Shown here: one piece after another, positions 1-64,000 of the stretch
How positions within the stretch are numbered: the first letter of the stretch is position 1
How the letters are laid out: the number at the start of each line of letters is the position of its first letter
Assembly (NCBI GenBank): GCA_035516795.1
Contig: DATIZX010000055.1
Span: forward strand, 21,412-85,411
From: Verrucomicrobiia bacterium
Lineage (GTDB): Bacteria; Verrucomicrobiota; Verrucomicrobiia; Palsa-1439
Direction of reading: 5' to 3'
Length of the DNA: 64,000 nt
Notes under the pieces: model-generated
The model's database searches: none
What the model saw: the letters and a program-made list of their open reading frames with translations, nothing else
What the model was told of the DNA's origin: nothing
Made by a program: the position numbers and the translations under genes

Positions 1-527
1 CACCGACCCGGAAAGGCAATCAGCATCCAACCATCGTTCCCTACGAGACGTTCAAAGCCCGTGACCGTTACTTCAATTTGGCAGTCGGCAACGACCGGCT
101 GTGGCAGCAATTCTGTGACCTCATCGCAAAGCCGGATCTCAAGACGCACGAGAAGTTTGCTACCAATCCGCAACGCGTTCAGAATCACGCGGAGTTACTT
201 CCCATTTTGCAGAAGGTGTTCGCCGAAAAACCTGCCGACCACTGGCTGGCGCTCTTCGAAAAGAATGGCATCCCTTGCGGCCCGATTTTTTCCGTCGCCG
301 AGGTTCTGGAACATCCGCAGGTTCAGGCCCGCGAAATGGTCGTCGAGCGCCCACATCCGAAACTTGGCAAGGTGAAGATGACCGGCGTGCCCGTTAAACT
401 TTCGGACACCCCCGGAGAGGCAGGTATCGCACCGCCTCTGCTCGGTCAGCACACGGACGAGGTGCTGGGCGAATTGGGATACAGTGCTGACGACATTGCG
501 GGCCTCAGGAAGGCGGGCGCGATATGA
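1..527 (+). CDS. CoA-transferase family III (CaiB/BaiF-like), C-terminal fragment; gene begins upstream of the window
   Basis: ORF 78..527 is open back to the window edge. The translated sequence matches the conserved C-terminal region of family III CoA-transferases. Its stop overlaps the next start (ATGA). Confidence 0.75.
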   Translation, partial: PTRKGNQHPTIVPYETFKARDRYFNLAVGNDRLWQQFCDLIAKPDLKTHEKFATNPQRVQNHAELLPILQKVFAEKPADHWLALFEKNGIPCGPIFSVAEVLEHPQVQAREMVVERPHPKLGKVKMTGVPVKLSDTPGEAGIAPPLLGQHTDEVLGELGYSADDIAGLRKAGAI

Positions 528-919
528 TCCAGGGAATCGACCACATCGGCATTGCCGTCAAAAGCATCGACGAAGCGAAAAAGTTCTGGGTCGATACGCT
601 CGGCTTGAAATTGACGCACGTCGAAGAGGTGCCCGAGCAGAAGGTGCGCGTCGCGATGCTGGAAGCGGGCGCGGCCACCATTGAATTGCTCGAACCGACT
701 TCACCTGACAGTCCCGTGGCCAAGTTCATCGAGAAACGGGGTGAGGGCCTGCATCACGTGACACTGCAAACTGATCAGTTGGCCGAGTGTCTGAAAGCGC
801 TTAGGGCAGCGGGCGTGAGTTTGATCGACGAAAAGCCGCGCGTTGGCGCCGGCGGCTCCCGCATTGCTTTCCTGCACCCGAAATCCGCCCACGGCGTCTT
901 GATTGAATTGTGCGAGTAA
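524..919 (+). CDS. methylmalonyl-CoA epimerase (VOC/glyoxalase-fold)
   Basis: 131 aa. N-terminus HIGIAV...FW, and the EGLHHV and LHPKSAHGVLIEL motifs, are typical of methylmalonyl-CoA epimerase. Translationally coupled (ATGA) to the upstream CoA-transferase. Confidence 0.75.
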   Translation: MIQGIDHIGIAVKSIDEAKKFWVDTLGLKLTHVEEVPEQKVRVAMLEAGAATIELLEPTSPDSPVAKFIEKRGEGLHHVTLQTDQLAECLKALRAAGVSLIDEKPRVGAGGSRIAFLHPKSAHGVLIELCE

Positions 920-1068
920 CTACGCCATCGCTGAACGCCGCCTGAGGTCACGTGGCCTGCAAGATTCGGGCGCGGGAACCCGTACTTGATTTCTCTCCGC
1001 TCACAGATGTAGTATCAAGCTGCGCGTTGATTCAATAAAAGTAACACAATCATTCCCGGAGGTTCATC

Positions 1069-2454
1069 ATGTCACTCCTGATCAAGAACGGCAACGTCAT
1101 CACCGCCAGCGAGAACTACGTCGCTGATATTTTCTGCGAGGGCGAACAAGTCACCCGCATCGGCACCGGCCTTGAGGCGCCGCCGAATGCCACCGTCATC
1201 AATGCCACCGGCAAATACGTGTTCCCCGGGTTCATCGATCCGCATGTGCATATTTACCTGCCATTCATGGGTACGTTCTCCAAGGACACACACGAGACGG
1301 GCAGTAAAGCGGCACTCGTGGGCGGGACCACGACAATCATCGAAATGGTCTGTCAGGCGAAGGCGGAACAACCGCTCAAGGACGGCTTTGAACTCTGGCT
1401 TGGTAAAGCGCAGGGCCACAGCGCCTGTGATTTCACGTTCCATCAGACGGTCTCCCGGCTGGACAAAGAAGCCGAAGGACAGATCGCCGAAATCGTCAAG
1501 GCCGGCATTGCCAGCTTCAAGATTTTTCTCGCGTACAAAGGCGCGTTCAGTCTCACCGACGAAGAGCTGTATCACACCATGCGGTTGGCCAAAAAACTCG
1601 GTGTCATCGTCACCGCACATTGCGAAAACGCAGACCTCGTATTGGAATTACAGAAGAAACTGCTGAGCGAAGGTAAAACCGGTCCCGAATGGCATTACTG
1701 GAGCCGGCCGCCACGCGTCGAGGCCGAGGGCGTGCATCATCTGGCAACATTCGCCGAGATGCACGGCACGCACATTTACACGGTCCACACCAGTTGTGAA
1801 GAATCGCTTACCGAAGCCATGGCGGCGAAGGCACGCGGCGTGAAGATTTGGGTCGAGACGCTCATCCAATATCTCGTGCTCGACAAGAGCTACGCCGAAT
1901 TGCCGAATTTCGAGGGTGCGAAGTTTGTCATGTCGCCGCCGTTACGCGACAAGAAGAACCAGGAAATCTATTGGAACGCGCTGCGGCAGCGCTTCGTCAG
2001 CACGGTTGCGACCGACCACGCCCCGTTCGATTACAAGACGCAAAAGCCGATGGGTAAAGACGATTTCACCAAGATTCCCAACGGCATTCCGTCGCTCGAA
2101 GACCGGGTGAATCTCCTCTACACGCACGGCGTCTGTGAGGGTCGGCTCGACCTGAATCAGTTCGTGGACTGCGGCAGCACGCAGGCGGCGAAGCTGTTCG
2201 GTTTATTCCCGCGCAAAGGCACGATTGCCATCGGCAGCGACGCTGACCTCGTCGTCTATGATCCCAAGTACAAGGGCAAGATTTCTGCCAAGACGCAGAT
2301 GATCAACGTGGACTACAGCGCGTTCGAAGGCTGGGAGATCAAAGGACGCCCGAGCGTCGTTACTGTCCGCGGCGAAGTCGCTGTGAAAGACGGTAAGTTT
2401 GTTGGCCAACCCGGTCGCGGCAAACTTCTGAAACGCGAGCCTACGCATTTCTAG
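1069..2454 (+). CDS. dihydropyrimidinase / D-hydantoinase (cyclic amidohydrolase)
   Basis: 461 aa with the GFIDPHVH metal-binding motif, a carboxylated-Lys region and overall hydantoinase architecture. GGAGG RBS lies 8 nt upstream. Confidence 0.85.
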   Translation: MSLLIKNGNVITASENYVADIFCEGEQVTRIGTGLEAPPNATVINATGKYVFPGFIDPHVHIYLPFMGTFSKDTHETGSKAALVGGTTTIIEMVCQAKAEQPLKDGFELWLGKAQGHSACDFTFHQTVSRLDKEAEGQIAEIVKAGIASFKIFLAYKGAFSLTDEELYHTMRLAKKLGVIVTAHCENADLVLELQKKLLSEGKTGPEWHYWSRPPRVEAEGVHHLATFAEMHGTHIYTVHTSCEESLTEAMAAKARGVKIWVETLIQYLVLDKSYAELPNFEGAKFVMSPPLRDKKNQEIYWNALRQRFVSTVATDHAPFDYKTQKPMGKDDFTKIPNGIPSLEDRVNLLYTHGVCEGRLDLNQFVDCGSTQAAKLFGLFPRKGTIAIGSDADLVVYDPKYKGKISAKTQMINVDYSAFEGWEIKGRPSVVTVRGEVAVKDGKFVGQPGRGKLLKREPTHF

Positions 2455-2641
2455 GCGGTGGCTGCGGTTCGTCTGGCTGGCATGCAGCACTGTTGGCAGT
2501 GTCGCGTGTGGACGTTGCGGGTTTCCTGTAGCGCAAGCATTGCGAGTAATAACTCGTTGTACCCGTTCCGTTCTGGAGCGGAACGCGTCGGCACCCTGGC
2601 GGAACGATCACACGGGTTGTGTACGCGTTGGTCCCTGTGAC

Positions 2642-3412
2642 TCACTTCATCATTTCTGCGAGCGCGGGCTGCATGGCATCGGCCCAGATTTGATATCCCT
2701 TTGCGTTGGGGTGCAGCAAATCGGGCATAATGCTTCCGGGGAGCGTGCCATCCGCCTCAAGGAACTCCGGCCCAATATCCAGGAACTTCATCATTTTGCC
2801 GTCATCCAGCTTGGCCAGCGCCGTGTTGATCACCGCGACCTGGGCGCGTTGCGGGTCGTCGACAACTCCGCGCGGAAAAATCCCGAGGAGTAGAATCTTT
2901 GTCTCGGGCAGTCGAGCACGCAAACCTTTGACGACGGCAGTGACCCCTTCAATGACCTCAGGAATGCTGTTGCGGGGTTTGCCGTTCCGCTCCTTACCGG
3001 TATTGTTGGTGCCGATCATCAGCACGACAACCTTGGGCTTGAGACCGTCCAGTTCGCCATGCTGCAGGCGCCAAAGCACGTGCTGCGTGCGGTCACCGCC
3101 GATACCGAAGTTGGCGGCATGCAGTGGCGCATAACACTTGTTCCAAACATTCGAGCCTCGGGTGCGCCAGCCATCGGTAATCGAATCGCCCAGAAACAGA
3201 AGATTGATGCCACCCGCTTTGGTAAGCACCAGAAATCCTTCGTGACGCTTCAGCCATTTCGCATCGCGCGGCACAGGAATGATCGCCGTGTTGCCGGCAA
3301 GGACTTCCGACGGCTTAGGGGGAAGGTCGGCAGGACTTTGAGCAGTTGCCACCGTGAAGGCTGAGATCGTGGAGAAAAGGAGAATGGAAGAGAGCAAACG
3401 TAAAGCTTTCAT
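2642..3412 (-). CDS. secreted SGNH/GDSL-family hydrolase (PAF-acetylhydrolase-like esterase)
   Basis: 256 aa with an N-terminal signal peptide, a GDSIT block (FLGDSITDG), GTNN, and a C-terminal DxxHP (LLHPN) catalytic motif. Confidence 0.8.
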   Translation of the reverse strand: MKALRLLSSILLFSTISAFTVATAQSPADLPPKPSEVLAGNTAIIPVPRDAKWLKRHEGFLVLTKAGGINLLFLGDSITDGWRTRGSNVWNKCYAPLHAANFGIGGDRTQHVLWRLQHGELDGLKPKVVVLMIGTNNTGKERNGKPRNSIPEVIEGVTAVVKGLRARLPETKILLLGIFPRGVVDDPQRAQVAVINTALAKLDDGKMMKFLDIGPEFLEADGTLPGSIMPDLLHPNAKGYQIWADAMQPALAEMMK

Positions 3413-3475
3413 GCGGTCATCCTAACATTTTGGGGGAAAAGAGACGACCAGGTTTCACGATTGCGGCTCGCGCCT

Positions 3476-4099
3476 TTATTTCAGAAGCAACCGGAGTAAT
3501 TGAATGGCAACGCTCACCGCCGCGTCAGGACCGTTCTCAGAACCCGGGAAGAGCCACAAATTGCCGGTCCGCCCGACTGGCGGAAGACAGTCTTGCATCA
3601 GATCCAGATCGCCTTCTCGTTCCAGCTTCATGGCACGTTCGCTGTGATAATTGCTCTTGGCCAACGCCAGGAGCATATTCTGCAATTCGTTGGCGTCGAG
3701 CCACACCAGTGCACACGAATCGCAGCGGTCGATCTGAATCGCGCCGAGGCTCATGTAACCATATTTCTCCATCACTTTGCCGCAATCCGGGCAATGCAGG
3801 GCGGTCTCATTTTGCCAACCTTCAAGGGCATGAAACTGCATCTCCTCAGCCTGTTTCTCTGAAACAGAATGCCAGCTCGATTCCAGGATTCGCACCAAAT
3901 CCGGGTGCGCCAATAGCAGGCCACGACCCGCCTGACAGAGCCGAACCTGAATCGTGTCAACCTGCGCGGTCTCGAGCGTCTTTTGGCACCGAGGACAACA
4001 GGCGCTCACACTTTTCTCCCGAATTTCTTCTCCAGTTCCGCGTACGAAATCTGGATCATCGTCGGGCGTCCGTGCGGACAGGTGTAAGGCAGGTCGCAT
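3476..4099 (-). CDS. protein with two TFIIB-type zinc-ribbon domains (COG3809-like)
   Basis: Two repeats of CPxC...CxxC...W(L)D..EL..(L/M). The annotated ATG overlaps mutL by 94 nt. An in-frame GTG at 4009 would give a 4-nt overlap and is the more likely start. Confidence 0.5.
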   Translation of the reverse strand: MRPALHLSARTPDDDPDFVRGTGEEIREKSVSACCPRCQKTLETAQVDTIQVRLCQAGRGLLLAHPDLVRILESSWHSVSEKQAEEMQFHALEGWQNETALHCPDCGKVMEKYGYMSLGAIQIDRCDSCALVWLDANELQNMLLALAKSNYHSERAMKLEREGDLDLMQDCLPPVGRTGNLWLFPGSENGPDAAVSVAIQLLRLLLK

Positions 4100-5832
4100 T
4101 GGTGGAGCTGCTGGAGCAGCGCGCGCAGTTCCTCGCCGCGCAGGGGATCGTGCGCCTTGACCGCGTGACGGCAGACCGTTGTGGCGATCTTATCCTCACC
4201 GAGTCGACGCGCGTGAATTTGCTCACCGGTTTGCCGTAACTCATCGACGATGTCACGAAATGTTTGCGCGAGATTGGCCGTCGGAAAATACGGGGGCAAA
4301 GCATCAATAAGAAACGTTCGTTCGCCGAACTCGTTCACGCCGATGCCAAGCTTCTGGAGCACTTTCTCATTTGCCTGCAGGAACGCGGCGTCACGCGCAT
4401 CGAGTTCGAGCGTCAAAGGGAGCAACAGCTTCTGCGAGGGTGCCGAATCGGTTTCGAGTTCCTTGAGCATCTTTTCGAACAGGACGCGTTCGTGGGCAGC
4501 ATGTTGATCCATCAAGACCAAGCCTTCCGGAGATTCCAGCAGCACGTAGAGTTGCCCGATTACACCGACCACGCGCCAACCACCCTCAGCGGCGGGGACT
4601 TCGGCCGGAGTTTCAACCGGCGGCTCGAAATCCGACTGGATATAGTTTCGGCTGCCTCCAGCCAATTCCTCCGGTGCGGCTACTTCGCCAGGGACCGCTG
4701 CAGTTGCTGCTGGTCCGCTGGAAACAGCGGACCCTACAACTGCTCCGCCGGGGACGGCAGATACTACATCGATTCGCACTGGTCGCACTTCGCCTTTCGG
4801 TTCGAGCGCGGTGCGCACGGCGTCGATCACGGCCTGTCGCACGGCGAATTCGTCGCGGAAACGCACTTCACGTTTGGCAGGATGAATGTTTACGTCCACC
4901 AATTCCGGATCGATATCGATAAACAGGAATGTGACCGGGAATTTTCCTTTCATCAGTGCGGTGTGATACCCCTCAAGCAGAGCGTAGTTGATGCCCTTAC
5001 TTTCGACCGGACGGCGGTTGACGAACAAATGCTGTTGGCTGCGATCGGACCGGCTCACACCCGGTCTGCCGATGAAGCCAGAAACCTGAATGGCAGATGC
5101 GACTTTCGGCGACGTGCTGGTCGCCCCGACTCTCGCCTCGAGGCTCCCACAAGACAAGCCTACCGGCACCAATTGTTCCACCAGTTGTGCACCGTTGAGT
5201 TCGCGCAGTCGATCGGGCAATTCTTTCGTCGGCGCGAGATTGAAGGTTTCGCGGCCATCAATGACGAGCTTGAACGCCACGTTGGGATGTGCCAGCGCGC
5301 ACAAGGTCACGATGTGCTCGATGTGCGCGGTTTCCGTGGGCAACGAGCGCAGAAACTTACGGCGGGCCGGCAGGTTGAAGAACAAATTGCGTACTTCGAC
5401 GACGGTACCCTCCGCCGCGCCGACGTCGATCACCGAAAGAATCTTACCGCCTGCAATTTCGATTTGTGTGCCGTTGAGCGTCCCGCGTTCCCGGCTGCTG
5501 AGCGTGAACCGGGACACCGCGGCGACGCTGGGAATGGCTTCGCCGCGAAAACCGAGCGAGGTGATGCTGTGCAGGTCCTCCGCTTTGGAAATCTTGCTGG
5601 TCGCGTGCCGTTCCAGCGCCAACAGCGCGTCGTCGCGTCCCATGCCGCACCCGTCATCAGAGACGTTGATGAGGGAGCGTCCTCCATTCTTGATCGTGAC
5701 ACTGATACGCCCTGCGCCTGCGTCCAGCGAGTTTTCAACCAGTTCTTTAACCACCGATGCCGGACGCTCGACGACCTCGCCGGCCGCGATTTGGTTGGCC
5801 ACCTGTTCGGGTAGTAGTCGAATCCGGTTCAC
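4006..5832 (-). CDS. mutL: DNA mismatch repair protein MutL
   Basis: 608 aa. N-terminal GHKL ATPase motifs (QIAAGEVVERPASVVKELVENSLDAG, DDGCGM, GFRGEA) and a C-terminal dimerisation domain. Confidence 0.9.
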   Translation of the reverse strand: MNRIRLLPEQVANQIAAGEVVERPASVVKELVENSLDAGAGRISVTIKNGGRSLINVSDDGCGMGRDDALLALERHATSKISKAEDLHSITSLGFRGEAIPSVAAVSRFTLSSRERGTLNGTQIEIAGGKILSVIDVGAAEGTVVEVRNLFFNLPARRKFLRSLPTETAHIEHIVTLCALAHPNVAFKLVIDGRETFNLAPTKELPDRLRELNGAQLVEQLVPVGLSCGSLEARVGATSTSPKVASAIQVSGFIGRPGVSRSDRSQQHLFVNRRPVESKGINYALLEGYHTALMKGKFPVTFLFIDIDPELVDVNIHPAKREVRFRDEFAVRQAVIDAVRTALEPKGEVRPVRIDVVSAVPGGAVVGSAVSSGPAATAAVPGEVAAPEELAGGSRNYIQSDFEPPVETPAEVPAAEGGWRVVGVIGQLYVLLESPEGLVLMDQHAAHERVLFEKMLKELETDSAPSQKLLLPLTLELDARDAAFLQANEKVLQKLGIGVNEFGERTFLIDALPPYFPTANLAQTFRDIVDELRQTGEQIHARRLGEDKIATTVCRHAVKAHDPLRGEELRALLQQLHQCDLPYTCPHGRPTMIQISYAELEKKFGRKV

Positions 5833-5947
5833 GGCGTGCAGTGTAGCGCCGCAGGATTTTCTTTTCCAAGGCTAAACCAAACCGTGACGCAGCATCGCTT
5901 GACCCTCGTTCTGGCGGAGGGTAAGATTGCTGCGCCGATTCGGGATG

Positions 5948-6025
5948 GTGGCTGTAGCTCAGCCTGGTTAGAGCCCCAGATTGTGGATCTGGTTGTCGCG
6001 GGTTCGAATCCCGTCAGCCACCCCA
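5948..6025 (+). tRNA. tRNA-His (anticodon GTG) with encoded G-1 and CCA
   Basis: Manual fold: acceptor GTGGCTG/CAGCCAC plus an extra 5' G paired to discriminator C (His-specific). D-stem GCTC/GAGC. Anticodon stem CCAGA/TCTGG with loop TTGTGGA, giving anticodon GTG. T-arm GCGGG-TTCGAATC-CCGT. 3' CCA encoded. Confidence 0.85.
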
Positions 6026-6263
6026 TCCTTCACTCGAACTTGGGCTTCTTGATACAAACCATTAAAAGCACAATCACTTGCAACGGTTCTAACACCCTCT
6101 TTATCTTTAAAAGTAAATCCCCTTGGACTCAAAACCGCGAGCAGACGTTTCTTCGGTTCAACTGATAACTGAGAATAGAACGACTTCGCGTCACTCGTTC
6201 AGTGACGCTTTTGCAGCCACAGACTGGTTGCGAAGTCTTGCATGGCGAACCACCTTTTCCATC

Positions 6264-8657
6264 CTAATCGCGGTGCAGTTTGGACCACGGTGCAGCAAAG
6301 GCAGCGACACCGGTTAGGAAAAGGCTGAGAACCGAAACAACGATTCCAAGTCTGAGGACCGGCGGCGAGAAATGGACGACGATTCGACCGCTACCCGGTT
6401 CAGGAATGACCAGACCCTGAAATGCGCCGAAGACCTCCACAATCTTCAGGCGTCCATCGTTCGCCACCCACCCGGGATAAAATGACTGAGAGACGAAGAT
6501 GATGCCCGGCTGACTAACCTTGTATTTGAGGGAATAGGTTTCGGGACGCGCGGTCTTGAACTGAACTACATCCGCCGCAATGGGCCTTTGCCGGAACTGT
6601 GCCTGCTGGCGCAGCGTCTCAGTGCCCACCGGTTTTACGACAGCGATTTCGTTGTTCCAATCAATCGTGCACCGTTCCAGTTCGCCGAGAAGGGTCGTGC
6701 GGGAATCCGATTGATGAATCCGGGAGAAAAACTTCGCGCGGGGGAGAGAGTTGGTGATGATGTCGACCCACGAATTACCTTGGGAGTCGAATTCAGTGGC
6801 CAGCGCAACGTTTTGGATGCCCAGTTTGGCTGCGCGGTTGGTGATGTTTTGGAATCTGGCAACGGAGTCCAGATAAAAACTCGTGTAGCCTTCCGGAACT
6901 TCCAAAAAATCGTGGAAATAAGCGAGGTTTCGCGGGCAGGTCAGTTCTTCTCGGACTTTGTCTCGAATGATTTGCGCGAAACGAAAGGGGTGGTACTGCC
7001 GGTGATAATCTTGAATGAAAGAGAGCAGTTCACTGCTTTGCGGATAAAACACATCGGGATTCTCTGCGCCGCATTGAAAATCCGCATATGAATGGTAAAA
7101 ATCGACGAACAAAACCAACGGGATAGCCCAGAGACAAAACGTTTGGCCCCAGCTTCTTCGCACGTGCGTAGTCCCGTGGACGGCCAACGCGCAGAGTGCG
7201 CCTGCGGCGAGCGCGAACAACGATTCGTGCAGCGCCCAGCTCAATTTATCGGCATCACTGAGGCCAACTCCAAAGTGTTTCCCCCAGGAGAATAATACGA
7301 GACAAAGGCAGGCACACACTGCTGCCGGTAACCACGCCGGCCAGAATCGGGAGACTGCAGCAGGATACTTCAAAAACTCAATGGCTTGCGCGCAGAGGAC
7401 CGCGGCCGCAAAGGTGGCAACACAAGACATCTTCGCCGGTCCACGGAACAGGGAGGCGCCGGGGAGGCTGTAATACAGGGCTTGGAACAAGCCGCCATAT
7501 CGTCCCAACATAAACCAGACGCTGGCGAGCCATACGACGAGAAAAAATCCGACGGCGGCTTTCTTTTCGAGACATCTCCAATTAAAGAGCAGCAGAAAAA
7601 TTGAGATCCAAAACAGTTGACCGGCGTAAGCGCCGAATTCCCAATACTGCCAATAGCCGGTCTGGGCTCGATAGGTCCCGGTTTGCATGACCGTCGGGCT
7701 GCGACGATCGTAGCCCCAGAAGGCACGCGGCGAGCCACCATCCAGGGACTCTCCGAAAAATCTCGGCACCAAGAGGGTTAAGAGCTGATCGCGGGGCAAC
7801 GATGTGTCCGCAACTGTGACAAATGGCTGTCGTGAACGGCCTGTGTGCGACCAGTTTTGTATGGCCGGCAACACCATCACGGCGCCCAAACCAACAACCA
7901 GCAGGAACGTTGCAATCAGTCGCGGAATTTCCACTGTGGCAACCTGCCATATCGTTGCCCGCCAGTTCGCAGCAACTTTCCGCCGCGAGCACCAACTGCG
8001 GTACAACCAATAAGCGGCAACCAGGTACCAGCAATAAACGGTGGTTTGCTGATGACCTGCCAATAGCGACATCAGCGCGGCGCCGACGAAGCCCAGCCAT
8101 GCCCAGCGCCCCCCACGCTCGGTCAATCTGTGCACACACATTAATTGCAGCGGAAGCCACACGTACACCTGAATCATCACGAAGTTAACAACCCTCAAGG
8201 AAGGGAAGCCGGAAAGACTGAAAACGAGCGCACCAGTCAATCCGGCAATGGGGCTGAGCTTGAGCTGTTTCAGAAACAAGTACATCAGGACGCCGCCCAA
8301 AGCGTAATGCAGGATAATGTATCTCTGATAAACCAAGAACGGCAAACGCCCATTGTGCACGAACGGAACCAAGAGCCATTGGAGCGGATAGAACACCGAC
8401 ATCTGTGGATCAGAATAAAAGGGCATCCCGTCGTGTACCCCTGGAAACCACAACGGAAACCGGCCGGCATGGATCGCCCGGGCGAAGTAGTTGATCCCGG
8501 GATAAAACTCCGTCAGTGTGTCCTCCCATATGAAGTGTGTCCCCATGAGGAAATCCCGATAGAAGAATGCCACGAACCCCATCAAAACGGCGATGGCGAT
8601 AACGTCAGGAATGGCTGGCGCAGGTTTTTCTTTCCCCAATAGCAGAGCCTTGCGCAT
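6264..8657 (-). CDS. YfhO-like polytopic membrane protein (putative membrane glycosyltransferase family), paralog 1
   Basis: 797 aa with many predicted TM helices. Conserved N-terminal block (FYRDFL..G..FIWEDTLTEFYPGINYFA...RFPLW.PGVHDGMPFYSDPQ) is shared with the downstream paralog. Confidence 0.65.
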   Translation of the reverse strand: MRKALLLGKEKPAPAIPDVIAIAVLMGFVAFFYRDFLMGTHFIWEDTLTEFYPGINYFARAIHAGRFPLWFPGVHDGMPFYSDPQMSVFYPLQWLLVPFVHNGRLPFLVYQRYIILHYALGGVLMYLFLKQLKLSPIAGLTGALVFSLSGFPSLRVVNFVMIQVYVWLPLQLMCVHRLTERGGRWAWLGFVGAALMSLLAGHQQTTVYCWYLVAAYWLYRSWCSRRKVAANWRATIWQVATVEIPRLIATFLLVVGLGAVMVLPAIQNWSHTGRSRQPFVTVADTSLPRDQLLTLLVPRFFGESLDGGSPRAFWGYDRRSPTVMQTGTYRAQTGYWQYWEFGAYAGQLFWISIFLLLFNWRCLEKKAAVGFFLVVWLASVWFMLGRYGGLFQALYYSLPGASLFRGPAKMSCVATFAAAVLCAQAIEFLKYPAAVSRFWPAWLPAAVCACLCLVLFSWGKHFGVGLSDADKLSWALHESLFALAAGALCALAVHGTTHVRRSWGQTFCLWAIPLVLFVDFYHSYADFQCGAENPDVFYPQSSELLSFIQDYHRQYHPFRFAQIIRDKVREELTCPRNLAYFHDFLEVPEGYTSFYLDSVARFQNITNRAAKLGIQNVALATEFDSQGNSWVDIITNSLPRAKFFSRIHQSDSRTTLLGELERCTIDWNNEIAVVKPVGTETLRQQAQFRQRPIAADVVQFKTARPETYSLKYKVSQPGIIFVSQSFYPGWVANDGRLKIVEVFGAFQGLVIPEPGSGRIVVHFSPPVLRLGIVVSVLSLFLTGVAAFAAPWSKLHRD

Positions 8658-8669
8658 GCTTTAAAGCGG

Positions 8670-11129
8670 TTAGCCGCCCGAGAGGTCAGCGCTCGATCGA
8701 TTCGGGGTGCTGGTTTCGGTTCGCCCTATCTGCATGCCCATCAATGCGCGCGCCGGTTGGAACGCGAGTAAGATCACGACTATCATGCTGAAGAGCGTAA
8801 TTGCGATTCCCCATTTGAGCACCTGCGGCGAGAAACGCAAATGGATTTGGCCGGTTCCCGCTTGGGGAATGACAATGCCTTGGAATGCGCCAAAAGTCTC
8901 GATCAGTTGGTGGTGAGGACTTACCCCCCAACCCGGGTAAAATGTTTGCGAAATGAAGATGACCCCGGGCCGACTCACATTGTAGGTAATCAGATTGCTC
9001 TCGGGCGTGAGGCTCTCAAATTGGATCGAATCGTTGGTGCTCGCTTGTTGGCCATGCTCGTCCTCGTTCCCAACATCGAAACCGGGCATCTCGCAAACGG
9101 CTACTTCGTTTCGCCAGTCAAATTCGTCTTGAGCCAGCGCGTGTCGCAATTCATCTGGTGAATCGAAGTAACGGACTCGCGAAAAGAACCTGGCACGCGG
9201 GAATGAATTGGTCCGCGTGCCCAGCCAGTCCCTGCCCTGGGCATCTCGTTCCATGGTCACGCGGATATTTTGGATGGCAATCTTGGCTTCCTCATTGGTA
9301 ATCCCTTGAAACTGGGCGACCGAATCCACGTAAAAACCGGTATAGCCTTCGGGAACTTCCAAGAAGTCATGGAAATACGGAAGATTTCGAAACGTTGCGA
9401 TTTCCTCCCCAATTTTGCCGCGGATGATTTGTCCGAAGCGAAAGGGGCCGCGTTTTTCGCGATACTCCTTCAAGAGTACCAGCAGGCGGTTGCTCTTTGG
9501 ATAATACTCGTCCGGACTCACGCGGCCAGAATGGAAACTCCCATACGCGTGCTGGAAATCGACGAACGAAATCACGATCGCGGCACCCAGGCAAGTGACC
9601 TGCATCCGGCTCCGCTCGATCCAGGCTGTGCCGGTCATCGTCAGGGCGCAAATGATAATCACGCCCAACGCATACAGGGTTTCGTGCCGCGCCCAAAGGA
9701 GCCTCTTGGTGTCATGCAATCCTACAGCCAGATGTTCCCCGCCGACGAACAACGCCAAGACCAGGCACCCATACGCTGCTGCCGGCAGAAACAGAGGCCA
9801 GGTTCGTAACCGCGTCCCGCGTCGTTGTAAGAGCAAATTGATCGCGTAAGCAGTCAACATCCCCGCAGCCAGTGCAGCCACAGAAGTCATTCTCGCCGCC
9901 CCGCGAAACAGGGCTGCGCCGGGCACGAGATAATAGGCGAGATTGAACAAACCGCCGTATCTTCCAAGCGCGAACCACATGGCGCCAAACCAGGCAACCG
10001 TGAAAAACCCGACGGTCCCTTTGTCCGTGACTCGCTTCCAATTAAATAGGATGAGGAGCAATGCCAACCAGAAGATTTGTCCGACATAGGCCCCGAACTC
10101 CCAGTACTGCCAGTAACCCGGCCCGGCATTTACCGGGTGGAGACGCCGGACATTGGGGCTCTGGGGATCGAATCCCCAAAAGGTCACGGGCGGTGTTACG
10201 TCAGCCGTAGTTGTAGTGCCGAAGAAGTTGGGCACAAAGAGAGTGAGCAATTCATGGTACGGCAATGACGGGTCAGCGATTTCCTGGAAGGGCAGCTTCG
10301 GACGCCCGGAAAGCCACCAGTTTTGTATCGTGGGGAGTACCATGATCGCCGCGATACCGAAAACCAATGCGTACGCGGCGAGCTGTCGTGGAAGCTCGAC
10401 ATGGGCCAACCGGCACAGAGCCACTTTCCATGACCGATCGTCCTTGTGGTGATGCCGCAGGGAGAGATACAGCCAATACGCGATGACCAGATACCACCCA
10501 TAAAGCGTCGTTTGCGGAAATCCTGCAACGAGCGACATCAGCATGGCACTTAACAACCCCAGCCACGCCCACCGGCTGCCGGAACTTGTGAGACGATGGA
10601 CAAGAAGAAGTTGCAGCGGGAGCCAGGCGTACACCTGAATTTTCACGAAACTCACGACCATTAGCGACGCGAAACCTGAAAAGCAGAAGACAAGCGCGCC
10701 GCCCAGGGCCGCCATCGGATCGAGCTTGAGCTGCTTGAGAAACGCATACATACACAGGCCCGCAAATAGGTAGTGCAAAACGATGTATCTCTGGTAGACC
10801 AGGAACGGCAACCGTCCATTCTGCACGAAGGGAATCAACAGCCATTGCGGCGGATAGTAGACGGCCATTTCCGGGTCCGAATAGAATGGCATCCCATCAT
10901 GAACCCCCGGAATCCAGAGGGGAAACCGGCTCGCCTTGATCGATTTGGCGAAGTAGTTTACGCCCGGGTAAAACTCCGTCATGGTGTCATCCCAAATGAA
11001 ACCGCGGCCCGTGAGAAAATCCCAATAGAAGAACGTCAGGAATAATGCCAGGACCGCTACCGCCAGGACATCAGGAGCGATTCGTCTGAGACGCTGTTGA
11101 TCGAATGTCGGAGTCTCTTCCATCGACAA
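8670..11129 (-). CDS. YfhO-like polytopic membrane protein, paralog 2 (tandem duplicate)
   Basis: 819 aa. Strong colinear similarity to 6264..8657 along the whole length. 12-nt spacer to paralog 1. Confidence 0.65.
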   Translation of the reverse strand: MSMEETPTFDQQRLRRIAPDVLAVAVLALFLTFFYWDFLTGRGFIWDDTMTEFYPGVNYFAKSIKASRFPLWIPGVHDGMPFYSDPEMAVYYPPQWLLIPFVQNGRLPFLVYQRYIVLHYLFAGLCMYAFLKQLKLDPMAALGGALVFCFSGFASLMVVSFVKIQVYAWLPLQLLLVHRLTSSGSRWAWLGLLSAMLMSLVAGFPQTTLYGWYLVIAYWLYLSLRHHHKDDRSWKVALCRLAHVELPRQLAAYALVFGIAAIMVLPTIQNWWLSGRPKLPFQEIADPSLPYHELLTLFVPNFFGTTTTADVTPPVTFWGFDPQSPNVRRLHPVNAGPGYWQYWEFGAYVGQIFWLALLLILFNWKRVTDKGTVGFFTVAWFGAMWFALGRYGGLFNLAYYLVPGAALFRGAARMTSVAALAAGMLTAYAINLLLQRRGTRLRTWPLFLPAAAYGCLVLALFVGGEHLAVGLHDTKRLLWARHETLYALGVIIICALTMTGTAWIERSRMQVTCLGAAIVISFVDFQHAYGSFHSGRVSPDEYYPKSNRLLVLLKEYREKRGPFRFGQIIRGKIGEEIATFRNLPYFHDFLEVPEGYTGFYVDSVAQFQGITNEEAKIAIQNIRVTMERDAQGRDWLGTRTNSFPRARFFSRVRYFDSPDELRHALAQDEFDWRNEVAVCEMPGFDVGNEDEHGQQASTNDSIQFESLTPESNLITYNVSRPGVIFISQTFYPGWGVSPHHQLIETFGAFQGIVIPQAGTGQIHLRFSPQVLKWGIAITLFSMIVVILLAFQPARALMGMQIGRTETSTPNRSSADLSGG

Positions 11130-11144
11130 GGCTTGCGAACGATT

Positions 11145-12257
11145 TCAAACGCGTGCGACACGCCAGAGCAGCCACAGACCCAGCAATTCGAAAAGCAAAT
11201 CTGGTGACCAGAGAATCGCTTCCGGGTACAGGTAGGGACGACTCTTGAGCGTAGCGGCCACAACGGTAACAAAATAAAACAAGAGCGCCAACCCGAGGCT
11301 AATCGCGATGCCGACGGAAGTTTCGCGCCGGCTCGTCTTCAGACCGAGAGGGATGCCAATCAGGGTGAACGCCAGACAAGCGACAGCTCCGGCCACCCGT
11401 TGGTGAGCTTCCATCAAGGCGGCTGCCGGATAAATGCCCCGTTCGCGCAAGCCGCGAATCTCTTCGCACAATTCGGAAAATAGCAGATCGCCGAGTTGGC
11501 GCGAGGCGTGCGCCTGTCGCAAGGCGCTGCTCAGGTCCAACTCGATCGGATACCGCCGGGCGGTGGTGCCCGGCCTGATCTTGCTAATATTGGTCGGGTC
11601 TTTGGGATCGCGGAGGTCGCTGCGCACGTTGTACAGATCGAGCAACAATTTGTGCTCGGCCGGCCGGGTGGTCACGATCCCCTTTTCCGCCCGCAGACTC
11701 TGCTCGACGTTGTTGTGTTCATCGAGCTTGTACAGCATGACGTCTTCAATCACGTTTCCCTTTTTTCGGCCCACGTAAATCACATAACCGGGAAAATCTT
11801 TGATGTAGGTTCCTTCTTTGATCAATGACATGGGCCGCTCGGAGCCGAGCCGCACGAACATGGTCTTGAATTGAAAACGGGACCAAGGGGCGACCGTGGC
11901 ATTGATGAACAGACACACGAGGCTTACGATTGTGGCCAGGAGAATGATGGGGGCGACGATTTGTCCGAGGCTTACGCCACTGGCGCGCAGCGCCGTAATC
12001 TCGTTGTCGGCGCTCATTCGTCCGAATACCAGCAACGCGGTCGCCAGCATCGCCATCGGCAGTGAAAAGCTCAGCACGTTGGGCAACACCAGCAGGATAA
12101 ACATGCCCACCACATCCAGGCCCACATCGCCGTTCACCAGCAGATCACTGAGTTGTCTCAAGATTCGCGCCAGCAAGAGCACGAAGGTGAACACGCCGAT
12201 CGTAAAAAACAACGTGATGACCGCCTGGCGTGTGATATACTTCGGTAGAATTCTCAT
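11145..12257 (-). CDS. LptF/LptG-family LPS export permease (YjgP/YjgQ)
   Basis: 370 aa. N-terminal 3 TM helices, a periplasmic beta-jellyroll region and C-terminal TM helices, consistent with LptF/G family. 15 nt upstream of YfhO paralog 2 on the same strand. Confidence 0.8.
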   Translation of the reverse strand: MRILPKYITRQAVITLFFTIGVFTFVLLLARILRQLSDLLVNGDVGLDVVGMFILLVLPNVLSFSLPMAMLATALLVFGRMSADNEITALRASGVSLGQIVAPIILLATIVSLVCLFINATVAPWSRFQFKTMFVRLGSERPMSLIKEGTYIKDFPGYVIYVGRKKGNVIEDVMLYKLDEHNNVEQSLRAEKGIVTTRPAEHKLLLDLYNVRSDLRDPKDPTNISKIRPGTTARRYPIELDLSSALRQAHASRQLGDLLFSELCEEIRGLRERGIYPAAALMEAHQRVAGAVACLAFTLIGIPLGLKTSRRETSVGIAISLGLALLFYFVTVVAATLKSRPYLYPEAILWSPDLLFELLGLWLLWRVARV

Positions 12258-12262
12258 TCGCT

Positions 12263-15100
12263 GTGTGTACGACTAGCAACTTTTCCGTTCCAACGCCACG
12301 CAAAAGCTCTCTCAATCGTTTGGCCGAGGCGCTGGCCGAATGCTGCCGCACACAGTTGCTGCGCGAAAAATGGCTGTTGGTTCCCTCCTACCGCGTGGGG
12401 CAGCAATGGTTGGATGTGGTGGCTCGCGCTGGCCAGCCCGTGGTCAACGTCCACCTGAGAACTCTAGTGGCTCTTGCTCTGGAATTGGCCGGGCCCTCAC
12501 TCGCCCGAGACGGACTGCGTCCGCTCTCGCCACTCGCTCGCTTCGTCACGATAGGACGGGTGTTGCAGCAACATCGCGAATTTGACTACCTCGGCTCTCC
12601 TCCGGTCGGTCTTTCTCGGATTCAACAACTCGCCGCTACGCTGAGCGACTTACGATTGGCCGGATTGGGCCCGGACGATCTGGAACGAGTTCCATACGAA
12701 GCCGCTCAGAAGGGGCGCGACCTCATCGGCTTGCTCCGCGCTTATCTGGATCGATTGCGTCAGGATAAAATCGCGGATGAAGCCGACGTGTTGCGTCGGG
12801 CGTTGGCGGCAAACCTCAAACAAGACGTTCTTGTGCTCGTGCCCGACGACCTCGAACTCCCCGCGCTCGGAAAAAAGCTGATCGGCGGAATTCCTGATTC
12901 GCAACGAATCGAGCTACCCGTTGATCCTCCGTCCAGCCGAAGCGTCGACGACGTGTTTCGCGCCCTGGGCGAAACCAATGAAGTGCGGGGAGTATTGCGG
13001 CGTTGTCTGGCCAATGGCTGGCCACTCGATCAGGTCGAAATGGTCTCCACGGATTCCGATCTTTACGGCGGACTCAGTTATGAAGTCGCGGCGGCTTTGC
13101 ATCGTGAAGACTCTGTCACATTCGCCGACGGCATTCCCGTCCGCTACTCAAGGCCGGGGCGTGCGCTAACCGCGTGGCTGGCCTGGCGTCGCGCCGACTT
13201 CCCGCAGTCGTCGCTGGTAGCGATGGTCCGTGATGGACTCATCACAATCACCGAAGAAGTTTCGATTGCCCGTCTGGCTGGTGTCCTGCGGATCGTGCCG
13301 GTCGGCTTCGGACGCGAGCGCTACATGGCAAAGCTGGACGAATTTATCACCGGACTCACGCGCCAGTTTGCCGACGCGGATGAAGAACGCCGCCCTCATC
13401 TGGCACGTCGTCTCGAAATCGCGCGGTTGCTCCGTCCGATGATTGACGGTTTATTGCAGACCGCCAGCGGCCCATTGCTTTCGGATGCAGCCGTGTTTCT
13501 GCGGAACCATGCGCGCTGCGCTACCGAACTGGACAACAATGCTCGACAAGTGCTTCTCGAACGGATTGACGAAATGAGCCTGCTGCTGGCTCAGAACGAG
13601 ACCGCTCCCGTTGACGAGTCGGAATGGTTGGAAATGCTCGCGCGGGAAACACACGTTCTCGGTTCGGGTCCGCGTCCCGGTTGTCTCCACGTTGCGAGTA
13701 TTTGGTCTGGCGGTCATTCGGGCCGGCCCCACACGTTTATTCTGGGCCTGGACAGAGGACGATTTCCGCCAGCGGGCGGGCAGGATCCGGTGTTATTGGA
13801 CGAAGAACGACGATCGCTCTCGAATCATCTTCCGACTTCCCGCCAACAACGGGACCGAGTGCTGCAGCGATGGTCGGAGTTGCTCGCGCGTTTGCGCGGC
13901 CGCGCCACACTGAGTTATTCCTGTCGCAATCTGGCGGACGACTCCGAAATGTTCCCCAGCAGCGCCGTCCTTCAGCAACTCCACAATCCCAAAGAATTGC
14001 CGAATGCCATGGCACTCGCGCCGTCGCATGCCGAGGAAAGTTTGGATGGAACCGAATGGTGGCTGTGGCGCTTATGCGTGGACCGACCCGTACGTGCGCC
14101 GCTGGCGCTACTGGGCGAATGCTTCCCGCGCTTGGGACGTGGGCTGCAGGCTGCGCGGCAGCGTGCCAGCGAAGCATTCACAGCCTACGATGGCTTCGTA
14201 CCCGAAGCCGGGCCGAACCTCGATCCGGCTGGATTCCCCGACCGTCTGTTCTCGCCCAGTCGGCTGGAAACACTCGGCGCGTGTCCGCTGCGGTACTTCT
14301 ATCAGTATGCGTTGGGATTGGAAGTGCCGGACGAATTGGAGATGGATCCGCATCGCTGGCTACCTCCCGCCGAATCCGGGCAATTGCTGCACGAAGTGTT
14401 TTGCCGGTTCCTGCGCGACGGTGGAAAGCTGACGGACATTTTGCAGGAGCGGATCGAGCATTTTCGGAAAAAGTTTCCTCCGCCGAATGCCGGCGTATTT
14501 CGTCGCGAGTGCCGGGAGTTGGAACGCGCCGGGCGTATCTTTTTGGCGGAAGAGGAAGAATTACATTCGCACTGCCGGCCGCTGGACTTCGAGAGAGAGA
14601 TTAGTGACGTGCCGCTGCGCTTGCCGGACGGCACAGCCATTCACGTTCGGGGACGTATCGATCGCGTGGACGAAATGGATGGCGAACTCGCGCTGTGGGA
14701 CTACAAAACCGGCAGTACGTTTCGTTTTCGCGATACGCGCAAAGATCCGTTCGCGCAAGGCCGCGTGCTGCAGCACGCGCTGTATCTGGCGCTGGCCGAA
14801 GCTTATTATGGTCGGTCCGTCGCGCAGTTTGGTTATTTCTTTCCAACGGAAAAAGGGCGCGGCGAACGGTTGGTCTTCACGCCCGCTCAACTCGCGGACG
14901 CGCCCGGCCTTCTCGCGCGGCTGCGGCAACTGATCGCGCGCGGCGCCTTCCCGGCCACCAACACGGTCGCCGACTGCGCGTTTTGCGATTACCAGGCGGT
15001 TTGCGGCGACGTCGAAAACACAATTGCCCACAGCAGCCAGAAACTGGCGTCAGCCACCAATGACGTTTTGCAGCCGTTCCGGCAATTGCGTCTCCCATGA
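12263..15100 (+). CDS. AddB/RexB-like PD-(D/E)XK nuclease subunit of a helicase-nuclease (no Walker A; C-terminal Fe-S Cys cluster)
   Basis: 945 aa. C-terminal nuclease motifs (ALWDYKTG) and the CAFCDYQAVCG cysteine cluster are typical of AddB-type Fe-S nuclease domains. Overlaps the addA start by 4 nt. Start codon uncertain (only 6 nt from divergent lptFG). Confidence 0.7.
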   Translation: MCTTSNFSVPTPRKSSLNRLAEALAECCRTQLLREKWLLVPSYRVGQQWLDVVARAGQPVVNVHLRTLVALALELAGPSLARDGLRPLSPLARFVTIGRVLQQHREFDYLGSPPVGLSRIQQLAATLSDLRLAGLGPDDLERVPYEAAQKGRDLIGLLRAYLDRLRQDKIADEADVLRRALAANLKQDVLVLVPDDLELPALGKKLIGGIPDSQRIELPVDPPSSRSVDDVFRALGETNEVRGVLRRCLANGWPLDQVEMVSTDSDLYGGLSYEVAAALHREDSVTFADGIPVRYSRPGRALTAWLAWRRADFPQSSLVAMVRDGLITITEEVSIARLAGVLRIVPVGFGRERYMAKLDEFITGLTRQFADADEERRPHLARRLEIARLLRPMIDGLLQTASGPLLSDAAVFLRNHARCATELDNNARQVLLERIDEMSLLLAQNETAPVDESEWLEMLARETHVLGSGPRPGCLHVASIWSGGHSGRPHTFILGLDRGRFPPAGGQDPVLLDEERRSLSNHLPTSRQQRDRVLQRWSELLARLRGRATLSYSCRNLADDSEMFPSSAVLQQLHNPKELPNAMALAPSHAEESLDGTEWWLWRLCVDRPVRAPLALLGECFPRLGRGLQAARQRASEAFTAYDGFVPEAGPNLDPAGFPDRLFSPSRLETLGACPLRYFYQYALGLEVPDELEMDPHRWLPPAESGQLLHEVFCRFLRDGGKLTDILQERIEHFRKKFPPPNAGVFRRECRELERAGRIFLAEEEELHSHCRPLDFEREISDVPLRLPDGTAIHVRGRIDRVDEMDGELALWDYKTGSTFRFRDTRKDPFAQGRVLQHALYLALAEAYYGRSVAQFGYFFPTEKGRGERLVFTPAQLADAPGLLARLRQLIARGAFPATNTVADCAFCDYQAVCGDVENTIAHSSQKLASATNDVLQPFRQLRLP

Positions 15101-18100
15101 AAGCACCGGATCAAAAGCAACGCGCATTGATTGAAACCCGGCTCGATGCCACGGTGCTGGTCGAGGCGGCCGCTGGCACAGGCAAGACCACCGCCATGGT
15201 TCACCGCATGCTCGCGCTGGTAAAAGCCGGTCGCTGCCGAGTCGAGGAGATGGCTGCGGTGACGTTCACGCGTAAAGCGGCCGCGGAACTGCAAGAGAGA
15301 TTTCAAGCTGAACTGGCGAAGGTAGACGGACGGGACGCCGAGCCATGCTTTATCGGCACGGTCCATTCCTTTTGCGCGCGACTGCTGCGAGAGCGTCCCG
15401 TGGAAGCGGGCGTTGATCCATCGTTCGAGGAATTGGATGAGGAGCGGGACGCGCGTCTGCGGGAACGGGCCTGGGAAACCTTCGGCAACGAACTTTTTGC
15501 TAGCGACGATCCCGTGCTCGATGAACTGGAACGACTCGGCTTGACGCTGCCGGAACTTCGCGAGGCATTCCTGCAGTTTGCGGATTACCCGGATGTGGAT
15601 GAATGGCCTGCGCCCGCGGTGTCGGCGCCGCCGTTGAAGCCGGCGGTGGAAGCGTTGCGCGACTACGCCGAGCACATGAAAGCCGTTTTGCCGGCGGAGC
15701 ACGGTACGGATGAATTGTGCAGCCTGTTCCGCCGCGTCTTGCGGATGGTGCGGTCCCGCGACCTGAGTCGGCATTCTGACGTGGCAGAAATCTTCGAGCC
15801 CATCAAGCCGGAGCGAAAATGCACCCACAAGAATTGGCCGGGCGGCAAGGAACAGGCATTGCGTGAACACGAACGCTGGGACCGGTTCGCCATGGAAGTG
15901 GCCAAACCGTTTCTGGACGCCTGGCGGACACATCGGTATCCGACCGTGCTGAAAGTACTCCAGCGGGCGCGAGATGTTTACGACCGGCAACGACAGGCAG
16001 CGCATGGGTTGAACTTTCAAGATTTGCTGATGCGTGCTGCCGCCTTGTTGCGCGACCATCCTGAAATCCGCCGCTATTTCCGCCGGCGGTTTACCCACGT
16101 GCTGGTGGACGAATTCCAGGACACGGATCCGGTTCAGGCCGAAGTGCTGTTGTTACTCACGGCAGATAATCCAGACGAACGGGACTGGCGCAAATGCCGG
16201 CCGATGCCCGGCTCGCTGTTCATTGTGGGGGATCCGAAACAGTCCATTTACCGCTTTCGTCGCGCCGACATTGTGACTTACAACACTGTTAAGAACATCA
16301 TTGCCAGCACGGGTGGCTTGTGTGTCACGCTGGCGGCCAATTTCCGTTGCGCCGAGCCTTTGGTGGATTGGGTGAACGCGACCTTCAGGACGGGGAGGTT
16401 TTTCCCTGAAACCGCGGATGATTTTTCTCCCCAATATGTGCCTCTGTTGGTGGGTCGTGAGGACGTTTCCAAAGCGCCCGGCGTTTTCAGGATGATCAGC
16501 ACCGTGGCCAAAACCAAGCAAGATGACGTGGCCGCATACGAAGCCGATTTCCTGGCGCGTCATATCCGTGCCGCAATCGACAAAGGCGAGAGACGGCCGG
16601 GGGATTTTCTCGTTATCACCAGAACGAAAAAGCGCCTCAATGTGTATGCCACCGCGTTGCAGCGTCTCGGTATTCCGTACGAGGTGACGGGTGGAGGTTC
16701 TCTGAATGAGGTGCCGGAACTCGGTTTGTTGTACACCGCATTGCAGGCGGCGCTTGAGCCCGACAATCCCGTGGCACTGGTGACAGCGTTGCGTGGTGAA
16801 TTATTCGGATTGAGCGATCAGCAGTTATACGCTTACCGGAACGCAGGGGGACGATTCGATTTCCGTCATCCTGTTGGCGATGGTTTTTTTCAAGATGCGT
16901 TCGCCGCTCTTTCGCGGTATGCCGACTGGCTCATCAATCTGGCGCCGATTGTGGCGATCGACCGTATTGCCAGCGATCTTGGTCTGGTTCCACGGGCCGC
17001 TGCTGCAGTTGGAGGCGACGTCCAGGCCGGCAGTCTTGGCAAAGCCATCGAATTGCTCCGCAGCGCCCAAGCCGACGCGCCGACCGCTACGGAATTGGTG
17101 TCGCAGTTGGGCCGGTTGCTCGATCAGGCCGAGCAATATGATGGTGTCCGCGCCACTTCGCCGGCGGAGTCTGTTGTGCGGTTGATGAACTTGCATAAAG
17201 TCAAGGGTCTTCAAGCGCCGGTCGTGTTTCTGGCCGATCCGTCCGGCGCCTCGGAACACGCAGTGAGACTTCACGTGGACCGGAGCCGAAGCCGCGTCAC
17301 CGGCTACGTGGCGTTGTATGGCGAAACGAATGCATGGAGACAGGCTCCTCTACTGGCGCATCCACCAGATTGGGAATCGTTGGTCGCGCGGGAAGAGCAG
17401 TTTCAGGCTGCCGAGAATCACCGCCTGCTCTACGTCGCCGCCACACGCGCTCGGGATCAATTGGTTGTTTCGCTGCGCCGCCAGCGCGTGGAAGTCAATC
17501 CATGGCAGCCGTTGGAAATCAAACTGGACTCCGCCCCCCAACTGCCGGATCTTGGACCCCAGCCGGCACCGCCGGTCGAAAGCGTGAGCGTGGCAACTAA
17601 TGACGTTATCAAGGAAATGGATCAGATTCGCGGTCGCTGGGAAACAACGCTGGCCTCGACGTATCTCTCCCACGCCGCGAAGCAGGTCAGTTTTCCGGGT
17701 ACGCCAGTGGCCCCGCGCGATGAAACGAGAGGAGTGCGCTGGGGCGGCGTGATCCATTCCTTGTTGCAGGCCGCGATGAGCGCGCCGCAGACCCACTGGC
17801 CGGCGCTGGCTCCCGCCTTGCTGGAAGCTGCGGATTTGGACGGCTCGCTTGTCCAAGAAGCTGTGGAAACTGCTCGCAAGGTCATGAAGTCATCGGTCTG
17901 GCAACGGGCGATGCACAGCCAGCAGCGCTTTAGCGAATTACCATTTGTCGCACTCGGCGCCAACGACGGAGCCTTGGTGCGTGGCGTAATCGATCTCGCG
18001 TTTGAAGAGGCGGAGGGATGGGTCTTGGTGGACTACAAGACGGATCGGGCCTCGGAGCGGGAGTTGGATAAACTTGTGGAGAAGTATCATCTGCAGTTGG

Positions 18101-18201
18101 ACGCGTATCGCGCCGCCTGGACACAAATCATGCGGCAGCCGGTGAAAGAAATGGGTTTATATTTCACGCACCCGGACCGGTATTTGACGGTGGCACTATG
18201 A
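15097..18201 (+). CDS. AddA/RecB-like UvrD-family helicase with C-terminal PD-(D/E)XK nuclease
   Basis: 1034 aa. Walker A AAAGTGKT, UvrD/Rep helicase motifs (VDEFQDTD, FIVGDPKQSIYRFRRAD) and a C-terminal nuclease domain (VLVDYKTD). Confidence 0.85.
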   Translation: MKAPDQKQRALIETRLDATVLVEAAAGTGKTTAMVHRMLALVKAGRCRVEEMAAVTFTRKAAAELQERFQAELAKVDGRDAEPCFIGTVHSFCARLLRERPVEAGVDPSFEELDEERDARLRERAWETFGNELFASDDPVLDELERLGLTLPELREAFLQFADYPDVDEWPAPAVSAPPLKPAVEALRDYAEHMKAVLPAEHGTDELCSLFRRVLRMVRSRDLSRHSDVAEIFEPIKPERKCTHKNWPGGKEQALREHERWDRFAMEVAKPFLDAWRTHRYPTVLKVLQRARDVYDRQRQAAHGLNFQDLLMRAAALLRDHPEIRRYFRRRFTHVLVDEFQDTDPVQAEVLLLLTADNPDERDWRKCRPMPGSLFIVGDPKQSIYRFRRADIVTYNTVKNIIASTGGLCVTLAANFRCAEPLVDWVNATFRTGRFFPETADDFSPQYVPLLVGREDVSKAPGVFRMISTVAKTKQDDVAAYEADFLARHIRAAIDKGERRPGDFLVITRTKKRLNVYATALQRLGIPYEVTGGGSLNEVPELGLLYTALQAALEPDNPVALVTALRGELFGLSDQQLYAYRNAGGRFDFRHPVGDGFFQDAFAALSRYADWLINLAPIVAIDRIASDLGLVPRAAAAVGGDVQAGSLGKAIELLRSAQADAPTATELVSQLGRLLDQAEQYDGVRATSPAESVVRLMNLHKVKGLQAPVVFLADPSGASEHAVRLHVDRSRSRVTGYVALYGETNAWRQAPLLAHPPDWESLVAREEQFQAAENHRLLYVAATRARDQLVVSLRRQRVEVNPWQPLEIKLDSAPQLPDLGPQPAPPVESVSVATNDVIKEMDQIRGRWETTLASTYLSHAAKQVSFPGTPVAPRDETRGVRWGGVIHSLLQAAMSAPQTHWPALAPALLEAADLDGSLVQEAVETARKVMKSSVWQRAMHSQQRFSELPFVALGANDGALVRGVIDLAFEEAEGWVLVDYKTDRASERELDKLVEKYHLQLDAYRAAWTQIMRQPVKEMGLYFTHPDRYLTVAL

Positions 18202-18896
18202 TCAAAGTGGATTTGCACATGCATTCCGGCGAGGATCCGGAAGACGGCTTGCGTTATCCGGCGACCGCGCTGGTGGACAAGGCTGTCGAGCTTGGATTTG
18301 GCGCCATTGCGATCACGTTGCATAGTAAGGTGCTCGAAGATGAGCGGGTCTTCGACTACGCCCGTAAGAAAAGGCTGCTGCTGATTCGCGCGGCGGAATG
18401 GAATCTGGAGCGCGTAGATGTGTTGCTCTACAACATCACGCAAGCCGAGGCCGAGAAGATCCACACCTTCGCGGATTTGCGGGCCTTCAAAAAAGATCGG
18501 GGGGACGACCTGCTGATCGTGGCTCCGCATCCTTATTATCCGATTGGCCACAGCCTGAAAGGCAAATTGGAGCGTCACATTGATTTGTTCGATGCGATTG
18601 AGTACTCCCAAGTTCACCTGCCTTGGTTGAATCCCAGCAAGCGGGCTGAGGTCATTGCGCGGAAATATCACAAGCCAGTTATCGCCAATTCGGACACGCA
18701 TAGTCTCTGGATGTTTGGCCGACACTATACGGACGTGGATGCCGAGCCAACGATGCCTTCGATCTTTCTCGCGATCCGAGAGAATCGCGTCGAGTGGCAT
18801 AGTCCGCACATTTCCGTCTGGGAATGTCTGCGGATGTTCGTGTTCGATCCCTTGCTCGTGCGCAGATGCGGCAAGACTGTCAACAGCTTCGATTGA
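18198..18896 (+). CDS. PHP-domain phosphoesterase (polymerase/histidinol-phosphatase fold)
   Basis: 232 aa. N-terminal DLHMHS metal-binding motif, with internal His/Asp motifs (HPYYP, NSDTHS). Start ATG overlaps the addA stop (ATGA). Confidence 0.7.
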   Translation: MIKVDLHMHSGEDPEDGLRYPATALVDKAVELGFGAIAITLHSKVLEDERVFDYARKKRLLLIRAAEWNLERVDVLLYNITQAEAEKIHTFADLRAFKKDRGDDLLIVAPHPYYPIGHSLKGKLERHIDLFDAIEYSQVHLPWLNPSKRAEVIARKYHKPVIANSDTHSLWMFGRHYTDVDAEPTMPSIFLAIRENRVEWHSPHISVWECLRMFVFDPLLVRRCGKTVNSFD

Positions 18897-18953
18897 AGCA
18901 TCCGGTTCGCTCATGCAATGCCGAACCCATCCCCTGCGGTCTTGAGGTAAACT

Positions 18954-19017
18954 GATCGCCGCGGCGTTTTTGTAGTGTCCCAAAAAAATCCGAGATCTCA
19001 TTGCTTTTTTTTGGACA
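18954..19017 (+). terminator. putative terminator region: GC palindrome CGCCGCGGCG + T5, followed by a 13-bp A/T-run inverted repeat hairpin
   Basis: Seen directly: cgccgcggcgttttt at 18957-18971. tgtcccaaaaaaa (18977-18988) and ttttttttggaca (19005-19017) form an inverted repeat around a 16-nt spacer. Located between the PHP gene and mscS. Confidence 0.3.
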
Positions 19018-19175
19018 TTGTCCCACTGCTGGAGATATTGTTAAGAATCGTTCTGAAGCAGGCTGATCGGGGCCGGCGAGCGCAGTCGGAACGAAGGCGG
19101 AGACAATCCGCCTCTCTGCCGGGTTGATCTGGTTGAGGAGAGACGTAAAACCTAAGTCTTTCAGGCGATTCAAGC

Positions 19176-20780
19176 ATGATGCATACACGGCCAATAATCG
19201 AATGGAAATGGCGGAAGGGCGCACGCTGCGCTTTTCTGGTGTTCGTGGTCGCCTGGCTATGCGCACCGCTCGAAATCAGAGCCTGGGCTGCCGATACAAA
19301 TAATGGGCAGCAATCGGCAATTACCTCAACGGCGGCGTCAGGCCCCGCCCAGACGGCGCCCAAAGAGGCGCCCGCCTGGCAGAAACGACTGCAAGATTTC
19401 CGAGCGATGCTAACCCCGGTTCTCGGCCCGTGGATCAAGACACGACTATTCCTGGGGATCAGTTGGCTGCAAATCCTGCTGTCCGCGGGCGCGCTGGTGC
19501 TCGCAGCGATTGTCGACCTGATCTTGCGTTTCCTGCTACGTCGTCAGATTCGACGGGAGACCGCCCGGCCAAGTACTGAGAGAAAACGTTTCTCTTGGAT
19601 CAAGCCCGCGCTGGAGGCCACCGTCGCGCCGCTGGTTTTATTCGTTTGGATTTGGGGACTCTACGCGGCCTTCTCAATTCTCTTCGCCCATCTGGAAGGC
19701 GAGCAGACCACGTTTGTTTTGAATGGTCTGGCCTGGCTCAACGAGGCCGGAGAAATCGTAGTGCTTTTCTGGTTCCTGTTTCGCATGGCCAATGTTGCGG
19801 ACGAGGAATGGAAGAAGTGGGCCGCGTCCACCACGAGCAAGTGGGACGACATCATCGCGGCGGTGGCCGGACGCGCCGTACGCCTGATTTTGCCGTTGGT
19901 GGCCGCCATTTTGATTCTTCCGACTTTGCACATTTCGGCCGCGTCCCACGAGGTGTTTAAGGAAGGCATGAGCCTGCTGCTGATTTTCGCGGTGGGCTTC
20001 ATCCTCTACGAAATGGTCAACGCAGTCGAGCAAGCCGTCCTCAATCAGTACCGGATCGACGTAAAAGATAACCTCGAAGCGCGCAAGGTATACACCCAGG
20101 TGAAAGTTCTGAAGAAAGTGGCGATCGTGGTCATCGCCATCTTCACCGTGGCCTCAATGCTGATGGTGTTCGACTCCGTCCGGCAATTGGGCACGAGCAT
20201 TCTGGCGTCGGCTGGCATCGCCGGCATCATTTTGGGATTTGCCGCGCAACGCAGTCTCTCCACCTTGTTGGCGGGACTGCAGATCGCGATTACGCAACCG
20301 ATCCGCCTCGACGACGTGGTGATCGTGGAAAACGAATGGGGACGCATCGAGGAGATTACACTTACCTACGTCGTCGTACGCATTTGGGATTTGCGGCGAC
20401 TGATCGTGCCCATCAATTACTTCATCGAAAAGCCGTTTCAGAATTGGACTCGCGTCAGCGCGGATTTGTTGGGCAGTGTAATGTTATACGTGGATTACAC
20501 CGTGCCACTGAAGGCGTTGCGCGATGAATTGGATCGGCTCCTGGAAAACTCCAAACGCTGGGATCGCAAAGTGAAGGTCATCCAGGTCACCGACGCCAAG
20601 CTGAACGGAATGGAAGTACGCGTGTTGGTAAGCGCACCCGACGCGTCCACGGCGTGGGATCTGCGGTGCGAATTGCGCGAGAAACTGATCGATTTCGTGC
20701 AACGCAATTATCCGCAGAGCCTGCCGCGGATGCGTGCAGAAATTCTCGATCTGAGGCTGGCAAAAGCTGGAGCGGCGTAA
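19176..20780 (+). CDS. MscS-family mechanosensitive channel with long N-terminal periplasmic/TM extension
   Basis: 534 aa with signal peptide and multiple TM helices. Conserved MscS pore/beta-domain (GIAGIILGFAAQRSLSTLLAGLQIAITQPIRLDDVV...GRIEEITLTYVVVR). Confidence 0.8.
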   Translation: MMHTRPIIEWKWRKGARCAFLVFVVAWLCAPLEIRAWAADTNNGQQSAITSTAASGPAQTAPKEAPAWQKRLQDFRAMLTPVLGPWIKTRLFLGISWLQILLSAGALVLAAIVDLILRFLLRRQIRRETARPSTERKRFSWIKPALEATVAPLVLFVWIWGLYAAFSILFAHLEGEQTTFVLNGLAWLNEAGEIVVLFWFLFRMANVADEEWKKWAASTTSKWDDIIAAVAGRAVRLILPLVAAILILPTLHISAASHEVFKEGMSLLLIFAVGFILYEMVNAVEQAVLNQYRIDVKDNLEARKVYTQVKVLKKVAIVVIAIFTVASMLMVFDSVRQLGTSILASAGIAGIILGFAAQRSLSTLLAGLQIAITQPIRLDDVVIVENEWGRIEEITLTYVVVRIWDLRRLIVPINYFIEKPFQNWTRVSADLLGSVMLYVDYTVPLKALRDELDRLLENSKRWDRKVKVIQVTDAKLNGMEVRVLVSAPDASTAWDLRCELREKLIDFVQRNYPQSLPRMRAEILDLRLAKAGAA

Positions 20781-21055
20781 CCTTCGGCTTCCGGTGGCTG
20801 GCCGTGGCCGAAAGAACGGTGCTGTGTTGGTTCCGTGGGAAACCGTAAAGGCGTTGGAAAAGATCGTGGGAAAACCGATACACGACAATTGTCGAGGGCG
20901 TCTCGCCGGCTGCCGACGGCGGACAGCTTCCGCTGAGACGGTCGCGCACAGCACGTTGCCGGCTGCCGAGGGGCGCGCTTTGTCGTTTGGCGGGACGGGG
21001 ATCGATGCGACTCTCTGTCTATGGAAACATCTGATCAGGGGAGGAGTAAAAAGTC

Positions 21056-24000
21056 ATGACGGCGCCCCGTCAACTTCGTAACGGTTTGACACCCGATCCG
21101 CACTGGTACAAGAGCGGGGTGATCTACGAACTGCACGTCCGTGCCTTTTACGACTGCGATGGTAATGGCATTGGCGATTTCCGCGGGCTGACCGAGAAGC
21201 TGGACTACCTCAAGGAACTCGGGGTGACCGCGCTTTGGCTCCTGCCGTTTTATCCATCGCCTCTCAAGGACGACGGTTACGACATCGCGGATTATTGTGC
21301 CGTGCATCCGATGTACGGCACGTTGGCAGATTTCAAAATGTTTCTGCGTGAAGCGCATCGCCGCGGATTGCGGGTCATCACAGAATTGGTATTGAATCAC
21401 ACTTCGGACCAACACGCCTGGTTTCAGCGGGCCCGTCGCGCCAAGCCCGGCAGCCGCCAACGTGACTTCTATGTCTGGAGCGACACGACGGGCAGGTACA
21501 AAGACGCTCGCATCATCTTCAAAGACGTCGAGTACTCGAATTGGACTTGGGACGCTGTCGCCAACGCCTACTACTGGCATCGTTTCTTTTCGCACCAGCC
21601 CGATCTCAATTATGAAAATCCCGAAGTTCACAAAGAAATGCTGAAGGTTGTGGATTTCTGGTTCGATCTGGGTGTGGACGGGCTGCGCCTGGATGCTGTC
21701 CCGTATCTTTACGAAAAGGAGGGGACCAGTTGCGAAAACCTGCCGGAAACGCATGCGTTCTTGAAGAAACTCCGTGCCCACGTGGACGGGAAGTATCGTG
21801 ACAGGATGTTGCTCGCCGAGGCCAATCAATGGCCCGAAGATGCGGTAGCTTATTTCGGTCAAGCGCCGGGCGACGAATGTCACATGGCGTATCATTTCCC
21901 ACTGATGCCCCGATTATTCATGGGTTTGCGGATGGAAGACCGCACGCCGATTGTGGACATTCTCGAACAAACACCCGCGATTCCCGAAGCCTGCCAGTGG
22001 GTGTTATTCCTGCGCAATCACGACGAACTAACCCTCGAGATGGTGACCGACGAAGAGCGCGATTACATGTACCGCATGTACGCCAAAACACATCAGGCGC
22101 GGCTTAATTTGGGCATCCGTCGTCGCCTGGCTCCGTTGTTGGGAAACGACCGCAAGCGCATCGAATTGCTCAATGCGCTTCTGTTTTCTCTGCCCGGCAC
22201 GCCATCCTTGTACTACGGGGATGAGATCGGCATGGGTGAAAACATCTTCCTCGGCGACCGCAATGGCGTGCGCACGCCCATGCAATGGAGTTCCGATAAG
22301 AACGCCGGTTTCTCGCGTGCCAACCCACAGGGTCTGTATCTGCCGATCATTTACGACCCCGAATATCATTACGAAGCGATCAATGTGGACGCACAAGCGA
22401 AAAACCCGCATTCGCTGCTGTGGTGGATGCGGCGGCTGCTCGCTCTGCGCAAACGCTGGCGCGCGCTGGGCGAAGGTCGGTGTGAATTTCTGCGTCCCGA
22501 GAACCGCAAAATCCTCAGCTATATTTTGCGTCACGAAGACGAGACCATTCTGGTCGTGGCCAATCTCTCGCGATTCGTGCAACCGGTGGAGTTGGAATTA
22601 TCGGCTTTCAAAGGCATGGTACCGACGGAGTTGTTTGGTCGGACCAGGTTTCCAGTGATCGCCGACCGCCCGTATTTCCTCACGCTTAGTCCGCACGCGT
22701 TTTATTGGTTTTCGCTGGAATCGCGACCTGTAGCGATCGTCCAGGCGTCGGTTCCTGCCGGCCACCAAGATGAACCGCGCGTCCTCGAGGTGGCAGACGA
22801 ATGGGCGCTGGTGCTCGCCGAAAAGGAACGGGCGCAGCTCGAAGCCTTGTTGTCGGCGTGGCTGCCCGCACGACCTTGGTTTATCGCCAAGGGAAAAACC
22901 ATCAAAGCGGTTACCATTGGAGAGTCCATTCCCGTACCGTGCGGCGCCGACACAGTTTTACTGGTGCTGGCGCAGGTCGAATACGTGGAAGGCGATACCG
23001 ATCTTTACTCATTGCCGTTGGCCTTTGCCCGGGGCGACGAGGCCGCCCTGCTTCGCCAGGACACTCCTTGGTTCATCATTTGCGGCCTGAGAATATTGGC
23101 GACGGGAGAGAGCGGCGTCCTTTATGACGCGGTGGGCAGCAAGACTTTTGCGCGGACATTGCTGGAATTGATCTCTGGCCGCCGGCGCATCAAAACCGAC
23201 CGGGTGGAAGTGCAGGCGCTGCGCACGCGAAATTTCCGCCGCCTACTGAACGACAACCCAGTGCCGGAGCCAATTGTTGGGAAGTTGGAGCGAAGCAATT
23301 CCTCCATTATTTTCGGCGATCGTTTCATCTTGAAATTGTTTCGCCGTCTCGACACGGGCACAAATCCGGACCTGGAACTCACCTGGTTTCTTACGGAACA
23401 GAAATTTCCGCACGCCCAGCAATTGGCCGGTGCCCTGGAGTTGTGCGGTCTCGCGGACGAACGGATCAGTCTGGCGATTCTCAATGGATTCATTTCCAAT
23501 GCGCGCGGCGCTTGGGAATACACCCTCGACGGGCTCGGCCGGTATTACGACCGCGTCCTCACCTTTGTGGCGGAAGGCCGTGAGGTGCCGGCAGGTCAAA
23601 CGCCGCTGGCGAGATTATTGCACGAAGAGCCGCCGGCGAAAATTGCCCAGGCGGTAGGGACCTATCTGGAATCAGCCCGCTTGTTGGGTGAGCGGACGGC
23701 CGGGATGCATCTGGCGTTGGCTGCGGGTACGGCCTATCGGGATCTGGCACCCGAACCGTTCACGCCGCATTACGTGCGTGGTCTGTTTCAATCCATGCGG
23801 AACCTCGCGACGCAAAATTTCCGCCTGCTGCGCACCCAACTCAAAACGCTGCCACCCAATGTCATCCCGCTGGCTCAGCGCGCACTGGAGCGGGAACAGG
23901 AGATCATCAGTTGCTACCGCCTGCTTTACACGCGCCGCATTACCGCGCGTCGCATCCGTTGTCACGGCGATTTTCACCTCGGGCAGATCCTCTATACCGG

Positions 24001-24424
24001 GAAAGATTTTGTCATGATCGATTTCGAGGGTGAGCCGCTCACGCCGCTCAGCGAGCGCCGCATCAAGCGTTCGGCGCTGCGCGACGTGTCCAGCATGGTG
24101 CGGTCGTTCCATTACGCGGCATGGACGGGTCTGTACGAGCATGTCCAGCGCGGTGGTGGCGACCCCCAGAGTTTGTCCAAATTTGAGCCCTGGGCGAACC
24201 TGTGGTATCAGGTGGTCAGCTCGGTTTATCTGCGAGCCTATTTGAAAGCGATGGGGCACTCGGAAGTCCTCCCTGATTCGGACGAGGAATTGCTGGCGAT
24301 GTTGCCGGCCTACCTGCTGAACAAAGCGGTTTACGAAGTCGGCTACGAACTGAATAATCGGCCGGCGTGGTTGCACATCCCGCTATTGGGCATACTGCAT
24401 TTGCTCGGGACGGAAGTGAAATGA
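21056..24424 (+). CDS. treS: trehalose synthase (maltose alpha-D-glucosyltransferase) fused to maltokinase (TreS-Mak/Pep2)
   Basis: 1122 aa. N-terminal GH13 TreS motifs (LWLLPFYPSPLKDDGYDIADY, GLRLDAVPYL, FLRNHDELT). C-terminal aminoglycoside-kinase-like maltokinase motifs (IIFGDRFILKLFRRL, HGDFHLGQIL, DFEGEP). Confidence 0.9.
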   Translation: MTAPRQLRNGLTPDPHWYKSGVIYELHVRAFYDCDGNGIGDFRGLTEKLDYLKELGVTALWLLPFYPSPLKDDGYDIADYCAVHPMYGTLADFKMFLREAHRRGLRVITELVLNHTSDQHAWFQRARRAKPGSRQRDFYVWSDTTGRYKDARIIFKDVEYSNWTWDAVANAYYWHRFFSHQPDLNYENPEVHKEMLKVVDFWFDLGVDGLRLDAVPYLYEKEGTSCENLPETHAFLKKLRAHVDGKYRDRMLLAEANQWPEDAVAYFGQAPGDECHMAYHFPLMPRLFMGLRMEDRTPIVDILEQTPAIPEACQWVLFLRNHDELTLEMVTDEERDYMYRMYAKTHQARLNLGIRRRLAPLLGNDRKRIELLNALLFSLPGTPSLYYGDEIGMGENIFLGDRNGVRTPMQWSSDKNAGFSRANPQGLYLPIIYDPEYHYEAINVDAQAKNPHSLLWWMRRLLALRKRWRALGEGRCEFLRPENRKILSYILRHEDETILVVANLSRFVQPVELELSAFKGMVPTELFGRTRFPVIADRPYFLTLSPHAFYWFSLESRPVAIVQASVPAGHQDEPRVLEVADEWALVLAEKERAQLEALLSAWLPARPWFIAKGKTIKAVTIGESIPVPCGADTVLLVLAQVEYVEGDTDLYSLPLAFARGDEAALLRQDTPWFIICGLRILATGESGVLYDAVGSKTFARTLLELISGRRRIKTDRVEVQALRTRNFRRLLNDNPVPEPIVGKLERSNSSIIFGDRFILKLFRRLDTGTNPDLELTWFLTEQKFPHAQQLAGALELCGLADERISLAILNGFISNARGAWEYTLDGLGRYYDRVLTFVAEGREVPAGQTPLARLLHEEPPAKIAQAVGTYLESARLLGERTAGMHLALAAGTAYRDLAPEPFTPHYVRGLFQSMRNLATQNFRLLRTQLKTLPPNVIPLAQRALEREQEIISCYRLLYTRRITARRIRCHGDFHLGQILYTGKDFVMIDFEGEPLTPLSERRIKRSALRDVSSMVRSFHYAAWTGLYEHVQRGGGDPQSLSKFEPWANLWYQVVSSVYLRAYLKAMGHSEVLPDSDEELLAMLPAYLLNKAVYEVGYELNNRPAWLHIPLLGILHLLGTEVK

Positions 24425-26337
24425 TCACAGTGATTCACAAACCAGCTTGGTTCAGTTCTGACGACCTGCACTGGTTTAACGAAGGGACGCATTCGCGGAT
24501 TTATGAGAAATTCGGCGCGCAGCTTACCAGCCAGAATGGAAGTACGGGCGTCCACTTTGCCGTCTGGGCCCCGAATGCGGAGCGCGTGTCGGTCATCGGC
24601 AACTTCAACAGTTGGAGCAAATCGAAGAACCTATTGCAGGCCATCGGCGCCTCTGGCGTGTGGGCGGGGTTCGTCCCCGAAATCGCGCGCGGGACGACTT
24701 ACAAATATCACATCGTGTCCCGTTACGATGGCTACGAAGTGGACAAGGCGGACCCCGTGGGATTTCGGCAGGAGACAGCCCCCAAAACGGCTTCATTGGT
24801 TTGGGATCTGGAGTATGCCTGGCAAGATCGAAATTGGATGAAGGTCCGCGGACAGCGTCAGAACCTGAGCCAACCCACCTCCATTTACGAAGTGCATCTG
24901 GGCTCTTGGATGCGCTTGCCGGAGGAAGGCAACCGCTGGCTCACGTATCGCGAATCGGCACCTCGGCTCGCCGAATACGTCCAACGGCTGGGGTTCACGC
25001 ATGTCGAGTTCTTACCCGTCATGAAACACCCATTCTACGGTTCCTGGGGTTATCAAACCACGTGCTACTATGCGCCCACCGGCCGCTATGGAACGCCGCA
25101 GGATTTGATGTATCTGATTGACTACCTTCACCAGCACGAAATCGGCGTGATTCTGGATTGGGTACCGTCGCATTTTCCTGCCGACGAATATGGCCTGGCC
25201 TATTTCGATGGAACTCATCTGTATGAACACGGCGACCCGCGCCAGGGAGTCCAACCAGATTGGCATAGTTACATTTTCAATTACGGACGCCACGAGGTGC
25301 ACAGCTTTCTGCTGAGCAACGCGTTGTTCTGGCTGGATAAATATCACGCCGATGGGTTGCGGGTAGACGCCGTGGCTTCCATGCTTTATCTGGACTATTC
25401 GCGCAAGCCCGGGGAATGGATCCCAAACCGCTTTGGTGGACGAGAAAATCTGGAGGCGATTGATTTCTTGCGACGGCTGAACGAGACCATTTATCGCGAG
25501 TATCCGGACGTGCAGACCTGTGCTGAAGAATCCACAGCTTGGCCTATGGTTTCGCGTCCGCTCTATGTGGGCGGATTGGGCTTCGGGTATAAATGGGACA
25601 TGGGGTTTATGCACGACACCCTCAGCTACTTCAGCAAGGAGCCGGTGCACCGCAAGTACCATCACAGCCAGATCACCTTCCGCGCCATGTACGCCTTCTC
25701 GGAGAATTTTATCCTGCCCTTTTCTCACGACGAAGTCGTCTATGGCAAGGGCTCTCTGCTTGCCAAGATGCCCGGGGACGACTGGCAGAGATTTGCCAAC
25801 CTGCGCCTGCTATTCGCCTACCTGTTTCTTCAGCCCGGCAAGAAGCTGCTGTTCATGGGCGATGAATTTGGCCAACGAAACGAATGGAATCACGAGACCA
25901 GTCTCGACTGGCGTTTGCTGCAATTTCCGCCGCATGCCGGCGTGCAACGATTGGTGAGCGATCTCAATCGCTTGTATCGGGGGCAACCCGCTCTGCATGA
26001 ATGCGACACGTCCCCGGATGGCTTTGCGTGGGTGGACTGCAACGATTCGGAACAGAGCACTCTCAGTTGGCTGCGACGCGGGACGCAGCCCGACGATACG
26101 GTGGTGAGTGTTTTCAATTTCACGCCGGTGGTGCGTCACAATTTTCGCGTCGGCCTCCCGCAGGGCGGTTTTTGGAGTGAATTGCTAAATACCGACGCTG
26201 CCGATTATGGGGGGAGCGGTCAGGGAAATCTCGGCGGACTCGAAGCCGCGCCGTTTTCGTGGCATGGGCAACCGAATACGTTCAGCATCACCCTGCCGCC
26301 CTTGGGTGCAGTCTGTTTCAAACGAGCCCAGTCATGA
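24421..26337 (+). CDS. glgB: 1,4-alpha-glucan branching enzyme GlgB
   Basis: GH13 branching-enzyme motifs (GVHFAVWAPNAERVSVIGNFNSW, GLRVDAVASMLY, FILPFSHDEVV). ATG at 24421 overlaps the treS-mak stop (ATGA). The listed ORF (24367) carries a non-native N-terminal extension. Confidence 0.9.
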   Translation: MITVIHKPAWFSSDDLHWFNEGTHSRIYEKFGAQLTSQNGSTGVHFAVWAPNAERVSVIGNFNSWSKSKNLLQAIGASGVWAGFVPEIARGTTYKYHIVSRYDGYEVDKADPVGFRQETAPKTASLVWDLEYAWQDRNWMKVRGQRQNLSQPTSIYEVHLGSWMRLPEEGNRWLTYRESAPRLAEYVQRLGFTHVEFLPVMKHPFYGSWGYQTTCYYAPTGRYGTPQDLMYLIDYLHQHEIGVILDWVPSHFPADEYGLAYFDGTHLYEHGDPRQGVQPDWHSYIFNYGRHEVHSFLLSNALFWLDKYHADGLRVDAVASMLYLDYSRKPGEWIPNRFGGRENLEAIDFLRRLNETIYREYPDVQTCAEESTAWPMVSRPLYVGGLGFGYKWDMGFMHDTLSYFSKEPVHRKYHHSQITFRAMYAFSENFILPFSHDEVVYGKGSLLAKMPGDDWQRFANLRLLFAYLFLQPGKKLLFMGDEFGQRNEWNHETSLDWRLLQFPPHAGVQRLVSDLNRLYRGQPALHECDTSPDGFAWVDCNDSEQSTLSWLRRGTQPDDTVVSVFNFTPVVRHNFRVGLPQGGFWSELLNTDAADYGGSGQGNLGGLEAAPFSWHGQPNTFSITLPPLGAVCFKRAQS

Positions 26338-26425
26338 GAGCATCCCGGGGAAGACCTCATCGAATTCGGAACCATCGTTTCCCATGTCACAAGGCCTGCA
26401 ATGGGAAGGCCGGGAGTAGGGTTCC

Positions 26426-28555
26426 ATGAGACGCATTTTGCCGGGCGAACCATATCCCCTGGGTGCGACTTGGGACGGCAGAGGGGTGAACTTTGCGATT
26501 TTCTCCGAGCGCGCCGAGCGGGTCGAACTCTGCCTCTTCGACTCACCCGCCTCGAGAAAGGAGTCGGTGCGGATTTCGCTTCCGGAAAGGACGGATCTCG
26601 TTTGGCATGGATACCTGCCGGGTATGCGCCCCGGCCAACTGTATGGCTACCGGGTCTGGGGCCCTTACGATCCGAAAAACGGACAACGCTTCAATCCCCA
26701 CAAGGTGCTCTTTGATCCTTACGCCAAAGCCGTCGGACGCCCACTGCGCTGGGGCGATGAGTTGTTCGGGTACCGGATTGGGGATCACCACGAAGATCTC
26801 TCGTTTGATAAACGCGACGATGCAGCATCGGCCCCGTTGGGAACCGTTGTCGATCCTGATTTCGATTGGGAGAATGACCGGCCACTGCGCCACCGCTGGC
26901 GCGATACCGTGATTTACGAGACGCACGTGAAAGGCTTTACCCGTCGGCATCCGAAAGTGCCCGAAGCGCTGCGCGGGACGTATGCCGGGTTGGTTTCGAA
27001 ACCGGCGATCGAGCATTTGAAAAACCTCGGCATCACGGCGGTGGAAATCATGCCGGTCCATCATTTCGTTGACGACCGGCATCTGCTGGAGCGCAAGCTC
27101 TCAAATTACTGGGGCTACAACACGCTCGGATTCTTTGCCTTGGAGCCTCGATATGCCTCTTCTCGAACTTCTCACGGCACGGTCCGAGAATTCAAAACGA
27201 TGGTCAAAACCCTTCATCAGGCCGACCTCGAAGTCATTCTTGATGTGGCTTATAACCATACCGCCGAAGGCAATCACTTTGGCCCGACCCTTTCGTTTCG
27301 AGGTATCGACAATACCGCCTACTATCGACTCGTATCCGGCGACCGACGCTACTACATGGATTTCACCGGCTGCGGCAACACGCTGAACATGACACATCCA
27401 CGCGTACTGCAGATCATCATGGATAGCCTACGGTATTGGGTGGTGGAAATGCACGTGGACGGCTTCCGATTCGATTTGGCGGCGGCGCTGGCGCGAGAGT
27501 TTTACGAAGTGGATCGTTTGGGAGCCTTCTTTGACATTATCCACCAAGATCCTGTTTTGTCGCAGGTGAAACTCATTGCCGAACCGTGGGACCTCGGCAA
27601 AGGCGGCTATCAGGTCGGCAATTTCCCGGTCGGCTGGACCGAGTGGAACGGCAAGTATCGCGATGCCATCCGCCGCTTTTGGAAGGGGGACAGCGGCGCC
27701 ATGTCGGAGTTGGCCACTCGTCTTTGCGGCAGCAGCGATTTGTACGAACAGAGTGGGCGCCGTCCATCGGCGAGTATCAATTTCGTCACGAGCCACGACG
27801 GGTTCACACTCGAGGACCTCGTCAGCTACGATCACAAGCACAACGAAGCCAACGGCGAACAGAATCGTGATGGGACTGACCACAATCTTTCCTGGAACCA
27901 CGGCGTGGAAGGGCTCACCGACAAGACGGCCATCCTCGATCTCCGCGAGCGCCAAAAGAGGAATTTTCTGGCCACGCTTCTTTTCTCGCAGGGTGTTCCG
28001 ATGCTGAGCGGAGGTGACGAGATGGGACGCACCCAACGCGGGAACAACAACGCCTTTTGTCAGGACAATGAACTGACCTGGTACGACTGGGATCTGGACG
28101 ATCGCCAGCGAGCGTTGCTGGATTTCACTCGCCGAATCATCCAATTCCGAAAACAACATGCGAACTTGCGCCGACGCAAGTTCTTTCAGGGTCGCTCCAT
28201 TCGTGGCTCCAGAGCCAAAGACGTCGTCTGGCTGCGGGCAGACGGCACGGAGATGACCGACAAAGAGTGGGCGGCCCGGTGGATGCGTGCCCTTGGGATG
28301 CGTCTCGATGGCGACGCTCTGGAAGTCGTGGATGCGCGCGGTCAGCGGATTACGGACAACACATTGTTGCTATTGCTGAATGCCCATCACAAAGCGGTCT
28401 CTTTCACATTGCCGAAATTTGTACTGCACGCGCGCTGGTCCATGATTTTTGATACGAACCGGCCCAATTTGAAGGAAGGGGAGCAAATCGCGGCCGGGCG
28501 AACGTCGATTATTCTCGCCGCGCGTTCCCTGATGCTATTGCGTCATGTCGACTGA
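26426..28555 (+). CDS. glgX: glycogen debranching enzyme GlgX (isoamylase-type)
   Basis: 709 aa. N-terminal CBM48 region ([18 protein letters not shown]) and GH13 catalytic motifs ([21 protein letters not shown]). Confidence 0.9.
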
Positions 28556-31067
28556 AGCCTCAAACTCCGGTTCGGTGGACTCGTTCGCGCGTGTTCCGCG
28601 TGCCACGTACCGGCTGCAATTCAATCACGAATTTACGTTACGCCAGGCGATCGAATTGGTTCCGTATCTGAATGACTTGGGCATCAGCCACCTTTATGCC
28701 TCGCCTCTGCTCAAGGCTTGTCCCGAGAGCATGCACGGCTATGACGTTTGCGATTACTCCCAGCTCAACCCAGAACTGGGAACAGAGGTGGAGTTGGAGG
28801 AGTTGGTGGCGCATTTGCGAAAGCACGACATGGGCTTGGTGCTCGACATCGTGCCGAATCACATGGGCATCAGCAGCCGCGAGAACCGGTGGTGGTGGGA
28901 CGTGCTCAAGAACGGACGCGCCAGCCGCTTTGCGGATTTCTTTGATATCGACTGGGAGTCGCCGGACCCGCGACTGCGCGGCAAAGTGCTCGTGCCGGTG
29001 CTCGGCGATTTCTACGGTCGCATCCTGCAGCGCGGCGAATTGAAGCTGGCCTACGAGCAGGGGGAAATCGTGCTCTGCTATTACGATCATCGTTTCCCCA
29101 TTTCATCCGAGACGTTGACCGTCGCGCCCGCTTCCCTTGCAGAATCGCTGGCAAAACTGAATGGGGACCTCACCGCGCTGGATGAGTTGATTCAAAAGCA
29201 GCATTACCGGCTTGCGGGCTGGCGGCATGGCAACGCGGAGTTGAACTACCGCCGCTTCTTCGATATCTCCACACTGGCCGGCATCCGCGTGGAAGACCCG
29301 CGTGTATTCGGGGCTGTCCACGCCCTCGGGCTCCGTTGGTATGCCAATGGATGGATTGACGGGTTTCGTGTGGATCATCCCGATGGCTTGCACGATCCGA
29401 CGGAGTACTTCGAACGCCTGCGCGTTGCCGCGCCGTGCGCTTGGATCGTGGCGGAGAAAATACTCCAACCCGGCGAGGTGATGCCGGAGGATTGGCCGGT
29501 CGCCGGCACCACCGGTTACGAATTTATGCGCCGCGTCACGGGCTTGTTCATTGATCCCGAAAGCGAAAAACCGTTGACCGATGTCTATGTCGAGTTCACC
29601 GGCGAGCCAACGGACTATGGTTTCGTGGTGCGCGAAAAGCAGAAGCTGGTCCTGCGTGGCCTGCTCGAGGCCGAGGTCAACTGGTTGACCCGGTTGCTCG
29701 TGCGCATTGCGGGTCGGTACTGGCGTTATCGCGATCTCGCCGAGACGGATCTTCGGGAGACCCTGATTGAAGTGACGGCGCGGCTGCCGGTCTACTGCAC
29801 GTATGTACAGGCACACCTCGGTCGCGTGCCAGACGCGGACGCAGCGGTGATTTCCGAGACGATCTCCTGGGCGCGACAACGCAGGTCGAATCTGCCGCCG
29901 GAAGGATTCGATTTCATTGAAGACCTGCTGCTGCTCCGCCTCAGCGGCGAAGTCGAGCACGAATTCGTGATGCGGTTTCAGCAACTCACCGGCCCGACGA
30001 TGGCCAAGGGCGCCGAGGACACGGCGTGTTACTGTTTCAACCGGTTGATTGCCCTGAACATCGTGAGTGGTGACCCCGGCCGCTTTGGTCTGACGCCGCA
30101 GTCTTTTCACGAACGCTGCGCGCGCGCCCGGCGGCGCTGGCCTCATTCGATGCTTACCACTTCGACCCATGACACCAAACGCAGCGGAGATGTGCGGATG
30201 CGGATCTGTCTGCTTTCGGAAATCCCGCAGGAATGGCGCACCGCGGTCGTTCGCTGGTCCACGATGAATGAGAAACATCGCCGCGGCGAGTGGCCGGACC
30301 GTAATATTGAATATTTCTACTATCAAACCCTCGTTGGCGCGTGGCCTCTGCCGTTGGAACGGGCCCTCTTGGTCATGGAAAAGGCCGCACGCGAAGCCAA
30401 GCAGTATACTTCCTGGACCCGACCAAATTCGGGATACGATTCCGCCCTGCGCGAGTTTGTGAAGGGCACGCTCGGTGACCAACAATTCATTGCCGACCTG
30501 GAGCGCTTTATGGCGAAGTTGGTCGAACCCGGCCAGGTGAACTCGCTGGCGGAACTCCTTTTGAAGCTTACCACACCCGGTGTTCCCGATATTTATCAAG
30601 GCGATGAACTTTGGGACTTCAGCTTGGTTGACCCGGACAACCGACGTTCCATCGACTTTGCAATGCGTCGCCGGCTATTGGCCGAGTTGTCCGGATTATC
30701 CGTTGACCAGGTCTGGCGTCGGCGAAACGAGGGGCTGCCCAAAATTTGGCTGCTGCAAAAGACGCTCCATTTCCGACGCGATCACCCCGAACTACTCGGC
30801 GGCGAAAGCAGTTATGAGCCGTGCTCCGCCACCGGCGCCAAAGCTGAACACGTTGTGGCCTTCATTCGTAGCGCGCGCGTCGCTACAATTGTGCCGCGTC
30901 TCGTCGTACGCCTGAAGGGCGAATGGAACGATACCAGGCTGAGCTTGCCGGCCGGTAACTGGACCAACGAACTCACCGGTGAAGCGGTCGCCGGCGGCGT
31001 CTGTCACCTGGCCGATTTGTTGAAACATTTCCCGGTGGCATTACTTTCTAGGAAAGAACGGGATTGA
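28545..31067 (+). CDS. treY: malto-oligosyltrehalose synthase TreY
   Basis: 840 aa. TreY-characteristic N-terminus ([39 protein letters not shown]) with GH13 motifs. Overlaps glgX by 11 nt. Confidence 0.9.
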
Positions 31068-32821
31068 TGCACACGTTCCGCGTTTGGGCTCCCCTTCCCA
31101 AAAGAGTGGAGCTTCTCGTTCAGGGCCGACGCTCACCAATGCAGCGGGGCCAGGATGGGTGGTGGACGGCAACTAACCAATCTGCAGCGCCGGGCAGCGA
31201 CTACGGTTTTTTCGTCGATAACGAGGGTCCATTCCCGGATCCGCGCTCCGCTTGGCAACCCTCCGGAGTGCATGCCTTGTCGCGGTTGGTCGATCATTCG
31301 GCTTTTCAGTGGACCGATGGGGGCTGGCAGGCGCCGCCACTCTCAAAAGGGATGGTTTACGAACTACACGTCGGGACCTTTACGCCCCAGGGAACATTCG
31401 CCGCCGCCATCGGGAAACTGAATCATCTGGTATCTCTCGGAGTGACTCATGTCCAATTGATGCCCGTGGTCGAATTCCCGGGGGCTTACGGTTGGGGATA
31501 TGATGGCGTCGATGTATTTGCTCCTCGACACGTCTATGGCGGGCCGAGTGGACTCAAGCAGTTTGTGGACGCCTGCCATGCGGACGGTCTGGCTGTGCTC
31601 TTGGACGTTGTCTACAACCACTTGGGACCTTCTGGGAATTATCTCGCGAAGTATGCACCCTATTTCACACGGCGCTACCACACGCCGTGGGGCGACGCTG
31701 TGAATTTTGACGGGCCAGATAGCGACGAAGTGCGCCGCTTCTTTTGTGACAACACGCTGATGTGGCTCCGCGATTATCATTTCGATGGCGTGCGCTTGGA
31801 CGCCGTGCATGCCATCAAGGACGCGTCCGCTTTCCCCTTTTTGGAGCAACTTGGACGGGAAGTAAAAGATCTGGAATCCTCGCTGGGACGGCCATTGGTC
31901 GTCATTCCGGAAAGCGACTTGAACGATCCCCGGCTTCTCTGGCCTTACGAGCACGGCGGTTTCAACCTCGATGCGCAATGGAGTGACGACTTTCATCACG
32001 CGCTGCACACGGTTCTGACGGGCGAGCGAACCGGTTACTACGAAGATTTCGGCACGTTGGCGGATGTGGCCAAGGCGCTGGAGAAGGCCTATGTTTATGC
32101 TGGGGGCTATTCCGTTCATCGTCGCCGCAGCCACGGTCGACCACCGATCGGCTTGGGCGGTAATCGCTTCTTGGGATATCTACAGAACCACGACCAGGTC
32201 GGTAATCGAGCCCGGGGGGAGCGCATCAGCCAACTCGTCAGCGTCGACCGCTTGAAGATCGGCGCGGCTTTGGTGATGACTTCACCATTCGTGCCGATGC
32301 TGTTCCAAGGGGAAGAATGGGGCGCTTCGACACCATTCCTCTATTTTACGGATCATCAGGAACCAGAACTCGCGAAAGCCGTGTGCGAAGGGCGACGCCG
32401 GGAATTCGCCGCTTTCGGCTGGAAACCAGAGGAGATTCCCGATCCGCAGGCGCCCGAAACATTTCAGCGGTCAAAGCTGAACTGGTCGGAACTTACGCGC
32501 GAGCCACACGCCGAGATTCTCGACTGGCATCGGCGTCTGATCCAGTTGCGTCGCTCCGAGCCTTCTTTGACGGACGGTCGGTTGGATCGTGTCCGTGTCC
32601 ATTTCAACGAGCAGGATCGTTGGCTGGTGGTTGAACGCGGCCCGATCAGTGTGGTCTGTAACCTTGCGGACCGATCTCAGCGAATTCCGATACGCACGGG
32701 AACACATGAGGTACTGATGGCTTCGGCCGCAGGAAATGTAGTGGCCGGCGCGAGCGCAAATTTGCCGCCGGATGCAGTTGTGATTTTGAAATCATCTGAA
32801 TCTCGGTCCGGTCTCTGCTGA
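31064..32821 (+). CDS. treZ: malto-oligosyltrehalose trehalohydrolase TreZ
   Basis: 585 aa. N-terminal E-set domain (FRVWAP...VELL) and GH13 motifs (GFDGVRLDAVHAI, YLQNHDQVGNR). ATGA overlap with treY. Confidence 0.9.
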   Translation: MMHTFRVWAPLPKRVELLVQGRRSPMQRGQDGWWTATNQSAAPGSDYGFFVDNEGPFPDPRSAWQPSGVHALSRLVDHSAFQWTDGGWQAPPLSKGMVYELHVGTFTPQGTFAAAIGKLNHLVSLGVTHVQLMPVVEFPGAYGWGYDGVDVFAPRHVYGGPSGLKQFVDACHADGLAVLLDVVYNHLGPSGNYLAKYAPYFTRRYHTPWGDAVNFDGPDSDEVRRFFCDNTLMWLRDYHFDGVRLDAVHAIKDASAFPFLEQLGREVKDLESSLGRPLVVIPESDLNDPRLLWPYEHGGFNLDAQWSDDFHHALHTVLTGERTGYYEDFGTLADVAKALEKAYVYAGGYSVHRRRSHGRPPIGLGGNRFLGYLQNHDQVGNRARGERISQLVSVDRLKIGAALVMTSPFVPMLFQGEEWGASTPFLYFTDHQEPELAKAVCEGRRREFAAFGWKPEEIPDPQAPETFQRSKLNWSELTREPHAEILDWHRRLIQLRRSEPSLTDGRLDRVRVHFNEQDRWLVVERGPISVVCNLADRSQRIPIRTGTHEVLMASAAGNVVAGASANLPPDAVVILKSSESRSGLC

Positions 32822-32897
32822 ATCCACTTGTCAGAGGTGAGGCCAAAACGTATGAGTCGAATATGCACGTTTTGAAAACGGCCCTACTCTAAGGCTT

Positions 32898-34079
32898 ATG
32901 AGGACACGTCTAATTTGTGCATGGTTTTGTTTGTCAGCGGCAAGCGTCTTCGCGGAGCCGTTCTACGATTTAAGTTTTGACGCCGCGTCGAAAAAGGCGG
33001 CGCACACGGGCAAGATCGTTTTGGTGGATTTCTACGCGACCTGGTGTGGTCCATGCCGACTCTTGGATAAACGGACCTGGACCGATGCCGCTGTGATCAA
33101 GATGCTCGAACAAGAAACCGTTGCGTTACGCATCGACGCGGAAAAGCAAACGGACCTTGCTACACGCTACCACATCGACGCCTATCCCAGTGTGCTCCTC
33201 ATTAAACCCAATGGAACAGAACTGGGGCGGTTGGTCGGTTACCGCGATCCCGAAACTTTTCTGGCCGATTTCAACGCTGCGCTTAAGGGAACCTTCCCTC
33301 CGGTCCATGTCGCACCTCTGGGAACCAACGATCCGATGGTTCGAATGGGGCAGGGCCACATGCTGGCCCAAAAGGGAAAGGATGCCGAAGCGTTGCAGGA
33401 GTATTTGTGGTGTTTTGATCACGGCAACGAAGTCAGTTCGTCTTTTGACTTGGTGCGCACCAGCATTCTGTTGGGTTACATCAAGGACTTGGGGCTTCGT
33501 TATCCTGCCGCGAAGAAGGCGATGGAAAGCGAGCGTGACGAGCGACAGGCCAAACTGCTGTCCGGCTCCGCCGATCAACATACCGTCTATGAAATCATAC
33601 AACTCAATAGCGCGCTGGATCAAAGGGAGAAGAACTTGGCGGTGTTCGATCAACTTCCATCTGGAAGCGCTGATCGAGAGTATGTTTTGCCTTTGCTCAT
33701 TGATCAGCTTTTGGGGGCTAAACGCTACGCCGATATTCTGGGCGGCAAGGACGGAAAATCTGCGTTTGCGGAGCTAGTTGACGGATACAATTACATGGTG
33801 GACACGCTGAACCCGAAGAATCCGCAGAGGGGCATGTACGAGAAATCCTATCGTAATTACACGGTAATGGCAGGCGCACACTTCTTCGAGGCCCTGGCCG
33901 GACTGAAGCGGAACGGCGAAGCCAAGGAGTTGGCGCAACAGATACTGAAGTTCGATTCGTCGAGGGCAACTCGCATCATACTGGCCGAAGCTGCAGAGCG
34001 AGCCGACAACGCCGAATTGGCGCAATACGTGAAGCAGCGGGGGATCGTCCGGAACCCGATGAGCGACCACGCCCAATGA
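32898..34079 (+). CDS. secreted thioredoxin-fold protein (WCGPC) with long C-terminal helical extension
   Basis: Signal peptide. Thioredoxin motif FYATWCGPCR. About 270-aa C-terminal region of unknown function. Confidence 0.65.
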   Translation: MRTRLICAWFCLSAASVFAEPFYDLSFDAASKKAAHTGKIVLVDFYATWCGPCRLLDKRTWTDAAVIKMLEQETVALRIDAEKQTDLATRYHIDAYPSVLLIKPNGTELGRLVGYRDPETFLADFNAALKGTFPPVHVAPLGTNDPMVRMGQGHMLAQKGKDAEALQEYLWCFDHGNEVSSSFDLVRTSILLGYIKDLGLRYPAAKKAMESERDERQAKLLSGSADQHTVYEIIQLNSALDQREKNLAVFDQLPSGSADREYVLPLLIDQLLGAKRYADILGGKDGKSAFAELVDGYNYMVDTLNPKNPQRGMYEKSYRNYTVMAGAHFFEALAGLKRNGEAKELAQQILKFDSSRATRIILAEAAERADNAELAQYVKQRGIVRNPMSDHAQ

Positions 34080-34130
34080 GACACAGATCCTCTGCGTTGA
34101 AGGTTTGGTCAAACCACCCTAACTTAAAGC

Positions 34131-35939
34131 ATGAACTTCGAATCCATCGAGAACCATGGGATTATTGGCGACCTGCAAACCTCTGCTCTGGTAGGCATCG
34201 ATGGCTCGGTCGACTTCATGTGTTTCCCGCGGTTTGATTCCCCGACCGTCTTTGCGGCACTTCTGGACAGCAAGAATGGCGGACGGTTCCAAATCGCTCC
34301 GACGACTTCGGAAGAGTTTCAGCGCAAGCAGATCTATTTCCCAGACACAAACATGTTGTTGACTCGTTTCCTATCGAATGACGGTGTGGCTGAGATCTCT
34401 GACTTCATGCCGCTCGAGCACTTGGGGCACAGCCACGATCTCGTGCGCCGTGTGAAGGTCGTGCGCGGGCAACTCCGGCTGCGAATGGTTTGCGCGCCCC
34501 GCTTCGACTATGGCCGTGCCAAGCACAAGGTGGAAAAGCGGAAGGGCGAAGTGTTGTTCATTGCCGAAGGTAAAAAGGGCATAACCTTGCGGCTGCGCGC
34601 GAGTGTTCCCGTACGAATCAAGAACGGAGATGCCATCGCAGAATTCACCTTGAAGGCGGAGGAAAACGCCTCGTTTATTTTGGAACAGGTAGCGCCGCGG
34701 CAGGAATCTCCATCCACCCAACCTGACTACATCTCGGAATCTTTCAAGCAGACAATGAATTTCTGGCAGATGTGGGCGGGACGGTCCCAGTATCGCGGTC
34801 GCTGGCGCGAAATGATCACACGGTCCGCCCTCACCCTGAAGTTGTTAACCTACGCACCGTCTGGCTCCATAGTCGCGGCTCCAACCTTTGGCTTGCCAGA
34901 GGAAATTGGCGGCCCGCGCAATTGGGATTACCGGTACACCTGGGTCCGCGACGCATCCTTCACGCTCTATGCCTTGATGCGCCTTGGCTACACGGAGGAA
35001 GCGGCGGCCTTCATGCGCTGGATTGAGGAGCGTTGCCAGGAGACGACCGCATCCAATCCGCTGCAGGTGATGTATGGAATTGACGGTCGCCGCGACCTTG
35101 CGGAGATCGAGCTGCCACATTTCGAAGGGTACCGCCATTCCAAGCCGGTGCGCATCGGTAACGCGGCGTATCGCCAACTGCAGCTCGATATCTACGGCGA
35201 ATTGATGGATTCCGTTTACATCTACAACAAATACGGCGAGCCCATCTCCTATGATTTTTGGATGAACCTCACACGACTGATCGACTGGGTGTGCGAGCAT
35301 TGGCAGGAGCCCGACGATGGAATTTGGGAAGTTCGTGGGGGCCCACGGCTGTTTCTGTATTCACGGGTGTTGTGCTGGGTGGCGATCGACCGCGGAATTC
35401 GCCTGGCGCTCAAGCGGTCGTTTCCCGCGCCGCTGGGCCGCTGGCAACGCATTCGTGACGAGATTTATCAGGACGTATATCATAAGTTTTGGAACGCGAG
35501 ATTGCGCGCTTTCGTGCAATTTAAAGGGGCCAAAACGGTGGATGCGTCGAGTCTGCTCATGCCGATGTTGAAATTCATCAGCCCGATGGACCCGCGTTGG
35601 TCCTCCCATCTGGCGACGGTAGAAAACAAGCTGGTGGAAGATTCGTTGGTGTACCGGTACAAAGTGCTCGAAGGAAGCCAGGACGGATTGCCGGGGAGCG
35701 AAGGCACTTTCACCATGTGCTCCTTCTGGTATGTCGAATGTCTGGCCCGCGCTGGCGATCTGAAACTGGCCCGGTTCATTCTCGAAAAGGCCTTTGGTTA
35801 TGCCAACCACGTTGGGCTGTATGCGGAGGAACTGGGACATTGCGGTGAGCAACTGGGCAACTTCCCGCAAGCCTTTACCCATCTGGCGCTCATCAGTGCC
35901 TGCTCGTACCTGGACCGGAAACTGGGTCCCGGCGCTTAA
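34131..35939 (+). CDS. glycoside hydrolase family 15 protein (glucoamylase/trehalase-like)
   Basis: 602 aa. N-terminal beta-sandwich plus an (alpha/alpha)6 catalytic domain, with GH15-typical motifs (NWDYRYTWVRDASF, QLDIYGELM). Confidence 0.8.
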   Translation: MNFESIENHGIIGDLQTSALVGIDGSVDFMCFPRFDSPTVFAALLDSKNGGRFQIAPTTSEEFQRKQIYFPDTNMLLTRFLSNDGVAEISDFMPLEHLGHSHDLVRRVKVVRGQLRLRMVCAPRFDYGRAKHKVEKRKGEVLFIAEGKKGITLRLRASVPVRIKNGDAIAEFTLKAEENASFILEQVAPRQESPSTQPDYISESFKQTMNFWQMWAGRSQYRGRWREMITRSALTLKLLTYAPSGSIVAAPTFGLPEEIGGPRNWDYRYTWVRDASFTLYALMRLGYTEEAAAFMRWIEERCQETTASNPLQVMYGIDGRRDLAEIELPHFEGYRHSKPVRIGNAAYRQLQLDIYGELMDSVYIYNKYGEPISYDFWMNLTRLIDWVCEHWQEPDDGIWEVRGGPRLFLYSRVLCWVAIDRGIRLALKRSFPAPLGRWQRIRDEIYQDVYHKFWNARLRAFVQFKGAKTVDASSLLMPMLKFISPMDPRWSSHLATVENKLVEDSLVYRYKVLEGSQDGLPGSEGTFTMCSFWYVECLARAGDLKLARFILEKAFGYANHVGLYAEELGHCGEQLGNFPQAFTHLALISACSYLDRKLGPGA

Positions 35940-35957
35940 ATCCCACTCCAGCCTCGC

Positions 35958-37148
35958 TTATCGTATCGCCGGGTTCTTCTTGAGATGGAAACTGGCCTCA
36001 AATGAGTTGAACAGATCCAGATACTGCTCCAGGTAACGTGTGAGCAGAAAATGATTCGCGACGGTTTTGCGGGCGCTACGACCGAAGCGTTCCCGGAGCC
36101 GCTTGTCTTTCAGCAACTGGACGACGCGTCGCACCGTCTGTTCTACCGAGGAAACAAGGAAACCGTTGACCCCATCCCGGATCTGATAACGAATGCCACC
36201 AACGTTGCCACCGACGACCGGCGTGCCTTTCCACATCGCTTCGGTCACCGTCAGGCCAAATCCTTCGCGGATGGATTTTTGCAGAATCACTGCCGCCCGG
36301 CTTTGGATGGTGTTCACCAGCGCCGTATCGTCGCCATTGGGCAAAATGAGGATCCGTTCATCACGGGCATTCAACAGCGATTCGTAGATTTCTGCGCCCT
36401 CCGGATCGTCGGAAGCGAAATTGCCGAGCATGACCAGCGCGCAATCCACTTCCTTTCGGATCAGCCGAAAGGCTTCGATGACCCCGCGCGGATCCTTCCA
36501 GGGATCGAAACGCGAAACCCGGGCGATGATGGGAAGGTCTGTCGGGATACCGTAGTACGCAAGACGCCCATCCATTTCTCGATCTTGCAGTCGCTGGTTT
36601 TTCGTGGTGAACGGATCAATGGCTGGCAGGAAAAACAGTTGCGGCGGTCTCAGTTTCCGCGCGTACTCGGGAATACCAAGGATGACGGCGTCGTGCTGCT
36701 CGATGAAGCGCGCCAGGTAGTGGGGATGAGAGAGATCGATGTGGCAACGCCAGATCCACGGCGCCCTTTTTGTATTTTTGTATAATGGCGGATAAGCGGG
36801 AGCGGCTGCGGATCGTGAACGACCACCAGATCATGATTGAAATGGTTCCGAATGGAATTCTCGAAGACGACCTTTTCGTAAATCTGGCGAACCCTGCAAC
36901 ACGCGCCAGCCGGCTTCCAGGCCGAGCCCGTTCATCAACAACGTCATCGAGGACAACAGCTCGGCAACACCTCCGCCGTAATAAGTCGAATTGATGTTGG
37001 TGAAGCGGAATCCGCGCAAGGCCTCGGCTTTGGAGAGAATTCGATCGACCGCTTTGGCACCGATGAATGGCGCGTAATCCTCAACCTTTGGCAGTTTGTA
37101 TCGCACGACAGGTCTTCCGTGAACGAGATCGGCATGTTGCCCGGTCAC
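35958..37148 (-). pseudogene. TreT-like GT4 trehalose glycosyltransferring synthase, interrupted by an in-frame TGA and an internal deletion
   Basis: ORFs 36831..37148 and 35958..36575 are in the same frame and together resemble TreT (INSTYYGGGVAELL, GLEAGWRVLQG, PWIWRCHIDLSHP, EGFGLTVTEAMWKGTPVVGG). A TGA at 36831-36833 separates them. About 30 codons are missing relative to TreT. An AT-rich patch (tttttgtatttttgtataat) sits at 36765-36790. Confidence 0.6.
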
Positions 37149-37229
37149 TACGATGGCAACTTAGTCCAACCCCAAGTTAGAAAGCAAGTGGAGTGCCCGG
37201 ACACAACAGCCTAACGTCTTCGTGGAATG

Positions 37230-38138
37230 CTATCCTTTCGTGGCTCCAGCGGTGAGACCTTGGATGATTCGTTTCTGGAAGACTACGACCAGCCCAATCA
37301 GTGGCAGCGTGCTCACCACGACCGCGGCCGCGATGGCGCCCCAGGGGATTTCATAGATGCTCCCACCGCTCAGACTCGCGACGCCGGCGGTCACCGTTTT
37401 GGCCGAGTCGCGGGTCATGAACGTCAGCGCCAGCAGGAATTCATTCCAGCAAAAGATGAAGATCAAAATGGCGGTGGTCGCCAACGCAGGCGCAGACAGT
37501 GGCATGATGATTTTCATGAGAATCTGCCAGCGATTGAATCCATCCACTTTGGCGGCTTCCTCGATATCGAGCGAGATGGTACGGAAGAACGCCGTTAGAA
37601 TCAGCGTCGCGAATGGAAGATTGAAGGTGATGTAGGGAACGATCAGCGCGATGGGATTGTTGGCCATGCCCGTTCGTCGCACCAGTTCGTACAACGGGAA
37701 AAAGAAGATGATGGTTGGGAAAAATGAAATGGAGATCAGTCCGACTTGCAGCCCTCTCGCGCCACGCACTTTAAGTCGTGAAAAACTGTAGGCCGCCATC
37801 GCGCTGACCAGCACACAGACAACTGTTGACACGCTCGAAATCAAGAAACTGTTCCACAAATAACGCGCGAACGGTTTACGGCTGAATAGCTCTTGATAAT
37901 GGCCCCAAGTCGGATGCACCGGAGCATAAATGGTGGGGATGTGAGCGATCTCCGCATTGGTCTTCAGCGAGGTGATGATCTGCCAGGCAAACGGTGCAAG
38001 ACACCACACCACCGCCAGCCAAATCAGAATTTGCTGCAGCGTCTTTTTCACATGGCCTCGGATTTTTCCACGGCGCGCTCCGTCGCCAGAGCGCGTGCAC
38101 CGCGTGTTCGCGACAGTGGCCAGTAAATCAACAGGCAA
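37230..38138 (-). CDS. carbohydrate ABC transporter permease (MalG/ThuG-like)
   Basis: 302 aa, 6 TM helices, EAA loop (EEAAKVDGFNRWQIL). Start uncertain (90-nt overlap with the upstream permease as listed). Confidence 0.85.
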   Translation of the reverse strand: MPVDLLATVANTRCTRSGDGARRGKIRGHVKKTLQQILIWLAVVWCLAPFAWQIITSLKTNAEIAHIPTIYAPVHPTWGHYQELFSRKPFARYLWNSFLISSVSTVVCVLVSAMAAYSFSRLKVRGARGLQVGLISISFFPTIIFFFPLYELVRRTGMANNPIALIVPYITFNLPFATLILTAFFRTISLDIEEAAKVDGFNRWQILMKIIMPLSAPALATTAILIFIFCWNEFLLALTFMTRDSAKTVTAGVASLSGGSIYEIPWGAIAAAVVVSTLPLIGLVVVFQKRIIQGLTAGATKG

Positions 38139-38998
38139 ATTCCGCTCGTAATCAGGAATGTCACCACGATCATCGCCGCACCGTAGCCGAAATCCAGGTA
38201 GCGCAGAAAGGTACGGTAATTGTAAATCGCAACGGTTTCAGTGGCGCCACCCGGGCCGCCACCGGTCATCACGAAGATCAGGTCGAAGATTCCAAAGGAC
38301 TGGATGGTTCGAAACAACAGGGCCAGCATGATCGACGGCATCAACATCGGCAGCGTGATTAAACGAAAGCTGTTCCAGGCGCGGGCGCCATCGATTTGGA
38401 CCGCTTCGTACAGATCCTCGGGAATGTTCTGCAGCCCGGCCAGCAGGATAATCATCATGAACGGTGTTGTCTTCCAAACGTCGGCAAAGATCACTGAGAA
38501 CATGGCGGTGGGACCGCTGCCGAGCCAGGCCACAGGGCGCGAGAGCAAGCCCAAGCGCATCATCAAATCGTTGAAGACACCAGATTGATCGTTGAAGATC
38601 CAGGCCCACGCCAAGGCGAGCACCGCCGTCGGTAACGCCCAGGGAATGAGCGTTGCCGTCCGCGCAAAGGAGCGACCGTGAAATTTCTCATTAAGCAGAA
38701 GAGCGAACCACAATCCAAGCAGTAGTTCCGTGCTGACGGCAATAAATGTGAAAACAGTTGTTGTCATCATGGTCTGCCAGTAATGCCCGTCCTTCAGCAG
38801 ACGGACGTAATTGAGCGTACCGCTGAATTGCGGATGCAAGCCGGTGCCGAGATTCTGGGTAAAGAAGCTTAACCAAAGAATTCGCAGAACCGGATACACG
38901 GCCACGACCAACACAAATATCGCTGCTGGCCATAGCATGAGATATCCAAACGCTTGGTCTTCCAAACGCATCTTCTTGTTGTGTGCGGGTGTCCTCAT
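38048..38998 (-). CDS. carbohydrate ABC transporter permease (MalF/ThuF-like)
   Basis: Permease homology begins at M226 of the listed 541-aa ORF. That ATG (38996-38998) overlaps the SBP stop (ATGA). EAA loop YEAVQIDGARAWNSFRLITLP. Confidence 0.8.
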   Translation of the reverse strand: MRTPAHNKKMRLEDQAFGYLMLWPAAIFVLVVAVYPVLRILWLSFFTQNLGTGLHPQFSGTLNYVRLLKDGHYWQTMMTTTVFTFIAVSTELLLGLWFALLLNEKFHGRSFARTATLIPWALPTAVLALAWAWIFNDQSGVFNDLMMRLGLLSRPVAWLGSGPTAMFSVIFADVWKTTPFMMIILLAGLQNIPEDLYEAVQIDGARAWNSFRLITLPMLMPSIMLALLFRTIQSFGIFDLIFVMTGGGPGGATETVAIYNYRTFLRYLDFGYGAAMIVVTFLITSGICLLIYWPLSRTRGARALATERAVEKSEAM

Positions 38999-40317
38999 CG
39001 AAGTTGAGCCATTGGAAACGCGTGGGAATCGCGGCCTTTTGAAGTCCTGGTCCGTCGCAATAGCAATCGTGTCTCGCTGGCTGCTCCGCGCATTGCCTGT
39101 TTGGGAGTGAGCCGTCCCGTTAAGGCGGCGCTGACATACCGCTGCAAAATATCGGAAGCTTGCGCGTATTGTGGCACAGGAGGACGAGGAACGGTGGTTT
39201 GCAGCACCCGATAAATGGCCTGCTGCACGGGATCGGGACTGTTCTCGTAGAAACTTTTCAGTGCCGGCTGAATGGCGGTGGCTTGGTTGATTCTGCGGAT
39301 TTGCGGCAAGGCACTGATGAATTCGCAAAACTTCCACGCTGCGTCTTGGTGGTGACTGCTTTTGGCAATGGCAAAGCCGTATCCGCCTAGGGTCGAGGCT
39401 GGTCGTCCGTCGTCCGATTTTGGCATTGGCGCCAGGCCCACCTTGCCTTTGATCGGCGATTCTTCCCGCTGCGACAGCGGCCAGACGTATGGCCAATTGC
39501 GAAGGAAAATTGCCCGCCCGCTCTGAAATAGTTGACGGCTCTGTTCCTCCGCATACGTCGTCACGCCCGGCGGCGAAATCTTCCACTTCTGCACGCAGTC
39601 GGTCAGGAACGTCAGCGCCGCCACGCCCGCAGGCTGATCGAGTCCGACCTGATCCGTGTCCGGGTTGATCCAAAATCCACCGTAACCGATCAGCACTTCC
39701 AGAAAATCACACGCCAGCCCCTCGTATTGTTTTCCCTGCCAAACAAAGCCCCAGAGTTGGGGTGGATGCTGCAATTTCTGCGAAATTTGGGCCAAATCAT
39801 CGAAGGTCGCAGGCGGTCGCTCGCCCGCCTTTGCCAGCAAATCTTTACGGTAAAAAAGCACGGCGCCGTCGATCTGTGTCGGCACACGGTAAATGCGTCC
39901 CCGATACTTGCTGCCTTCGATCGAACCGCTGATGAACCGATCCCACTCGGACGGGCTCCAGCGGTCTGTCAAATCTTCCAGCCAACCGGCCGCGGCAAAT
40001 TTCGGAATCCACACCACATCGGCGTACACCAGATCATAAGCAGACTCGCCACTGAGAAACGAGGTCGTATAAAGATCTTCGCGAGCATCGGTCGCCGTCG
40101 GTCCTTCGACGTGGTGGATCTGAATTCCCGGATTCCTTTCGTGGAACTCGGCAAACAATTTCCGCCAAATGCCGGTGGTGTCCGGCTCCATTAAAACATT
40201 CAGCACCACCACGCCTTCTGTCGATTCGGCCCTTTTTTCGCAGCCGACCAAAGACGCCGCGAACAGCAGCAACAATCCCATCCAAAACCGAGAATCCCAC
40301 GTCCTGAATCGCATCAC
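38995..40317 (-). CDS. extracellular solute-binding lipoprotein, family 1 (sugar ABC transporter SBP; trehalose/maltose-type)
   Basis: 440 aa. Signal peptide with lipobox LVGC. Family-1 SBP fold similarity. Confidence 0.85.
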   Translation of the reverse strand: MMRFRTWDSRFWMGLLLLFAASLVGCEKRAESTEGVVVLNVLMEPDTTGIWRKLFAEFHERNPGIQIHHVEGPTATDAREDLYTTSFLSGESAYDLVYADVVWIPKFAAAGWLEDLTDRWSPSEWDRFISGSIEGSKYRGRIYRVPTQIDGAVLFYRKDLLAKAGERPPATFDDLAQISQKLQHPPQLWGFVWQGKQYEGLACDFLEVLIGYGGFWINPDTDQVGLDQPAGVAALTFLTDCVQKWKISPPGVTTYAEEQSRQLFQSGRAIFLRNWPYVWPLSQREESPIKGKVGLAPMPKSDDGRPASTLGGYGFAIAKSSHHQDAAWKFCEFISALPQIRRINQATAIQPALKSFYENSPDPVQQAIYRVLQTTVPRPPVPQYAQASDILQRYVSAALTGRLTPKQAMRGAASETRLLLRRTRTSKGRDSHAFPMAQLR

Positions 40318-41366
40318 AGTTTCTCCTCGGTCTGCGAATTGAAAAAGTGGAGTCGAGATTCATCGGGCTGCAACGGAATGGCGCCGCTCCAATCGCCATG
40401 CGGCTCGACCAGAACCTGCAGCTTCTGGCCCTCAACACGCACATTCAGAACGGTGAAGGCACCAAGCGGTTCAATCACTTCTACCTTGCCCGTCAAAGTC
40501 CCCTGGCCGACACGCATGTTTTCCGGACGCACGCCGACCAGCACTTCCTTTTGTCCTTGCAGAGTCTCCAGTCGCGACCGGCTTAGCGGGATTTTCTGGT
40601 TGCCTAACTTCAGTCCGTCCTCGGTCACGCGACATTTAAGAATGTTGATGCGCGGACTGCCGACGAAGTTGGCCACGAAGACGTTCGCGGGTTGATGATA
40701 AATCTCCTCAGGTGTGCCGAGTTGTTGGACGCGGGCGTTGTAAATCACGGCAATGCGGGAAGACATGGTCATCGCCTCGGTCTGGTCGTGCGTGACATAG
40801 ATCACCGTCGCGCCGAGGTCCGCGAACAGACGTTTCAATTCCGCGCGCATTCGTTCCCGCAGAATGGCGTCGAGGTTGGAGAGTGGTTCATCGAGGAGAA
40901 ACGCCTTCGGCTTGCGAATGATGGCGCGTCCGAGCGCCACCCGCTGCCGTTGGCCGCCGCTCAACGCCCGCGGCTTGCGATCCAACAACGCTTCGATGTC
41001 GAGCAGCCGTGCGGTCTCTTTGACCCGGTGTTGGATTTCGCTCGCTGAAATTTCCCTGAGCCTGAGATTGACCGCGATGTTTTCGTAGACCGTCATGTGC
41101 GGATAAAGCGCATAACTTTGAAACACCATCGCGATGTCGCGGTCGGACGGATGCACATGATTGACCCGGCGCTCGCCGATGAAAATCTCACCGTCGGTCA
41201 CGGTTTCCAGGCCCGCGATCATGCGCAGAATCGTGGATTTCCCGCATCCCGACGGCCCGAGCAAGGTCAAAAATCCCTTGTCCTCGACTTCAAAACTGAC
41301 CGACCGAACGGGAGTGACGCCCGGTGCGAAGGTCTTGGTAAGATTATGCACGAACACCCGTGCCAT
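40314..41366 (-). CDS. sugar ABC transporter ATP-binding protein (MalK/UgpC-like)
   Basis: 350 aa. Walker A GPSGCGKST, signature LSGGQRQRVALGRA, Walker B FLLDEPLSNLD, and a C-terminal TOBE regulatory domain. Stop overlaps the SBP start by 4 nt. Confidence 0.9.
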   Translation of the reverse strand: MARVFVHNLTKTFAPGVTPVRSVSFEVEDKGFLTLLGPSGCGKSTILRMIAGLETVTDGEIFIGERRVNHVHPSDRDIAMVFQSYALYPHMTVYENIAVNLRLREISASEIQHRVKETARLLDIEALLDRKPRALSGGQRQRVALGRAIIRKPKAFLLDEPLSNLDAILRERMRAELKRLFADLGATVIYVTHDQTEAMTMSSRIAVIYNARVQQLGTPEEIYHQPANVFVANFVGSPRINILKCRVTEDGLKLGNQKIPLSRSRLETLQGQKEVLVGVRPENMRVGQGTLTGKVEVIEPLGAFTVLNVRVEGQKLQVLVEPHGDWSGAIPLQPDESRLHFFNSQTEEKL

Positions 41367-41626
41367 GGCTGTTCTCCCTTGTTAACGCAAGGCGTTTAAG
41401 CTCTGTGGGAAGCATTTTCACACAAGCAGGAACAACCCGAAAGACAAAATCCGGTTTAATCAGCCAAGCTGAAAGCTATTGGGCCCGAGAGGAGCTCGTC
41501 ATCCTTGCGGCGCGGTTCCACCTCACGGTTTTCGGAGGATCAGGAACACATGCATTCGCTCTGCCAGGGGAAGTCACTTCTCGAGTAATGCCGCAAGACT
41601 TCGGTACGATTCCCATCTCAACAAGC

Positions 41627-42028
41627 TCAGGCCGAGGAACTCCGAGCGCGGCTCAGCGTCAGTCGGCCCTGAGCCACGATTTCCCCGCCGACGCGCAAAA
41701 CGGTTTCGAATTGAGAGAGCGCCCCGAAGTCTTTCGCGAGCATCACTTCAATTTCCAGCGTCTGATCGGGCAATACCGGCTTGATGAATCGGAACTGCGT
41801 CACCGCCGCGAGAAAAGCGGCGCCCGGTTGCTGCCAAAGTACACCGGCCGCTTGCGCGGCGCATTCGATCAGCAGCACGCCCGGCATCAGGGGATTGCCG
41901 GGAAAATGGTCGGCAAAAAACGGCGCGGCCGGGTCGAGCCATTTGCGTCCGCGTCCACGTTTTCCAGCGTCAAGAACCTCGAACGCATCGATGAACGAAA
42001 ATCCGGGACCATGTGGGGTCAAGCTCAT
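41627..42028 (-). CDS. hotdog-fold 3-hydroxyacyl-ACP dehydratase (FabZ/FabA/ApeI-like)
   Basis: 133 aa. FFADHFPGNPLMPGVLLIECAAQ is the catalytic His-containing motif of FabZ-like dehydratases. Start overlaps the LolA-like stop by 4 nt. Confidence 0.7.
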   Translation of the reverse strand: MSLTPHGPGFSFIDAFEVLDAGKRGRGRKWLDPAAPFFADHFPGNPLMPGVLLIECAAQAAGVLWQQPGAAFLAAVTQFRFIKPVLPDQTLEIEVMLAKDFGALSQFETVLRVGGEIVAQGRLTLSRARSSSA

Positions 42029-42669
42029 TCTTGAGGCACCTCGAAAACTTTCTTGTCCAGCGGCTGGTTGCGGCGTACGCGATCAAAATCATAGATGATA
42101 TAGCTGTTCAGAATCAGCCCGATCCGCATCGATTGGATATCCATCGACGGCCACGTCATCACATTTTCCACCGAGCATAGCGGAAACATTTGGAGGCGGT
42201 GTTTGGGGGTCAATGTGACCGTCCTCGTGTTGTTACTGCTGCTGGTGCTCGCGTCGAACAGCCCGGCAAAATTCGTACAACCGTTTTGGAAAAAGCTCAG
42301 CAAGAACTGGACGTTCTGTGTGGGTTTCCCGTGGCGCACTTCCAACTTGTACTTGGCGAGCCGTTTCCTGTCACGCTTGATGTACAATTCGTCGCCGCGG
42401 ACCAGCACGAGTTCGGGCGCGGGATTCGTGAATACAATGGCGAGAAGATCGGGCGCCTGGTAGCAGATGTGGCCCAGGCTGACGACGTGCCGCGGTGGAA
42501 ATGTCCAATGGAACGTTTGCCGCAGATCCGCCTCGAAGGTTCGCGTCGCGACCTGATGCGCGACAAAAACGTCGGCATCGGTGTCGGCCCGGGCGAACGG
42601 TCGGTTCGCGAGCAGGATCAGGGCTGCGCCAACGGTGCGAATTGATACCATTGATCGGGATGATTGCAT
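42025..42669 (-). CDS. LolA-like outer-membrane lipoprotein carrier family protein
   Basis: 214 aa. Signal peptide followed by a LolA-like half-barrel. Gene context is typical of aryl-polyene/xanthomonadin-type clusters. Confidence 0.5.
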   Translation of the reverse strand: MQSSRSMVSIRTVGAALILLANRPFARADTDADVFVAHQVATRTFEADLRQTFHWTFPPRHVVSLGHICYQAPDLLAIVFTNPAPELVLVRGDELYIKRDRKRLAKYKLEVRHGKPTQNVQFLLSFFQNGCTNFAGLFDASTSSSNNTRTVTLTPKHRLQMFPLCSVENVMTWPSMDIQSMRIGLILNSYIIYDFDRVRRNQPLDKKVFEVPQE

Positions 42670-43508
42670 ATTGATTCTCGAAATCGGCCGGCCAGTTCGA
42701 TCGTGTGTGCGCGCACCTCGGCCTGGCGGTCAGGACCCCGCCACTTGGGCCGAAACGGCGGAAGCGCTTCCATGGCGTACTTGCCGGATGGCGTCGCCAG
42801 AATGGTGGCAGGCACGAGGGGCGCGCCTGTCAACAAGCTCAGCCAAACGGGCCCCGTAGAAAACGCCACGTTTCCATGGGGAAGCTCCAGCCAAACGGCA
42901 TCGGCGTTGCCGTGCGGGCGATCCATCAACATGGCGACGCATTTGCCCTGGGCGAGCTGATGGGCGATTTCCACAAAGCTGAACTCGTTGTCTCCGACCT
43001 CCAGCGTTTCTGCGCCCCAACGTTGACGGTAGGCGGCGCGCCACCGTCCCAGGGCCAGACTCGGCTCCGGCAACGATAACACGACCAGCGGGAGGTGAAA
43101 TTGCTCCATCAGCAAACCGCCGAGTTCAAACAACCCGGAATGAACCGTGACCAGCAACGCGCCCTTGCCGTCCGCCAATGCATTTTGCAGGTGCTCGAAA
43201 CCATGTCGCGTCTCCATCAATGCCAGCGCTTCTTCGCGGGTCCGGGCGCCGAGTTGGAAATAATCGGCCAACGTCGCCCCAAAGTTGTGAAACGTGCGCC
43301 GTACCGTTTCTTCGTGAAGGTCTGGGCCACAAACAAGCGCTAGGTTGCGGCGCAACGTCAGTTGCACGTGGGGATGGGTCCAGCGGTAAACTTCGGCCAA
43401 TCCGCGGCCCAGTCGGCGAGCGCGTCCGATTCCGAGCGCGCGCGCCAGCGCTACGCCGGCCTCAAACCAGAGAGCTCGGTAAAATGTCTGGGAATAATGC
43501 GGTTTCAA
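42618..43508 (-). CDS. lysophospholipid acyltransferase (LPLAT; LpxL/HtrB-like lipid A biosynthesis acyltransferase family)
   Basis: 296 aa with the LPLAT family fold and a conserved H(x4)D-type region near the N-terminus. 4-nt overlap with the halogenase gene. Confidence 0.7.
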   Translation of the reverse strand: MKPHYSQTFYRALWFEAGVALARALGIGRARRLGRGLAEVYRWTHPHVQLTLRRNLALVCGPDLHEETVRRTFHNFGATLADYFQLGARTREEALALMETRHGFEHLQNALADGKGALLVTVHSGLFELGGLLMEQFHLPLVVLSLPEPSLALGRWRAAYRQRWGAETLEVGDNEFSFVEIAHQLAQGKCVAMLMDRPHGNADAVWLELPHGNVAFSTGPVWLSLLTGAPLVPATILATPSGKYAMEALPPFRPKWRGPDRQAEVRAHTIELAGRFRESICNHPDQWYQFAPLAQP

Positions 43509-44761
43509 GACTCAGAGTAATCGAGCCGCGGCACGATCGGCACGCGTCGATGAATGGCACAAACGAAATGGAATAATTTGACCCGCCACCACACCTTGAA
43601 CATGCGATGAAAATTCCCGGCCAGAACCGAGTTCACGGCGGGCACCATACCCAAACCGCCCCGGGGATACATCAACACTTCAAATGCGCGATTGTCGTAA
43701 TACATTTCCACCATCTCGCGATAAACGTCCATATAGCGATGCACGTGGCGCGAATAATCTTGTTGTTCCCGGATGCTCAAAGCCCGGCCTTGCGCGTGCG
43801 CGCCGCAAATGAGCCGCGTCGCCAACTGCGCTGATTTCGTGGCGATGTGCACGCCGGACGAAAAAATCGGGTCGATGAACCCGGCCGCGTCGCCGATCAA
43901 CAGGGCGCGGTCCGTGGCCAGTTGCTCGTGATAGTAACTGTAATCGCTGGCTTTGTAGAAGGGGCTGATCTGCAGAGCCTCATTCATCCGCTGCCGCAAT
44001 TCGCGGCTAAGAGCGATCGTTTTTGCGAACCATTCTTCGACGGTGCCACCAAACCGTTTGAAATCATCGAGCGATCGCACCATGCCGACCGACATTTTTC
44101 CGTTTGTCAGGGGAATCAACCAGAACCAGCCGTCTTTGATGCGCACGATGGTGATGTGACCTTCCGCGTCGCCGGGATTTCGGTAGACGCCTTTGAAATG
44201 CGCATAGACCGCGATACGTTTCGGCAGGTTCATCGGTTTTCGGGCCACGCCCAGCGTCCGAGTAAGAAAAGCGTCGCATCCGCTGGCATCGATCAACCAC
44301 CGGCTGCGCGCCTCGCCTTCGCGGTACACTATCCGCCACTCGTCGCCATCCCGACTGACGGTTTTCGCTTCACAGCCTTCGCGCACTTCGCAACCACAAC
44401 TGGCGGCGTGGTCGAGCAAGACCTCGTCGAACCGGGCACGCTCGACCTGGAATGTCTGTCCGTAGCCGGGTACCAATCCGCGGGCGAACCAGAAACGCTG
44501 CCACCGGGACCCGTTGCCGACAAAAAACTCTGCACCGTGTTTCGGCTGGAACCCGGCCGCTTCGATCTTCGGCCACGCGCCGCTTTCTTTGAGGACATCG
44601 TTGCCAAACGGCAACAGCGACTCGCCAATGTGAAAACGTGGAAAAACTTCTTTCTCCAAAATCAACACCCGCCGACCGGCCTTGGCCAGAAACGCCCCGG
44701 CCGTGCTGCCGCCGGGCCCGCCGCCGATAACGATTGTGTCGTAAACCATCGGCGCACTCAT
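43505..44761 (-). CDS. flavin-dependent halogenase-like FAD oxidoreductase
   Basis: 418 aa. GxGxxG (VIGGGPGGS). WxWxIP motif (GWFWLIPL). FxxPxxSxG motif (FIDPIFSSG). Both of the last two are signature motifs of flavin-dependent halogenases. Confidence 0.75.
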   Translation of the reverse strand: MSAPMVYDTIVIGGGPGGSTAGAFLAKAGRRVLILEKEVFPRFHIGESLLPFGNDVLKESGAWPKIEAAGFQPKHGAEFFVGNGSRWQRFWFARGLVPGYGQTFQVERARFDEVLLDHAASCGCEVREGCEAKTVSRDGDEWRIVYREGEARSRWLIDASGCDAFLTRTLGVARKPMNLPKRIAVYAHFKGVYRNPGDAEGHITIVRIKDGWFWLIPLTNGKMSVGMVRSLDDFKRFGGTVEEWFAKTIALSRELRQRMNEALQISPFYKASDYSYYHEQLATDRALLIGDAAGFIDPIFSSGVHIATKSAQLATRLICGAHAQGRALSIREQQDYSRHVHRYMDVYREMVEMYYDNRAFEVLMYPRGGLGMVPAVNSVLAGNFHRMFKVWWRVKLFHFVCAIHRRVPIVPRLDYSES

Positions 44762-44770
44762 GGAACGACC

Positions 44771-45043
44771 CTACTGTTTTGCGCCGGGCGGTGGCTGTTG
44801 CGCCAGCCAACGACGCAGAGTACCCAAAGATTGCATGACCTGGCGCGCGACTTCCGCGTCGTTGATCACGATACCATAATGCTTCTCAATCGCCACGGTG
44901 AGTTGGAGCGCGTCCAGTGAATCCAGTCCGACACCTTTGGGGCCGAATAATGGAGTATCCTCAAGGATCTCACCAGGTTGGACCCTGAGAATACAGTTTT
45001 CGACAACCAGTTTTTTCAATTCGTCCAGAGAAATATCAGCCAT
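44771..45043 (-). CDS. acyl carrier protein
   Basis: Listed ORF starts at 45184, but ACP homology begins at M48 (MADISLDELKK...). Phosphopantetheine-attachment motif GLDSLDALQL. Confidence 0.8.
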   Translation of the reverse strand: MADISLDELKKLVVENCILRVQPGEILEDTPLFGPKGVGLDSLDALQLTVAIEKHYGIVINDAEVARQVMQSLGTLRRWLAQQPPPGAKQ

Positions 45044-45072
45044 TTGTCGAGCCTCACGCTCCTGTATGTAAA

Positions 45073-47355
45073 TTATCCGCCAGCCAAAAGCAAAGCCGAA
45101 GATTCGCCATTGAGCCCCCACACGGGTAGCAGTATTTCGCGCCGCTGGTTGCGGGCAAGTTCGGCGGCGTGCACTGTATTCCAAGCTGCCGACGCCGTAA
45201 AGGCCTCACCGTGGTAGGGAAACGCGGCTGGTGTCCCTTTCATCATTTCCCTTTCGATTTCTCCCAACCAACTATGCTGCGCGGTGTGGCAGACCGCGAT
45301 GTCCGCAGGGAAATGTGCGAAACAATCCTGCGCCGCCTGCCGGACTTCCGCGCGGGCGCGATAAGTGAAGCCACCGGCCATTTGCGCGATGCGCACCCCT
45401 TGTTGCACATTGGATTTTTGCAGTAACAACGCGGCAGCGCCTTCGCTGGGCACAAATCCCGTTCGACCGTGCGGCGGCAGCCAGCCGCCAACCGCATAGG
45501 CATCAATCGAGATCGGGTCGAGTTCGGTCGCGCCGATCACCAGGGCGTATTCGACCAGTTGATTGGCCAACCACACCTCCGCCACCCGCAAGGCGCCCAC
45601 CCAGGCCGCATCATCGCTCACCAACGAATAACAGGGCCCACCAACGCCGAGGATAGCGGCAACGTGACTCGTCGCAGAGTTAAAAACTGTTTCTGGAAAA
45701 ACATTCGGGCTGGCGAACCGCTGGCCGTTCTTCAGAATTCCTTCAAAAAACCGACGGGTCGGCACAACCACGCCCGTGTTGAAAGCCGCAACGATTCCCA
45801 GTCGGTCAGGCCGCAGCGTCGGTTCTGCAGCCATTGCCTGTTGCGCCGCACCGAGCATGAACAACGTGATGGGGCTGGCCCGTCGCACGCGCATTTCGTT
45901 CTGAAGTTTTGCCAGCGGCTCGCGCGTCTGATCCACGCAGAACACCGTGTGCTCACCGCTGGCGACGCTAAGACCTTTCATGCGTTGCGGGGTTTCCGAA
46001 GGCAGCACCGCACCCAGGCCAACGATGGTTAGCGTTGAACGGGCCTCGTGCCTGTTTGGGGCAACCACCGACAGGCGGGAGGCGTGTCCAACGTTTTCCT
46101 CATACCGTTTGAATACCAAGGCGGCATTTGACCCGCCGAACCCCAGGTTCATGGATAAGACTGCGTTCATTTCGGGGTGGCTTTCGCCAACCGCCACCAG
46201 ATTGGTTGCGACGCGCGGCTCCGGCCGCCGCACGTTCAGATTTGGCGGCAAATGACCTGACCGCAGAGCCGCAATGACGAACAGCGCTTCAATGCTGCCC
46301 GCTGCGCCCAGCGTGTGCCCGATGGCGGCTTTGGTCGAACTGATCCGAATCGATTTTGGAATTGGCGAATCAGGCTGTGCGGAATCGCCGTTTCCAAAGA
46401 CTGTGGCGAACGCCGCACATTCACTCGCATCGTTCAGCAGCGTGCCCGTTCCATGCGCGTTCACATAACTGATTTCCGACGCATCGCATTGCGCTCTTGC
46501 GAGGGCCTCTCGCATCGCTCTCACCGCCGGCGCTCCGCATGGATCCGGCTGCGTGAGATGGTGCAAATCGGTCGTATGTCCGTAGCCGGCCAACTCGCAC
46601 AGCATGTGGGCACCTCGCGCGCGAGCATGCGATTCCGATTCGAGAACCGCAAAGGCGGCCGCCTCGCCGAGCATCAGTCCGTTGCGTCCCAAATCGAACG
46701 GGCAACAACGCTCGGGGCTCATGGTTTGTAGACAGTCGAAACCCACGTAGATCAACTCGGTCAAGGCTTCAAAGCCTCCCGCCAAGACGCAGTCATGCGC
46801 GCCGGCACGAATGAGATCGGCGCCATGACCAATCGCATTGGCGCCGCTGGCGCAGGCGTTGGCGATAATGGTGATCGGCCCGCGAAAACCGAGGTGCCGT
46901 TGGAGGTCGTGGATTTGGTGATGCGCCTGATAACGCACGATGTACGGATACAATCCGGCGTTATCCTGCTGCGCCAACATGGCTCGTAGAAACTTTTCGC
47001 CCCAGGCCATCCCGCCGCCGGTCGTGCTTACGGAAAGAGGCAGCCACGCGAACTTTGATCGTCCAGCTTCGTCCAACAATCCGGCTTGCGCCAGTGCTTC
47101 CCGCGCGGCAGGCAGAGCGAGACGCGCGGCCCGCGACAACCGGGACAGTTGTTTGGGAGTGAGATCCGGAAGTCCCGGCAGTTGTGCCGACGCGGCCCGT
47201 TTGCAGCGGCATCCGGCCACATCAAACAGGGTCACCGGCGCGGCGGCGCTTTCTCCGGCGACGATTCGTTGCCACGAGGTCTGGAAATCAAAGCCCAGCG
47301 GCGTCACCGCTCCCATTCCGGTGACAACGACGCGGGTTTGGGGATGAGCGACCAT
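45073..47355 (-). CDS. fused beta-ketoacyl synthase didomain: active KS (Cys-His-His) + KS-like/chain-length-factor-like domain
   Basis: 760 aa. Domain 1 has ANACASG (active Cys), NAHGTGT and KAAIGHTLGAAG. Domain 2 (about 420-760) is KS-fold but lacks the His-His dyad, so it is CLF-like. Confidence 0.8.
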   Translation of the reverse strand: MVAHPQTRVVVTGMGAVTPLGFDFQTSWQRIVAGESAAAPVTLFDVAGCRCKRAASAQLPGLPDLTPKQLSRLSRAARLALPAAREALAQAGLLDEAGRSKFAWLPLSVSTTGGGMAWGEKFLRAMLAQQDNAGLYPYIVRYQAHHQIHDLQRHLGFRGPITIIANACASGANAIGHGADLIRAGAHDCVLAGGFEALTELIYVGFDCLQTMSPERCCPFDLGRNGLMLGEAAAFAVLESESHARARGAHMLCELAGYGHTTDLHHLTQPDPCGAPAVRAMREALARAQCDASEISYVNAHGTGTLLNDASECAAFATVFGNGDSAQPDSPIPKSIRISSTKAAIGHTLGAAGSIEALFVIAALRSGHLPPNLNVRRPEPRVATNLVAVGESHPEMNAVLSMNLGFGGSNAALVFKRYEENVGHASRLSVVAPNRHEARSTLTIVGLGAVLPSETPQRMKGLSVASGEHTVFCVDQTREPLAKLQNEMRVRRASPITLFMLGAAQQAMAAEPTLRPDRLGIVAAFNTGVVVPTRRFFEGILKNGQRFASPNVFPETVFNSATSHVAAILGVGGPCYSLVSDDAAWVGALRVAEVWLANQLVEYALVIGATELDPISIDAYAVGGWLPPHGRTGFVPSEGAAALLLQKSNVQQGVRIAQMAGGFTYRARAEVRQAAQDCFAHFPADIAVCHTAQHSWLGEIEREMMKGTPAAFPYHGEAFTASAAWNTVHAAELARNQRREILLPVWGLNGESSALLLAGG

Positions 47356-47359
47356 CGGA

Positions 47360-48811
47360 CTACGTCAGCCGCTGAAGCGCCGGGTAATATTCCCAGAGCG
47401 GACCCACCACTCCACGGTGGCGGAGTCGGTCAGACAACGGGACAAAGGACGTTGGGGGATTGCCGATGAGCCAGTTGGGGCCTTGCTGGCGGAATTCCTC
47501 CAACTGTTGCAGCAATTCCTCTTTGGTAAGAGCCGGAGAAATGTAGTAAACGGGGCGAAGCAGATCCGCGTCGGCTGACAGCAGTCCCTCGCGCACGGCG
47601 CGCGCGAACAAGGGCGTGCCGGGGTAAATGCGCATACCCGCCAGGGCAAAAATGACCGCGCCAGGCAGCCGCTTCGAATTGGCAAATGTGGTCTGTAGCG
47701 TCTCGCGGGTTTCGCCCGGCCCGCCGCAGATCAGGAAGTGTCCGTAGTGGATGCCGGCGGCCCGCGCCAGTGTGCTGGACTTCAAAATGTCTTCAAAGGT
47801 GATCGCTTTACCGTACTCCGCCAGTACCGAATCGCAGAGGCTATCGGCACCGAATTCGATATGCGTCAGTCCGGCTCGCGCCATCAAATTCATCAGCTCG
47901 GCCGTCAACCCTTTCGGGCGGAGAAAACAGGTCCAGGTCACTTCGACACCCCGCCGCAGTATGGCTTCACAAACACGGGCGATGTGATCGTTTTGCAGGT
48001 TAAAAACCGCATCGACAATAAACACGTGTTTCGTTCCCTGGCGTTGGAGCGTCATCAGCTCAGCCGCGATCGCCTCGGGCTCCCGGCGGCGGATTCGCCG
48101 ACCTTCGATCAAGGGATAGGTGCAATAACAGCACGGCATACTACAACCCCGTTGCGTCTCGATGTTCAACATGGCGCTGTGCTGTAGATAATAGTTCATC
48201 AACTCCGGTGGCCGCTCCGCTGTGAAGGCGTAAATCGGCTCCTCGGGATCACATGGGTTGACGACGATCTGATCCCCGCGCCGGTACACCAGTCCCGGAA
48301 TGCCGCTGGAGTCGTCCCCAGTGGTGATCGCCTTGATCAACTGGACAAACGCGACTTCGCCGGGACCTTGGACACCAAAATCGGCACCGCTCAACCTCAA
48401 AAGCTTTTCGGGGAAAATAGAAAACGCAGTGCCGCCGAGGACGATCGGGGAAGGGCTGCAGCTACGCACTTTATGGCTGAGTGCGATCGCATCGTCGTAA
48501 TAGGTTTCCTGGCTCTGGAACTGCACATCATCCACGTTGCGAATGGAAATCCCAATCACGTGAGGTTGGAATTCAGCGATGGCTTGTTCGAGCGGCACGT
48601 TCATCGCCTGCCGATCCACCCAGCAGGTCGTGTGGCCAGCGTGGCGGAGCGCGGATTCCAAGTGGGCCAACCCCAGCGGGAATACAGGGTATGGCTGGTC
48701 ACAGCGGTTGCTGCTGATCAATAGAACCCGTCGCGAATCCATCGCCGCATTGTAAAAACAGAACTCCTGAAAGCAATCCGTAAATTCCCTTTTCATTCCC
48801 CTCGATGGCAA
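47360..48811 (-). CDS. B12-binding domain radical SAM enzyme
   Basis: N-terminal cobalamin-binding Rossmann-like region. CxxxCxxC (CSMPCCYC). Start probably at M24 (48742). 4-nt gap to the KS gene. Confidence 0.8.
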   Translation of the reverse strand: MPSRGMKREFTDCFQEFCFYNAAMDSRRVLLISSNRCDQPYPVFPLGLAHLESALRHAGHTTCWVDRQAMNVPLEQAIAEFQPHVIGISIRNVDDVQFQSQETYYDDAIALSHKVRSCSPSPIVLGGTAFSIFPEKLLRLSGADFGVQGPGEVAFVQLIKAITTGDDSSGIPGLVYRRGDQIVVNPCDPEEPIYAFTAERPPELMNYYLQHSAMLNIETQRGCSMPCCYCTYPLIEGRRIRRREPEAIAAELMTLQRQGTKHVFIVDAVFNLQNDHIARVCEAILRRGVEVTWTCFLRPKGLTAELMNLMARAGLTHIEFGADSLCDSVLAEYGKAITFEDILKSSTLARAAGIHYGHFLICGGPGETRETLQTTFANSKRLPGAVIFALAGMRIYPGTPLFARAVREGLLSADADLLRPVYYISPALTKEELLQQLEEFRQQGPNWLIGNPPTSFVPLSDRLRHRGVVGPLWEYYPALQRLT

Positions 48812-48919
48812 ACTGTCCGAGCGCCTGGCGCCAGTAATCTTCTTGACGGCAAGTGTGGCCCGCTGTATCTGACGCCACGCAAGTTGCGCATTTCACGGCG
48901 GGAACAAATCAATGTTTGA

Positions 48920-50254
48920 ATGCCAGTAGGAAATTGCCAAATCGTGCGGAAAAGCCGTCTCGCCCAATCATGGCACGTCCTCCTCCCAGCAAGCAATCGA
49001 TCTGGGAGATTCTTGGTGTTTCTCCCCTTGATTTTCTTGGCCCTGCTAACTGCCGCTTGCCGCACATCGGCAACCCGTCAGGTTTGGGGTGTCAATCCAG
49101 CCATCGCCCGTCTCCAAGCGGGCCACAATCTTCAATCTGAAGTCGACGCGTTGGCGCAACCGCTGTTGGACAGCGGAGAGGCCTACGGCATGGTCATCGG
49201 AGTCGTCCTGCCAGACGGAACCACCCAGACGTTCTGTTATGGCCACAATGATGGTCCCGGCGATCCCCGCCCACTGAATGCCGATTCCTTGTTCCAGATC
49301 GGCTCGGTCTCAAAGGTTTTCCTCGCGACGCTGGTCGTGCGCTTGGTGGAACAAGGTCGGTTGCGCTACGACGAGACCGTTCGCAGTATCTTGCCGACCA
49401 ACATCGTCGTCAGTGCCGACGCGGGCCGCCTGACCGTCTACGAACTGCTCACGCACACGAGCGGCCTTTCCCGTGAACTCTGGTGGCCGAACCAGGTCGG
49501 TTCTGTGATTGCCTACTTCGTGTTGGGACGAAATGTTTACGCGCACCTCACCACGCCTTTTCTCTACAATTACCTGCGGGTCTGCCATCTGCACGTACAG
49601 AAACCGCCCCAGTTCAAGTATTCAAACATTGGCTTTGGTTTGCTGGCGAACCTGGTCGCGGTGAAGACGGGTCGCCCCGCAACTGATTTGATTGAGGAGG
49701 AAATCTGCCGGCCACTCAACATGACGAATTCCGTCTTCTTCCTGGACGACAAGCAGAAACGACGCCTGGCTGTTGGCCATGTCGGCAACCAAGCGTGCTG
49801 GAGATTTCGCTCGGCGCGGATGGCTCCCTGGGACATGGGCGATTTGATGCGTCCGGTGAGCGGCATGTACTCGAGCGTCAACGACCTTTTGATTTTTGCG
49901 AAGGCCAACCTGGGAATGTTGCATCTTCCCCTGGAATCCACGCTGGCCGCCACCCATCAGGTACAGATTGAAAGCGCTCGAGGCGGCGAAGCGTTCGGCT
50001 GGATCGTAAGTCGTTTCGACGAAGGACGGCAGATCCTCACCTTCAAAGACGGCATGGTTTCGGGTTATCGAGCCTACATCGGGATGGATCTCAATGCTCG
50101 CGTCGCCGTCGTGGTGCTCAACAACCAGTTCGATTGGGACGACAAGATCGGACACAATCTGCTGCTCCGTCTTGCCGGCGCCTACGGCCGGAAAAACTCA
50201 GCACTGCAAGCCCGTTCCCATCTTTCAAACACACCATTGACTCCCTCCCGGTAA
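48920..50254 (+). CDS. beta-lactamase-fold serine hydrolase (class C/PBP-like esterase family), secreted/lipoprotein
   Basis: SxxK motif (GSVSKVF), a YxN-like region and a hydrophobic signal sequence ending LTAAC. True start probably downstream of the listed ATG. Confidence 0.7.
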   Translation: MPVGNCQIVRKSRLAQSWHVLLPASNRSGRFLVFLPLIFLALLTAACRTSATRQVWGVNPAIARLQAGHNLQSEVDALAQPLLDSGEAYGMVIGVVLPDGTTQTFCYGHNDGPGDPRPLNADSLFQIGSVSKVFLATLVVRLVEQGRLRYDETVRSILPTNIVVSADAGRLTVYELLTHTSGLSRELWWPNQVGSVIAYFVLGRNVYAHLTTPFLYNYLRVCHLHVQKPPQFKYSNIGFGLLANLVAVKTGRPATDLIEEEICRPLNMTNSVFFLDDKQKRRLAVGHVGNQACWRFRSARMAPWDMGDLMRPVSGMYSSVNDLLIFAKANLGMLHLPLESTLAATHQVQIESARGGEAFGWIVSRFDEGRQILTFKDGMVSGYRAYIGMDLNARVAVVVLNNQFDWDDKIGHNLLLRLAGAYGRKNSALQARSHLSNTPLTPSR

Positions 50255-50286
50255 AACTTTAGCCTGCACCCGAGGTTTGACCCGGC

Positions 50287-51885
50287 ATGCGAGTTCTGTT
50301 GATCGCCCCACGCTTTGCCCGCAATTTGTGGACGTACGAGCGGGCGCTCGCCCTAATTGGACGCAAATCGACTCTGCCACCCCTGGGTCTGATCACGGTC
50401 GCCGCTCTCCTGCCGCAAGATTGGGAGTTCCGCTTGGTGGACCGCAATGTGAGCGAAGTCGCCCAGGCGGATTGGGCTTGGGCGGAACTAATTCTTCTTT
50501 CCGGGATGACCACTCAACGGGAGGATTTCCTGGCGCTCGTTCGCGAAGCCAAACAGCGCGGCAAGCGCGTCGCCGTGGGCGGTCCTTATCCCACCACGCT
50601 GCCGGGTGAAGTCGCGGCTGCAGGCGCCGACTATCTCGCGCTGGGTGAAGGTGAATTGACCATCCCCGCGTTCGTCGCTGCGCTCCAGCAGGGCGAGAAG
50701 GAGGGGTGTTTCAGTCCGAATGGAGAGTTTGCTGACCTGTCGCACACCGTCGTGCCCCGGTTTGATCTACTTGATCTCCGTGCCTACGAAAGCATGTCAG
50801 TGCAGTTCTCGCGCGGCTGTCCGTTCCGTTGTGAGTTTTGCGAGATCGGAGTGCTTTTCGGTTCCCGTGCTCGGGCCAAGACTCCCGCACAGATGTTGGC
50901 TGAGTTCGACCGGCTCCGCGAACTCGGTTGGCGCCGCTCGATCTTCGTTGTGGACGACAATTTCGTCGGCAACCGCGTGAAAGTCCGCGACCTGTTGCGG
51001 GAGTTGAAGCCGTGGCAAAAGCGGCACGGCTATCCCTTCACGCTCAATACCGAGGCGTCGATGGATCTGGCTTCCGACCGGGAATTGCTCGATCTGATGG
51101 CCGACTGCAATTTCAACGGTGTGTTCCTCGGTATCGAAACGCCAGACGACGCCAGCCTCAAACGGGCCGGCAAATTGCAGAACACCCGCTTGCCGCTGGA
51201 AACGGCGGTCGAGACCATCACCCGCGCCGGGCTCTGCGTCATGGGTTCCTTTATCCTTGGCTTCGACGGCGAACAACCCGGCGCCGGCGAACGGATCTGT
51301 GAGTTTATGGAGCGGACTTCCATCCCGACGACCGTGGTTTCCATGCTCCAGGCGTTGCCGCGGACGACGCTGTGGGAGCGGCTGAAGCGCGAAGGACGGT
51401 TACGTGGTGAGGACGCACGGCTGAACCTCGAAACGTTGATGAACTTCGAGCCCACCCGGCCGATGGATGAAATTGCCCGCGAATATTCCGCGGCGCTGTG
51501 GCAGATTTACGACCCGGTCCGGTTTCTCGACCGCACCTACCATCATTTCCAAATGCTCGCTCCGCCCCGTTGGGATTTGAAGGAGCGCACGCCGGACGAA
51601 CATGGTTGGCAGGACATCCGCGCCTTGCTGACACTCTGTTGGCGACAAGGAATCAAACGGCGTAGCCGCTGGAAATTCTGGCAGTACCTGTTCAGGATTG
51701 GACGGAATAATCCGCGCGTGGTCGGCCATTACATCTGTACCCTGGCCCATCTCGAACATTTCCTCTGGATCCGCAAATCCGTTCGCCATCAGGTCGAGAC
51801 CCAATTGGGTGTTCATTCGCTGCCCCAACAAGCCGCGCCACGCAAAACGAGTCCTCGCCCCGATTCACCCGCTCCGGTGATTTGA
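50287..51885 (+). CDS. B12-binding domain radical SAM enzyme with C-terminal DUF4070-like region (HpnJ-like)
   Basis: 532 aa. N-terminal B12-binding domain and CPFRCEFC (CxxxCxxC). Paralogous architecture to 47360..48811. Confidence 0.8.
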   Translation: MRVLLIAPRFARNLWTYERALALIGRKSTLPPLGLITVAALLPQDWEFRLVDRNVSEVAQADWAWAELILLSGMTTQREDFLALVREAKQRGKRVAVGGPYPTTLPGEVAAAGADYLALGEGELTIPAFVAALQQGEKEGCFSPNGEFADLSHTVVPRFDLLDLRAYESMSVQFSRGCPFRCEFCEIGVLFGSRARAKTPAQMLAEFDRLRELGWRRSIFVVDDNFVGNRVKVRDLLRELKPWQKRHGYPFTLNTEASMDLASDRELLDLMADCNFNGVFLGIETPDDASLKRAGKLQNTRLPLETAVETITRAGLCVMGSFILGFDGEQPGAGERICEFMERTSIPTTVVSMLQALPRTTLWERLKREGRLRGEDARLNLETLMNFEPTRPMDEIAREYSAALWQIYDPVRFLDRTYHHFQMLAPPRWDLKERTPDEHGWQDIRALLTLCWRQGIKRRSRWKFWQYLFRIGRNNPRVVGHYICTLAHLEHFLWIRKSVRHQVETQLGVHSLPQQAAPRKTSPRPDSPAPVI

Positions 51886-51999
51886 ACGAAAGCTTGGCAA
51901 ACCGGAAAGGCTTTTGTTCGAAGGCAAGTATTCACTTGTTTTCGAATTTCCCACGTATAGGATTGTCTCCAACTCCTACAACCCACCGGAGGAAGAACT

Positions 52000-52497
52000 A
52001 TGAAGCGTTGGATCGTATCTGTGATTCTATGTTCGACACTGGCTGCCGTAGTCGACGCCGCCTCGACGAAGGACAAACAAAAGGCTCTCGACCGGGCAAA
52101 CTATGTTGCCTATCAGGGAGAGCAACAAGCCTGGCCGACCAGCGACCAGAATGTGCCCAACACCATCGAGACCAAGCAAGGGGTAACCATTTACCGGAGT
52201 TTGCCGAGTCGCCTCTATGAAATCCTGGGCGTCATTCAGGTCACGCACGATGACAAGGTAGCCAAACGCGTTTCGGCAGCCGCCCACGCCGCCGGCGCCA
52301 ATGCAGTTCTGGTGTGCGCAGATGACGCCTTCGTGAAAGCGGGTATTACCATTCAGCCGAGTTTGGTCATCGAAGGCAAGAAAGCCAGTGGCATAACTTC
52401 CCTCACCGGTTTTCTCATCCGCTGGAAGCTGGTTCCGAGCGGTACAAGCGCTTCGCCCACTAATGGGCCCGCTACTCCGCCTGCCCCTTCGTCGTAA
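52000..52497 (+). CDS. secreted hypothetical protein (paralog family A)
   Basis: Signal peptide plus a conserved core shared with 52540..53052. Confidence 0.5.
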   Translation: MKRWIVSVILCSTLAAVVDAASTKDKQKALDRANYVAYQGEQQAWPTSDQNVPNTIETKQGVTIYRSLPSRLYEILGVIQVTHDDKVAKRVSAAAHAAGANAVLVCADDAFVKAGITIQPSLVIEGKKASGITSLTGFLIRWKLVPSGTSASPTNGPATPPAPSS

Positions 52498-52539
52498 CCT
52501 GTCGTTTGCCGCTGCTTTGCAATCCGAAACGCTGGAATG

Positions 52540-53052
52540 TCACTTTGTCGTCCAGCGAACTAGAATGGCGCACATCCGGGTGACGCGAATGGTAGGGTGT
52601 TCGTCCTTAGTCGTCAACGCCTCCGGGTGATCGAGTCGCGAAACAGTGGTCGGGCCTCGCGGATCGGGAATTTCGGCATTCTCCATTAGCTGCGGACTAA
52701 CTTTCAGTCCGGCGTCTGCAAAGGCTTTGTCACCGACAATGAGGAGCGCATCGGCTTCGATCAAACGGGCCGCCTCGACCACGTGCTTGACGGCGTGATC
52801 GCCTTCATCGCTCATCGTCCCCAGCACCTCATAGGGACGGCTCGGCAGTTTTTCATAAATGGGCAGGCCATAGCGCGTTTTAACGAGCGCGATCGGCTCG
52901 GTGGAACGTGGCCAGTCCTTCTGCTCTCCGGCATATTGCTCGTAATGAACTTTTGACAGAACTTTGGAGGGGCTGGACGCCACCAGAAGGCGACTCGGGA
53001 AAAACGCCGTCGAAACCAGTACCAAACAGATGGGAATTCTGTTCGATTTCAT
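52540..53052 (-). CDS. secreted hypothetical protein (paralog family A), convergent to previous
   Basis: Homology to 52000..52497 begins at M46 of the listed ORF (MKSNRIPICLVLV...). Confidence 0.5.
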   Translation of the reverse strand: MKSNRIPICLVLVSTAFFPSRLLVASSPSKVLSKVHYEQYAGEQKDWPRSTEPIALVKTRYGLPIYEKLPSRPYEVLGTMSDEGDHAVKHVVEAARLIEADALLIVGDKAFADAGLKVSPQLMENAEIPDPRGPTTVSRLDHPEALTTKDEHPTIRVTRMCAILVRWTTK

Positions 53053-53215
53053 GAGACAACTTCTCCTTTCTTTGAGCGGAAGTATTCCGCTAACAGCCAG
53101 CTTGGTCAAGTCGCGTGTCACCCTGTTTTCCTGAACAAACGAGCTTGTCAATATCTCTCCATGGCCTACAATCCCGTCGGATCTCAAAAATCAATCAAAC
53201 TACAGGAGAGCGAGT

Positions 53216-54073
53216 ATGAAGAAGCTGGCCTCGGTGCTTTGCGTCGTGTGTCTATTCGTCAGTTGGCTTTCGGCAACGGCGGTTGCCGCGGGAGAAAAAC
53301 TGACCAACGCCTCAGTAGTCGAGATGCACAAACTCGGCCTCGGCGATAATGTCGTAATCGAGAAAATCAAGGTTTCGGCCTGCAACTTCGACGTCGGCCT
53401 TGACGCCCTGAAGCAACTCAAGGATGACGGCATCTCGGATGCGATCATTCAAGCGATGATTGCGGTCGGCTCTCCCACCAAACCAGAAACTGCGGCTACC
53501 GTGGGCACGGTCGCCGGCGATCCCAATGACCCGCAAGCCGCTCATGAAACCGGTATCTGGTTATTCCAGCAGTTGGACGGCAAGAATAAGATGACCATGC
53601 TCACTCCGAATACATTTGATCAAGTCACCACTGGAGGTGGTTGGGGCGTCGCCTGGGGCGGCACCGCCAAGAGCCGCGCAGTTCTGCAAGGCGAGCATGC
53701 CGATCTCCAGATTCCCAGTTCCGTGCCGGTATTTTACTTTTATTTCGATAGGAGCGGCAGCAGTTTGAGCAGCGCTTCCAAAGTCGCCACTGCTCCGAAT
53801 GATTTTTCGCTGGTCCAGATGGAAATCCGCAAATCGAAGCATCAGCGGCGCTTGGAGATTGGCAAGGTCAATCTCGGCGGATCCAAGCAGGGCCTCAGCC
53901 CCAAGGTGATTCGCGCGATTCAATCCGAGAAAGTCGGCGATGGCATTTACAAAGTCACCCCGCAAGAAAACCTCAAGGATGGAGAATACGCTTTTGTTTA
54001 CAATGCCAGCCAATATGGCGGCAAGGTGTTCGACTTTGGCGTCGAAGCTGGAATGGAAGCGTCAAGGAAGTGA
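53216..54073 (+). CDS. secreted hypothetical protein
   Basis: Signal peptide and a GGAG RBS. No recognisable domain. Confidence 0.5.
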   Translation: MKKLASVLCVVCLFVSWLSATAVAAGEKLTNASVVEMHKLGLGDNVVIEKIKVSACNFDVGLDALKQLKDDGISDAIIQAMIAVGSPTKPETAATVGTVAGDPNDPQAAHETGIWLFQQLDGKNKMTMLTPNTFDQVTTGGGWGVAWGGTAKSRAVLQGEHADLQIPSSVPVFYFYFDRSGSSLSSASKVATAPNDFSLVQMEIRKSKHQRRLEIGKVNLGGSKQGLSPKVIRAIQSEKVGDGIYKVTPQENLKDGEYAFVYNASQYGGKVFDFGVEAGMEASRK

Positions 54074-54180
54074 ATTGGGCTTTGACCTGAACAACGGTCT
54101 GTTCTGTCCGAAACCGCAAAGGCGACCAGTGAAGCGAGCGTAGTCAAACGCACCGCTCGGAACAGTTTTGCGAAGTGGTT

Positions 54181-55353
54181 TTATGTGCCGGCTTCGCTGC
54201 AGCGGTATAAGTTCCACCAGATCCGCCGTTGCGACCGGAACACGACCGGCCACGGGAGCCAGCAAGCGAGCCAGGTGAGCGCTCGCAGCCCGCTCCAGCC
54301 CGCCAACACCGGCGCGTCGCGCAGCCGCGGCGCACAGCCAACTCGGGCACATAACCGGGCCGCAACCAGCGCTTCCAACAGCACCGTCACACCCAAGCCG
54401 GTCCAGGTCCACCACGCTGTCGGTTGCCACAACACCGCTCCGAGCCAGCCGAGCACGGGTGTAATGATCAACTCCGCCGCGTAGCCTGCGGGCCGACACC
54501 ACCGCACCGTCTTGTGCCAACGCAGGTAATGCAGGACGGCATCGGTCCACCGGGTTTCCGCGGACAAGGTTTCCAGTGTCACGCTGCTGATGTGGACCGG
54601 CGCGAGCCGTCGGCCCAGGAGATTGTCCTCGGCCATGCGGGCACCTAGCTCGTCCCAGGGCAGGCGCTGTTGGAGGTCGTCGGCGTCGAACAACATCGCT
54701 GCGCCAAATGCGAAACTCGGTTTGCCCCACGCCCGACAGGCCAGCACGCCGGGATAGAATTCGGCGTTTACAAACAGTGCTTCCAACCACATCGGCCGCA
54801 GCGTCACCCGGCGGATGACGTACGGACAGGTCACCAGTCCTGAGTTGGTTGCCGACTGCTCGCCGCGCAAAGTCGTCAACAATCCGGGGACTGCAATCAT
54901 GTCCGCATCGCTCCACAACCAGAGTCGCCCCTGCGCCCGACCGGCCAAAGCATGCCACCACGAGCTTTTCGGACTACGGAAGGTGGCCGGCCGCGGCTGA
55001 CACACGACCGTAAACCGCGCCTTCGAATAGCGCCGCCGCCATGCGGCAAAAATCGGTTCCCAGGCCGCGGCGTCCTGCTGTTCCACACCGAACAACACTT
55101 CCGCGCCGTCACCGGTTTGCGCAACGAAGGACTCGAGCGCGGCAACAAGTTTGGACGAAGGCACCGGCGTGCGCAACGCGCAGAGCGGTTTGAAAACGGT
55201 GAGCGTCTGGGCTGACCCGGTCGTCGGGGTGGGGGAGGCGGCACCTTCGTTTTCGGCCGTCATGCGACAGCGAACCAATCGGAGGGCGTAAATCCACCAA
55301 CCTGCGGCCAGCGCAGTCCAGCCGACCAACAGCCACTCAAGCCGCGGCCACAT
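54181..55353 (-). CDS. membrane-associated GT2-family glycosyltransferase (ceramide glucosyltransferase/HpnI-like)
   Basis: 390 aa. N-terminal TM. DxD-like SDAD, a QxxRW-like LRWHKTVRW, and C-terminal TM helices. Confidence 0.5.
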   Translation of the reverse strand: MWPRLEWLLVGWTALAAGWWIYALRLVRCRMTAENEGAASPTPTTGSAQTLTVFKPLCALRTPVPSSKLVAALESFVAQTGDGAEVLFGVEQQDAAAWEPIFAAWRRRYSKARFTVVCQPRPATFRSPKSSWWHALAGRAQGRLWLWSDADMIAVPGLLTTLRGEQSATNSGLVTCPYVIRRVTLRPMWLEALFVNAEFYPGVLACRAWGKPSFAFGAAMLFDADDLQQRLPWDELGARMAEDNLLGRRLAPVHISSVTLETLSAETRWTDAVLHYLRWHKTVRWCRPAGYAAELIITPVLGWLGAVLWQPTAWWTWTGLGVTVLLEALVAARLCARVGCAPRLRDAPVLAGWSGLRALTWLACWLPWPVVFRSQRRIWWNLYRCSEAGT

Positions 55354-56368
55354 CTGGTTTCACACGAGATGCGACACTGGCGGTGGCTGCGTCAGAATCC
55401 AATCGAAGGCGAAACCAATCGACCGCCTCGCGCACGGTGGCTCGGGCCGGACGCTGGGGCTGCCAACCCAATTCTTCAGCCGCTTTCCGGCAGGAATAGC
55501 GTGCGCGGCGCCGCGCATGGAGCGCTGTTTCCCAACACAAACGATCGTTCCCGGCGGTTTCGCCAATGGCGCCCGCCACGGCGATGATGCCCCACGGCAG
55601 GCAAATCCGTGGCGCATCTTGTGCCGTGCACCCGGCCAGCAACTGCAACAACTCGAACAGCGTCAAATGATGATGCCCCAGCAGGTAACGTTCGCCGCGA
55701 CGACCTCGTTCCGCCACGACCAGAATGCCTTCGGCCAGTTCGCTGACATTGATCACATTCAGACTCGTGTGCGTTGCGAACGGGAAGCGTCCCCGCAAAA
55801 AATCCAAAACCATTCGACCCGTGGGAGTCGGTTCCTCATCCTCGGCGCCAAGCGGCGCCACGGGGTTGGCGATGACGACGTCCAGTCCCCGCCGAGACCA
55901 ATCCAGCGCCACGCGTTCCCCGAGCCATTTGGAACGACGATAATGTTGCCCGGCCGCGACGCGCTCGGGGAAATCCCGCTCGGTGACCAGGCCGTTGCGC
56001 GACTCCAGCACGCTGCACGAACTGACGTGTACGAACCGTTCGACCCGTTGGTCCCAGGCCGCCCGCAACATATTCTCCGTGCCCCGATGGTTGGCGGCTT
56101 CCATCGAAAGCCGGTGGCGCCGGCCAAAGCGGTACAAGCCGCCCAGATGAATCACCGTCTGCACGCCGCGAGCCGCCTGCTGACAGCAGACCGGTTCCAA
56201 CAAATCGCCCACCAGAATTTCCACGCGGTCGCCAAACAATCTCCGCGCCTTGAATTCGTTGCGGCAGAGAAGCCGGACCGTGGCGCCCCGACTGAGAAGC
56301 TTGCGGACGACGAACCGCCCAATAAACCCGGTGCCACCCGTGATGAGAGTTTGCGTCGACCCATGCAT
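55337..56368 (-). CDS. NAD-dependent epimerase/dehydratase (SDR; HpnA-like)
   Basis: Rossmann motif TGGTGFIGRFVVRKLL. Start taken at M31 of the listed ORF. Confidence 0.75.
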   Translation of the reverse strand: MHGSTQTLITGGTGFIGRFVVRKLLSRGATVRLLCRNEFKARRLFGDRVEILVGDLLEPVCCQQAARGVQTVIHLGGLYRFGRRHRLSMEAANHRGTENMLRAAWDQRVERFVHVSSCSVLESRNGLVTERDFPERVAAGQHYRRSKWLGERVALDWSRRGLDVVIANPVAPLGAEDEEPTPTGRMVLDFLRGRFPFATHTSLNVINVSELAEGILVVAERGRRGERYLLGHHHLTLFELLQLLAGCTAQDAPRICLPWGIIAVAGAIGETAGNDRLCWETALHARRRARYSCRKAAEELGWQPQRPARATVREAVDWFRLRLDSDAATASVASRVKPDVAAA

Positions 56369-56390
56369 TGGGGCAGAATCTACGATAATA

Positions 56391-57110
56391 ATGCACGACG
56401 GAAAAGTGATTTTCGTGGCTGACGATTTCGGGATGGACGCGGAGACCAATCGCGCCATTCTCCACGCTCACCATCACGGGGCGCTGCAGGGGGCCAGTTT
56501 GATGATGGGACAACAGGCGACCGACGACGCGGTGCGCCGGGCTCGTGAAAATCCCTCGCTGCAAATCGGTTGGCATCTTCATCTCTGCGATTCGCAACCC
56601 GTGACGTGCCACTCGTGGCCGTGGGGCAATGCGTACGTTCAGGCAGGCTGGAGGATTGGGCTGATGCCCGGCGCGCGTCGCTTGATGCGCCGCGAAGTCG
56701 CCGCGCAATGGGAGTTGTATCAACAAACAGGCTTGCCCTGCGCGTTCGTCAATTCCCATCACCATCTTCATGCCCATCCCATGGTCTACGCCGCGCTGCT
56801 GGAAGTCTTGCCGCGACCGTTCAACGGCTGGCTGCGTCTGGGCAGGCCCTGTTTCTTTGGGCCAACTGAGAACCAGCACCTTTATAGTTGGGCGGACGGA
56901 ATTTTCATGCGGACCCGCCGCCGCCATTGTCCCTTTCGTTGCAGTGACACAATCTGGGGACTCGGGCGGACTTATCGAATGCAGGCACAGGAAGTCATTG
57001 AGGCTGTGCAACGCTTGCCCGAGGGTTTGCATGAGTTTTATTTTCATCCGCGCTCGAAGGACGATGCCGATACACAATGTTTGCTGGAGTTAAGAAAATG
57101 CGGATTCTAA
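56391..57110 (+). CDS. YdjC/ChbG-family carbohydrate deacetylase (HpnK-like)
   Basis: Characteristic N-terminus (VIFVADDFGMDAETNRAIL...G.L.GASLM) of YdjC family. Start taken at M48 of the listed ORF. Confidence 0.65.
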   Translation: MHDGKVIFVADDFGMDAETNRAILHAHHHGALQGASLMMGQQATDDAVRRARENPSLQIGWHLHLCDSQPVTCHSWPWGNAYVQAGWRIGLMPGARRLMRREVAAQWELYQQTGLPCAFVNSHHHLHAHPMVYAALLEVLPRPFNGWLRLGRPCFFGPTENQHLYSWADGIFMRTRRRHCPFRCSDTIWGLGRTYRMQAQEVIEAVQRLPEGLHEFYFHPRSKDDADTQCLLELRKCGF

Positions 57111-57892
57111 TCGCCCTGTCATTGGCCGCGGTCCTGACCGGATGCGCGACTGTTTCGCCGACTGCCGGACCCGGGCGTCCGTTCGATTTCCGACGCGACA
57201 CATTCGCGTTCCACAATGAACTCGTATTCAAATCCTCGGATCCGTCCTCGGTTTCTGGCGTCGCCACGACGCTGCAGAAATTGGAGCATCCCTACACGCG
57301 GCGTTGTTTCATCATGGCGGCCGGCGTCGTGCAATTCTGGAAACATGCGCGCTTCGATCCGTCGGCGCCGCCCGTGGCGGAGAGCGAACTGGCTCGTCGC
57401 ATCCGCGAGGTCCGCGATGACGCGGCTTGGTGGCCCGGTGAACCGCCCACCAAACGCGTCGTGTTTCCCGGATTTGCCGGCTTGCGCGACCTCAGCCAGC
57501 GCGAGGGCCGGTTGCTGCGGGCCAACATGGGCGCGGGCTGGACCACGTATTTTCATCTGCGCAAATTCCCCATGCCGTTCGTGCCTTCGCGCACCCATCA
57601 GGCGCGCTTGTGCCAGGAAGTGCGCGCCTGGCTTCGCTCAGGCCATCCCATGGTTCTCTGGCTCTATAATTTTCCCGACGTCAACATCAACCACGCCGTG
57701 ACCGTCTTCGAGGAAATCGCGCCGCCCAATCCCGATCAGATCGCCTTTCACGTCTACGACCCGAACTACACTGATGCACCGCGCACGCTCATATTTGACC
57801 GGGCCACCAGTGCGTTTTATTACGAGAAGACTTTCTATTTCCCCGGCGGGCTCGTCCACGCTCGGCAGATGTTCACCAGCTTGCTGAGATGA
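57098..57892 (+). CDS. lipoprotein, hypothetical
   Basis: Signal peptide with lipobox LTGC. No recognisable domain. Confidence 0.45.
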   Translation: MRILIALSLAAVLTGCATVSPTAGPGRPFDFRRDTFAFHNELVFKSSDPSSVSGVATTLQKLEHPYTRRCFIMAAGVVQFWKHARFDPSAPPVAESELARRIREVRDDAAWWPGEPPTKRVVFPGFAGLRDLSQREGRLLRANMGAGWTTYFHLRKFPMPFVPSRTHQARLCQEVRAWLRSGHPMVLWLYNFPDVNINHAVTVFEEIAPPNPDQIAFHVYDPNYTDAPRTLIFDRATSAFYYEKTFYFPGGLVHARQMFTSLLR

Positions 57893-58031
57893 TGGCCCGT
57901 GGCCGTTTTTGTCCGTCCTCTAGGATTCTTTCCTGTCGAAAAATCAGGTGTTTGGATAATTGACCGCTCTTGCGTCCTGCGGAAGGTTTTCATGTGTTAG
58001 GTCGCATTGCAATCGGTGAGAGGAGTCGCAC

Positions 58032-58397
58032 TTGAAGATTCGAAACGGATTGCTAACGATCGGGATACTTCTGGCAGTCATGACGCTGGCGTGTCGCGCC
58101 GATCAAGCATCCTGGTACGGGAAGGAGCATCGCGGCCGGTTGATGGCGAACGGCCACCGCTTCGATCCCGACAAGCTCACTGCGGCTTCGTGGGCGTATG
58201 ACCTTGGTACCAAGGTGGTCGTCACCCACGACGGCCGCAGCGTGCTGGTGGAAATCACCGACCGCGGCCCGGCCAAGCGGCTGGTCGAGCAGGGACGCAT
58301 CATCGATCTGAGTCGCGCCGCCTTCGCGAAGCTGGCGCCTCTCGAACTTGGCCTCATCGACGTCACGGTCAAGAAGCAAAAAGGCATTGAGCAATGA
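58032..58397 (+). CDS. RlpA-like double-psi beta-barrel (DPBB) lipoprotein
   Basis: 121 aa. Signal peptide and RlpA-family core (ASWYG...GHRFDPDKLTAA....LGTKV.VT..GRSV.V.I.DRGP). Confidence 0.7.
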   Translation: MKIRNGLLTIGILLAVMTLACRADQASWYGKEHRGRLMANGHRFDPDKLTAASWAYDLGTKVVVTHDGRSVLVEITDRGPAKRLVEQGRIIDLSRAAFAKLAPLELGLIDVTVKKQKGIEQ

Positions 58398-58416
58398 GCT
58401 TTGAGCAATGCGCTCA

Positions 58417-58557
58417 GAGGCTGTTGAAAAAGTGGTTGAACCTGCGGATCCGGGTTGTAGGCCGACTCTGTGAGTCGGCGATCCCTTCGAGAATGCCGCC
58501 GCTTCGCAGAAGCGGCCTACAGTTAGACGGCTGGAATGTGAGTTTTTCAACAGCCTC
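58417..58557. repeat. MITE-like structured repeat element, copy 1 (15-bp terminal inverted repeats GAGGCTGTTGAAAAA / TTTTTCAACAGCCTC)
   Basis: Near-identical (1 mismatch) to 61798..61933. Nested internal hairpins CCGACTC-tgtg-GAGTCGG and GCCGCTTC-gcag-GAAGCGGC, plus TGTAGGCC/GGCCTACA. Confidence 0.6.
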
Positions 58558-58700
58558 CTCAGATGTGACCGTGACATTGCTGGAAGCTTCGTGGCGTTTG
58601 GTGGTGAGCGGCATTCGGAGCTGTGCTTTATCCGTACAATCCGCGCTCTAAGACGGTTCGGTGTCGCAGTGATTCTCGTTCAGTGTTCGGCGTTCTACGT

Positions 58701-59522
58701 TCAATGTTCGACGTTCGTGCGTCTGATTGTCGCGCCCAGCTCGGCATGCGCGGCCATGAACCGTTTCACGCGGCGCGCGTCGACCGGCTTGTTCCAGCGT
58801 CCGTCCACCTTGAAGTAGGATCCCACGATGAATCCGTCCGCGGCATCGTAGAACGTGGGCAGATTCTCCGCCGTGATGCCGGAACCGAGATACACCGGCA
58901 ATCGACAATGACGTTTGGCGTCGGTGACGTCGATCAGTTGCGGCGCATCGCCGGTGACCGATCCCGTCACAATCACCGCATCGCCCCGCATAAACTCCAC
59001 CGCTTCCGCCGTCGCCGCAATGTCCACGTCGGCGGTAATCGCATGGGAACTGTGTTTCTTCTTCACGTCCGCCCAGACCTGCACGCGGTCGGCGCCAATT
59101 TGTTTCCGATACCGCAATAACTTTGCCGCCGACGACTGGATCAATCCTTCGTCGGCGACGTGGGCAAACGCGAATCCCTCGGCGCGGATGAAATCGAGCC
59201 CGGCCGTATGCGCGACGGCCATCGCTTCGAGGTTGGCGCCGGCCAACACCTGCACGCCGCAGGGTAATCCGCTGGCCTCTTTCATCGCGCGGGCAATGAG
59301 CGTCATCGCGGCGACGATCTCGGGGCCGACCTCGCCGCGGAGGTACGGCGTGTCGTGCATGTTCTCCAACATCAATCCGTGCACGCCCGCCGACCGGTAG
59401 AGTTTGGCCTCCCGCACCGCGTCGGCTTCGAGTTGCGCCAGATTGAATCGCGCCGCCGGCGTGCCGGGCAGCGCGCCCACGTGAATCATGGCAATGACAG
59501 GTTTCTTCGCTGAAAAGCGCAT
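58701..59522 (-). CDS. BtpA/SgcQ-family TIM-barrel protein
   Basis: 273 aa. BtpA family similarity (VIAMIHVGALPG..., LMLENMHDTPY, GSGITAEN). Confidence 0.65.
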   Translation of the reverse strand: MRFSAKKPVIAMIHVGALPGTPAARFNLAQLEADAVREAKLYRSAGVHGLMLENMHDTPYLRGEVGPEIVAAMTLIARAMKEASGLPCGVQVLAGANLEAMAVAHTAGLDFIRAEGFAFAHVADEGLIQSSAAKLLRYRKQIGADRVQVWADVKKKHSSHAITADVDIAATAEAVEFMRGDAVIVTGSVTGDAPQLIDVTDAKRHCRLPVYLGSGITAENLPTFYDAADGFIVGSYFKVDGRWNKPVDARRVKRFMAAHAELGATIRRTNVEH

Positions 59523-59712
59523 GACGCGGGATTATAGCCGTCCGCCGACGCGAACCAAGCCGTAAACCACGAAGTCGACCTGCTGTGGCGGGGAGGCGAA
59601 GTCTTCACCCAAAGGAACACGAATCGACGCGAAGAGGCAGCGCGCCTTTTGTTCGGAGTCTGCCTTCTATTTTCTTTCAAGATTCCAGTAGCGCTTCCAC
59701 CTTCCACCCAGT

Positions 59713-60756
59713 ATGATGGCGCCAGTGATTCAGAGAAGTATGGTGTGGTTGTTCGCTTTTGCGAGCCTGTTCTTATCGTCGGTGGCCTGGGCCGGACCAG
59801 ATCCGTTGGTGAGGCTGAAGGGTTTCAGCGAGTTTCCATCCGTCAACATCCAAGACCTCCTCAAGGGCGAGATTCTGAGCGAGCCGGGTGCGCTCATGGA
59901 CTTCAAAAACGGGATTTCGGCACAGACCTGTTACGCCGTGTTCGTGCCAGCCCAACAAGCGGCCCGAAAACTCCAACTTTGGAATCCGTCCCTTCACCAG
60001 GACTTGAAGATCTTCAAGTTTCACCCCGTCAACGAGCCCTCCGCACCGATGGATTTTCGGGACATGAGTCTGAAATCAAACCAACGCCCGATCCGCTGGT
60101 TGCTGGATAAGACGCGCGCGACAACACCAACGCAATCGGACCTGAACTTGTCAAAGGAGGAAGCCGAGCAACTGGCCGCTTGCGTGAAGAACCACCCCGA
60201 CCCTCAAGCCGTCAGCGCCTGCTGGGCGCAGTTGCTGCAGCAACGCGCGCTGGCGTTCGAGCAGCAGGGCTTCGCCGGCGTCGCGCCCTACGAAACCGGC
60301 GGCGAGACCATGTCTCCGGTAACGCAGCTTCGAACCATGTTGCGCGAGCAGCCTGCCGTCGCCACTGAATTCGCCCCGATGCTGCGAGAAAGCGGCGTCC
60401 TCGGGCAAGAGGGCAAGCTCGATCCGTTTCATTATTGGGGCATGTACGAAGCCGATCACCGCGCCGTATTGAATTTGGGAGCGGTGTATCTGCTGCCGGT
60501 GGGCAACCGCTACCAACTGATGGACGCGCAGTATTATGTCAGCGGCGTCTATTATTCATTTGTCACGCTGTACGAGGTTTGGCCCATTCAACTCGGCAAC
60601 CAGGCGGCTTCGCTGATTTGGCGAGGTGACTTCTTTGCGGCCCCTGTGCTACAGTTCACCAGTGGATTTGAAAGGCTCGCGTACGGCGCGGTCATGGTCC
60701 AGGAACTCAAGAAGGCGATTCGCGCCTTTCAAGATGACGTGAAAACGAAACCTTAA
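59713..60756 (+). CDS. secreted hypothetical protein
   Basis: Signal peptide. No recognisable domain. Confidence 0.45.
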   Translation: MMAPVIQRSMVWLFAFASLFLSSVAWAGPDPLVRLKGFSEFPSVNIQDLLKGEILSEPGALMDFKNGISAQTCYAVFVPAQQAARKLQLWNPSLHQDLKIFKFHPVNEPSAPMDFRDMSLKSNQRPIRWLLDKTRATTPTQSDLNLSKEEAEQLAACVKNHPDPQAVSACWAQLLQQRALAFEQQGFAGVAPYETGGETMSPVTQLRTMLREQPAVATEFAPMLRESGVLGQEGKLDPFHYWGMYEADHRAVLNLGAVYLLPVGNRYQLMDAQYYVSGVYYSFVTLYEVWPIQLGNQAASLIWRGDFFAAPVLQFTSGFERLAYGAVMVQELKKAIRAFQDDVKTKP

Positions 60757-60775
60757 ACACCGGTCCCCACCCGTC

Positions 60776-61681
60776 ATGACCCGTTGGTGCCCACAAACGC
60801 CAGGGGCGGCTTTCCTTCTCACGCTACTCGCCTTGCCGTTCCTCCTGTCCAACACCAACGCGGCCTCCCCCTTGATGGCCACGGCGCAGGAATTCGACGC
60901 CGACTTTGATTACGTGGCGGGCGCGCCCACGCACCTGCGGGGCGCGAACATCGGTTCCGTCGAAGAATTCAACGCGGCCGCCCGCTATGCCGTTTCCCCG
61001 GCGATTACGAAGCGCTTGCTGCTGCGGCTCGGTGCGGAATGGCAGCGCTCCGATCTGCGGGTGCCGGACAACGTCCCGCTGCCCAAGACGCTCCAACAAG
61101 CCAGCGCGATTGTCGGCCTGGACTGCCAACTCACAGACCAATGGCTCTTGCGCACGGAACTCGACCCCGGCATTTACAGCGATTTCAAGGACGTGAGTTG
61201 GCGCGACGTCAATGCGCCGTTCCTGCTCACCGCGGCGTGCGTGGTGGACGCCGATTTCCAATGGTTCGTCGGGCTGCGCCTCAACCTCTACAGCCAATAT
61301 CCCGTCTGGCCCGTGCTCGGCCTGCGCTGGAAATTCGCTGATGAATGGACCTTGAACCTGATCCTGCCGCACCCGCGGCTGGAGTACGACGTGAACGAAC
61401 GGTTGAAGCTTTACCTCGGCGGACGAGTCCAGGGCGGCACCTACCGGGTCAGCGACGACTTCGGGACCGACCACGGCGACCCCCGGCTCAACCACGAACT
61501 GTTGGATCAATATGAATTGCGAGTCGGCCCCGGCGTTTCGTGGAGACTGCTTCGCAACATGACCATCGACCTCGACGTCGGCTACATGGTTTATCGGGAG
61601 TTCAACTTCTTCGATCACCACGTTGTGCTGCGAAGCAATCCCGCGCCTTACGGCCAAATCGCCTGGCACCTCCGTTTTTGA
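60776..61681 (+). CDS. putative outer-membrane beta-barrel protein
   Basis: Signal peptide. Alternating amphipathic beta-strand pattern and a C-terminal aromatic residue (…WHLRF). Confidence 0.45.
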   Translation: MTRWCPQTPGAAFLLTLLALPFLLSNTNAASPLMATAQEFDADFDYVAGAPTHLRGANIGSVEEFNAAARYAVSPAITKRLLLRLGAEWQRSDLRVPDNVPLPKTLQQASAIVGLDCQLTDQWLLRTELDPGIYSDFKDVSWRDVNAPFLLTAACVVDADFQWFVGLRLNLYSQYPVWPVLGLRWKFADEWTLNLILPHPRLEYDVNERLKLYLGGRVQGGTYRVSDDFGTDHGDPRLNHELLDQYELRVGPGVSWRLLRNMTIDLDVGYMVYREFNFFDHHVVLRSNPAPYGQIAWHLRF

Positions 61682-61797
61682 ATGGACAGGAAGTTCTTGA
61701 CCGCGAATGCGCGCGACTGCGCAAATATTCCCTCACTCGCCGGCGCAAACGACAGCGTATCCGGCCTCTCCCTCAACCAAGGGAGAGGGAACGGTGA

Positions 61798-61933
61798 GAG
61801 GCTGTTGAAAAAGTGGTTGAACCTGCGGATCCGGGTTGTAGGCCGACTCTGTGAGTCGGCGATCCCTTCGAGAATTCCGCCGCTTCGCAGAAGCGGCCTA
61901 CAGTTAGACGGCTGGAATGTGAGTTTTTCAACG
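61798..61933. repeat. MITE-like structured repeat element, copy 2 (3' TIR truncated)
   Basis: Matches copy 1 over about 135 bp with one internal mismatch. Preceded by hairpin CCTCTCCCT-caacca-AGGGAGAGG (61763-61790). Confidence 0.6.
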
Positions 61934-62084
61934 GTTTCGTGAGGGTTGCCCCCCTTGTCGCGATGTAGCTTCATGCGAAGGCGGATGCTATACTTCGCGG
62001 CTCATGCATCTCGCGAAACGAATCATGTCCTGCAGGCGTCGAGTCACCGTGGGATTGGTTGGCCTTCGAGCGGCCAACAAAACC

Positions 62085-63176
62085 ATGCGGCTCGTAACGG
62101 CACGGTTTGCCGGCGCACCTTTGCTGCGCAGGCTAAAGCCTGCGGCTACAGTTTTGTTGGGCGCTCTTCTGCTCCTCGGCGCGGGCCGTTTGCCCGCTGC
62201 GGCGCCGGCCGACGACGAGCAAACGGGATTTCTCGCTGTCACCGATGAGAACGATTCGTTCGCCAATATGTTCGGCGACCATCAAGATCGCCATTACACG
62301 GCGGGACTCAAGATACTTCTGATGGGCGGCGACGATTTCGCCACCAACCTGACCGGGCGCCTCAATCGCCTGGAGAACTGGGGAATCGTGCCCGAAGCCG
62401 CCGACCTTGGCTGGATTATTCTCGGCCAGAACATTTACACGCCGCAAGACATCCTCAACCCGGACCCGATCCACGAAGACCGGCCCTACGCCGGCTGGCT
62501 GTACACGGGCGCCGTTTACCAGCGCCGCGGCGCGCTCGCCACCAATCTGTTCGTGATGGAGAATTTCGAGATTAACATCGGCATGGTGGGCGAGGACTCG
62601 TTGGCCGAGGAAGCGCAGAAAACGATCCATCGCTGGTGGTTTCCCGACGACATCCCGAAAGGGTGGGGGCACCAACTCCGCGACGAACCCGGCCTCGTAT
62701 TGAAGTATGCGCGTTTGTGGCGTTACTCGCCTACGACCGAAACGGCGCGGCATATGGACCTGATTCCCTACGTCGGCGGCGACTTGGGCAACGTGTTCAC
62801 CTTCGCCACCGCGGGCGCGACCGCACGCGTCGGGTTCAATCTGCCCGACGACTTCGGGATGCAGATCATCGACTCGCCCGCATCCGTCAACGGCGGGTTG
62901 ACGCGCCAGGCGCCCTCGTGGTCGGCGTACGCGTTTGGCGGAATGGCCGGCCGTTTGGTGGCGCACGACATTACGCTCGACGGCAATTCCTTCCGTGGCG
63001 GCCCGAGCGTCGAGAAGCGGAACCTGGTGGGCGACCTGAGTTGGGGCGGCGCGATCCGCTTGTTCCGTCACGTCGAAGTCGCTTACACGCACACCGAGCG
63101 GACGATCGAATTTCGCGGTCAACACGGCGACGACAAGTTCGGCTCGATCACCGTCAAAGGCATGTTTTGCTTTTAA
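62085..63176 (+). CDS. LpxR-like lipid A deacylase family / outer-membrane protein (tentative)
   Basis: Signal-peptide-like N-terminus. The VTDENDSF...DRHYTAGLKI block is reminiscent of LpxR/DUF2219 family. C-terminal F. Start taken at M28 of the listed ORF. Confidence 0.4.
   Translation: MRLVTARFAGAPLLRRLKPAATVLLGALLLLGAGRLPAAAPADDEQTGFLAVTDENDSFANMFGDHQDRHYTAGLKILLMGGDDFATNLTGRLNRLENWGIVPEAADLGWIILGQNIYTPQDILNPDPIHEDRPYAGWLYTGAVYQRRGALATNLFVMENFEINIGMVGEDSLAEEAQKTIHRWWFPDDIPKGWGHQLRDEPGLVLKYARLWRYSPTTETARHMDLIPYVGGDLGNVFTFATAGATARVGFNLPDDFGMQIIDSPASVNGGLTRQAPSWSAYAFGGMAGRLVAHDITLDGNSFRGGPSVEKRNLVGDLSWGGAIRLFRHVEVAYTHTERTIEFRGQHGDDKFGSITVKGMFCF
62127..62153. repeat. short repeat family (CGCAGGCTAAAGCCTGCGGCTACAGTT), copy 1; further copies at 63785..63811 (reverse) and 63939..63954 (partial)
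   Basis: Direct sequence comparison. Contains the palindrome CAGGCTAAAGCCTG. Overlaps N-terminal coding regions. Confidence 0.4.
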
Positions 63177-63412
63177 TCCACTGATTACACGGATTGCACG
63201 GATTCGTTTGTAGGGCGCGAATGCCCGAAGGGTTTCGCGCCTAAGCTCCGTCGTGATGCTGTTTCCAAAGACAGCGGCGCGATACCTACACCACAGGCAT
63301 CGCGCCCTACAATCATTTGCCTGCACGGCTATATCCAGATGCGCATCTTCTTCGGATTGCCTCTTGTTTTCGGTGATGCTACTTTGGACAATCATTCAAA
63401 ACAGGAGGCAAC

Positions 63413-63727
63413 ATGGGTCTTTATCTCGTCGAACACAGGCACACTGCCGAGACGTGTCCGCGTCGGAGCAAGGAGACAGTGAACCAACTGTTTACCCATC
63501 TCACGCCGTACAACGCCGCCAAGCTTGGCGTGCAAATCCTCGGCGACTGGGTGAACGACGACGAGCATCATCTCGTGTTGATTTTGGAAGCGTCCGATCA
63601 AGACACGGTGGCACGCTTCGTCAATCCGCTGGCGGCGATTGGCTCGGTGGCGATTCACCAGGGGACGGTCTGCTCGGAAGTGTCGGAGCAATGCCTGGCC
63701 GCTGAATCCAAATCCACCACAAAGTAA
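63413..63727 (+). CDS. small hypothetical protein (104 aa)
   Basis: Strong SD (AGGAGG) 6 nt upstream of the ATG. No recognisable domain. Confidence 0.5.
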   Translation: MGLYLVEHRHTAETCPRRSKETVNQLFTHLTPYNAAKLGVQILGDWVNDDEHHLVLILEASDQDTVARFVNPLAAIGSVAIHQGTVCSEVSEQCLAAESKSTTK

Positions 63728-64000
63728 AACGAATTCACAACGGTCTGCTGATTTCCATGTAGCCGCACCGTTGCCGCAGACAACAGCGGCTGACAAAACT
63801 GTAGTCGCAGGCTTTAGCCTGCGCGGGGAAGACGCACCCATAAAGGGTACGGCTACACGGAAATCGGTTTTGTTAGGCGCTCTAAGCCGAAAACTGCACC
63901 AGCAGCTTGAGACGACATGACGACGTTTTCACGGCAACCCTGCGGCTACAGTTCTGTTGGTTGTATTCGGCTTCGCCCCGCGGACCGGAACCGGTGACGG

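Follow-up and report, generated by a model that had tools for sequence, protein, structure and literature searches.

A probable, recently inactivated TreT-type trehalose synthase pseudogene with three slippage-type lesions in an uncultured Verrucomicrobiae genome

A minus-strand locus in an uncultured Verrucomicrobiae genome is very probably what remains of a TreT-type trehalose synthase gene that was inactivated recently, a pseudogene with three slippage-type lesions. TreT is a GT-B enzyme of family GT4 that reversibly converts NDP-glucose and glucose into trehalose and NDP (PMC1769515, PMC11046441). In place of an uninterrupted TreT open reading frame (ORF) of about 400–415 codons, the locus carries two frameshifts and lacks 30 codons, and reading from its start stops after 91 codons. 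Judging from its sequence, the gene is unable to yield a full-length protein, and we infer that the locus is without function. All positions refer to the 64,000-nucleotide stretch of DNA that was analysed (the window), and the features discussed are collected in Table 1.

Table 1. Features of the TreT locus and its surroundings, and contigs from other assemblies that cover it (positions in the window)
Feature	Positions	Strand	Basis and remarks
TreT-family (GT4) trehalose synthase pseudogene, whole	35958..37106	-	GTG start 37106-37104, TAA stop 35960-35958
N-terminal segment, codons 1-75 (MRYKLPKVEDY...INSTYYGGGVAELL...WRVLQGSPD)	36882..37106	-	original frame; matches only positions 1-39 of the TreT_GT1 profile
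Junction of the 77-nt deletion, sole decamer CGCCAGATTT left	36880..36889	-	77-column gap in DNA alignment
Middle segment in the other frame (YEKVVFENSIRNHFNHDLVVVHDPQPLPLIRHY), includes the invariant HDPQP motif	36783..36880	-	three-frame translation and homolog alignment
TGA, first stop of the shifted frame, ends the 91-aa truncated product	36831..36833	-	translation
Perfect 8-bp tandem duplication, TACAAAAA TACAAAAA	36767..36782	-	TRF; 8-column insertion versus three homolog genes
Junction of the in-frame 15-nt deletion (CAC/TAC), between 36720 and 36719	36717..36722	-	15-column gap in DNA alignment
C-terminal part, undamaged (APWIWRCHIDL ... EGFGLTVTEAMWKGTPVVGG ... stop)	35958..36766	-	original frame; Glycos_transf_1
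GH15 trehalase-like gene (TREH_N and Glyco_hydro_15), intact	34131..35939	+	Pfam; NCBIfam TreH1 E 6e-118, below the equivalog cut-off
TreS-maltokinase fusion (1122 aa), GlgB, GlgX, TreY and TreZ, contiguous, intact	21056..32821	+	all above NCBIfam curated cut-offs
Sugar ABC importer, intact, upstream of the pseudogene on the same strand	37230..41366	-	profile matches and gene calls
MalK-like ATPase	40314-41366	-	
Sugar-binding protein	38995-40314	-	
Importer permease (296 aa)	38048-38938	-	gene call on identical Logan contig
Importer permease	37230-38051	-	
Logan SRR8881011 contig	35222-40575		100% identical, spans all three lesions
ENA ERZ27256612 contig	35582-37810		100% identical, spans all three lesions
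ENA ERZ27256617 contig	35852-36942		100% identical, spans all three lesions

The family assignment is based on motifs, structures and profiles. Two minus-strand ORFs, 36831..37148 (105 aa) and 35958..36575 (205 aa), lie in one common frame in the ORF listing, and three-frame translation recovered from the locus the motifs INSTYYGGGVAELL, PWIWRCHIDL and EGFGLTVTEAMWKGTPVVGG, in agreement with a preliminary description of two fragments that share a frame and contain TreT motifs. Its reading of the locus as a decayed TreT-like gene was also borne out, by matches to TreT structures in the PDB, by Pfam domains and by the disrupted frame. The repaired translation matched the solved TreT structures 6zj4 (E 3.5e-87) and 2x6q (E 7.7e-86) far beyond chance, versus E values of 1e-18 or worse for the next-best GT4 families, and it contained the Pfam domains TreT_GT1 (PF21269, E 7e-33) followed by Glycos_transf_1 (PF00534, E about 2e-28 to 8e-28). 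The TreT_GT1 match consists of two stretches, with profile positions 40-64 absent, and reaches 114 bits, compared with 190 bits in P0001, the closest intact homolog and the source of the residue numbering used here for deleted codons. The repaired translation scored 306 bits against the NCBIfam equivalog model NF041139 (TreT_Thcocales), below its cut-off of 775 bits, which says little about decay because this model is specific for Thermococcales. Indeed, intact bacterial homologs (371–384 bits) also fall below that cut-off and are thus to be considered TreT-family proteins, not proven equivalogs. Homologs of about 410 aa appear by the thousands among 5.8 billion protein clusters, and JGI lists many of them as trehalose synthase; the best shows 76% BLASTP identity to the repaired translation, and in an alignment to nine homologs the identity to intact 410-aa proteins was 72–81% over the aligned columns. 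The start codon assigned to the pseudogene is that of a 91-aa gene call in L081 and agrees with the N-termini of the homologs.

Lesions were mapped with protein alignments to the nine and to the 120 closest homologs, and with a DNA alignment to three homolog genes. The preliminary description attributed the inactivation to an indel; indels are indeed present, although there are three of them (−77, +8 and −15 nt) and not a single one. Likewise, its estimate of some 30 missing codons was right in number, but they do not form a single gap before PWIWRCHIDL: 25 and 5 codons are missing at two separate sites.

The largest lesion is the 77-nt deletion, which starts directly after the D75 codon, eliminates 25 codons (F77–K101 of P0001) and shifts the frame. 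In the homolog genes, a CGCCGGACTT-like decamer at position 218 and a CGCCAGATTT-like decamer at position 295 are spaced by exactly 77 nt, and the conserved positions S-P-D-F and R-Q-I-Y encode them; the second of these copies, as it occurs in P0003, fully matches the decamer left in the pseudogene. A blastn comparison with the P0001 gene also returned two HSPs, both of which include the decamer CGCCAGATTT. Such a pattern is typical of slippage or recombination at short direct repeats, and the deletion probably arose in this way between two out-of-frame decamer copies resembling CGCCAGATTT, with the ancestral junction and the exact mediating repeat deduced from genes whose products are 72–81% identical to the pseudogene. 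In three-frame translation, the original frame turns to nonsense after WRVLQGSPD and then runs into the TGA, so that translation from the native start would end after 91 residues. This stop was correctly located in the preliminary description, which took it for the interrupting lesion; it is a consequence of the 77-nt frameshift, the first out-of-frame stop after the deletion, and does not reflect a point mutation in the true frame. Also missed at that time was that a second frame carries IYEKVVFENSIRNHFNHDLVVVHDPQPLPLIRHYTKIQKG: the codons of the middle segment (n=37), IYEKVVFENSIRNHFNHDLVVVHDPQPLPLIRHY, are kept, but out of frame.

The second lesion is the perfect tandem duplication of 8 bp (TRF: period 8, 2.1 copies, 100% match, 36767-36783), within a run of Lys codons in the conserved HY-(T/K)K(K/R)-APW coding stretch. 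When a single copy was taken out in silico, HYTKRAPWIW was restored, with a gap-free alignment to the homologs, and the duplication presumably originated by replication slippage in the run of Lys codons. It returns reading to the original frame, which is the reason why the two outer fragments share one frame. The same site was earlier noted as an AT-rich scar. The string ccctttttgtatttttgtataatgg (plus strand) does occur at 36763-36787, but it corresponds to native Lys-rich coding sequence plus the 8-bp duplication; an origin as foreign DNA or as the scar of an insertion was thus rejected, given that the patch is the native HY-TKR-APW coding stretch with that duplication. Nor is the surrounding GC content 60%, as had been described: local GC is about 55% and falls only slightly at the patch, to 0.48 over 60 nt. 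TRF also reported a 12-bp repeat with 1.9 copies (TGCCACCAACGT, 36194-36216) inside the undamaged C-terminal part, where it codes for the conserved VGGNVGG motif; this repeat thus belongs to the normal coding sequence and is no lesion.

The third lesion, the in-frame deletion of 15 nt, is putatively also of slippage type and eliminates five codons after DLSHPH (P154–K158 of P0001), including that of an invariant Trp. Altogether, the net change in length is −84 nt, in frame, and the two frameshifts add up to −69 nt (−77 + 8), a multiple of three. Nevertheless, compensation of one frameshift by the other was rejected, because there is a TGA between the two lesions, HDPQP is encoded only in the true frame, and an in-frame sum has a chance expectation of 1 in 3. 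The three lesions occur within about 170 bp, although this mild clustering is not significant according to our own estimate for three random sites (P about 0.06–0.11).

The deleted sequence is strongly conserved in the family. As deduced from the alignment to TreT orthologs, a check already proposed in the preliminary description, the 25- and 5-residue segments missing in the pseudogene are present in 120 out of 120 closest homologs, as well as in both archaeal TreT structures. Eight of these residues are 100% conserved among the 120 homologs: T, K, H, N, L, Q and G in the larger segment, and the Trp in the smaller one. In an AlphaFold model of P0001 (pLDDT 89, pTM 0.88), the first deletion affects the N-terminal Rossmann domain, where it takes out almost all of helix 75-88 and extends through the loop behind it into the start of helix 97-113, and the 15-nt deletion takes away the start of helix 154-164. 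Even a frame-corrected product would be predicted to be missing one entire helix in its N-terminal Rossmann domain, together with the eight invariant residues. On what individual residues of the deleted helix do in TreT structures, a literature search gave general descriptions only.

Since the genome was assembled from a metagenome, and since the lesions lie within some 170 bp and close to low-complexity or repeated sequence, where assemblers can slip, we evaluated whether the organism could have an intact gene of about 410 codons, disrupted only by assembly or sequencing errors. We consider this very unlikely. At the level of assembly, the locus is concordant in four data sets produced by two or more assemblers (the NCBI MAG, Logan and two ENA k141 contigs), which may all stem from one study and one population. 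The three other assemblies are 100% identical to the window across the lesions, which makes an assembly artefact unlikely, and gene callers produced the same 91-aa and 205-aa fragments on their contigs. Resequencing that revealed an intact ORF of about 410 aa had been put forward as the result that would overturn the description, and these three assemblies largely answer it in the negative. Besides, lesions of 77, 8 and 15 nt are atypical of short-read consensus errors, and we did not see other split genes in the 64-kb window, which is densely packed with long intact ORFs with whole-domain Pfam matches and thus gives no indication that frameshifts are a general problem. A near-identical intact protein was not found among the 5.8 billion protein clusters (best, 76% identical), nor was a relative closer than 81% identity in the databases searched; in a search of contigs for close relatives, the best among the matches listed was 66% identical. 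Searching the JGI metagenomes with a gapped DNA pattern spanning the duplication gave 0 matches, either to an intact allele or to further lesion-bearing contigs. A minority intact allele may exist in the source population.

A second alternative is that the locus is altered but functional, either because programmed frameshifting or stop read-through would allow synthesis of a short TreT, or because the C-terminal Rossmann half, as the 205-aa ORF or a longer one, would be expressed separately and work as a stand-alone NDP-sugar-binding protein. Consistent with this, the net change of −84 nt is in frame, the 270 C-terminal codons are undamaged and highly conserved, and public annotation treats the 205-aa ORF, contained within the C-terminal part, as a protein, deposited as 'glycosyltransferase' (HUJ09673.1). 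However, straight reading turns the HDPQP block into nonsense and meets the TGA; overcoming this needs two recoding events, for which there are no recognisable signals, and the product would still miss 30 residues, eight of them invariant in 120 homologs. In addition, GT-B enzymes require both Rossmann domains, as known for the family (PMC11046441), the ATG of the 205-aa ORF is merely the conserved internal Met of the E-M motif, and conservation of the C-terminal part is explained equally well by recent inactivation. For these reasons, we regard a functional locus as highly improbable. It is similarly hard to credit that the C-terminal half (35958-36766) is expressed as a stand-alone NDP-glucose-binding protein, or that the lesions resulted from a single complex template-switching event; either of these, if true, would make the locus more than a plain pseudogene. 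Finally, a natural short variant, in which the 25- and 5-residue gaps were lineage-specific traits of a working enzyme and only the frameshifts were errors, is conceivable insofar as the nearest sampled homolog is just 76–81% identical, but it is extremely improbable because neither segment is missing in the 120 closest homologs or in the archaeal TreT structures, and because one of the two frameshifts is due to the 77-nt deletion, which makes gap and frameshift inseparable.

Returning to a pseudogene of recent origin, its remaining codons retain the signature of purifying selection. The dN/dS ratio of the repaired coding sequence versus four intact genes was 0.07–0.09 (NG86), not higher than the 0.07–0.23 found among pairs of intact genes, although these values are rough due to saturation of dS (>1.3). 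The repaired coding sequence does not contain any stop in the true frames. At the 144 near-invariant sites, conserved in at least 95% of the sequences, the pseudogene maintains 137 residues and differs at seven, mostly through conservative changes; this is a mild excess over the mean of 2.5 changes (sd 2.1) in the homologs, six out of 120 of which show as many or more. The low dN/dS together with the few changes at conserved sites suggests that nearly all of the divergence accrued under purifying selection and points, from sequence comparison, to a recent inactivation. The nearest relatives are too distant for finer dating, with 76–81% identity for TreT and 79% for the GH15 product, and without synteny to the window.

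The gene order around the locus connects it to sugar uptake and trehalose turnover. The pseudogene is the last gene of an importer operon of the MalK–SBP–MalF–MalG type, and is convergent with the GH15 trehalase-like gene, their stop codons being separated by 18 nt. Within the importer, a mechanically called ORF of 541 aa (38048-39673, minus strand) is misleading, in that the part of it outside the permease overlaps the binding-protein gene in another frame. A scan of the locus for promoters and terminators gave nothing above the expectation from shuffled sequence. Some 20 kb of the contig are devoted to trehalose and glycogen metabolism, comprising the glucan/trehalose block, the GH15 gene, the ABC importer and the TreT relic. 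Between TreZ and the GH15 gene, the plus strand (32898-34079) encodes a protein of 393 aa, in which a thioredoxin domain at the N-terminus is followed by a long C-terminal part that has no Pfam match.

None of the contigs with the nearest intact homologs (P0001–P0004) or with the nearest GH15 homolog (P0143) shows the arrangement of ABC importer plus GH15 gene, so none of them can represent the syntenic state before the loss. The nearest GH15 homolog (79%) and the nearest intact TreT (76–81%), on L088 (ERZ27256617) and L089 (ERZ27256511), belong to the ENA assembly series that also supplied two of the pseudogene-bearing contigs, and their flanks are not syntenic to the window. That environment probably also harbours a related lineage whose TreT is intact.

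Elsewhere in the window, the mutL gene is intact (608 aa, 4006-5832, minus strand), so the window gives no hint of defective mismatch repair as the cause of the slippage lesions. It also contains two tandem genes for YfhO-like membrane proteins of about 800 aa (6264-11129, minus strand) and an AddAB-like helicase-nuclease pair (12263-18201, plus strand). A cluster at 42618-51885 codes for a lipid A-type acyltransferase, an FAD-dependent (Trp-halogenase-like) oxidoreductase, a 760-aa ketoacyl synthase, two B12-binding radical SAM proteins (one with DUF4070) and a beta-lactamase-family protein, and may be dedicated to lipids or to secondary metabolites.

Examples of TreT (EC 2.4.1.245, CAZy GT4) come from the archaea Pyrococcus horikoshii (2x6q/2xa2), Thermoproteus uzoniensis (6zj4) and Thermococcus litoralis. 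The pseudogene has in common with archaeal TreT the two-domain GT-B architecture (TreT_GT1 plus Glycos_transf_1) and the blocks NST..GGGVAE, HDPQP, W.WRCHID, SRFD.WK and REGFGLTV.EA.WK, but it is bacterial and broken, with two frameshifts, 30 codons missing and a product of 91 aa. In T. litoralis, treT reportedly adjoins the genes of a sugar ABC transporter, with the gene for the binding protein first, followed by two permease genes and treT (Qu et al. 2004, cited in PMC1769515). The order of the importer genes and the pseudogene presumably resembles that trehalose/maltose transporter-treT cluster. The intact bacterial TreT-like proteins (P0001–P0120, about 410 aa, from soil and sediment metagenomes), 72–81% identical to the pseudogene, differ from it in that all 120 have both deleted segments. 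Bacterial genomes have a deletional bias, and the pseudogene does not differ in kind from other bacterial pseudogenes generated by slipped strands: it likewise combines a deletion that spans the exact spacing of two decamers with a perfect short tandem duplication, and its remaining codons show a signature of purifying selection.

The loss of this gene could have been tolerated because both synthesis and breakdown of trehalose are covered by intact neighbours, with TreY/TreZ and TreS presumably acting in synthesis and the GH15 trehalase-like enzyme in the breakdown of imported trehalose. The preliminary description had seen in TreT a redundant third route to trehalose; TreS-Mak and TreY/TreZ are in fact intact in the window, but a role in synthesis is only one of the possible readings. 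The lost role may instead have been catabolic, since the pseudogene is the last gene of the importer operon and is convergent with the GH15 gene, and since the TreT reaction is reversible (PMC1769515).

In terms of annotation, the locus should be flagged as a TreT pseudogene, including HUJ09673.1, currently listed as a "glycosyltransferase" protein, which would keep a TreT route from being counted when the metabolism of this Verrucomicrobiae MAG is reconstructed. Although it has little importance beyond correct annotation, this locus would provide an example of deletion between short direct repeats that are encoded by two conserved peptide motifs, and also of the loss of a redundant gene beside intact TreS-Mak, TreY/TreZ and GH15 trehalase-like genes.

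Follow-up and report, generated by a model that had tools for sequence, protein, structure and literature searches.

Is the flavoprotein encoded next to an acyl carrier protein (ACP) and a ketosynthase (KS) in this locus a halogenase, and if so, on what would it act? The window, by which we mean the whole 64-kb stretch of DNA analysed, comes from an uncultured verrucomicrobium (MAG), and the public record of the protein (HUJ09682.1; PGAP) calls it only 'NAD(P)/FAD-dependent oxidoreductase'. A sequence-only reading of the same DNA had placed an open reading frame (ORF) at 43505-44761, pointed to a GGGPGG segment and to the motifs WxWxIP and FxxPxxSxG in its translation, and proposed a flavin-dependent halogenase, rather than a generic geranylgeranyl reductase, with an ACP-tethered or lipid substrate.

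Motifs, fold and family placement of HUJ09682.1

The ORF matched these coordinates exactly, and all three segments lie within it. They are listed here with the lysine that we predict to be catalytic.

43505..44761, minus strand: predicted flavin-dependent halogenase gene, ATG start, 418 amino acids (GenBank HUJ09682.1)
44708..44725, minus strand: GxGxxG dinucleotide (FAD) binding motif GGGPGG, residues 13-18
44540..44542, minus strand: codon of Lys74, predicted catalytic lysine, in the context FQPKHGAE
44111..44128, minus strand: WxWxIP motif WFWLIP, residues 212-217
43853..43879, minus strand: Fx.Px.Sx.G motif FIDPIFSSG, residues 295-303

Across all six reading frames of the 64-kb window, this ORF contains the only instance of WxWxIP and the only instance of FxxPxxSxG. 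When the protein was shuffled 200,000 times, WxWxIP appeared 87 times and FxxPxxSxG 1,044 times, and the two never appeared together. We compared the protein with 38 homologues reaching down to 48% identity (alignment A1) and in a 25-sequence alignment (A2) that included two proteobacterial homologues, from Burkholderia and Ralstonia (34-36% identity). Residues W212, W214, I216 and P217 of the first motif, F295, D297, P298, F300, S301, S302 and G303 of the second, and Lys74 were invariant in both alignments, and G13, G15, G18 and E47 were invariant in A1. Lys74, E47, the WxWxIP residues and most of F295-G303 are also kept in the Burkholderia and Ralstonia proteins. By the same two alignments, a conserved C-terminal tail of 60 residues (FEV..MxP...AGN...WWR..LF...C...RR.PIVPRLD) is specific to the verrucomicrobial clade.

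The sequence-only reading had asked for the catalytic lysine and glutamate to be confirmed against known halogenases. In alignment, Lys74 falls on the lysine of the segments IKRG, KKYG and KKFG found in CndH, ChlB4 and PltA. The glutamate, E346 of PrnA, we regard as a feature of tryptophan halogenases alone that is not retained in the phenol/pyrrole group, of which this protein is a member.

Family searches pointed in the same direction. The ORF passes the Pfam model PF04820 (Trp_halogenase), scoring 90.6 bits (E 1.3e-25) where the cutoff is 21. Its 14 best solved relatives by sequence (E 4.5e-54 to 1.6e-15) are halogenases, except for the unannotated flavoprotein 3nix; the best matches are CndH (4.5e-54), ChlB4 (6.8e-53), PltA (2.8e-51), FasV (8zop), Mpy16, 3nix, CmlS and Bmp2, and the first non-halogenase in the PDB sequence search is a pentachlorophenol/rifampin monooxygenase (1.8e-12). 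The AlphaFold2 model (pLDDT 91.8, pTM 0.91) gave the same picture, with halogenases and 3nix making up its top 40 PDB fold matches (query TM-scores 0.72-0.88). CndH (3e1t), PltA (5dbj), ChlB4 (7fco), Mpy16 (5buk) and Bmp2 (5bva) have the motifs and the catalytic lysine in common with HUJ09682.1 and align to it by fold at 27-32% identity (sequence E about 1e-54 to 1e-42, query TM 0.78-0.87); Bmp2 is also close to it in size (target TM-score 0.87). The best structural match by TM-score is 3nix, a flavoprotein/dehydrogenase of about 407 amino acids from Cytophaga hutchinsonii that was solved by structural genomics (TM 0.88 by query and 0.90 by target, rmsd 2.5 Å, 30% identity, sequence E 5.7e-47); the literature searched told neither its function nor its gene context.

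A neighbour-joining tree places the protein inside a clade with CndH, ChlB4 and PltA and apart from geranylgeranyl-reductase-like proteins, and the checks that the sequence-only reading had called for turned out in its favour. The claim that the motifs separate halogenases from reductases also held among the sampled homologues. Among those of at least 31% identity, from many phyla, every one carries the lysine and WxWxIP, and FxxPxxSxG is missing from only two, whereas none of the reductase-like homologues of 30% identity or less has the lysine or either motif. Most of the latter carry a K-x-C-G-D segment where HUJ09682.1 has HIGESLL.

These comparisons bear directly on whether the protein might instead be a flavoprotein of the geranylgeranyl-reductase type, saturating double bonds in a polyene or isoprenoid, which we regard as highly improbable. 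It has the FAD-binding fold of the geranylgeranyl reductase family (TIGR02032; 3oz2) and scores 134.7 bits against the NCBIfam model of that family (GG-red-SF), but this is below the cutoff of 158.8, and the assignment was rejected. Moreover, the family lacks the lysine, WxWxIP and Fx.Px.Sx.G, most of its members have the Cys-Gly-Asp segment, and 3oz2 ranks only 48th by fold, with a query TM-score of 0.70, while the best-matching structures of halogenase type reach 0.88. Taken together, the motifs, the lysine, the predicted fold and the family placement support HUJ09682.1 as a putative flavin-dependent halogenase.

The operon and its relatives

The predicted halogenase gene is the fourth of a tight seven-gene operon on the minus strand, whose junctions measure, in order, +4, +29, +9, -4, -34 and -4 nt. 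As the sequence-only reading had stated, the ACP gene and the KS gene lie just upstream. The other operon genes and the conserved genes farther upstream are as follows.

47360..48811, minus strand: B12-binding radical SAM protein, operon gene 1 (NCBIfam TIGR04072, 409.7 bits, cutoff 360)
45073..47355, minus strand: fused ketosynthase/chain-length-factor-like protein (KS-CLF), 760 amino acids (Pfam ketoacyl-synt N and C)
44771..45043, minus strand: ACP, 90 amino acids, with a GLDSL phosphopantetheine site (Pfam PP-binding)
42618..43508, minus strand: LpxL/HtrB-type (Lip_A_acyltrans) acyltransferase (Pfam PF03279), overlapping the halogenase stop by 4 nt
42025..42651, minus strand: LolA-like protein, 208 amino acids (NCBIfam LolA2_flexi, 45.8 bits, below the cutoff of 125)
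41627..42028, minus strand: FabA/FabZ-type, ApeI-like dehydratase, 133 amino acids, last operon gene (Pfam FabA, 59.7 bits)
53216..54073, plus strand: conserved function-unassigned protein, 285 amino acids (tblastn, 44% identity, E 1e-61 to a syntenic 298-amino-acid protein of locus L006)
54181..55353, minus strand: GT21 glycosyltransferase (HpnI-like), upstream in the conserved cluster (Pfam PF13506)
55337..56458, minus strand: HpnA-like NAD-dependent epimerase/SDR (Pfam Epimerase)
56313..57104 (tblastn match), minus strand: YdjC-like (deacetylase family) coding region (query YdjC of L004, 54% identity, E 1.9e-81)
57077..57892, plus strand: DUF8321/DUF8322-type protein at the cluster edge (tblastn with L004 and L006 homologues, 51-55% identity)

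The gene order KS, CLF, ACP, halogenase, acyltransferase (with or without an MMPL domain) and LolA-like is kept in five verrucomicrobial loci at 51-74% identity, and in four of the five an ApeI-like dehydratase comes next. Orthologous genes also occur in a cultured verrucomicrobium, Pelagicoccus sp. SDUM812002 (L028). In our window, the ketoacyl-synt N and C domains occupy residues 7-375 of KS-CLF and are followed by a C-terminal KS-like half; KS and CLF are likewise fused in L005 and are separate genes in L004 and L006. The ACP gene ends 9 nt upstream of the halogenase gene, and this position is kept in L004, L005, L006, L012 and L013. The acyltransferase is fused to or lies beside an MMPL transporter in L004, L005, L006 and L013. 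The LolA-like assignment is weak, although the L006 homologue has the Pfam LolA domain and tblastn gave matches too, and the dehydratase just passes the ApeI-like model (29.1 bits, cutoff 28.5). Farther upstream, the GT21 gene is syntenic in L004, L006 and L012 (NCBIfam HpnI 126.9 bits, below cutoff) and the epimerase/SDR gene in L006 and L012 (NCBIfam HpnA 259.9 bits, under its cutoff of 367). In L004 and L006, the homologues of the cluster-edge protein carry the DUF8321/DUF8322 Pfam families, and the 285-amino-acid protein gave no Pfam or NCBIfam match. Promoter and terminator scans of positions 41000-49500 returned counts at or below chance.

The locus is an aryl-polyene/xanthomonadin-type gene cluster. 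It encodes a KS with a CLF-like partner, a dedicated ACP and an ApeI/ApeP-type dehydratase, together with genes that fit envelope attachment: the LPLAT-type acyltransferase, the weakly assigned LolA-like protein and the upstream GT21 protein. Among the ORFs scanned in the window there was no aryl-acid-activating AMP-ligase, RND/MMPL exporter, FabG-type ketoreductase or flavin reductase; flavin reductase partners of halogenases are often encoded elsewhere. To the same core the verrucomicrobial relatives add genes for an AMP-ligase and an MMPL exporter, and some also have a further halogenase-like gene. The AMP-ligase adjoins the cluster in L004, L006, L012 and L013, and no aryl-activating ligase was found within the flanks examined in L005.

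Clusters of this kind are known from other bacteria. The Xanthomonas, Variovorax and Azoarcus BH72 clusters and that of BBQ02181.1, a homologue encoded on a plasmid of Burkholderia sp. SFA1, follow the same logic of KS, short CLF, ACP, halogenase, acyltransferase and LolA-like protein. Xanthomonadin-type clusters and the relatives examined here also share an exporter, a deacetylase or glycosyltransferase, an AMP-ligase and, in the relatives, a Na+/H+ antiporter. The version in our window differs in occurring in Verrucomicrobiota, in its fused KS-CLF, in having neither an MMPL domain nor an AMP-ligase, and in its extra TIGR04072 B12 radical SAM gene. In the Xanthomonas and Variovorax clusters the KS/short-CLF pair comes with a halogenase gene, and xanthomonadins carry zero to two bromine atoms (PMC3691225). 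Halogenation is a recognised tailoring step of aryl-polyene head groups (PMC8253772).

The likeness to the Xanthomonas and Azoarcus halogenases rests on these cluster descriptions, and the Burkholderia plasmid protein stands in for xanthomonadin halogenases in our tree and sequence comparison; no Xanthomonas or Azoarcus locus was among the matches listed in the A2 profile search of genome contigs, a mixed sample. BBQ02181.1 (37% identity, all motifs) groups next to the verrucomicrobial halogenase clade and lies in a FabF/AMP-ligase/acyltransferase/MMPL/FabG cluster. XanC, with which the sequence-only reading had suggested a comparison, we take to be the ACP of the xanthomonadin pathway, so that 'XanC-type halogenase' was probably a slip.

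Not every homologue has such neighbours. In strain LW23 the homologue (50% identity) adjoins CtaA/UbiA genes, and the Ralstonia homologues (34%) are found within a flagellar locus, together with FabG2; in view of these contexts we rejected a link of the whole family to this cluster type. The homologue of L003 (about 50%) showed neither a KS nor an ACP beside it, in a locus that a contig end cuts just upstream.

Could such a protein be a halogenase-like flavoprotein that does not halogenate, for example the ring hydroxylase that xanthomonadin-type pathways need and that is still unassigned? BBQ02181.1 is annotated 'hydroxylase', which along with the generic PGAP name of HUJ09682.1 leaves room for this reading, and a paper on Lysobacter noted a missing 4-hydroxylase. 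HUJ09682.1 also scores against the NCBIfam monooxygenase models QhpG (129.9 bits) and LodB/GoxB (105.3 bits), but far under their cutoffs of 240 and 400, and both assignments were rejected. The Azoarcus paper lists ArcA, a halogenase homologue, and mentions no halogenated arcuflavin (PMC3949708), so that such a gene does not guarantee a halogenated product. However, Lys74, Fx.Px.Sx.G and WxWxIP, the last a proposed block to hydroxylation, are all invariant, and every annotated close structural relative is a halogenase. We therefore give a hydroxylase or similar enzyme only a small chance.

Proposed chemistry and substrate

We think it moderately probable that HUJ09682.1 belongs to the CndH/PltA/ChlB4 group of two-component, FADH2-dependent halogenases and acts as a tailoring enzyme in an aryl-polyene (xanthomonadin/flexirubin-type) type II polyketide-lipid pathway of this verrucomicrobium. 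Its likely role would be to chlorinate or brominate an aryl-polyene intermediate at the phenolic head group while that intermediate is bound to the ACP. We infer the halogenating activity, the choice of halide, the substrate and the timing, and the steps set out here are drawn from known family chemistry.

Reduced flavin from a separate reductase would bind the GxGxxG fold and react with O2 to a C4a-hydroperoxide, and attack on it by chloride or bromide would give hypohalous acid. Functions of WxWxIP, Fx.Px.Sx.G and the lysine have been described, with WxWxIP proposed to block hydroxylation (PMC10696468; PMC8407142). The WxWxIP strand would hold the organic substrate off the flavin, and hydroxylation would be avoided because of this separation. 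The hypohalous acid would then reach Lys74 by way of a tunnel that the Fx.Px.Sx.G segment lines, and the lysine would direct electrophilic substitution on an electron-rich aromatic ring. The target would most likely be the hydroxyphenyl head group, either of the starter or of the polyene as it grows, on the neighbouring ACP. Finally, the LpxL-type acyltransferase would move the halogenated acyl chain to a (glyco)lipid anchor, with the LolA-like protein taking part in delivery to the outer membrane.

Of the two substrates offered by the sequence-only reading, the ACP-linked one fits the gene context, and the cluster type implies that an aromatic head group is a likelier target than a plain lipid chain. 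Given the absence of an aryl-activating ligase from the window, the aromatic starter is a deduction from the relatives and not from this locus. That gap, shared with the flanks of L005, would also suit halogenation of a non-aromatic ACP-bound chain, at an activated methylene or polyene carbon, as a persistent or cryptic step of a non-aryl lipid pathway linked to the TIGR04072 enzyme. Operon gene 1 passes this model, which is the 'lipid biosynthesis B12-binding/radical SAM protein' equivalog, and the best NCBIfam model for HUJ09682.1 itself is CmlS (NF033113), an enzyme that makes a dichloroacetyl group. The CmlS score, however, is 189.8 bits against a cutoff of 900, and this equivalog was rejected. 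Moreover, L012, which has this radical SAM gene in the same position and is the closest of the relatives that share it, has an AMP-ligase module directly after its dehydratase. The cluster type is known for aryl polyenes, and the targets of flavin-dependent halogenases are nearly always electron-rich aromatic rings. A non-aromatic target thus seems improbable to us. We give slightly less credence still to a more specific version, in which the cluster of this lineage acquired a 'ladderane-type' B12 radical SAM enzyme, while its aryl-acid ligase and MMPL exporter were lost or were absent from the outset. Working on an ACP-bound polyene or beta-keto chain that has no aromatic ring, the halogenase would in that case yield a so far undescribed type of halogenated envelope lipid, perhaps also modified by the radical SAM enzyme.

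The timing of the predicted halogenation of the head group can also be read in two ways. A true halogenase might act late, once the pigment is free or anchored to a lipid and no longer an intermediate on the ACP, in the manner of the phenol halogenases RadH (8gu0) and FasV (8zop), both of which are among the best sequence and fold matches of HUJ09682.1. FasV acts on a free polyketide, a free late-stage phenol. RadH is reported to act in final biosynthetic steps, and for CndH and ChlB4 phenolic substrates tethered to an enzyme have been proposed (PMC8407142). With RadH and FasV among the close relatives, homology does not separate tethered from free substrates. Gene context argues against the late step: the halogenase gene directly follows the ACP gene and overlaps that of the acyltransferase, in an order kept in the verrucomicrobial loci examined. 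The protein is also short and near Bmp2 in size and fold, and Bmp2, like PltA and Mpy16, halogenates carrier-bound pyrrolyl groups. We consider late halogenation unlikely, though less so than the hydroxylase and non-aromatic readings. The closest known systems are the carrier-protein-dependent ('variant B') halogenases CndH, PltA, ChlB4, Mpy16 and Bmp2, which are among the top matches of HUJ09682.1, and the adjacent ACP gene, whose order is conserved, fits this variant. The partner here would be a type II aryl-polyene PKS/FAS-like system, in contrast to the NRPS or pyrrolyl/tyrosyl carriers of the CndH/PltA group.

Meaning for verrucomicrobial envelope pigments

Halogenases of aryl-polyene clusters are already known, their place beside the KS/CLF pair in aryl-polyene/xanthomonadin clusters having been described in 2013, and the finding is a refinement of annotation and no surprise; nothing here overturns current understanding. 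The evidence supports the specific name flavin-dependent halogenase over the generic oxidoreductase label. The literature searched gave no in vitro activity data for any aryl-polyene-cluster halogenase, including those of flexirubin and xanthomonadin clusters, and a small enzyme whose cognate ACP is encoded next door would make a convenient model for enzymology. Halogenated aryl-polyene-type pigments have so far come mainly from Xanthomonas, where they are brominated, and chlorinated flexirubins occur in some Bacteroidota. Our reading predicts that some Verrucomicrobiota should make chlorinated or brominated envelope pigments of the aryl-polyene type.

Motifs, fold and family of the 418-aa protein

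The minus-strand ORF agrees exactly with the coordinates assigned by an earlier sequence-only reading, which had also listed GGGPGGS and both halogenase motifs; all three are present:

43505..44761, minus strand, halogenase ORF, ATG start, 418 aa
44708-44725, minus strand, GGGPGG, residues 13-18
44111-44128, minus strand, WFWLIP, residues 212-217
43853-43879, minus strand, FIDPIFSSG, residues 295-303

In a six-frame translation of the whole window, WxWxIP and FxxPxxSxG occur once each, both within this ORF, and the two appeared together in 0 of 200,000 shuffled versions of the protein. An identical sequence from a Verrucomicrobiae metagenome-assembled genome (HUJ09682.1) is labeled only "NAD(P)/FAD-dependent oxidoreductase" in GenBank.

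The protein scores 90.6 bits against Pfam Trp_halogenase (cutoff 21). Apart from 3nix, a flavoprotein without annotation, its 14 top sequence matches among solved structures are flavin-dependent halogenases, among them CndH (E-value 4.5e-54), ChlB4 (6.8e-53), PltA (2.8e-51), FasV (8zop), Mpy16, CmlS, Bmp2, RadH, CtcP, and PltM, compared to 1.8e-12 for the top-ranked non-halogenase. Likewise, the 40 top PDB fold matches of an AlphaFold2 model built from 38 homologues (pLDDT 91.8; pTM 0.91) are halogenases and 3nix (query TM-scores 0.72-0.88), with monooxygenases and the reductase 3oz2 ranking below them (0.60-0.70). The top NCBIfam model was the CmlS halogenase, where 189.8 bits is far under the equivalog cutoff of 900, and CmlS equivalog membership was rejected. 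Membership in the geranylgeranyl-reductase superfamily (134.7 against a cutoff of 158.8) and in the QhpG, LodB, and GoxB monooxygenase families (all scores under the NCBIfam cutoffs) was also rejected.

The sequence-only reading had named a missing catalytic lysine and clustering with non-halogenating monooxygenases as grounds against a halogenase; neither was found. In the alignments with these solved structures, Lys74 (FQPKHGAE) aligns with the lysine of CndH (IKRG), ChlB4 (KKYG), and PltA (KKFG). A neighbor-joining tree without bootstrap places the protein in a Verrucomicrobiota clade that adjoins a Burkholderia aryl-polyene-cluster homologue within the CndH/ChlB4/PltA group. Across 38 homologues with identities as low as 48%, K74, E47, W212, W214, I216, and P217 are invariant, as is F295-G303 except for residue 296, and the lysine and motif-defining positions were unchanged after Burkholderia and Ralstonia homologues (34-36% identity) were added. 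In a sample of genome and plasmid loci from many phyla, all homologues of at least 31% identity have WxWxIP and the lysine, and all except two have Fx.Px.Sx.G. By contrast, the geranylgeranyl-reductase-like homologues (≤30% identity, mostly archaeal) lack both motifs and the lysine, and most have K-x-C-G-D where halogenases have H-I-G-E-S. Within this sample, the motifs tell the two groups apart.

Operon and comparison with homologous loci

The halogenase gene is fourth of seven in a tight minus-strand run with junctions of +4, +29, +9, -4, -34, and -4 nt, and the ACP and KS neighbors reported from sequence belong to this operon:

47360-48811, minus strand, B12-binding radical SAM protein (NCBIfam TIGR04072 passed, 409.7 against 360)
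45073-47355, minus strand, fused ketosynthase (KS)-chain-length factor (CLF)
44771-45043, minus strand, ACP
43505-44761, minus strand, halogenase
42618-43508, minus strand, Lip_A-type acyltransferase
42025-42651, minus strand, LolA-like protein
41627-42028, minus strand, ApeI-like FabA/Z dehydratase

The order KS, CLF, ACP, halogenase, (MMPL)-acyltransferase, LolA-like is common to the verrucomicrobial loci (homologues 51-74% identical), and the dehydratase gene follows in four of five. KS and CLF-like partner form one 760-773-aa protein in the window and in locus L005 (7351-9672); L004 and L006 encode them separately. The acyltransferase stands alone, without MMPL, in the window and L012, and is the C-terminal domain of an ≈1,050-aa MMPL transporter in L004 (11284-14409) and L005 (11287-14505). 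TIGR04072 is the equivalog "lipid biosynthesis B12-binding/radical SAM protein" (rSAM_ladder_B12); its gene, directly upstream of KS-CLF, has a counterpart at the same position in L012 (62% identity) and none in L004, L005, L006, or L013. No AMP-ligase, MMPL, ketoreductase, or flavin reductase gene was found within the 64-kb window.

Locus-dependent extras in these relatives include genes for an AMP-ligase, a Na+/H+ antiporter, and a HydE-like radical SAM protein (208 bits to HydE, under cutoff), which together form a module near the cluster. The module occupies 13117-16572 in L012, directly after the dehydratase gene, and 17044-20630 in L006; the 64-kb window lacks it. Some clusters encode, alongside the first, a longer second halogenase-like protein (516-537 aa; L006 15568-17181, L003 1942-3492, and a further locus, L028, 7699-9180), absent from the window, with WAWLIP for WxWxIP and FLDPFYSPG for FxDPFYSPG; in L006, GGALAG replaces GxGxxG. 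This protein could be a source of dihalogenation.

Other extras, upstream in the relatives, are genes for an HpnA-like epimerase, HpnI-like GT21, YdjC, and DUF8321/8322 proteins. This set is present in the window at 54181-57892 (HpnI-like GT21, HpnA-like epimerase at 259.9 bits, under cutoff, YdjC/HpnK-like, and DUF8321/8322 proteins), beside the polyketide core and syntenic with L004, L006, and L012. Its hopanoid-glucosamine-like content is a hint that the head group or anchor could be an amino sugar. A second B12-binding radical SAM gene, with a DUF4070 domain (50287-51885, plus strand; no NCBIfam model over cutoff), lies in the interval from the core operon to the GT21 gene, adjoined by a beta-lactamase-family gene (48920-50254). 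Sugar ABC transporter and trehalose/glycogen genes lie 3' of the dehydratase gene, where an alpha-glucan/trehalose block (large amylase-maltokinase fusion, isoamylase-type and other alpha-amylase-family genes, and a GH15 trehalase-like gene) and the transporter adjoin the cluster end (21056-35939 and 37230-41366). At 62004-63176 (plus strand), the window encodes an outer-membrane protein of the LpxR (lipid A deacylase) family (279 bits).

Farther afield, a Burkholderia megaplasmid homologue (37%) neighbors FabF, NodB-type deacetylase, MMPL, acyltransferase, AMP-ligase, and FabG genes. Some ≈50%-identity homologues lie outside an aryl-polyene-type context; that of Verrucomicrobia bacterium LW23 (50%; locus L001, 7211-11395) is immediately 3' of COX15/CtaA and a long UbiA-family prenyltransferase gene, and its neighborhood has neither KS nor ACP genes. 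On a Ralstonia wenshanensis megaplasmid, FabG2 and a homologue (34% identity, all motifs kept) sit amid a flagellar gene locus (L011, 11249-13218); Ralstonia accounts for 118 of 310 matching plasmid records.

Cluster type and proposed role of the halogenase

The window cluster is of the aryl-polyene/xanthomonadin/flexirubin type, and Verrucomicrobiota aryl-polyene clusters have already been reported through genome mining. Head-group halogenation is listed among the standard aryl-polyene tailoring steps (PMC8253772). A 2013 Lysobacter study noted a halogenase gene accompanying the KS/short-CLF pair in Xanthomonas and Variovorax and gave the number of bromines on xanthomonadins as 0-2 (PMC3691225). 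In the Azoarcus arc cluster, ArcA is entered as a halogenase beside a Na+/H+ antiporter, deacetylase, LolA, exporter, acyltransferase, dehydratase, and AMP-ligase, although that paper does not mention a halogenated product (PMC3949708). The antiporter is shared with the module of the verrucomicrobial relatives, but not with the window. Apparently, no aryl-polyene-cluster halogenase has been characterized biochemically in the literature searched.

In this halogenase family, FADH2 supplied by a separate reductase, O2, and halide yield hypohalous acid, which passes through a tunnel lined with Fx.Px.Sx.G to the lysine that directs electrophilic substitution, while WxWxIP holds the substrate off the flavin (PMC10696468; PMC8407142). 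Because the closest solved relatives include enzymes that probably use carrier-tethered phenolic or pyrrolyl substrates and an ACP gene adjoins, we propose that head-group halogenation takes place on the ACP. The substrates of PltA, Mpy16, and Bmp2 are pyrrolyl groups on a carrier. CndH and ChlB4 are thought to use carrier-tethered phenolic substrates (PMC8407142). RadH-like enzymes are equally closely related to the window protein, RadH being reported as a late-acting phenol halogenase (PMC8407142). For the window halogenase, we infer activity, halide, substrate, and timing as follows: a hydroxyphenyl head group would be chlorinated or brominated while on the ACP, the chain would then be moved onto a lipid anchor by the neighboring acyltransferase, and the LolA-like protein would serve delivery to the outer membrane. 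The same acyltransferase/LolA-like delivery has been proposed for E. coli aryl polyenes (PMC8253772).

The motifs, lysine, fold, and synteny of the window protein support its original interpretation as a flavin-dependent halogenase within a verrucomicrobial aryl-polyene-type cluster. This assignment is no surprise, and it usefully sharpens the generic database annotation of HUJ09682.1 to flavin-dependent halogenase.

Follow-up and report, generated by a model that had tools for sequence, protein, structure and literature searches.

A FabF-like KS fused to a CLF-like domain in a putative Verrucomicrobial lipid operon

Within the 64,000-nucleotide stretch of Verrucomicrobiia contig DATIZX010000055.1 that we analyzed (the window), one minus-strand gene appears to encode both members of a KS/CLF pair. 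Such pairs decide how long the chains of type II polyketides and APE-type lipids become; producing them as stoichiometric heterodimers is difficult. A first-pass annotation, made from the sequence alone, had described one continuous ORF with no internal stop, and reading 45073..47355 on the minus strand bore this out: the frame opens with ATG, has zero internal stops and encodes 760 aa. An identical protein (P0001) is annotated as a 'Verrucomicrobiae bacterium' beta-ketoacyl-ACP synthase family protein. The gene divides as follows:

45073..47355, minus strand: fused KS-CLF gene, a single ORF of 760 aa plus stop codon
46099..47355, minus strand: FabF-like KS domain, residues 1-419 (PF00109, PF02801, TIGR03150, PDB matches)
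46033..46098, minus strand: interdomain linker, residues 420-441 (disorder prediction, poor conservation, split-gene junction)
45076..46032, minus strand: CLF-like domain, residues 442-760, with a shortened KS fold (PF00109, hhalign, AF2 and Foldseek)

A Pfam scan, one of the checks proposed in the first-pass annotation, places PF00109 (E = 2e-39) and PF02801 (E = 4e-32) on residues 7-375 and PF00109 again on the C-terminal part. The KS domain scores 346.9 bits against the TIGR03150 fabF model, which is under the equivalog cut-off, and its best PDB matches are FabF 4LS5 (1e-69), 9S5H_B (7e-68) and the actinorhodin KS (4e-52). The complete Cys-His-His triad claimed for this domain lies where it had been located, in ANACASG at residue 165 (Cys168, nt 46852-46854), HGTGT at residue 301 (His301, nt 46453-46455) and GHTLGAAG at residue 346 (His347, nt 46315-46317). 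All three fall on the catalytic motifs of B. subtilis FabF 4LS5 when the two sequences are aligned. Cys168, His301, His347, Lys342 and Phe406 are invariant in an alignment of 28 fused homologs.

The relationship between the two halves is visible with profiles only; BLASTP run directly between the N and C halves detects none (E = 0.37). Searched against the PDB as a single sequence with phmmer, the C half returns just one weak FabF match (4e-5), and a 40-sequence profile was required to reach solved CLFs. Taken by themselves, the C-terminal 320-330 aa exceed the PF00109 cut-off (30.8 bits versus 20.8, E = 2.9e-7), and when the profile of the stand-alone KS family is compared with that of the CLF family (hhalign), the probability is 99% (E = 5e-18, 303 columns). 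This alignment equates Cys168 with Asp582, His301 with Thr691, His347 with Glu717 and Lys342 with Phe712. Because both histidines map to other residues, we judge the His dyad to be absent from this KS-fold domain, as had been claimed. The nucleophilic Cys, on which the first-pass annotation was silent, is also gone from the C-domain, and its loss is a weightier CLF criterion than that of the dyad.

An AF2 model of the CLF domain alone (pLDDT 91.6) has the actinorhodin CLF 1TQY_B (TMq 0.81), Iga12 6KXE_B and AntE 6SMO as its top Foldseek matches. The 40-sequence CLF profile reaches 1TQY_B, 6KXD_B and 6SMO_C at about 1e-5, and its best CLF-type PDB match is 9S5H_C (9e-13). With the Cys, both His and the Lys all replaced and solved CLFs as the top fold matches, the description of this domain as CLF-like stands. 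It is not ApeC-like. The A. baumannii structure shows ApeC as a half-size CLF that keeps one thiolase half only, and ApeO and ApeC as separate proteins (PMC8358021), which agrees with the earlier statement that KS and CLF are separate in described APE systems. In the window protein, by contrast, the second thiolase half is kept; it is shortened but retains its core, giving a domain of ~320 aa, and no ApeC chain occurs among the best 60 of 187 PDB matches of the CLF profile. The sequence thus supports the reading of the 760-aa protein as a predicted active KS joined covalently to a KS-fold domain that is CLF-like and lacks the triad.

Modeled at full length with AF2, the protein reaches a pLDDT of 88.2 and a pTM of 0.93; this is a single-chain model, compatible both with an intramolecular pseudo-dimer and with a domain-swapped dimer of two chains. 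Only the linker is disordered, with pLDDT < 50 at residues 423-437. The whole model superposes on the KS-CLF didomain of PfaC (6RIW), which at TMq 0.79 is the top whole-chain Foldseek match, compared with 0.50 for any single KS chain; sequence identity to 6RIW is 18%. The linker sequence is not conserved. Among the homologs, the segment equivalent to N410-V450 ranges from 31 to 85 residues, a variation of about 50 residues, and the linker falls at the stop/start codon overlap of split orthologs.

Those split orthologs consist of adjacent KS and CLF genes with 4-nt overlaps (ATGA, GTGA), in the same operon order as the window. At locus L001 the order is KS-CLF-ACP-halogenase-acyltransferase-LolA-DH. 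The split pairs of L001 and L002 share this downstream order and are 58% (KS) and 39% (CLF) identical to the window halves, and that of L004 is more distant (KS about 42-44%, CLF about 32-37%). In all three, the one gene of the window is represented by two, the stop codon of the first overlapping the start codon of the second. We also found ~85 full-length fused homologs (700-820 aa, 35-80% identity) in independent Verrucomicrobiota metagenome assemblies. The fused form is nevertheless in the minority: it accounts for 9 of the 150 best cluster representatives of the CLF family, the other 141 being stand-alone, and all 120 top profile matches are stand-alone proteins, mostly of ~330-350 aa. A neighbor-joining tree of KS domains, drawn without support values and with some 'split' entries that may be contig-end fragments (P0082, for example), interleaves fused and split forms.

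The first-pass annotation had called a covalent fusion atypical. For discrete type II and APE systems the label is right; for PKS and FAS enzymes as a whole it is not, since a covalent KS-CLF didomain has been solved in the PUFA synthase PfaC (6RIW; Santin et al. 2020, Biochemistry 59:4735, as cited in PMC9702510). The fusion is therefore unusual for discrete type II and APE systems, with a structural precedent in PUFA synthases, and our literature search for fused KS-CLF proteins found only papers on the PUFA-synthase didomain. Like the window protein, PfaC carries an active KS followed by a triad-less CLF on one polypeptide. However, PfaC belongs to a multidomain megasynthase: its polypeptide also contains DH domains, and its partners are PfaA, PfaB and PfaD. 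The window protein stands free as a didomain in a discrete, type II-style operon. The KS/CLF pairs of actinorhodin (1TQY), ishigamide (Iga11/Iga12; 6KXD/E/F) and Ant (AntD/AntE; 6SMO) likewise join an active KS to an inactive KS-fold partner, but each consists of two separate proteins, and the CLF domain of the window protein, at ~320 aa, is shorter than their CLFs (402, 358 and 352 resolved residues).

The fused gene lies in a tightly spaced seven-gene operon, listed here with the other relevant genes of the neighborhood:

47360..48811, minus strand: B12-binding radical SAM enzyme, 4 nt upstream of the KS-CLF start (PF02310, PF04055; TIGR04072)
44771..45043, minus strand: acyl carrier protein (ACP), 90 aa, downstream of KS-CLF (PF00550)
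43505..44761, minus strand: flavin-dependent halogenase-like enzyme, 418 aa (PF04820)
42618..43508, minus strand: LpxL/PIM-type lipid acyltransferase (PF03279, 96 bits)
42025..42669, minus strand: LolA-like periplasmic lipid carrier (NF053544 flexirubin LolA2, E = 4.6e-12, under cut-off)
41627..42028, minus strand: FabA/ApeI-like hot-dog dehydratase, 133 aa, last operon gene (PF07977, PF22818)
50287..51885, plus strand: second B12-binding radical SAM protein, with DUF4070, divergent (Pfam)
54181..56458, minus strand: HpnA-like SDR (55337-56458) and HpnI-like GT21 glycosyltransferase (54181-55353)
57077..57892, plus strand: homolog of a DUF8321/DUF8322 protein (40.6% identity to L001 7184-7987)

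The first gene passes the TIGR04072 model 'lipid biosynthesis B12-binding/radical SAM protein' (rSAM_ladder_B12) with 409.7 bits against a cut-off of 360. The ACP gives weak matches to the PRK09184 phosphopantetheine-binding-protein and AmcB ACP models. The halogenase-like enzyme has CndH 3E1T as its best PDB match (4.5e-54), followed by ChlB4, PltA and CmlS; it contains a GWFWLIP motif, and the Lys aligned with CndH position 76 is conserved. The dehydratase was detected through an antisense shadow match and scores 59.7 bits with PF07977 and 29.1 bits with the ApeI-like PF22818 (cut-off 28.5). Scans of the window found no ketoreductase, enoyl reductase, malonyl transferase or starter-activating ligase, and Pfam and NCBIfam scans of its larger ORFs found one ACP and no second KS, second ACP or FabG-type KR. 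Promoter and terminator scans of the operon gave results at chance level.

L008 and L009 carry the same gene set around their fused homologs. An ACP follows KS-CLF in L001, L006, L008 and L009, a gene occupies the LolA-like position in L001, L008 and L009, and in L001 and L009 the acyltransferase is fused to an MMPL transporter, which is absent from the window. The HpnA-/HpnI-like pair lies directly upstream of the fused gene in L008 and close upstream of the split genes in L001. The counterpart of 57077..57892 in L001 is annotated PF26995/PF26997, and the window protein itself gives a weak lipoprotein-signal match. L005 has homologs of both radical SAM genes beside its fused KS-CLF, 64% (the TIGR04072 enzyme, adjoining) and 68% (50287..51885) identical. 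We considered whether the B12 radical SAM enzyme stably accompanies the fusion and rejected this, since L008, L009, L006 and L001 lack it; most of the related Verrucomicrobial clusters do without it. A hopanoid cluster, which the HpnI-, HpnA- and HpnJ-like genes might suggest, was also rejected, as their scores fall far under the equivalog cut-offs and the genes accompany the KS-CLF cluster in relatives.

The Verrucomicrobial cluster has enzymes in common with APE pigment systems and others in common with the anammox ladderane cluster. With the APE system (ApeO/ApeC, 6QSP) it shares a KS and CLF, an ACP, an ApeI-like dehydratase, an LpxL-type acyltransferase and a LolA-like carrier, and its relatives also have an MMPL transporter and an AMP-ligase, as in APE logic. 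APE clusters of the ApeO/ApeC type have two ACPs, a second KS (ApeR) and a dedicated KR (ApeQ). Unlike them, the window has a fused KS-CLF and one ACP, and it lacks ApeR, ApeQ and a thioesterase. The cluster is APE-like but not canonical APE.

Anammox 'Cluster I' contains amxFabF2/amxFabFmut, an ACP, a FabZ-type dehydratase, an FAD enzyme and a cobalamin radical SAM enzyme (bioRxiv 10.64898/2026.05.19.726425). As in the window, a FabF-like KS and a triad-less FabF homolog sit in a lipid cluster, and the window has its TIGR04072 radical SAM enzyme. The anammox proteins, however, are separate and full-length (about 412 aa), with the mut gene preceding the KS gene, and the FAD enzyme is phytoene-desaturase-like there but a CndH/PltA-type halogenase in the window. 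PDB chain 9S5H_C, which has Val at the Cys position, is probably amxFabFmut, an identity that we assign and that the anammox paper does not state. It has the motif FPxTVxNxPxS in common with the window CLF family. One could see the KS-CLF, TIGR04072 enzyme, ACP and FabZ/ApeI-type dehydratase as the Verrucomicrobial counterpart of Cluster I, making a halogenated fatty or polyene lipid remodeled by the radical SAM enzyme (C-methylated or cyclized). The shared motif would then be a hint that the window CLF family and amxFabFmut have a common ancestor; we regard this whole reading as a long shot.

Given the observed domain composition, residue losses, conservation and split orthologs, together with the predicted pseudo-dimer geometry, we consider it likely that the protein is a single-chain KS/CLF enzyme, its CLF half serving as pseudo-dimer partner, that works in a lipid or pigment operon. 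From the same basis we infer catalysis, chain-length control, tailoring order and product. The N-terminal FabF-like domain would be the sole catalytic half, with the growing acyl chain loaded on Cys168 and condensed with malonyl-ACP by means of His301 and His347. In the model, the degenerate C-domain packs on the KS across the usual thiolase-fold dimer interface and would thereby replace the second subunit. In that place it would shape the acyl tunnel, and hence chain length and substrate. The flexible linker of ~22 residues would occupy the place where, in an ancestral pair of KS and CLF genes, the stop codon overlapped the start codon, and the fusion would fix a 1:1 stoichiometry and prevent KS homodimers. 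KS-CLF may then work with the downstream ACP and ApeI-like dehydratase, with ketoreduction supplied from elsewhere. While on the ACP, the chain probably receives its halogen, and the B12 radical SAM enzyme probably modifies it; the LpxL-type acyltransferase would then move it to a lipid or glycolipid acceptor and the LolA-like carrier would pass the product to the outer membrane. The likely product of the operon is a halogenated acyl or polyene lipid of the outer membrane.

Several features bear on whether the C-domain is only a partner. In aromatic type II CLFs, a Gln at the Cys position serves malonyl-ACP decarboxylation for priming. The window family differs: the exact Cys position, 582, varies among D, E, N, S and G in the 28 fused homologs and is never Gln, but the adjoining Asp581 is invariant in these and in 40 stand-alone members of the family, and 27 of the 28 carry Glu or Asp at position 717. 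Two acidic residues thus occupy the old active site where the Cys-His pair used to be, and the C-domain could be more than passive, decarboxylating malonyl-ACP for priming or performing another step. The observation that anammox FabF2/FabFmut decarboxylates malonyl-ACP only with both proteins present (bioRxiv 10.64898/2026.05.19.726425) is in keeping with this idea. Against it, the second thiolase half, seat of most of the KS catalytic machinery, is shortened, and the domain's remaining invariant residues (H564, E611, E638-G-A and the FPETV motif) have matching counterparts in the aligned T. thermophilus FabF, at what we take to be generally conserved structural positions in FabF sequences. 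We consider a chemistry of its own for the C-domain unlikely. Still less probable is a different assembly, either a domain-swapped homodimer pairing the KS of one chain with the CLF of another or a KS-KS homodimer with peripheral CLF-like domains. The short linkers of some homologs, roughly 12 residues, would suit such arrangements and the AF2 model covers one chain only, but that model achieves its pTM with the domains paired intramolecularly, as in the solved single-chain PfaC didomain.

We give almost no weight to two further explanations. The first-pass annotation had itself named a frameshift hiding two genes as the danger to its reading, and closely related genomes do have two separate genes with 4-nt overlaps. 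The ORF is continuous, however, and P0002-P0007, from independent JGI, ENA, Logan and NCBI assemblies, are fused at 77-80% identity; the dozens of fused homologs have in-frame linkers of differing lengths, and the split orthologs are adjacent in the same operon order. We reject the artefact. Descent from a PfaC-type PUFA synthase, whether as a fragment or a relative, is just as remote: despite the structural match, identity to 6RIW is low, the polypeptide has no DH domains, the window has no pfaA-, pfaB- or pfaD-like genes, and in sequence the protein lies closest to discrete FabF-like KS proteins and to stand-alone CLF-like proteins of ~340 aa. Because these relatives are discrete proteins and split gene pairs, we conclude that the fusion arose independently of PfaC. 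The single-chain KS/CLF enzyme remains the reading that we prefer.

The surprise is moderate, since fusion of adjacent genes for interacting proteins is ordinary and the solved PfaC didomain is a precedent. As a natural free-standing fusion, the protein indicates that a KS-CLF pair tolerates a short flexible tether; its split relatives in the same operon context offer a ready comparison of the two forms, and a single-gene target is handy for structure determination and engineering. It also marks a widespread, uncharacterized Verrucomicrobial lipid cluster, probably with a halogenated outer-membrane product. Should the correspondence with anammox Cluster I be true, the fusion would be a simpler, single-chain system to set beside the unsolved biosynthesis of ladderane-type lipids. 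The family's role may not be tied to the present cluster, as distant fused homologs (36-38% identity) stand alone in unrelated contexts.

The KS-CLF protein, which joins a ketosynthase (KS) to a chain-length-factor (CLF)-like domain, is encoded at 45073-47355 (-) by one ORF of 760 aa with an ATG start and no internal stops. This uninterrupted frame bears out the first-pass annotation, which had placed both domains in a single 760-aa polypeptide. The three motifs it had named (ANACASG, HGTGT and GHTLGAAG) are found at residues 165, 301 and 346, and the catalytic residues are Cys168 (nt 46852-46854), His301 (46453-46455) and His347 (46315-46317). In a Pfam scan, PF00109 (E 2e-39) and PF02801 (E 4e-32) cover residues 7-375 of the N half (residues 1-419). 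The closest NCBIfam model is that of FabF, TIGR03150; because the score of 346.9 bits lies below the equivalog cut-off of 493.75, the profile identifies a FabF-like KS, not the housekeeping FabF. Solved structures matched by the N half are B. subtilis FabF (1e-69), 9S5H_B (7e-68), the actinorhodin KS (4e-52) and Iga11 (9e-49). Its Cys, His, His and Lys, together with Phe406, are invariant across 28 fused homologues.

Direct BLASTP of the N half against the C half (residues 442-760) gave no match. Taken alone, the last 320-330 residues exceed the PF00109 cut-off (30.8 bits vs 20.8). A family profile of 40 CLF-domain sequences, searched against solved structures, found FabF 1J3N at 7e-20 and the solved CLFs 9S5H_C (9e-13), 1TQY_B from the actinorhodin system (1e-5), Iga12 6KXD_B (2e-5) and AntE 6SMO_C (4e-5). 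In a profile-profile alignment of the stand-alone KS family with the CLF family (probability 99%, E 5e-18, 303 columns), KS residues Cys168, His301, Lys342 and His347 fall on CLF-domain residues Asp582, Thr691, Phe712 and Glu717, respectively. Among the 28 fused homologues, position 582 varies (D/E/N/S/G) beside an invariant Asp581, and an acidic residue (Glu or Asp) occupies position 717 in all but one (27/28). An AF2 model of the CLF domain alone (pLDDT 91.6, pTM 0.91) has as its closest Foldseek matches the CLFs of the actinorhodin (TMq 0.81) and ishigamide (TMq 0.76-0.77) systems; ordinary KS chains and AntE rank next. The domain had been called CLF-like for its missing His dyad. That call is correct, with Thr691 and Glu717 at the His positions and solved CLFs as the best structural matches, and loss of the nucleophilic Cys, absent from the first-pass annotation, is the stronger ground for it.

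The whole protein was predicted with confidence (AF2 on a 28-sequence alignment, pLDDT 88.2, pTM 0.93), and pLDDT drops below 50 only at residues 423-437, in the linker, and 529-532. In a Foldseek search of the PDB, the first match to the whole model was 6RIW, "PfaC Keto synthase-Chain length factor" (E 2e-46, TMq 0.79, 896 columns), a didomain from a polyunsaturated fatty acid (PUFA) synthase (Santin et al. 2020, as cited in PMC9702510). All others were single KS chains covering half the model (TMq about 0.50). The predicted two-domain arrangement is therefore that of a solved natural KS-CLF didomain. The two proteins share this topology but only 18% sequence identity; we found no DH domains in KS-CLF and no pfa genes in the window. 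The nearest relatives of KS-CLF are discrete type II-style proteins, and its fusion arose independently of PUFA synthases. The covalent fusion had been described as atypical, which holds for discrete type II and aryl polyene systems but, given PfaC as a solved precedent, not for all PKS/FAS. What is new is that the didomain stands free, in a discrete type II-style lipid cluster, since phrases for fused KS-CLF proteins were found, in the open literature searched, only in PUFA synthase papers and public annotation is generic: an identical protein, recorded from a "Verrucomicrobiae bacterium" MAG, is labeled "beta-ketoacyl-ACP synthase family protein." As a joining of neighboring genes whose products interact, with one such structure already solved, the fusion should interest specialists rather than surprise them.

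A frameshift artefact hiding two genes is ruled out by the continuous ORF and by about 85 independent fused homologues (700-820 aa, 35-80% identity) from NCBI, JGI, ENA and Logan assemblies. These homologues have in-frame linkers of unrelated sequence, and the N410-V450 segment spans 31-85 residues, a variation of about 50. The KS-CLF linker (residues 420-441) falls exactly at the KS/CLF gene junction of close, split relatives. In one such locus (L001/L002), the gene for a 418-aa KS precedes that for a 339-aa CLF-like protein (58% and 39% identity to the N and C halves, respectively), and the two share an ATGA stop/start overlap; another (L004) is arranged alike, with a GTGA overlap. An exhaustive CLF-domain search of 1.84 billion cluster representatives returned 1330 relatives at E <= 1e-3. 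Only 9 of the 150 best cluster representatives are fused (600-820 aa), the others being stand-alone and mostly 330-350 aa, and all of the best 120 matches in a profile search are stand-alone (328-367 aa); fusion is therefore the minority architecture. Where given, organism names among these 120 are Verrucomicrobiia, Verrucomicrobiota, Methylacidiphilales or unclassified bacterium and, judged on these few named members, the CLF family belongs to Verrucomicrobiota. In a quick neighbor-joining tree of KS domains, computed without support values and possibly including fragments among the short entries, fused and split forms interleave, with two deep fused clades. This topology suggests that fusion or fission occurred more than once. 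The fused homologues of L003 (8001-10274) and L007 (9001-11334), at 36-38% identity, form a separate deep clade in this tree, and each is surrounded by housekeeping genes, with neither an ACP nor a tailoring gene found nearby.

KS-CLF is the second of seven tightly spaced genes, whose spacing ranges from a 29-nt gap to short overlaps.

Genes of the operon in the window
47360-48811 (-): B12-binding radical SAM protein; passes TIGR04072, "lipid biosynthesis B12-binding/radical SAM protein" (409.7 vs 360)
45073-47355 (-): KS-CLF; single ORF, Pfam, profiles, AF2
44771-45043 (-): acyl carrier protein (ACP)
43505-44761 (-): flavin-dependent halogenase-like protein; best PDB matches CndH, ChlB4, PltA and CmlS
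42618-43508 (-): LpxL/PIM-type acyltransferase
42025-42669 (-): LolA-like protein; weak flexirubin LolA2 match
41627-42028 (-): FabA/ApeI-like dehydratase, 133 aa

In the halogenase-like protein, WxWxIP is present, as is the Lys that aligns with CndH position 76. The dehydratase was spotted only via an antisense ORF matching L001, and a longest-ORF approach would miss it; the 224-aa ORF at 41360-42034 (+) was rejected as its antisense shadow. Ketoreductase, enoyl reductase, malonyl transferase and starter ligase were not found within the window, so other parts of the genome must supply them, FAS II being one possible source.

The system operates in the manner of a type II KS/CLF pair; in cluster logic it resembles aryl polyene (APE) systems, with an ApeI-like dehydratase, an acyltransferase and a LolA-like carrier, plus MMPL and AMP-ligase genes in relatives. 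Described APE systems do use separate KS and CLF proteins, as had been stated: ApeC is half-size, a single thiolase half, and separately encoded (PMC8358021). The comparison with ApeO/ApeC holds for this logic but not for APE membership: the CLF-like domain differs from ApeC, and a second KS, a second ACP and a dedicated KR, all features of APE clusters, were not found within the window. A further likeness is to anammox "Cluster I," which encodes ACP, FabZ, FabF2, FabFmut, a FAD enzyme and a cobalamin radical SAM enzyme; its amxFabFmut carries Val where the Cys would be (bioRxiv 10.64898/2026.05.19.726425). The short name of TIGR04072, passed by the radical SAM protein of the operon, is rSAM_ladder_B12. 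Chain 9S5H_C is a triad-less KS with Val at the Cys position and, from its sequence, is probably amxFabFmut. Its FPNTVLNAPAS corresponds to the motif FPETV(F/Y)N(S/A)P(A/T)SH of the CLF family. We treat the anammox link as a lead, not a finding, because the preprint gives no PDB code for amxFabFmut, T. thermophilus FabF scores above 9S5H_C against the CLF profile, gene order differs from that in the window, and the B12 enzyme does not always accompany the fusion. CLF-domain residues 553-564 (nt about 45664-45699) form an invariant motif, FPETVFNSATSH, that resembles FPNTVLNAPAS of 9S5H_C and differs from FabF PFFIPMMIANMASAH; the likeness may reflect a derived trait common to FAS-type CLFs.

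The core of the operon recurs around other fused homologues. L008 carries SDR, GT21, KS-CLF, ACP, halogenase, acyltransferase, a protein of about 210 aa where the LolA-like protein would be, and DH, accompanied by genes for an AMP-ligase and a radical SAM protein that is not B12-type; L009 has KS-CLF, ACP, halogenase, an MMPL-acyltransferase fusion, the same protein at about 220 aa and DH. In the more distant L006, ACP is the sole companion. The LpxL-type acyltransferase-MMPL transporter fusions of L001 (11906-14878) and L009 (13937-17155), 990-1072 aa, add another gene fusion to this pathway family. Further genes lie divergently upstream of the operon in the window and farther along.

Neighboring genes
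48920-50254 (+): beta-lactamase/AmpH-family serine hydrolase
50287-51885 (+): second B12 radical SAM gene, with DUF4070
54181-56458 (-): HpnI-like GT21 and HpnA-like SDR
57077-57892 (+): DUF8321/8322-like putative lipoprotein

The divergent B12 radical SAM pair (47360-48811 and 50287-51885) accompanies fused KS-CLF only here and in L005 (5935-8999; 64% and 68% identity), is absent from other related clusters, and looks like an accessory module. The hydrolase between the two is absent from the equivalent position of L005 and could be a pathway esterase/thioesterase or unrelated. L001 and L008 have the GT21, SDR and DUF8321/8322-like genes with the KS/CLF cluster as well, a recurrence that suggests a glycosylated head group or acceptor; hopanoid chemistry was rejected, as scores lie far below the hopanoid equivalog cut-offs.

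From the observed anatomy and the predicted geometry we infer catalysis, a tailoring order and a product. The N-terminal KS would perform decarboxylative Claisen condensations on the cognate ACP, while the C-terminal domain would occupy the place that a second KS subunit normally has in the dimer and shape the acyl tunnel, like the CLF partners of the actinorhodin, ishigamide and APE systems (PMC8358021) and of anammox FabF2/FabFmut (bioRxiv 10.64898/2026.05.19.726425). The tether would enforce 1:1 stoichiometry. The chain would be dehydrated to an unsaturated form and halogenated on the carrier protein, possibly with radical SAM modification, and then moved to a lipid or glycolipid acceptor for LolA-assisted delivery to the outer membrane. 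KS-CLF thus marks an uncharacterised Verrucomicrobial cluster whose product is probably a halogenated lipid and, being naturally a single chain while its sister genes are split, is useful for comparison.

Elsewhere in the window, genes with envelope roles lie on both sides of the cluster (6264-12257, -, and 62004-63176, +): two YfhO-like membrane proteins, LptF/G and the lipid A deacylase LpxR. They fit an outer-membrane lipid theme, though this may be coincidental. The alpha-glucan/trehalose genes at 21056-35939 (+), unrelated to KS-CLF, comprise a TreS-maltokinase-like fusion, GlgB-like and CBM48 amylases, DUF3459 enzymes and a GH15 protein with a trehalase-like N-terminal domain.

Follow-up and report, generated by a model that had tools for sequence, protein, structure and literature searches.

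We found that two B12-binding radical SAM genes, rSAM-1 and rSAM-2, and the gene of a beta-lactamase-fold serine hydrolase lie inside a lipid locus of ~16 kb (41627-57892) in the window, i.e. the whole stretch of 64,000 nucleotides analysed (Table 1). This locus is probably a reduced variant of the orphan "ladderane-type"/aryl-polyene-like type II fatty-acid-synthase clusters, widespread in Verrucomicrobiota, and the membership of the three genes in it is supported. The three open reading frames were confirmed at the coordinates listed, with exact database matches in a Verrucomicrobiae MAG (P0001, P0121, P0241); these matches and the Pfam E-values exclude chance ORFs, although translation probably begins further downstream than in the mechanical ORF calls. 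The layout of the window is retained in two other loci (L005 and L009), where rSAM-1 is 67-70% identical, and this synteny makes plausible the tie, proposed in the original prediction, between all three genes and the neighbouring KS/ACP genes.

Table 1. Features of the lipid locus in the window.
Feature	Coordinates	Strand	Basis
FabZ/ApeI-like 3-hydroxyacyl-ACP dehydratase (left locus end in the window)	41627..42028	-	Pfam FabA 3.1e-16
LolA-like periplasmic lipid or lipoprotein carrier	42025..42669	-	weak LolA profiles, synteny
LpxL/HtrB-type (Lip_A_acyltrans) acyltransferase	42618..43508	-	PF03279 2.4e-27; syntenic in L005, L009, L026
Putative flavin-dependent halogenase-type flavoprotein	43505..44761	-	PF04820 Trp_halogenase 1.3e-25
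Acyl carrier protein (ACP), ~90 aa	44771..45043	-	internal Met start of ORF 44771..45184
KS-CLF fusion	45073..47355	-	FabF-like KS N-terminal half, CLF-like C-terminal half
rSAM-1, TIGR04072-family B12-binding radical SAM enzyme	47360..48811	-	TIGR04072 409.7 bits
Beta-lactamase-fold (S12/family VIII) serine hydrolase, lipoprotein signal	48920..50254	+	PF00144 7.4e-51
rSAM-2, "HpnP-like" B12-binding radical SAM + DUF4070	50287..51885	+	Pfam domain triple
p165, conserved hypothetical secreted protein	52000-52497	+	synteny
p215, conserved hypothetical secreted protein	52540-53187	-	synteny
p285, conserved hypothetical secreted protein	53216-54073	+	present in L009
GT21/GT2-family glycosyltransferase, HpnI-like	54181..55353	-	Glyco_transf_21 2e-20; TIGR03472 126.9 bits (cut-off 310)
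NAD-dependent epimerase/reductase (SDR), HpnA-like	55337..56458	-	TIGR03466 259.9 bits (cut-off 367.65)
p271, putative lipoprotein (probable right end of locus)	57077..57892	+	related to DUF8321/DUF8322 proteins of type-A clusters

The rSAM-1 protein (483 aa as ORF, 478 aa in the NCBI call, with a start near residue 24 in most homologues) exhibits the B12-binding (1.6e-14) and Radical_SAM (1.1e-23) Pfam domains and the motif C223-x3-C227-x2-C230 inside CSMPCCYC. It is a full-length member of TIGR04072 that passes the equivalog cut-off (360 bits; profile positions 1-438 of 443), and the identical protein is named "lipid biosynthesis B12-binding/radical SAM protein" at NCBI. A gap of 4 bp separates its stop codon from the start of KS-CLF downstream, the ACP gene follows KS-CLF after 29 bp, and the minus-strand genes downstream of ACP are tightly spaced or overlap. 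In ~45 of the 80 genome loci compared (80 species genomes), rSAM-1 homologues lie within KS/CLF/ACP clusters, next to KS, CLF, KR, ACP, MMPL-acyltransferase fusion, AMP ligase, GT2 and further radical SAM genes; close orthologues (59-68% identity) also occur alone, without KS genes (L001/L010, L014-L017). Among characterised proteins, BzaD (208.6 bits) and TsrM (145.7 bits; PDB 6wte, 122 bits) come nearest; both are C-methylases and, like rSAM-1, have an N-terminal B12 domain and a CxxxCxxC core. However, rSAM-1 stays far under the respective cut-offs of 450 and 500, its E244, aligned to the TsrM region that follows the cluster motif, is not conserved in the rSAM-1 family, and its context is acyl-ACP chemistry instead of benzimidazole or tryptophan.

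The KS-CLF protein contains ketoacyl-synt and Ketoacyl-synt_C at residues 7-375 (FabF 346.9 bits, under the cut-off of 493.75). Its active-site Cys (ANACASG) is present in the N-terminal half only, and the C-terminal half, which has no such Cys, shows 32% identity to the CLF-like product that L003 encodes in a gene of its own. The ACP, whose translation has the phosphopantetheine-attachment motif GLDSLD, matches the NCBIfam phosphopantetheine-binding protein model with 48.6 bits (E = 6e-13, under the cut-off of 70), and its copies in L005 and L009 are 86-88% identical. The dehydratase scored 29.1 bits with the ApeI-like model (cut-off 28.5) and 76.8 bits with NCBIfam FabZ, under the cut-off of 113; its syntenic counterparts in L005, L009 and L026 are 76-85% identical. 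The LolA-like gene, syntenic in the same three loci, reached 45.7 bits with LolA2_flexi (NCBIfam, under the cut-off of 125) and 16 bits with Pfam LolA (E = 0.009). The halogenase-type flavoprotein shows GGGPGG, WFWLIP (WxWxIP) and FIDPIFSSG in its translation, and 189.8 bits with the CmlS model, under the cut-off of 900.

On the other side of rSAM-1, the hydrolase, rSAM-2 and the proteins p165, p215 and p285 (spanning together 52000..54073) constitute an accessory block. These last three match no Pfam or NCBIfam family; p165 and p215 are 38% identical, and their orthologues keep their order in L005 and L009. The glycosyltransferase and the SDR that follow are syntenic in L009 (79% and 75%) and in L026 (52% and 55%), while p271, with a weak lipoprotein attachment-site match, is 58-70% identical to the syntenic genes of L009 and L026 and 33-34% identical over ~250 aa to the L090/L092 genes carrying PF26995/PF26997. 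In L026, the HpnI-like, HpnA-like and p271 genes directly abut rSAM-1, and the hydrolase-to-p285 block is therefore an insertion within the locus and not an outside neighbour.

The earliest observations of ladderane-type clusters came from Kuenenia stuttgartiensis and Desulfotalea psychrophila (Rattray 2009, PMC2649909), and antiSMASH finds such clusters in many non-anammox phyla, including Verrucomicrobiota (PMC9902471), while an anammox-specific cluster was described as exclusive to ladderane producers (PMC10139942). With them the window shares a TIGR04072 (rSAM_ladder_B12) enzyme, a FabF-like KS, an ACP and a FabZ-like dehydratase. It differs by the fusion of KS and CLF, by a flavoprotein of halogenase type instead of a phytoene-desaturase-like gene, and by the inserted HpnP-like second radical SAM enzyme and beta-lactamase-fold lipoprotein. 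The host lies outside the anammox bacteria, so it is not expected to make ladderanes. In the same way, the aryl polyene (APE), flexirubin and xanthomonadin clusters (E. coli ApeA-R; PMC8253772) have in common with the window a KS/CLF pair, a dedicated ACP, an ApeI-like dehydratase, a lipid-A-type acyltransferase, a glycosyltransferase, a LolA-like carrier and a lipoprotein, and relatives of the window add an acyl-ACP synthetase, an MMPL/RND exporter, methyltransferases and, in L091, an aromatic ammonia lyase. Nevertheless, APE clusters present neither radical SAM enzymes nor a beta-lactamase-fold protein, and the LolA-like and ApeI-like matches of the window are weak. The window locus has no AMP ligase, no starter-unit enzyme, no KR and no MMPL exporter, and Pfam and NCBIfam profiles detected no thioesterase gene in the window. 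An ABC sugar-transporter operon occupies the left side in place of the AMP ligase, and the pathway may be incomplete or split.

The hydrolase (444 aa as ORF, 412 aa in the JGI call) is divergent from rSAM-1 and reads in the same direction as rSAM-2, 32 bp upstream of it. Its motifs S129-x-x-K132 (GSVSK), Y234-S-N236 and K376-x-G378 are invariant across a small family of 305 hits, and the lipobox Cys47 is nearly so: a lipobox signal with the conserved Cys was found in 70 of the 79 full-length homologues as well as in the window protein. The prediction of a secreted SxxK hydrolase is thereby supported, and the enzyme should be located in the periplasm, outside the cytoplasm, as judged from this signal. 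No named NCBIfam model exceeded its cut-off, the best being AmpH (115 bits, cut-off 266) followed by class C (100 bits, cut-off 415). The nearest PDB matches are IS11 (7spn), Pab87 (2qmi), AmpC, EstB (1ci8) and ClbP (3o3v). With these family VIII/S12 enzymes and AmpH the hydrolase shares the fold and the SxxK, YxN and KxG motifs, but it is lipoprotein-anchored and belongs to a narrow family tied to LolA/MMPL/acyltransferase lipid clusters. Homologues with 42-63% identity occur in comparable lipid clusters in five of the six contexts examined, and the lipid clusters of L005 and L009 contain homologues too. The gene neighbours in L022, L090, L091, L092 and L096, which include another phylum and differ in cluster layout, encode LolA, halogenase, MMPL, GT2, AMP-ligase or ACP, and in other genomes the hydrolase gene is divergently paired with a periplasmic LolA-like gene.

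The rSAM-2 protein (532 aa, cluster motif CPFRCEFC) contains B12-binding (1.6e-15), Radical_SAM (4.1e-18) and DUF4070 (7.3e-44) Pfam domains. As had been predicted, both enzymes thus combine a B12-binding domain with a radical SAM domain, and the C-terminal part of rSAM-2 is DUF4070. No NCBIfam model was above its cut-off for rSAM-2. The expected likeness to HpnJ was not borne out, and this identity was rejected, with 61.8 bits for TIGR03471 against a cut-off of 577.6. Identity with HpnP was rejected as well: four verified HpnP sequences, mutually 57-60% identical, are only 33-37% identical to rSAM-2, and the neighbour-joining tree places rSAM-2 outside HpnP. It groups within or sister to the cyanobacterial "HpnP-like" outgroup clade of Hoshino et al. 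2023 (PMC10697835), at 53-61% identity (Gloeobacter BAC92182 53%; Geitlerinema and Cyanothece proteins 58-61%). By identity and tree, the nearest characterised relative is nonetheless HpnP, a C-methylase acting on C-2 of hopanoids (R. palustris B3QHD1).

Neither TIGR04072 nor the HpnP-like clade nor the hydrolase family has a characterised member in the literature; all chemistry proposed here is by analogy. We consider the following reading of the whole locus probable. In the cytoplasm, the KS-CLF fusion, the ACP and the FabZ-like dehydratase would build an acyl or polyenoyl chain on the ACP, and the co-transcribed rSAM-1 would alter this chain via cobalamin-dependent radical chemistry, most likely C-methylation, with ring or C-C bond formation as possible reactions. 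The L091 locus encodes a B12-rSAM-KS-CLF fusion, whose rSAM domain is of the third-rSAM type of L005 and not TIGR04072; this fusion shows a physical partnership between cobalamin radical SAM enzymes and ketosynthases of this kind. The halogenase-type flavoprotein may halogenate the chain, the LpxL-type acyltransferase and the glycosyltransferase would place it on an envelope lipid anchor, and the LolA-like protein would carry the product across the periplasm. A precedent for such envelope routing is given by the aryl polyenes, with the ApeD/ApeJ acyltransferases, the LolA-like ApeL, the RND transporter ApeM and the lipoprotein ApeA (PMC8253772). The hydrolase would then act after export as a periplasmic lipoprotein serine hydrolase or transacylase that trims, releases or re-esterifies the product, and not on the ACP. 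The rSAM-2 protein, from the HpnP-like clade, would be an accessory radical SAM enzyme of class B, gained beside rSAM-1 in this lineage, which most likely methylates a hydrophobic substrate of the pathway.

The two radical SAM enzymes share 22% identity over 322 residues (BLASTP, E = 1e-9); at this level they are superfamily relatives, not close paralogues, and the word "paralogous" in the original prediction holds in the first sense only. Their orthologues form a divergent pair in L005, L009, L011, L012 and L013/L094, i.e. in four genomic contexts: the window type, L013/L094, L011 with the pair alone and L012 with a truncated rSAM-2. All cases of this pair come from organisms that are fairly closely related (rSAM-1 identity of 63% or more), and inheritance by descent therefore contributes to it. 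Only rSAM-1 might then be part of the lipid pathway, with rSAM-2, and perhaps the hydrolase, as functionally unrelated neighbours by descent in one verrucomicrobial family. Under this reading rSAM-2 would do the same as its cyanobacterial orthologues do independently of the cluster, and the hydrolase would be a cell-wall enzyme like AmpH. Indeed, the cyanobacterial orthologues with 56-61% identity are solitary, unlike rSAM-2 with its TIGR04072 partner, and have no adjacent KS/ACP genes (L006, L093); since they stand alone, this cluster cannot be needed for their ancestral substrate. Of the refuting observation named in the original prediction, i.e. close homologues with experimentally assigned, unrelated functions in organisms lacking adjacent KS/ACP genes, the gene context was seen for rSAM-2, but none of these homologues has an experimentally assigned function. 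Additionally, L026 has the full core locus but neither of the two genes, a hydrolase homologue (47%) lies outside any lipid cluster in L095, and AmpH is the top NCBIfam match. On the other hand, the AmpH score is far under its cut-off, the rSAM pair persists in entirely different surroundings (L011, L013 and the window), locus genes flank rSAM-2 and the hydrolase on both sides in the window and L009, and hydrolase homologues recur in differently laid-out lipid clusters (L022, L090-L092, L096). Considering both sets of data, we regard this alternative as unlikely.

The hydrolase might also be a maturation peptidase that cuts an N-acyl or lipid "pro" group in the periplasm, the product being a secreted bioactive compound and not a structural lipid. 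ClbP, of colibactin biosynthesis, is a cluster-encoded, membrane-anchored periplasmic S12 enzyme. It is among the PDB relatives (43 bits), the hydrolase is likewise cluster-encoded and predicted to act outside the cytoplasm, and AMP-ligase and ACP genes lie beside its homologues. Nevertheless, this is very unlikely: none of the loci compared has NRPS or peptide-forming genes, the three C-terminal transmembrane helices of ClbP are missing, as the Pfam domain reaches almost to the C-terminus, and the LolA, MMPL and LpxL-type genes that go with it speak for the trafficking of envelope lipids.

Still less probable is a hopanoid-modifying role of rSAM-2, HpnP or HpnJ-type, with the right half of the region as a hopanoid side-chain or methylation locus. 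The B12-binding, rSAM and DUF4070 architecture is common to HpnP and rSAM-2 (PMC10697835), and syntenic HpnI-like (126.9 bits) and HpnA-like (259.9 bits) genes lie 2.3 kb downstream of rSAM-2. Both models are under their cut-offs, however, as is HpnJ, and in L026 these two genes flank the KS cluster with rSAM-2 absent. The HpnP-like clade is found in organisms without hopanoid synthesis, an orthologue being carried by Geitlerinema PCC 7407, which is listed without squalene-hopene cyclase and without HpnP, and neither squalene-hopene cyclase nor HpnH was found across the 64-kb window. The predicted LovD-type acyltransferase or esterase unloading the finished chain from the ACP is the least probable reading and is not supported, since, despite the shared fold class, the complete SxxK/Tyr/Lys set, the missing thioesterase and the adjoining KS/ACP operon, the conserved lipoprotein signal places the hydrolase in the periplasm, where it cannot unload a cytoplasmic ACP, its gene pairs divergently with that of a periplasmic LolA-like protein elsewhere, LovD is absent from its 60 best PDB matches, and the LpxL-type acyltransferase at 42618-43508 could already accept acyl-ACP.

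The reading with an exported, fatty-acid-like product is retained as the probable one. The cluster type is already known through genome mining; in the host, an uncultured Verrucomicrobiae bacterium, the product class would be a fatty-acid-like envelope lipid.

The three open reading frames of the original prediction, two B12 radical SAM genes (rSAM-1 and rSAM-2) and, between them, a beta-lactamase-fold SxxK hydrolase gene, were all present as described, and the identical database proteins (handles P0001, P0121 and P0241) come from a Verrucomicrobiae MAG. The hydrolase gene is divergent from rSAM-1 and lies on the same strand as rSAM-2, 32 bp upstream of it. A promoter and terminator scan of positions 47000-54200 gave nothing above shuffled controls near the three genes.

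Coordinates of the features in the window and, where a locus handle (L) is given, in homologous genome loci
Feature	Coordinates	Strand	Description
YfhO-like membrane proteins	6264-11129		two, adjacent (797 and 819 aa), beside an LptF/LptG permease gene
Trehalose/alpha-glucan metabolism run	21056-35939		TreS-maltokinase-like fusion, branching enzyme, isoamylase-like, other alpha-amylase-family and GH15/trehalase-like proteins
ABC sugar-transporter operon	37230-41366		ATPase, substrate-binding protein, two permeases
Mechanical ORF	38048-39673		long implausible N-terminal extension overlapping the binding-protein gene
rSAM-1	47360-48811	minus	483 aa; B12-binding and Radical_SAM; canonical CxxxCxxC motif
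Hydrolase	48920-50254	plus	444 aa; PF00144 beta-lactamase fold (7.4e-51)
rSAM-2	50287-51885	plus	532 aa; Pfam B12-binding (1.6e-15), Radical_SAM (4.1e-18), DUF4070 (7.3e-44)
Gap after rSAM-2	51886-51999		114 bp
Small protein gene	52000-52497	plus	apparently secreted product
Small protein gene	52540-53187	minus	apparently secreted product
HpnI-like glycosyltransferase	54181-55353		order kept in L009
HpnA-like SDR	55337-56458		order kept in L009
p271, putative lipoprotein gene	57077-57892		order kept in L009; 33-34% identical to DUF8321/8322 proteins of L090 and L092
Stand-alone rSAM-1 orthologue with neighbours	L001:11909-14880		68% identity; adjoins DUF364, CbiQ and ABC ATPase genes
Extra B12 radical SAM	L005:11576-12898		440 aa; directly after rSAM-2
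B12-rSAM-KS-CLF fusion	L091:1913-5668	minus	single 1251-aa protein
Compact acidobacterial cluster	L096:2951-10057		also carbonic anhydrase; no radical SAM genes

Against NCBIfam, rSAM-1 scored 409.7 bits (E = 1.2e-122) with TIGR04072, above the equivalog cut-off of 360, and the alignment of residues 28-473 with profile positions 1-438 of 443 is full-length. This family, 'rSAM_ladder_B12', is a lipid biosynthesis B12-binding/radical SAM protein, and NCBI gives the same name to the protein identical to rSAM-1. The rSAM-1 stop codon lies 4 bp from the start of the gene for a 760-aa ketosynthase/chain-length-factor fusion (KS-CLF), which is followed on the minus strand by genes for an ACP, a halogenase-type flavoprotein, an LpxL-type acyltransferase, a LolA-like protein and a FabZ/ApeI-like dehydratase. 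An alignment-query scan with one genome per species yielded 80 rSAM-1 loci (46-68% identity), which were then searched by tblastn with the window proteins and reference cluster proteins; about 45 of the 80 carry KS/CLF genes. Nearly all are labelled Verrucomicrobiota, a few having implausible bin labels. Those labelled Bifidobacteriaceae (L027, L036, L039) or Nitrospirota (L032, L040, L044) all carry verrucomicrobial-type TIGR04072 clusters at 52-54% identity and are probably mis-binned contigs or mislabelled bins.

The family was noted in a comparative study of putative ladderane genes (PMC2649909), and for the B12 radical SAM protein of the anammox cluster a role in ring formation has only been proposed (PMC10139942, PMC13459092). 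The literature searched does not mention TIGR04072 and holds no characterised family member. Among characterised proteins, the C-methylases BzaD (208.6 bits) and TsrM (145.7 bits) come nearest, both far below the cut-offs of their own families; the TsrM structure (PDB 6wte) matched rSAM-1 with 122 bits. By analogy with these relatives, methylation is the likeliest reaction of rSAM-1. A TsrM-like polar methyl-transfer mechanism is unsupported, because the aligned glutamate (E244) varies within the rSAM-1 family. Several close orthologues of rSAM-1 also occur as stand-alone genes (L001/L010 and L014-L017), and the neighbours of the L001 gene may be genes for a cobalt or cobalamin-related transporter of the ECF type, placed next to an enzyme that requires cobalamin. 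Neither of the two archaeal lipid radical SAM families named in the original prediction, GDGT ring synthase (GrsA) and tetraether synthase (Tes), came up among the NCBIfam hits.

rSAM-1 and rSAM-2 share 22% identity (BLASTP, E = 1e-9), and so are members of one superfamily and not recent paralogues; close paralogy is unsupported. The HpnJ label attached to rSAM-2 is unsupported too, with a TIGR03471 score of 61.8 bits vs a cut-off of 577.6; no NCBIfam model reaches its cut-off with this protein. As the best rSAM-2 homologues outside Verrucomicrobia are cyanobacterial (56-61% identity) and rSAM-2 shares the B12-binding, radical SAM and DUF4070 architecture of HpnP, HpnP identity was suspected, a suspicion also prompted by the nearby HpnA/HpnI-like genes. 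HpnP forms a monophyletic clade surrounded by uncharacterised 'HpnP-like' clades, and many cyanobacteria hold one copy of each (Hoshino et al. 2023, PMC10697835). Reference sequences of both kinds, taken from the supplementary alignments of that study, were compared by BLASTP and in a neighbour-joining tree. With four HpnP proteins (B3QHD1, ACC80996, ACL44263 and BAC90255, from R. palustris, N. punctiforme, Cyanothece 7425 and Gloeobacter), rSAM-2 shares 33-37% identity; across phyla, these proteins are 57-60% identical among themselves. Its identity is 53% with the Gloeobacter outgroup HpnP-like protein BAC92182 and 58-61% with the HpnP-like proteins of Geitlerinema PCC 7407 and Cyanothece 7425. 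In the tree, the verrucomicrobial proteins and the cyanobacterial HpnP-like clade are sister groups, and HpnP stands apart. On these identities and this placement, HpnP identity was rejected. Alphaproteobacterial plasmid homologues (Komagataeibacter and Bradyrhizobium) were rejected as HpnP references: with 55-57% identity to Methylobacterium haplocladii GEO99407, they belong to the other HpnP-like outgroup, and their genomic contexts are uninformative. For Synechocystis, whose strain 6803 has the orthologue BAL32516, the papers permit no assignment of the rSAM-2 orthologue among slr0905, sll1242 and slr0309.

The 64-kb window holds no squalene-hopene cyclase. Geitlerinema PCC 7407, whose protein P0175 is an rSAM-2 orthologue, is tabulated without squalene-hopene cyclase and without HpnP (PMC10697835), and no lipid genes were found near this and one other cyanobacterial orthologue (L006, L093). 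Therefore, the tree, the identities and the cyanobacterial occurrence indicate that rSAM-2 is an HpnP-like class-B radical SAM protein and not a hopanoid enzyme, and proteins of this type should not be annotated as hopanoid methylases or HpnJ. In the same way, the hopanoid-style names are misleading for the genes at 54181-57892, since all score below the hopanoid family cut-offs. The window locus is not a hopanoid locus.

The hydrolase belongs to a narrow family (305 matches), in the alignment of which S129-x-x-K132, Y234-S-N236 and K376-x-G378 are invariant. Its hydrophobic N-terminus ends in a nearly invariant cysteine in a lipobox-like context, and a PROSITE-style lipobox was found in 70 of the 79 full-length homologues. 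With this conserved lipoprotein signal, the hydrolase should be a lipoprotein facing the periplasm, where it could not act directly on the thioester of a cytoplasmic ACP. The LovD-type off-loading first envisaged is thus unsupported, and the best 60 PDB matches of the hydrolase do not include LovD. The nearest solved structures are the esterase/peptidase IS11, Pab87, AmpC enzymes, EstB and ClbP. Assignment as a class C beta-lactamase or an AmpH DD-peptidase was rejected although the catalytic motifs are conserved: the protein falls below the cut-off of all named NCBIfam models, including AmpH (115 vs 266 bits) and class C (100.2 vs 415 bits).

The context evidence tying the hydrolase to lipid clusters is strong. 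A 51% homologue lies inside a cluster of the majority layout described below, type A (L022), and homologues of 58-63% identity are each divergent from a LolA gene in L090, L091 and L092. Neighbours in these three loci include a flavodoxin/SCP2 protein, an MMPL-methyltransferase fusion, a GT2-DUF2062 protein and AMP ligases, and further a halogenase-type flavoprotein (L090, L091), DUF8321/8322 proteins (L090, L092) and a radical SAM gene (L092). In a Holophaga MAG (L096), a 42% homologue stands between KAS III/ACP genes and a GT2-LipA-acyltransferase fusion, an AMP ligase and a second ACP; radical SAM genes are absent there, so this hydrolase family can occur in acyl-lipid clusters that have none. 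One 47% homologue (L095) lies outside such clusters. Flanks of 10 kb undercount the association, because in L038/L090 the hydrolase is about 11 kb from rSAM-1.

For rSAM-2, orthologues of 67-90% identity are divergent neighbours of rSAM-1 in several loci. The hydrolase lies between the two genes in L005 and L009; in L011, L012 (where rSAM-2 is truncated) and L013/L094 it is absent and the radical SAM pair is 60-145 bp apart. The flanks of the pair are wholly different, the L011 pair being alone among unrelated genes and the L013 pair accompanied by KS-CLF only, and this retention through rearrangement argues for a functional link. The cases all come from fairly closely related loci (rSAM-1 identity of 63% or more), and rSAM-2 is absent from six other loci at similar distance. 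In a metagenome scan with rSAM-2 as single query, L009 was the only locus among the matches listed. The cyanobacterial orthologues show that the rSAM-2 clade had an ancestral role independent of this cluster. On balance, rSAM-2 is probably tied functionally to the cluster, at a strength short of proof. Of the proposal that all three genes belong with the KS/ACP genes, the part concerning rSAM-1 and the hydrolase is supported, and that concerning rSAM-2 is plausible.

Two layouts were found among the rSAM-1 loci. Type A, the majority (pattern of L003/L004), comprises an MMPL-acyltransferase fusion, LolA, a FabA/ApeI-like dehydratase, an AMP ligase, a GT2, a small radical SAM protein, TIGR04072, a second B12 radical SAM protein with weak DUF4070, separate KS and CLF, KR and ACP; some type A clusters have a fourth radical SAM gene like the one that follows rSAM-2 in L005. 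The window, L005, L009 and L026 make up type B, with the order AMP ligase, FabZ-like, LolA-like, acyltransferase, halogenase-type flavoprotein, ACP, KS-CLF fusion, TIGR04072. L005, L009 and L026 carry the AMP ligase; the window has the ABC sugar-transporter operon in its place, and in this genome the left side of the cluster appears to have undergone rearrangement or truncation. L026 has neither hydrolase nor rSAM-2, and its HpnI-like, HpnA-like and p271 genes directly adjoin rSAM-1, which makes the block from the hydrolase to p285, a gene for a hypothetical secreted protein (48920-54073), an accessory insertion inside the locus. rSAM-1, the hydrolase and rSAM-2 are embedded in a locus of about 41.6 to 57.9 kb; the remainder of the window holds unrelated housekeeping genes, and the trehalose/alpha-glucan run is likewise unrelated to the three genes.

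At the position of the extra L005 radical SAM gene, the window has the gap only. The subfamily of that gene also ends some type A clusters (L027, L042 and L070, 57-63% identity). The two small protein genes downstream of rSAM-2 are convergent, their products are 38% identical to each other and without any family match, and the arrangement is conserved in L005 and L009.

The locus was also compared with known cluster types. The strict anammox cluster, from a ladderane-producing planctomycete, contains a phytoene-dehydrogenase-like gene, amxACP, amxFabZ, two FabF homologues and a B12 radical SAM gene (PMC10139942). The window flavoprotein, in contrast, matches Trp_halogenase/FAD_binding_3 and not the amine-oxidase/phytoene-desaturase type, and the host is a Verrucomicrobiae MAG; lacking a phytoene-desaturase-like gene and in the wrong host, the locus is not the anammox ladderane cluster. 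The aryl-polyene (APE) system has a KS/CLF pair, a dedicated ACP and an ApeI/ApeP-type dehydratase, and the window has counterparts in its KS-CLF fusion, its ACP and an ApeI-like dehydratase (29.1 bits vs a cut-off of 28.5). The ApeH ligase for aryl starter activation, the ketoreductase ApeQ, the RND exporter ApeM, the thioesterase ApeK and the methyltransferase ApeB were not found in the window, MMPL and KR being present in the type A relatives. The presence of radical SAM genes and the lack of several APE genes set the locus apart from canonical APE clusters. The cluster family to which it belongs, as a new variant, is the known but orphan 'ladderane-type'/APE-like one.

The model with the best support takes aryl-polyene biosynthesis as its paradigm, by analogy at every chemical step. 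In APE biosynthesis, the KS/CLF-made chain is joined to a lipid anchor by acyltransferases and a glycosyltransferase, and then an RND transporter and LolA/LolB-like proteins deliver the product to the outer membrane (PMC8253772, bioRxiv 2020.12.19.423268). In the window, rSAM-1 would act on the ACP-bound chain and modify it, a further modification would come from rSAM-2, and the lipoprotein hydrolase would process the exported lipid. The L091 fusion protein demonstrates that cobalamin radical SAM domains and ketosynthases of this kind can be joined in one polypeptide. Its radical SAM domain is nearest the third radical SAM protein of L005 (30% identity), a different subfamily from rSAM-1, and as it shares just 27% identity with rSAM-1 across 102 aa, the fusion was rejected as proof of TIGR04072-KS-CLF binding. 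The L091 cluster also holds a homologue of the window hydrolase, with an aromatic ammonia lyase nearby (the observation also covers L091:1-1114). A more specific reading, which we consider rather unlikely, is that rSAM-1 and rSAM-2 act as a pair on an ACP- or anchor-bound acyl/polyenoyl chain, possibly halogenated, installing methyl branches or carbocycles, and that a dedicated periplasmic lipoprotein transacylase finishes the exported lipid, giving a new class of radical-SAM-tailored envelope lipids in Verrucomicrobia.

Radical SAM chemistry on fatty-acyl lipids is almost unexplored, and 'ladderane-type' clusters have repeatedly been reported from non-anammox bacteria without an assigned product (PMC9902471). 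A narrow beta-lactamase-fold lipoprotein family travelling with these clusters, an HpnP-like clade paired with TIGR04072 in one verrucomicrobial lineage and B12-rSAM-KS-CLF fusion proteins were not found in the literature searched. A compact gene set for heterologous expression is offered by the window locus or, preferably, by its relatives L009, L005 and L026, which are more complete. If the two radical SAM enzymes do act as a pair, a first functional context would be available for the 'HpnP-like' clade, which is widespread and makes 2-methylhopanoid genes harder to annotate. The B12 radical SAM step invoked in ladderane biosynthesis would then also have a tractable model outside the anammox bacteria.
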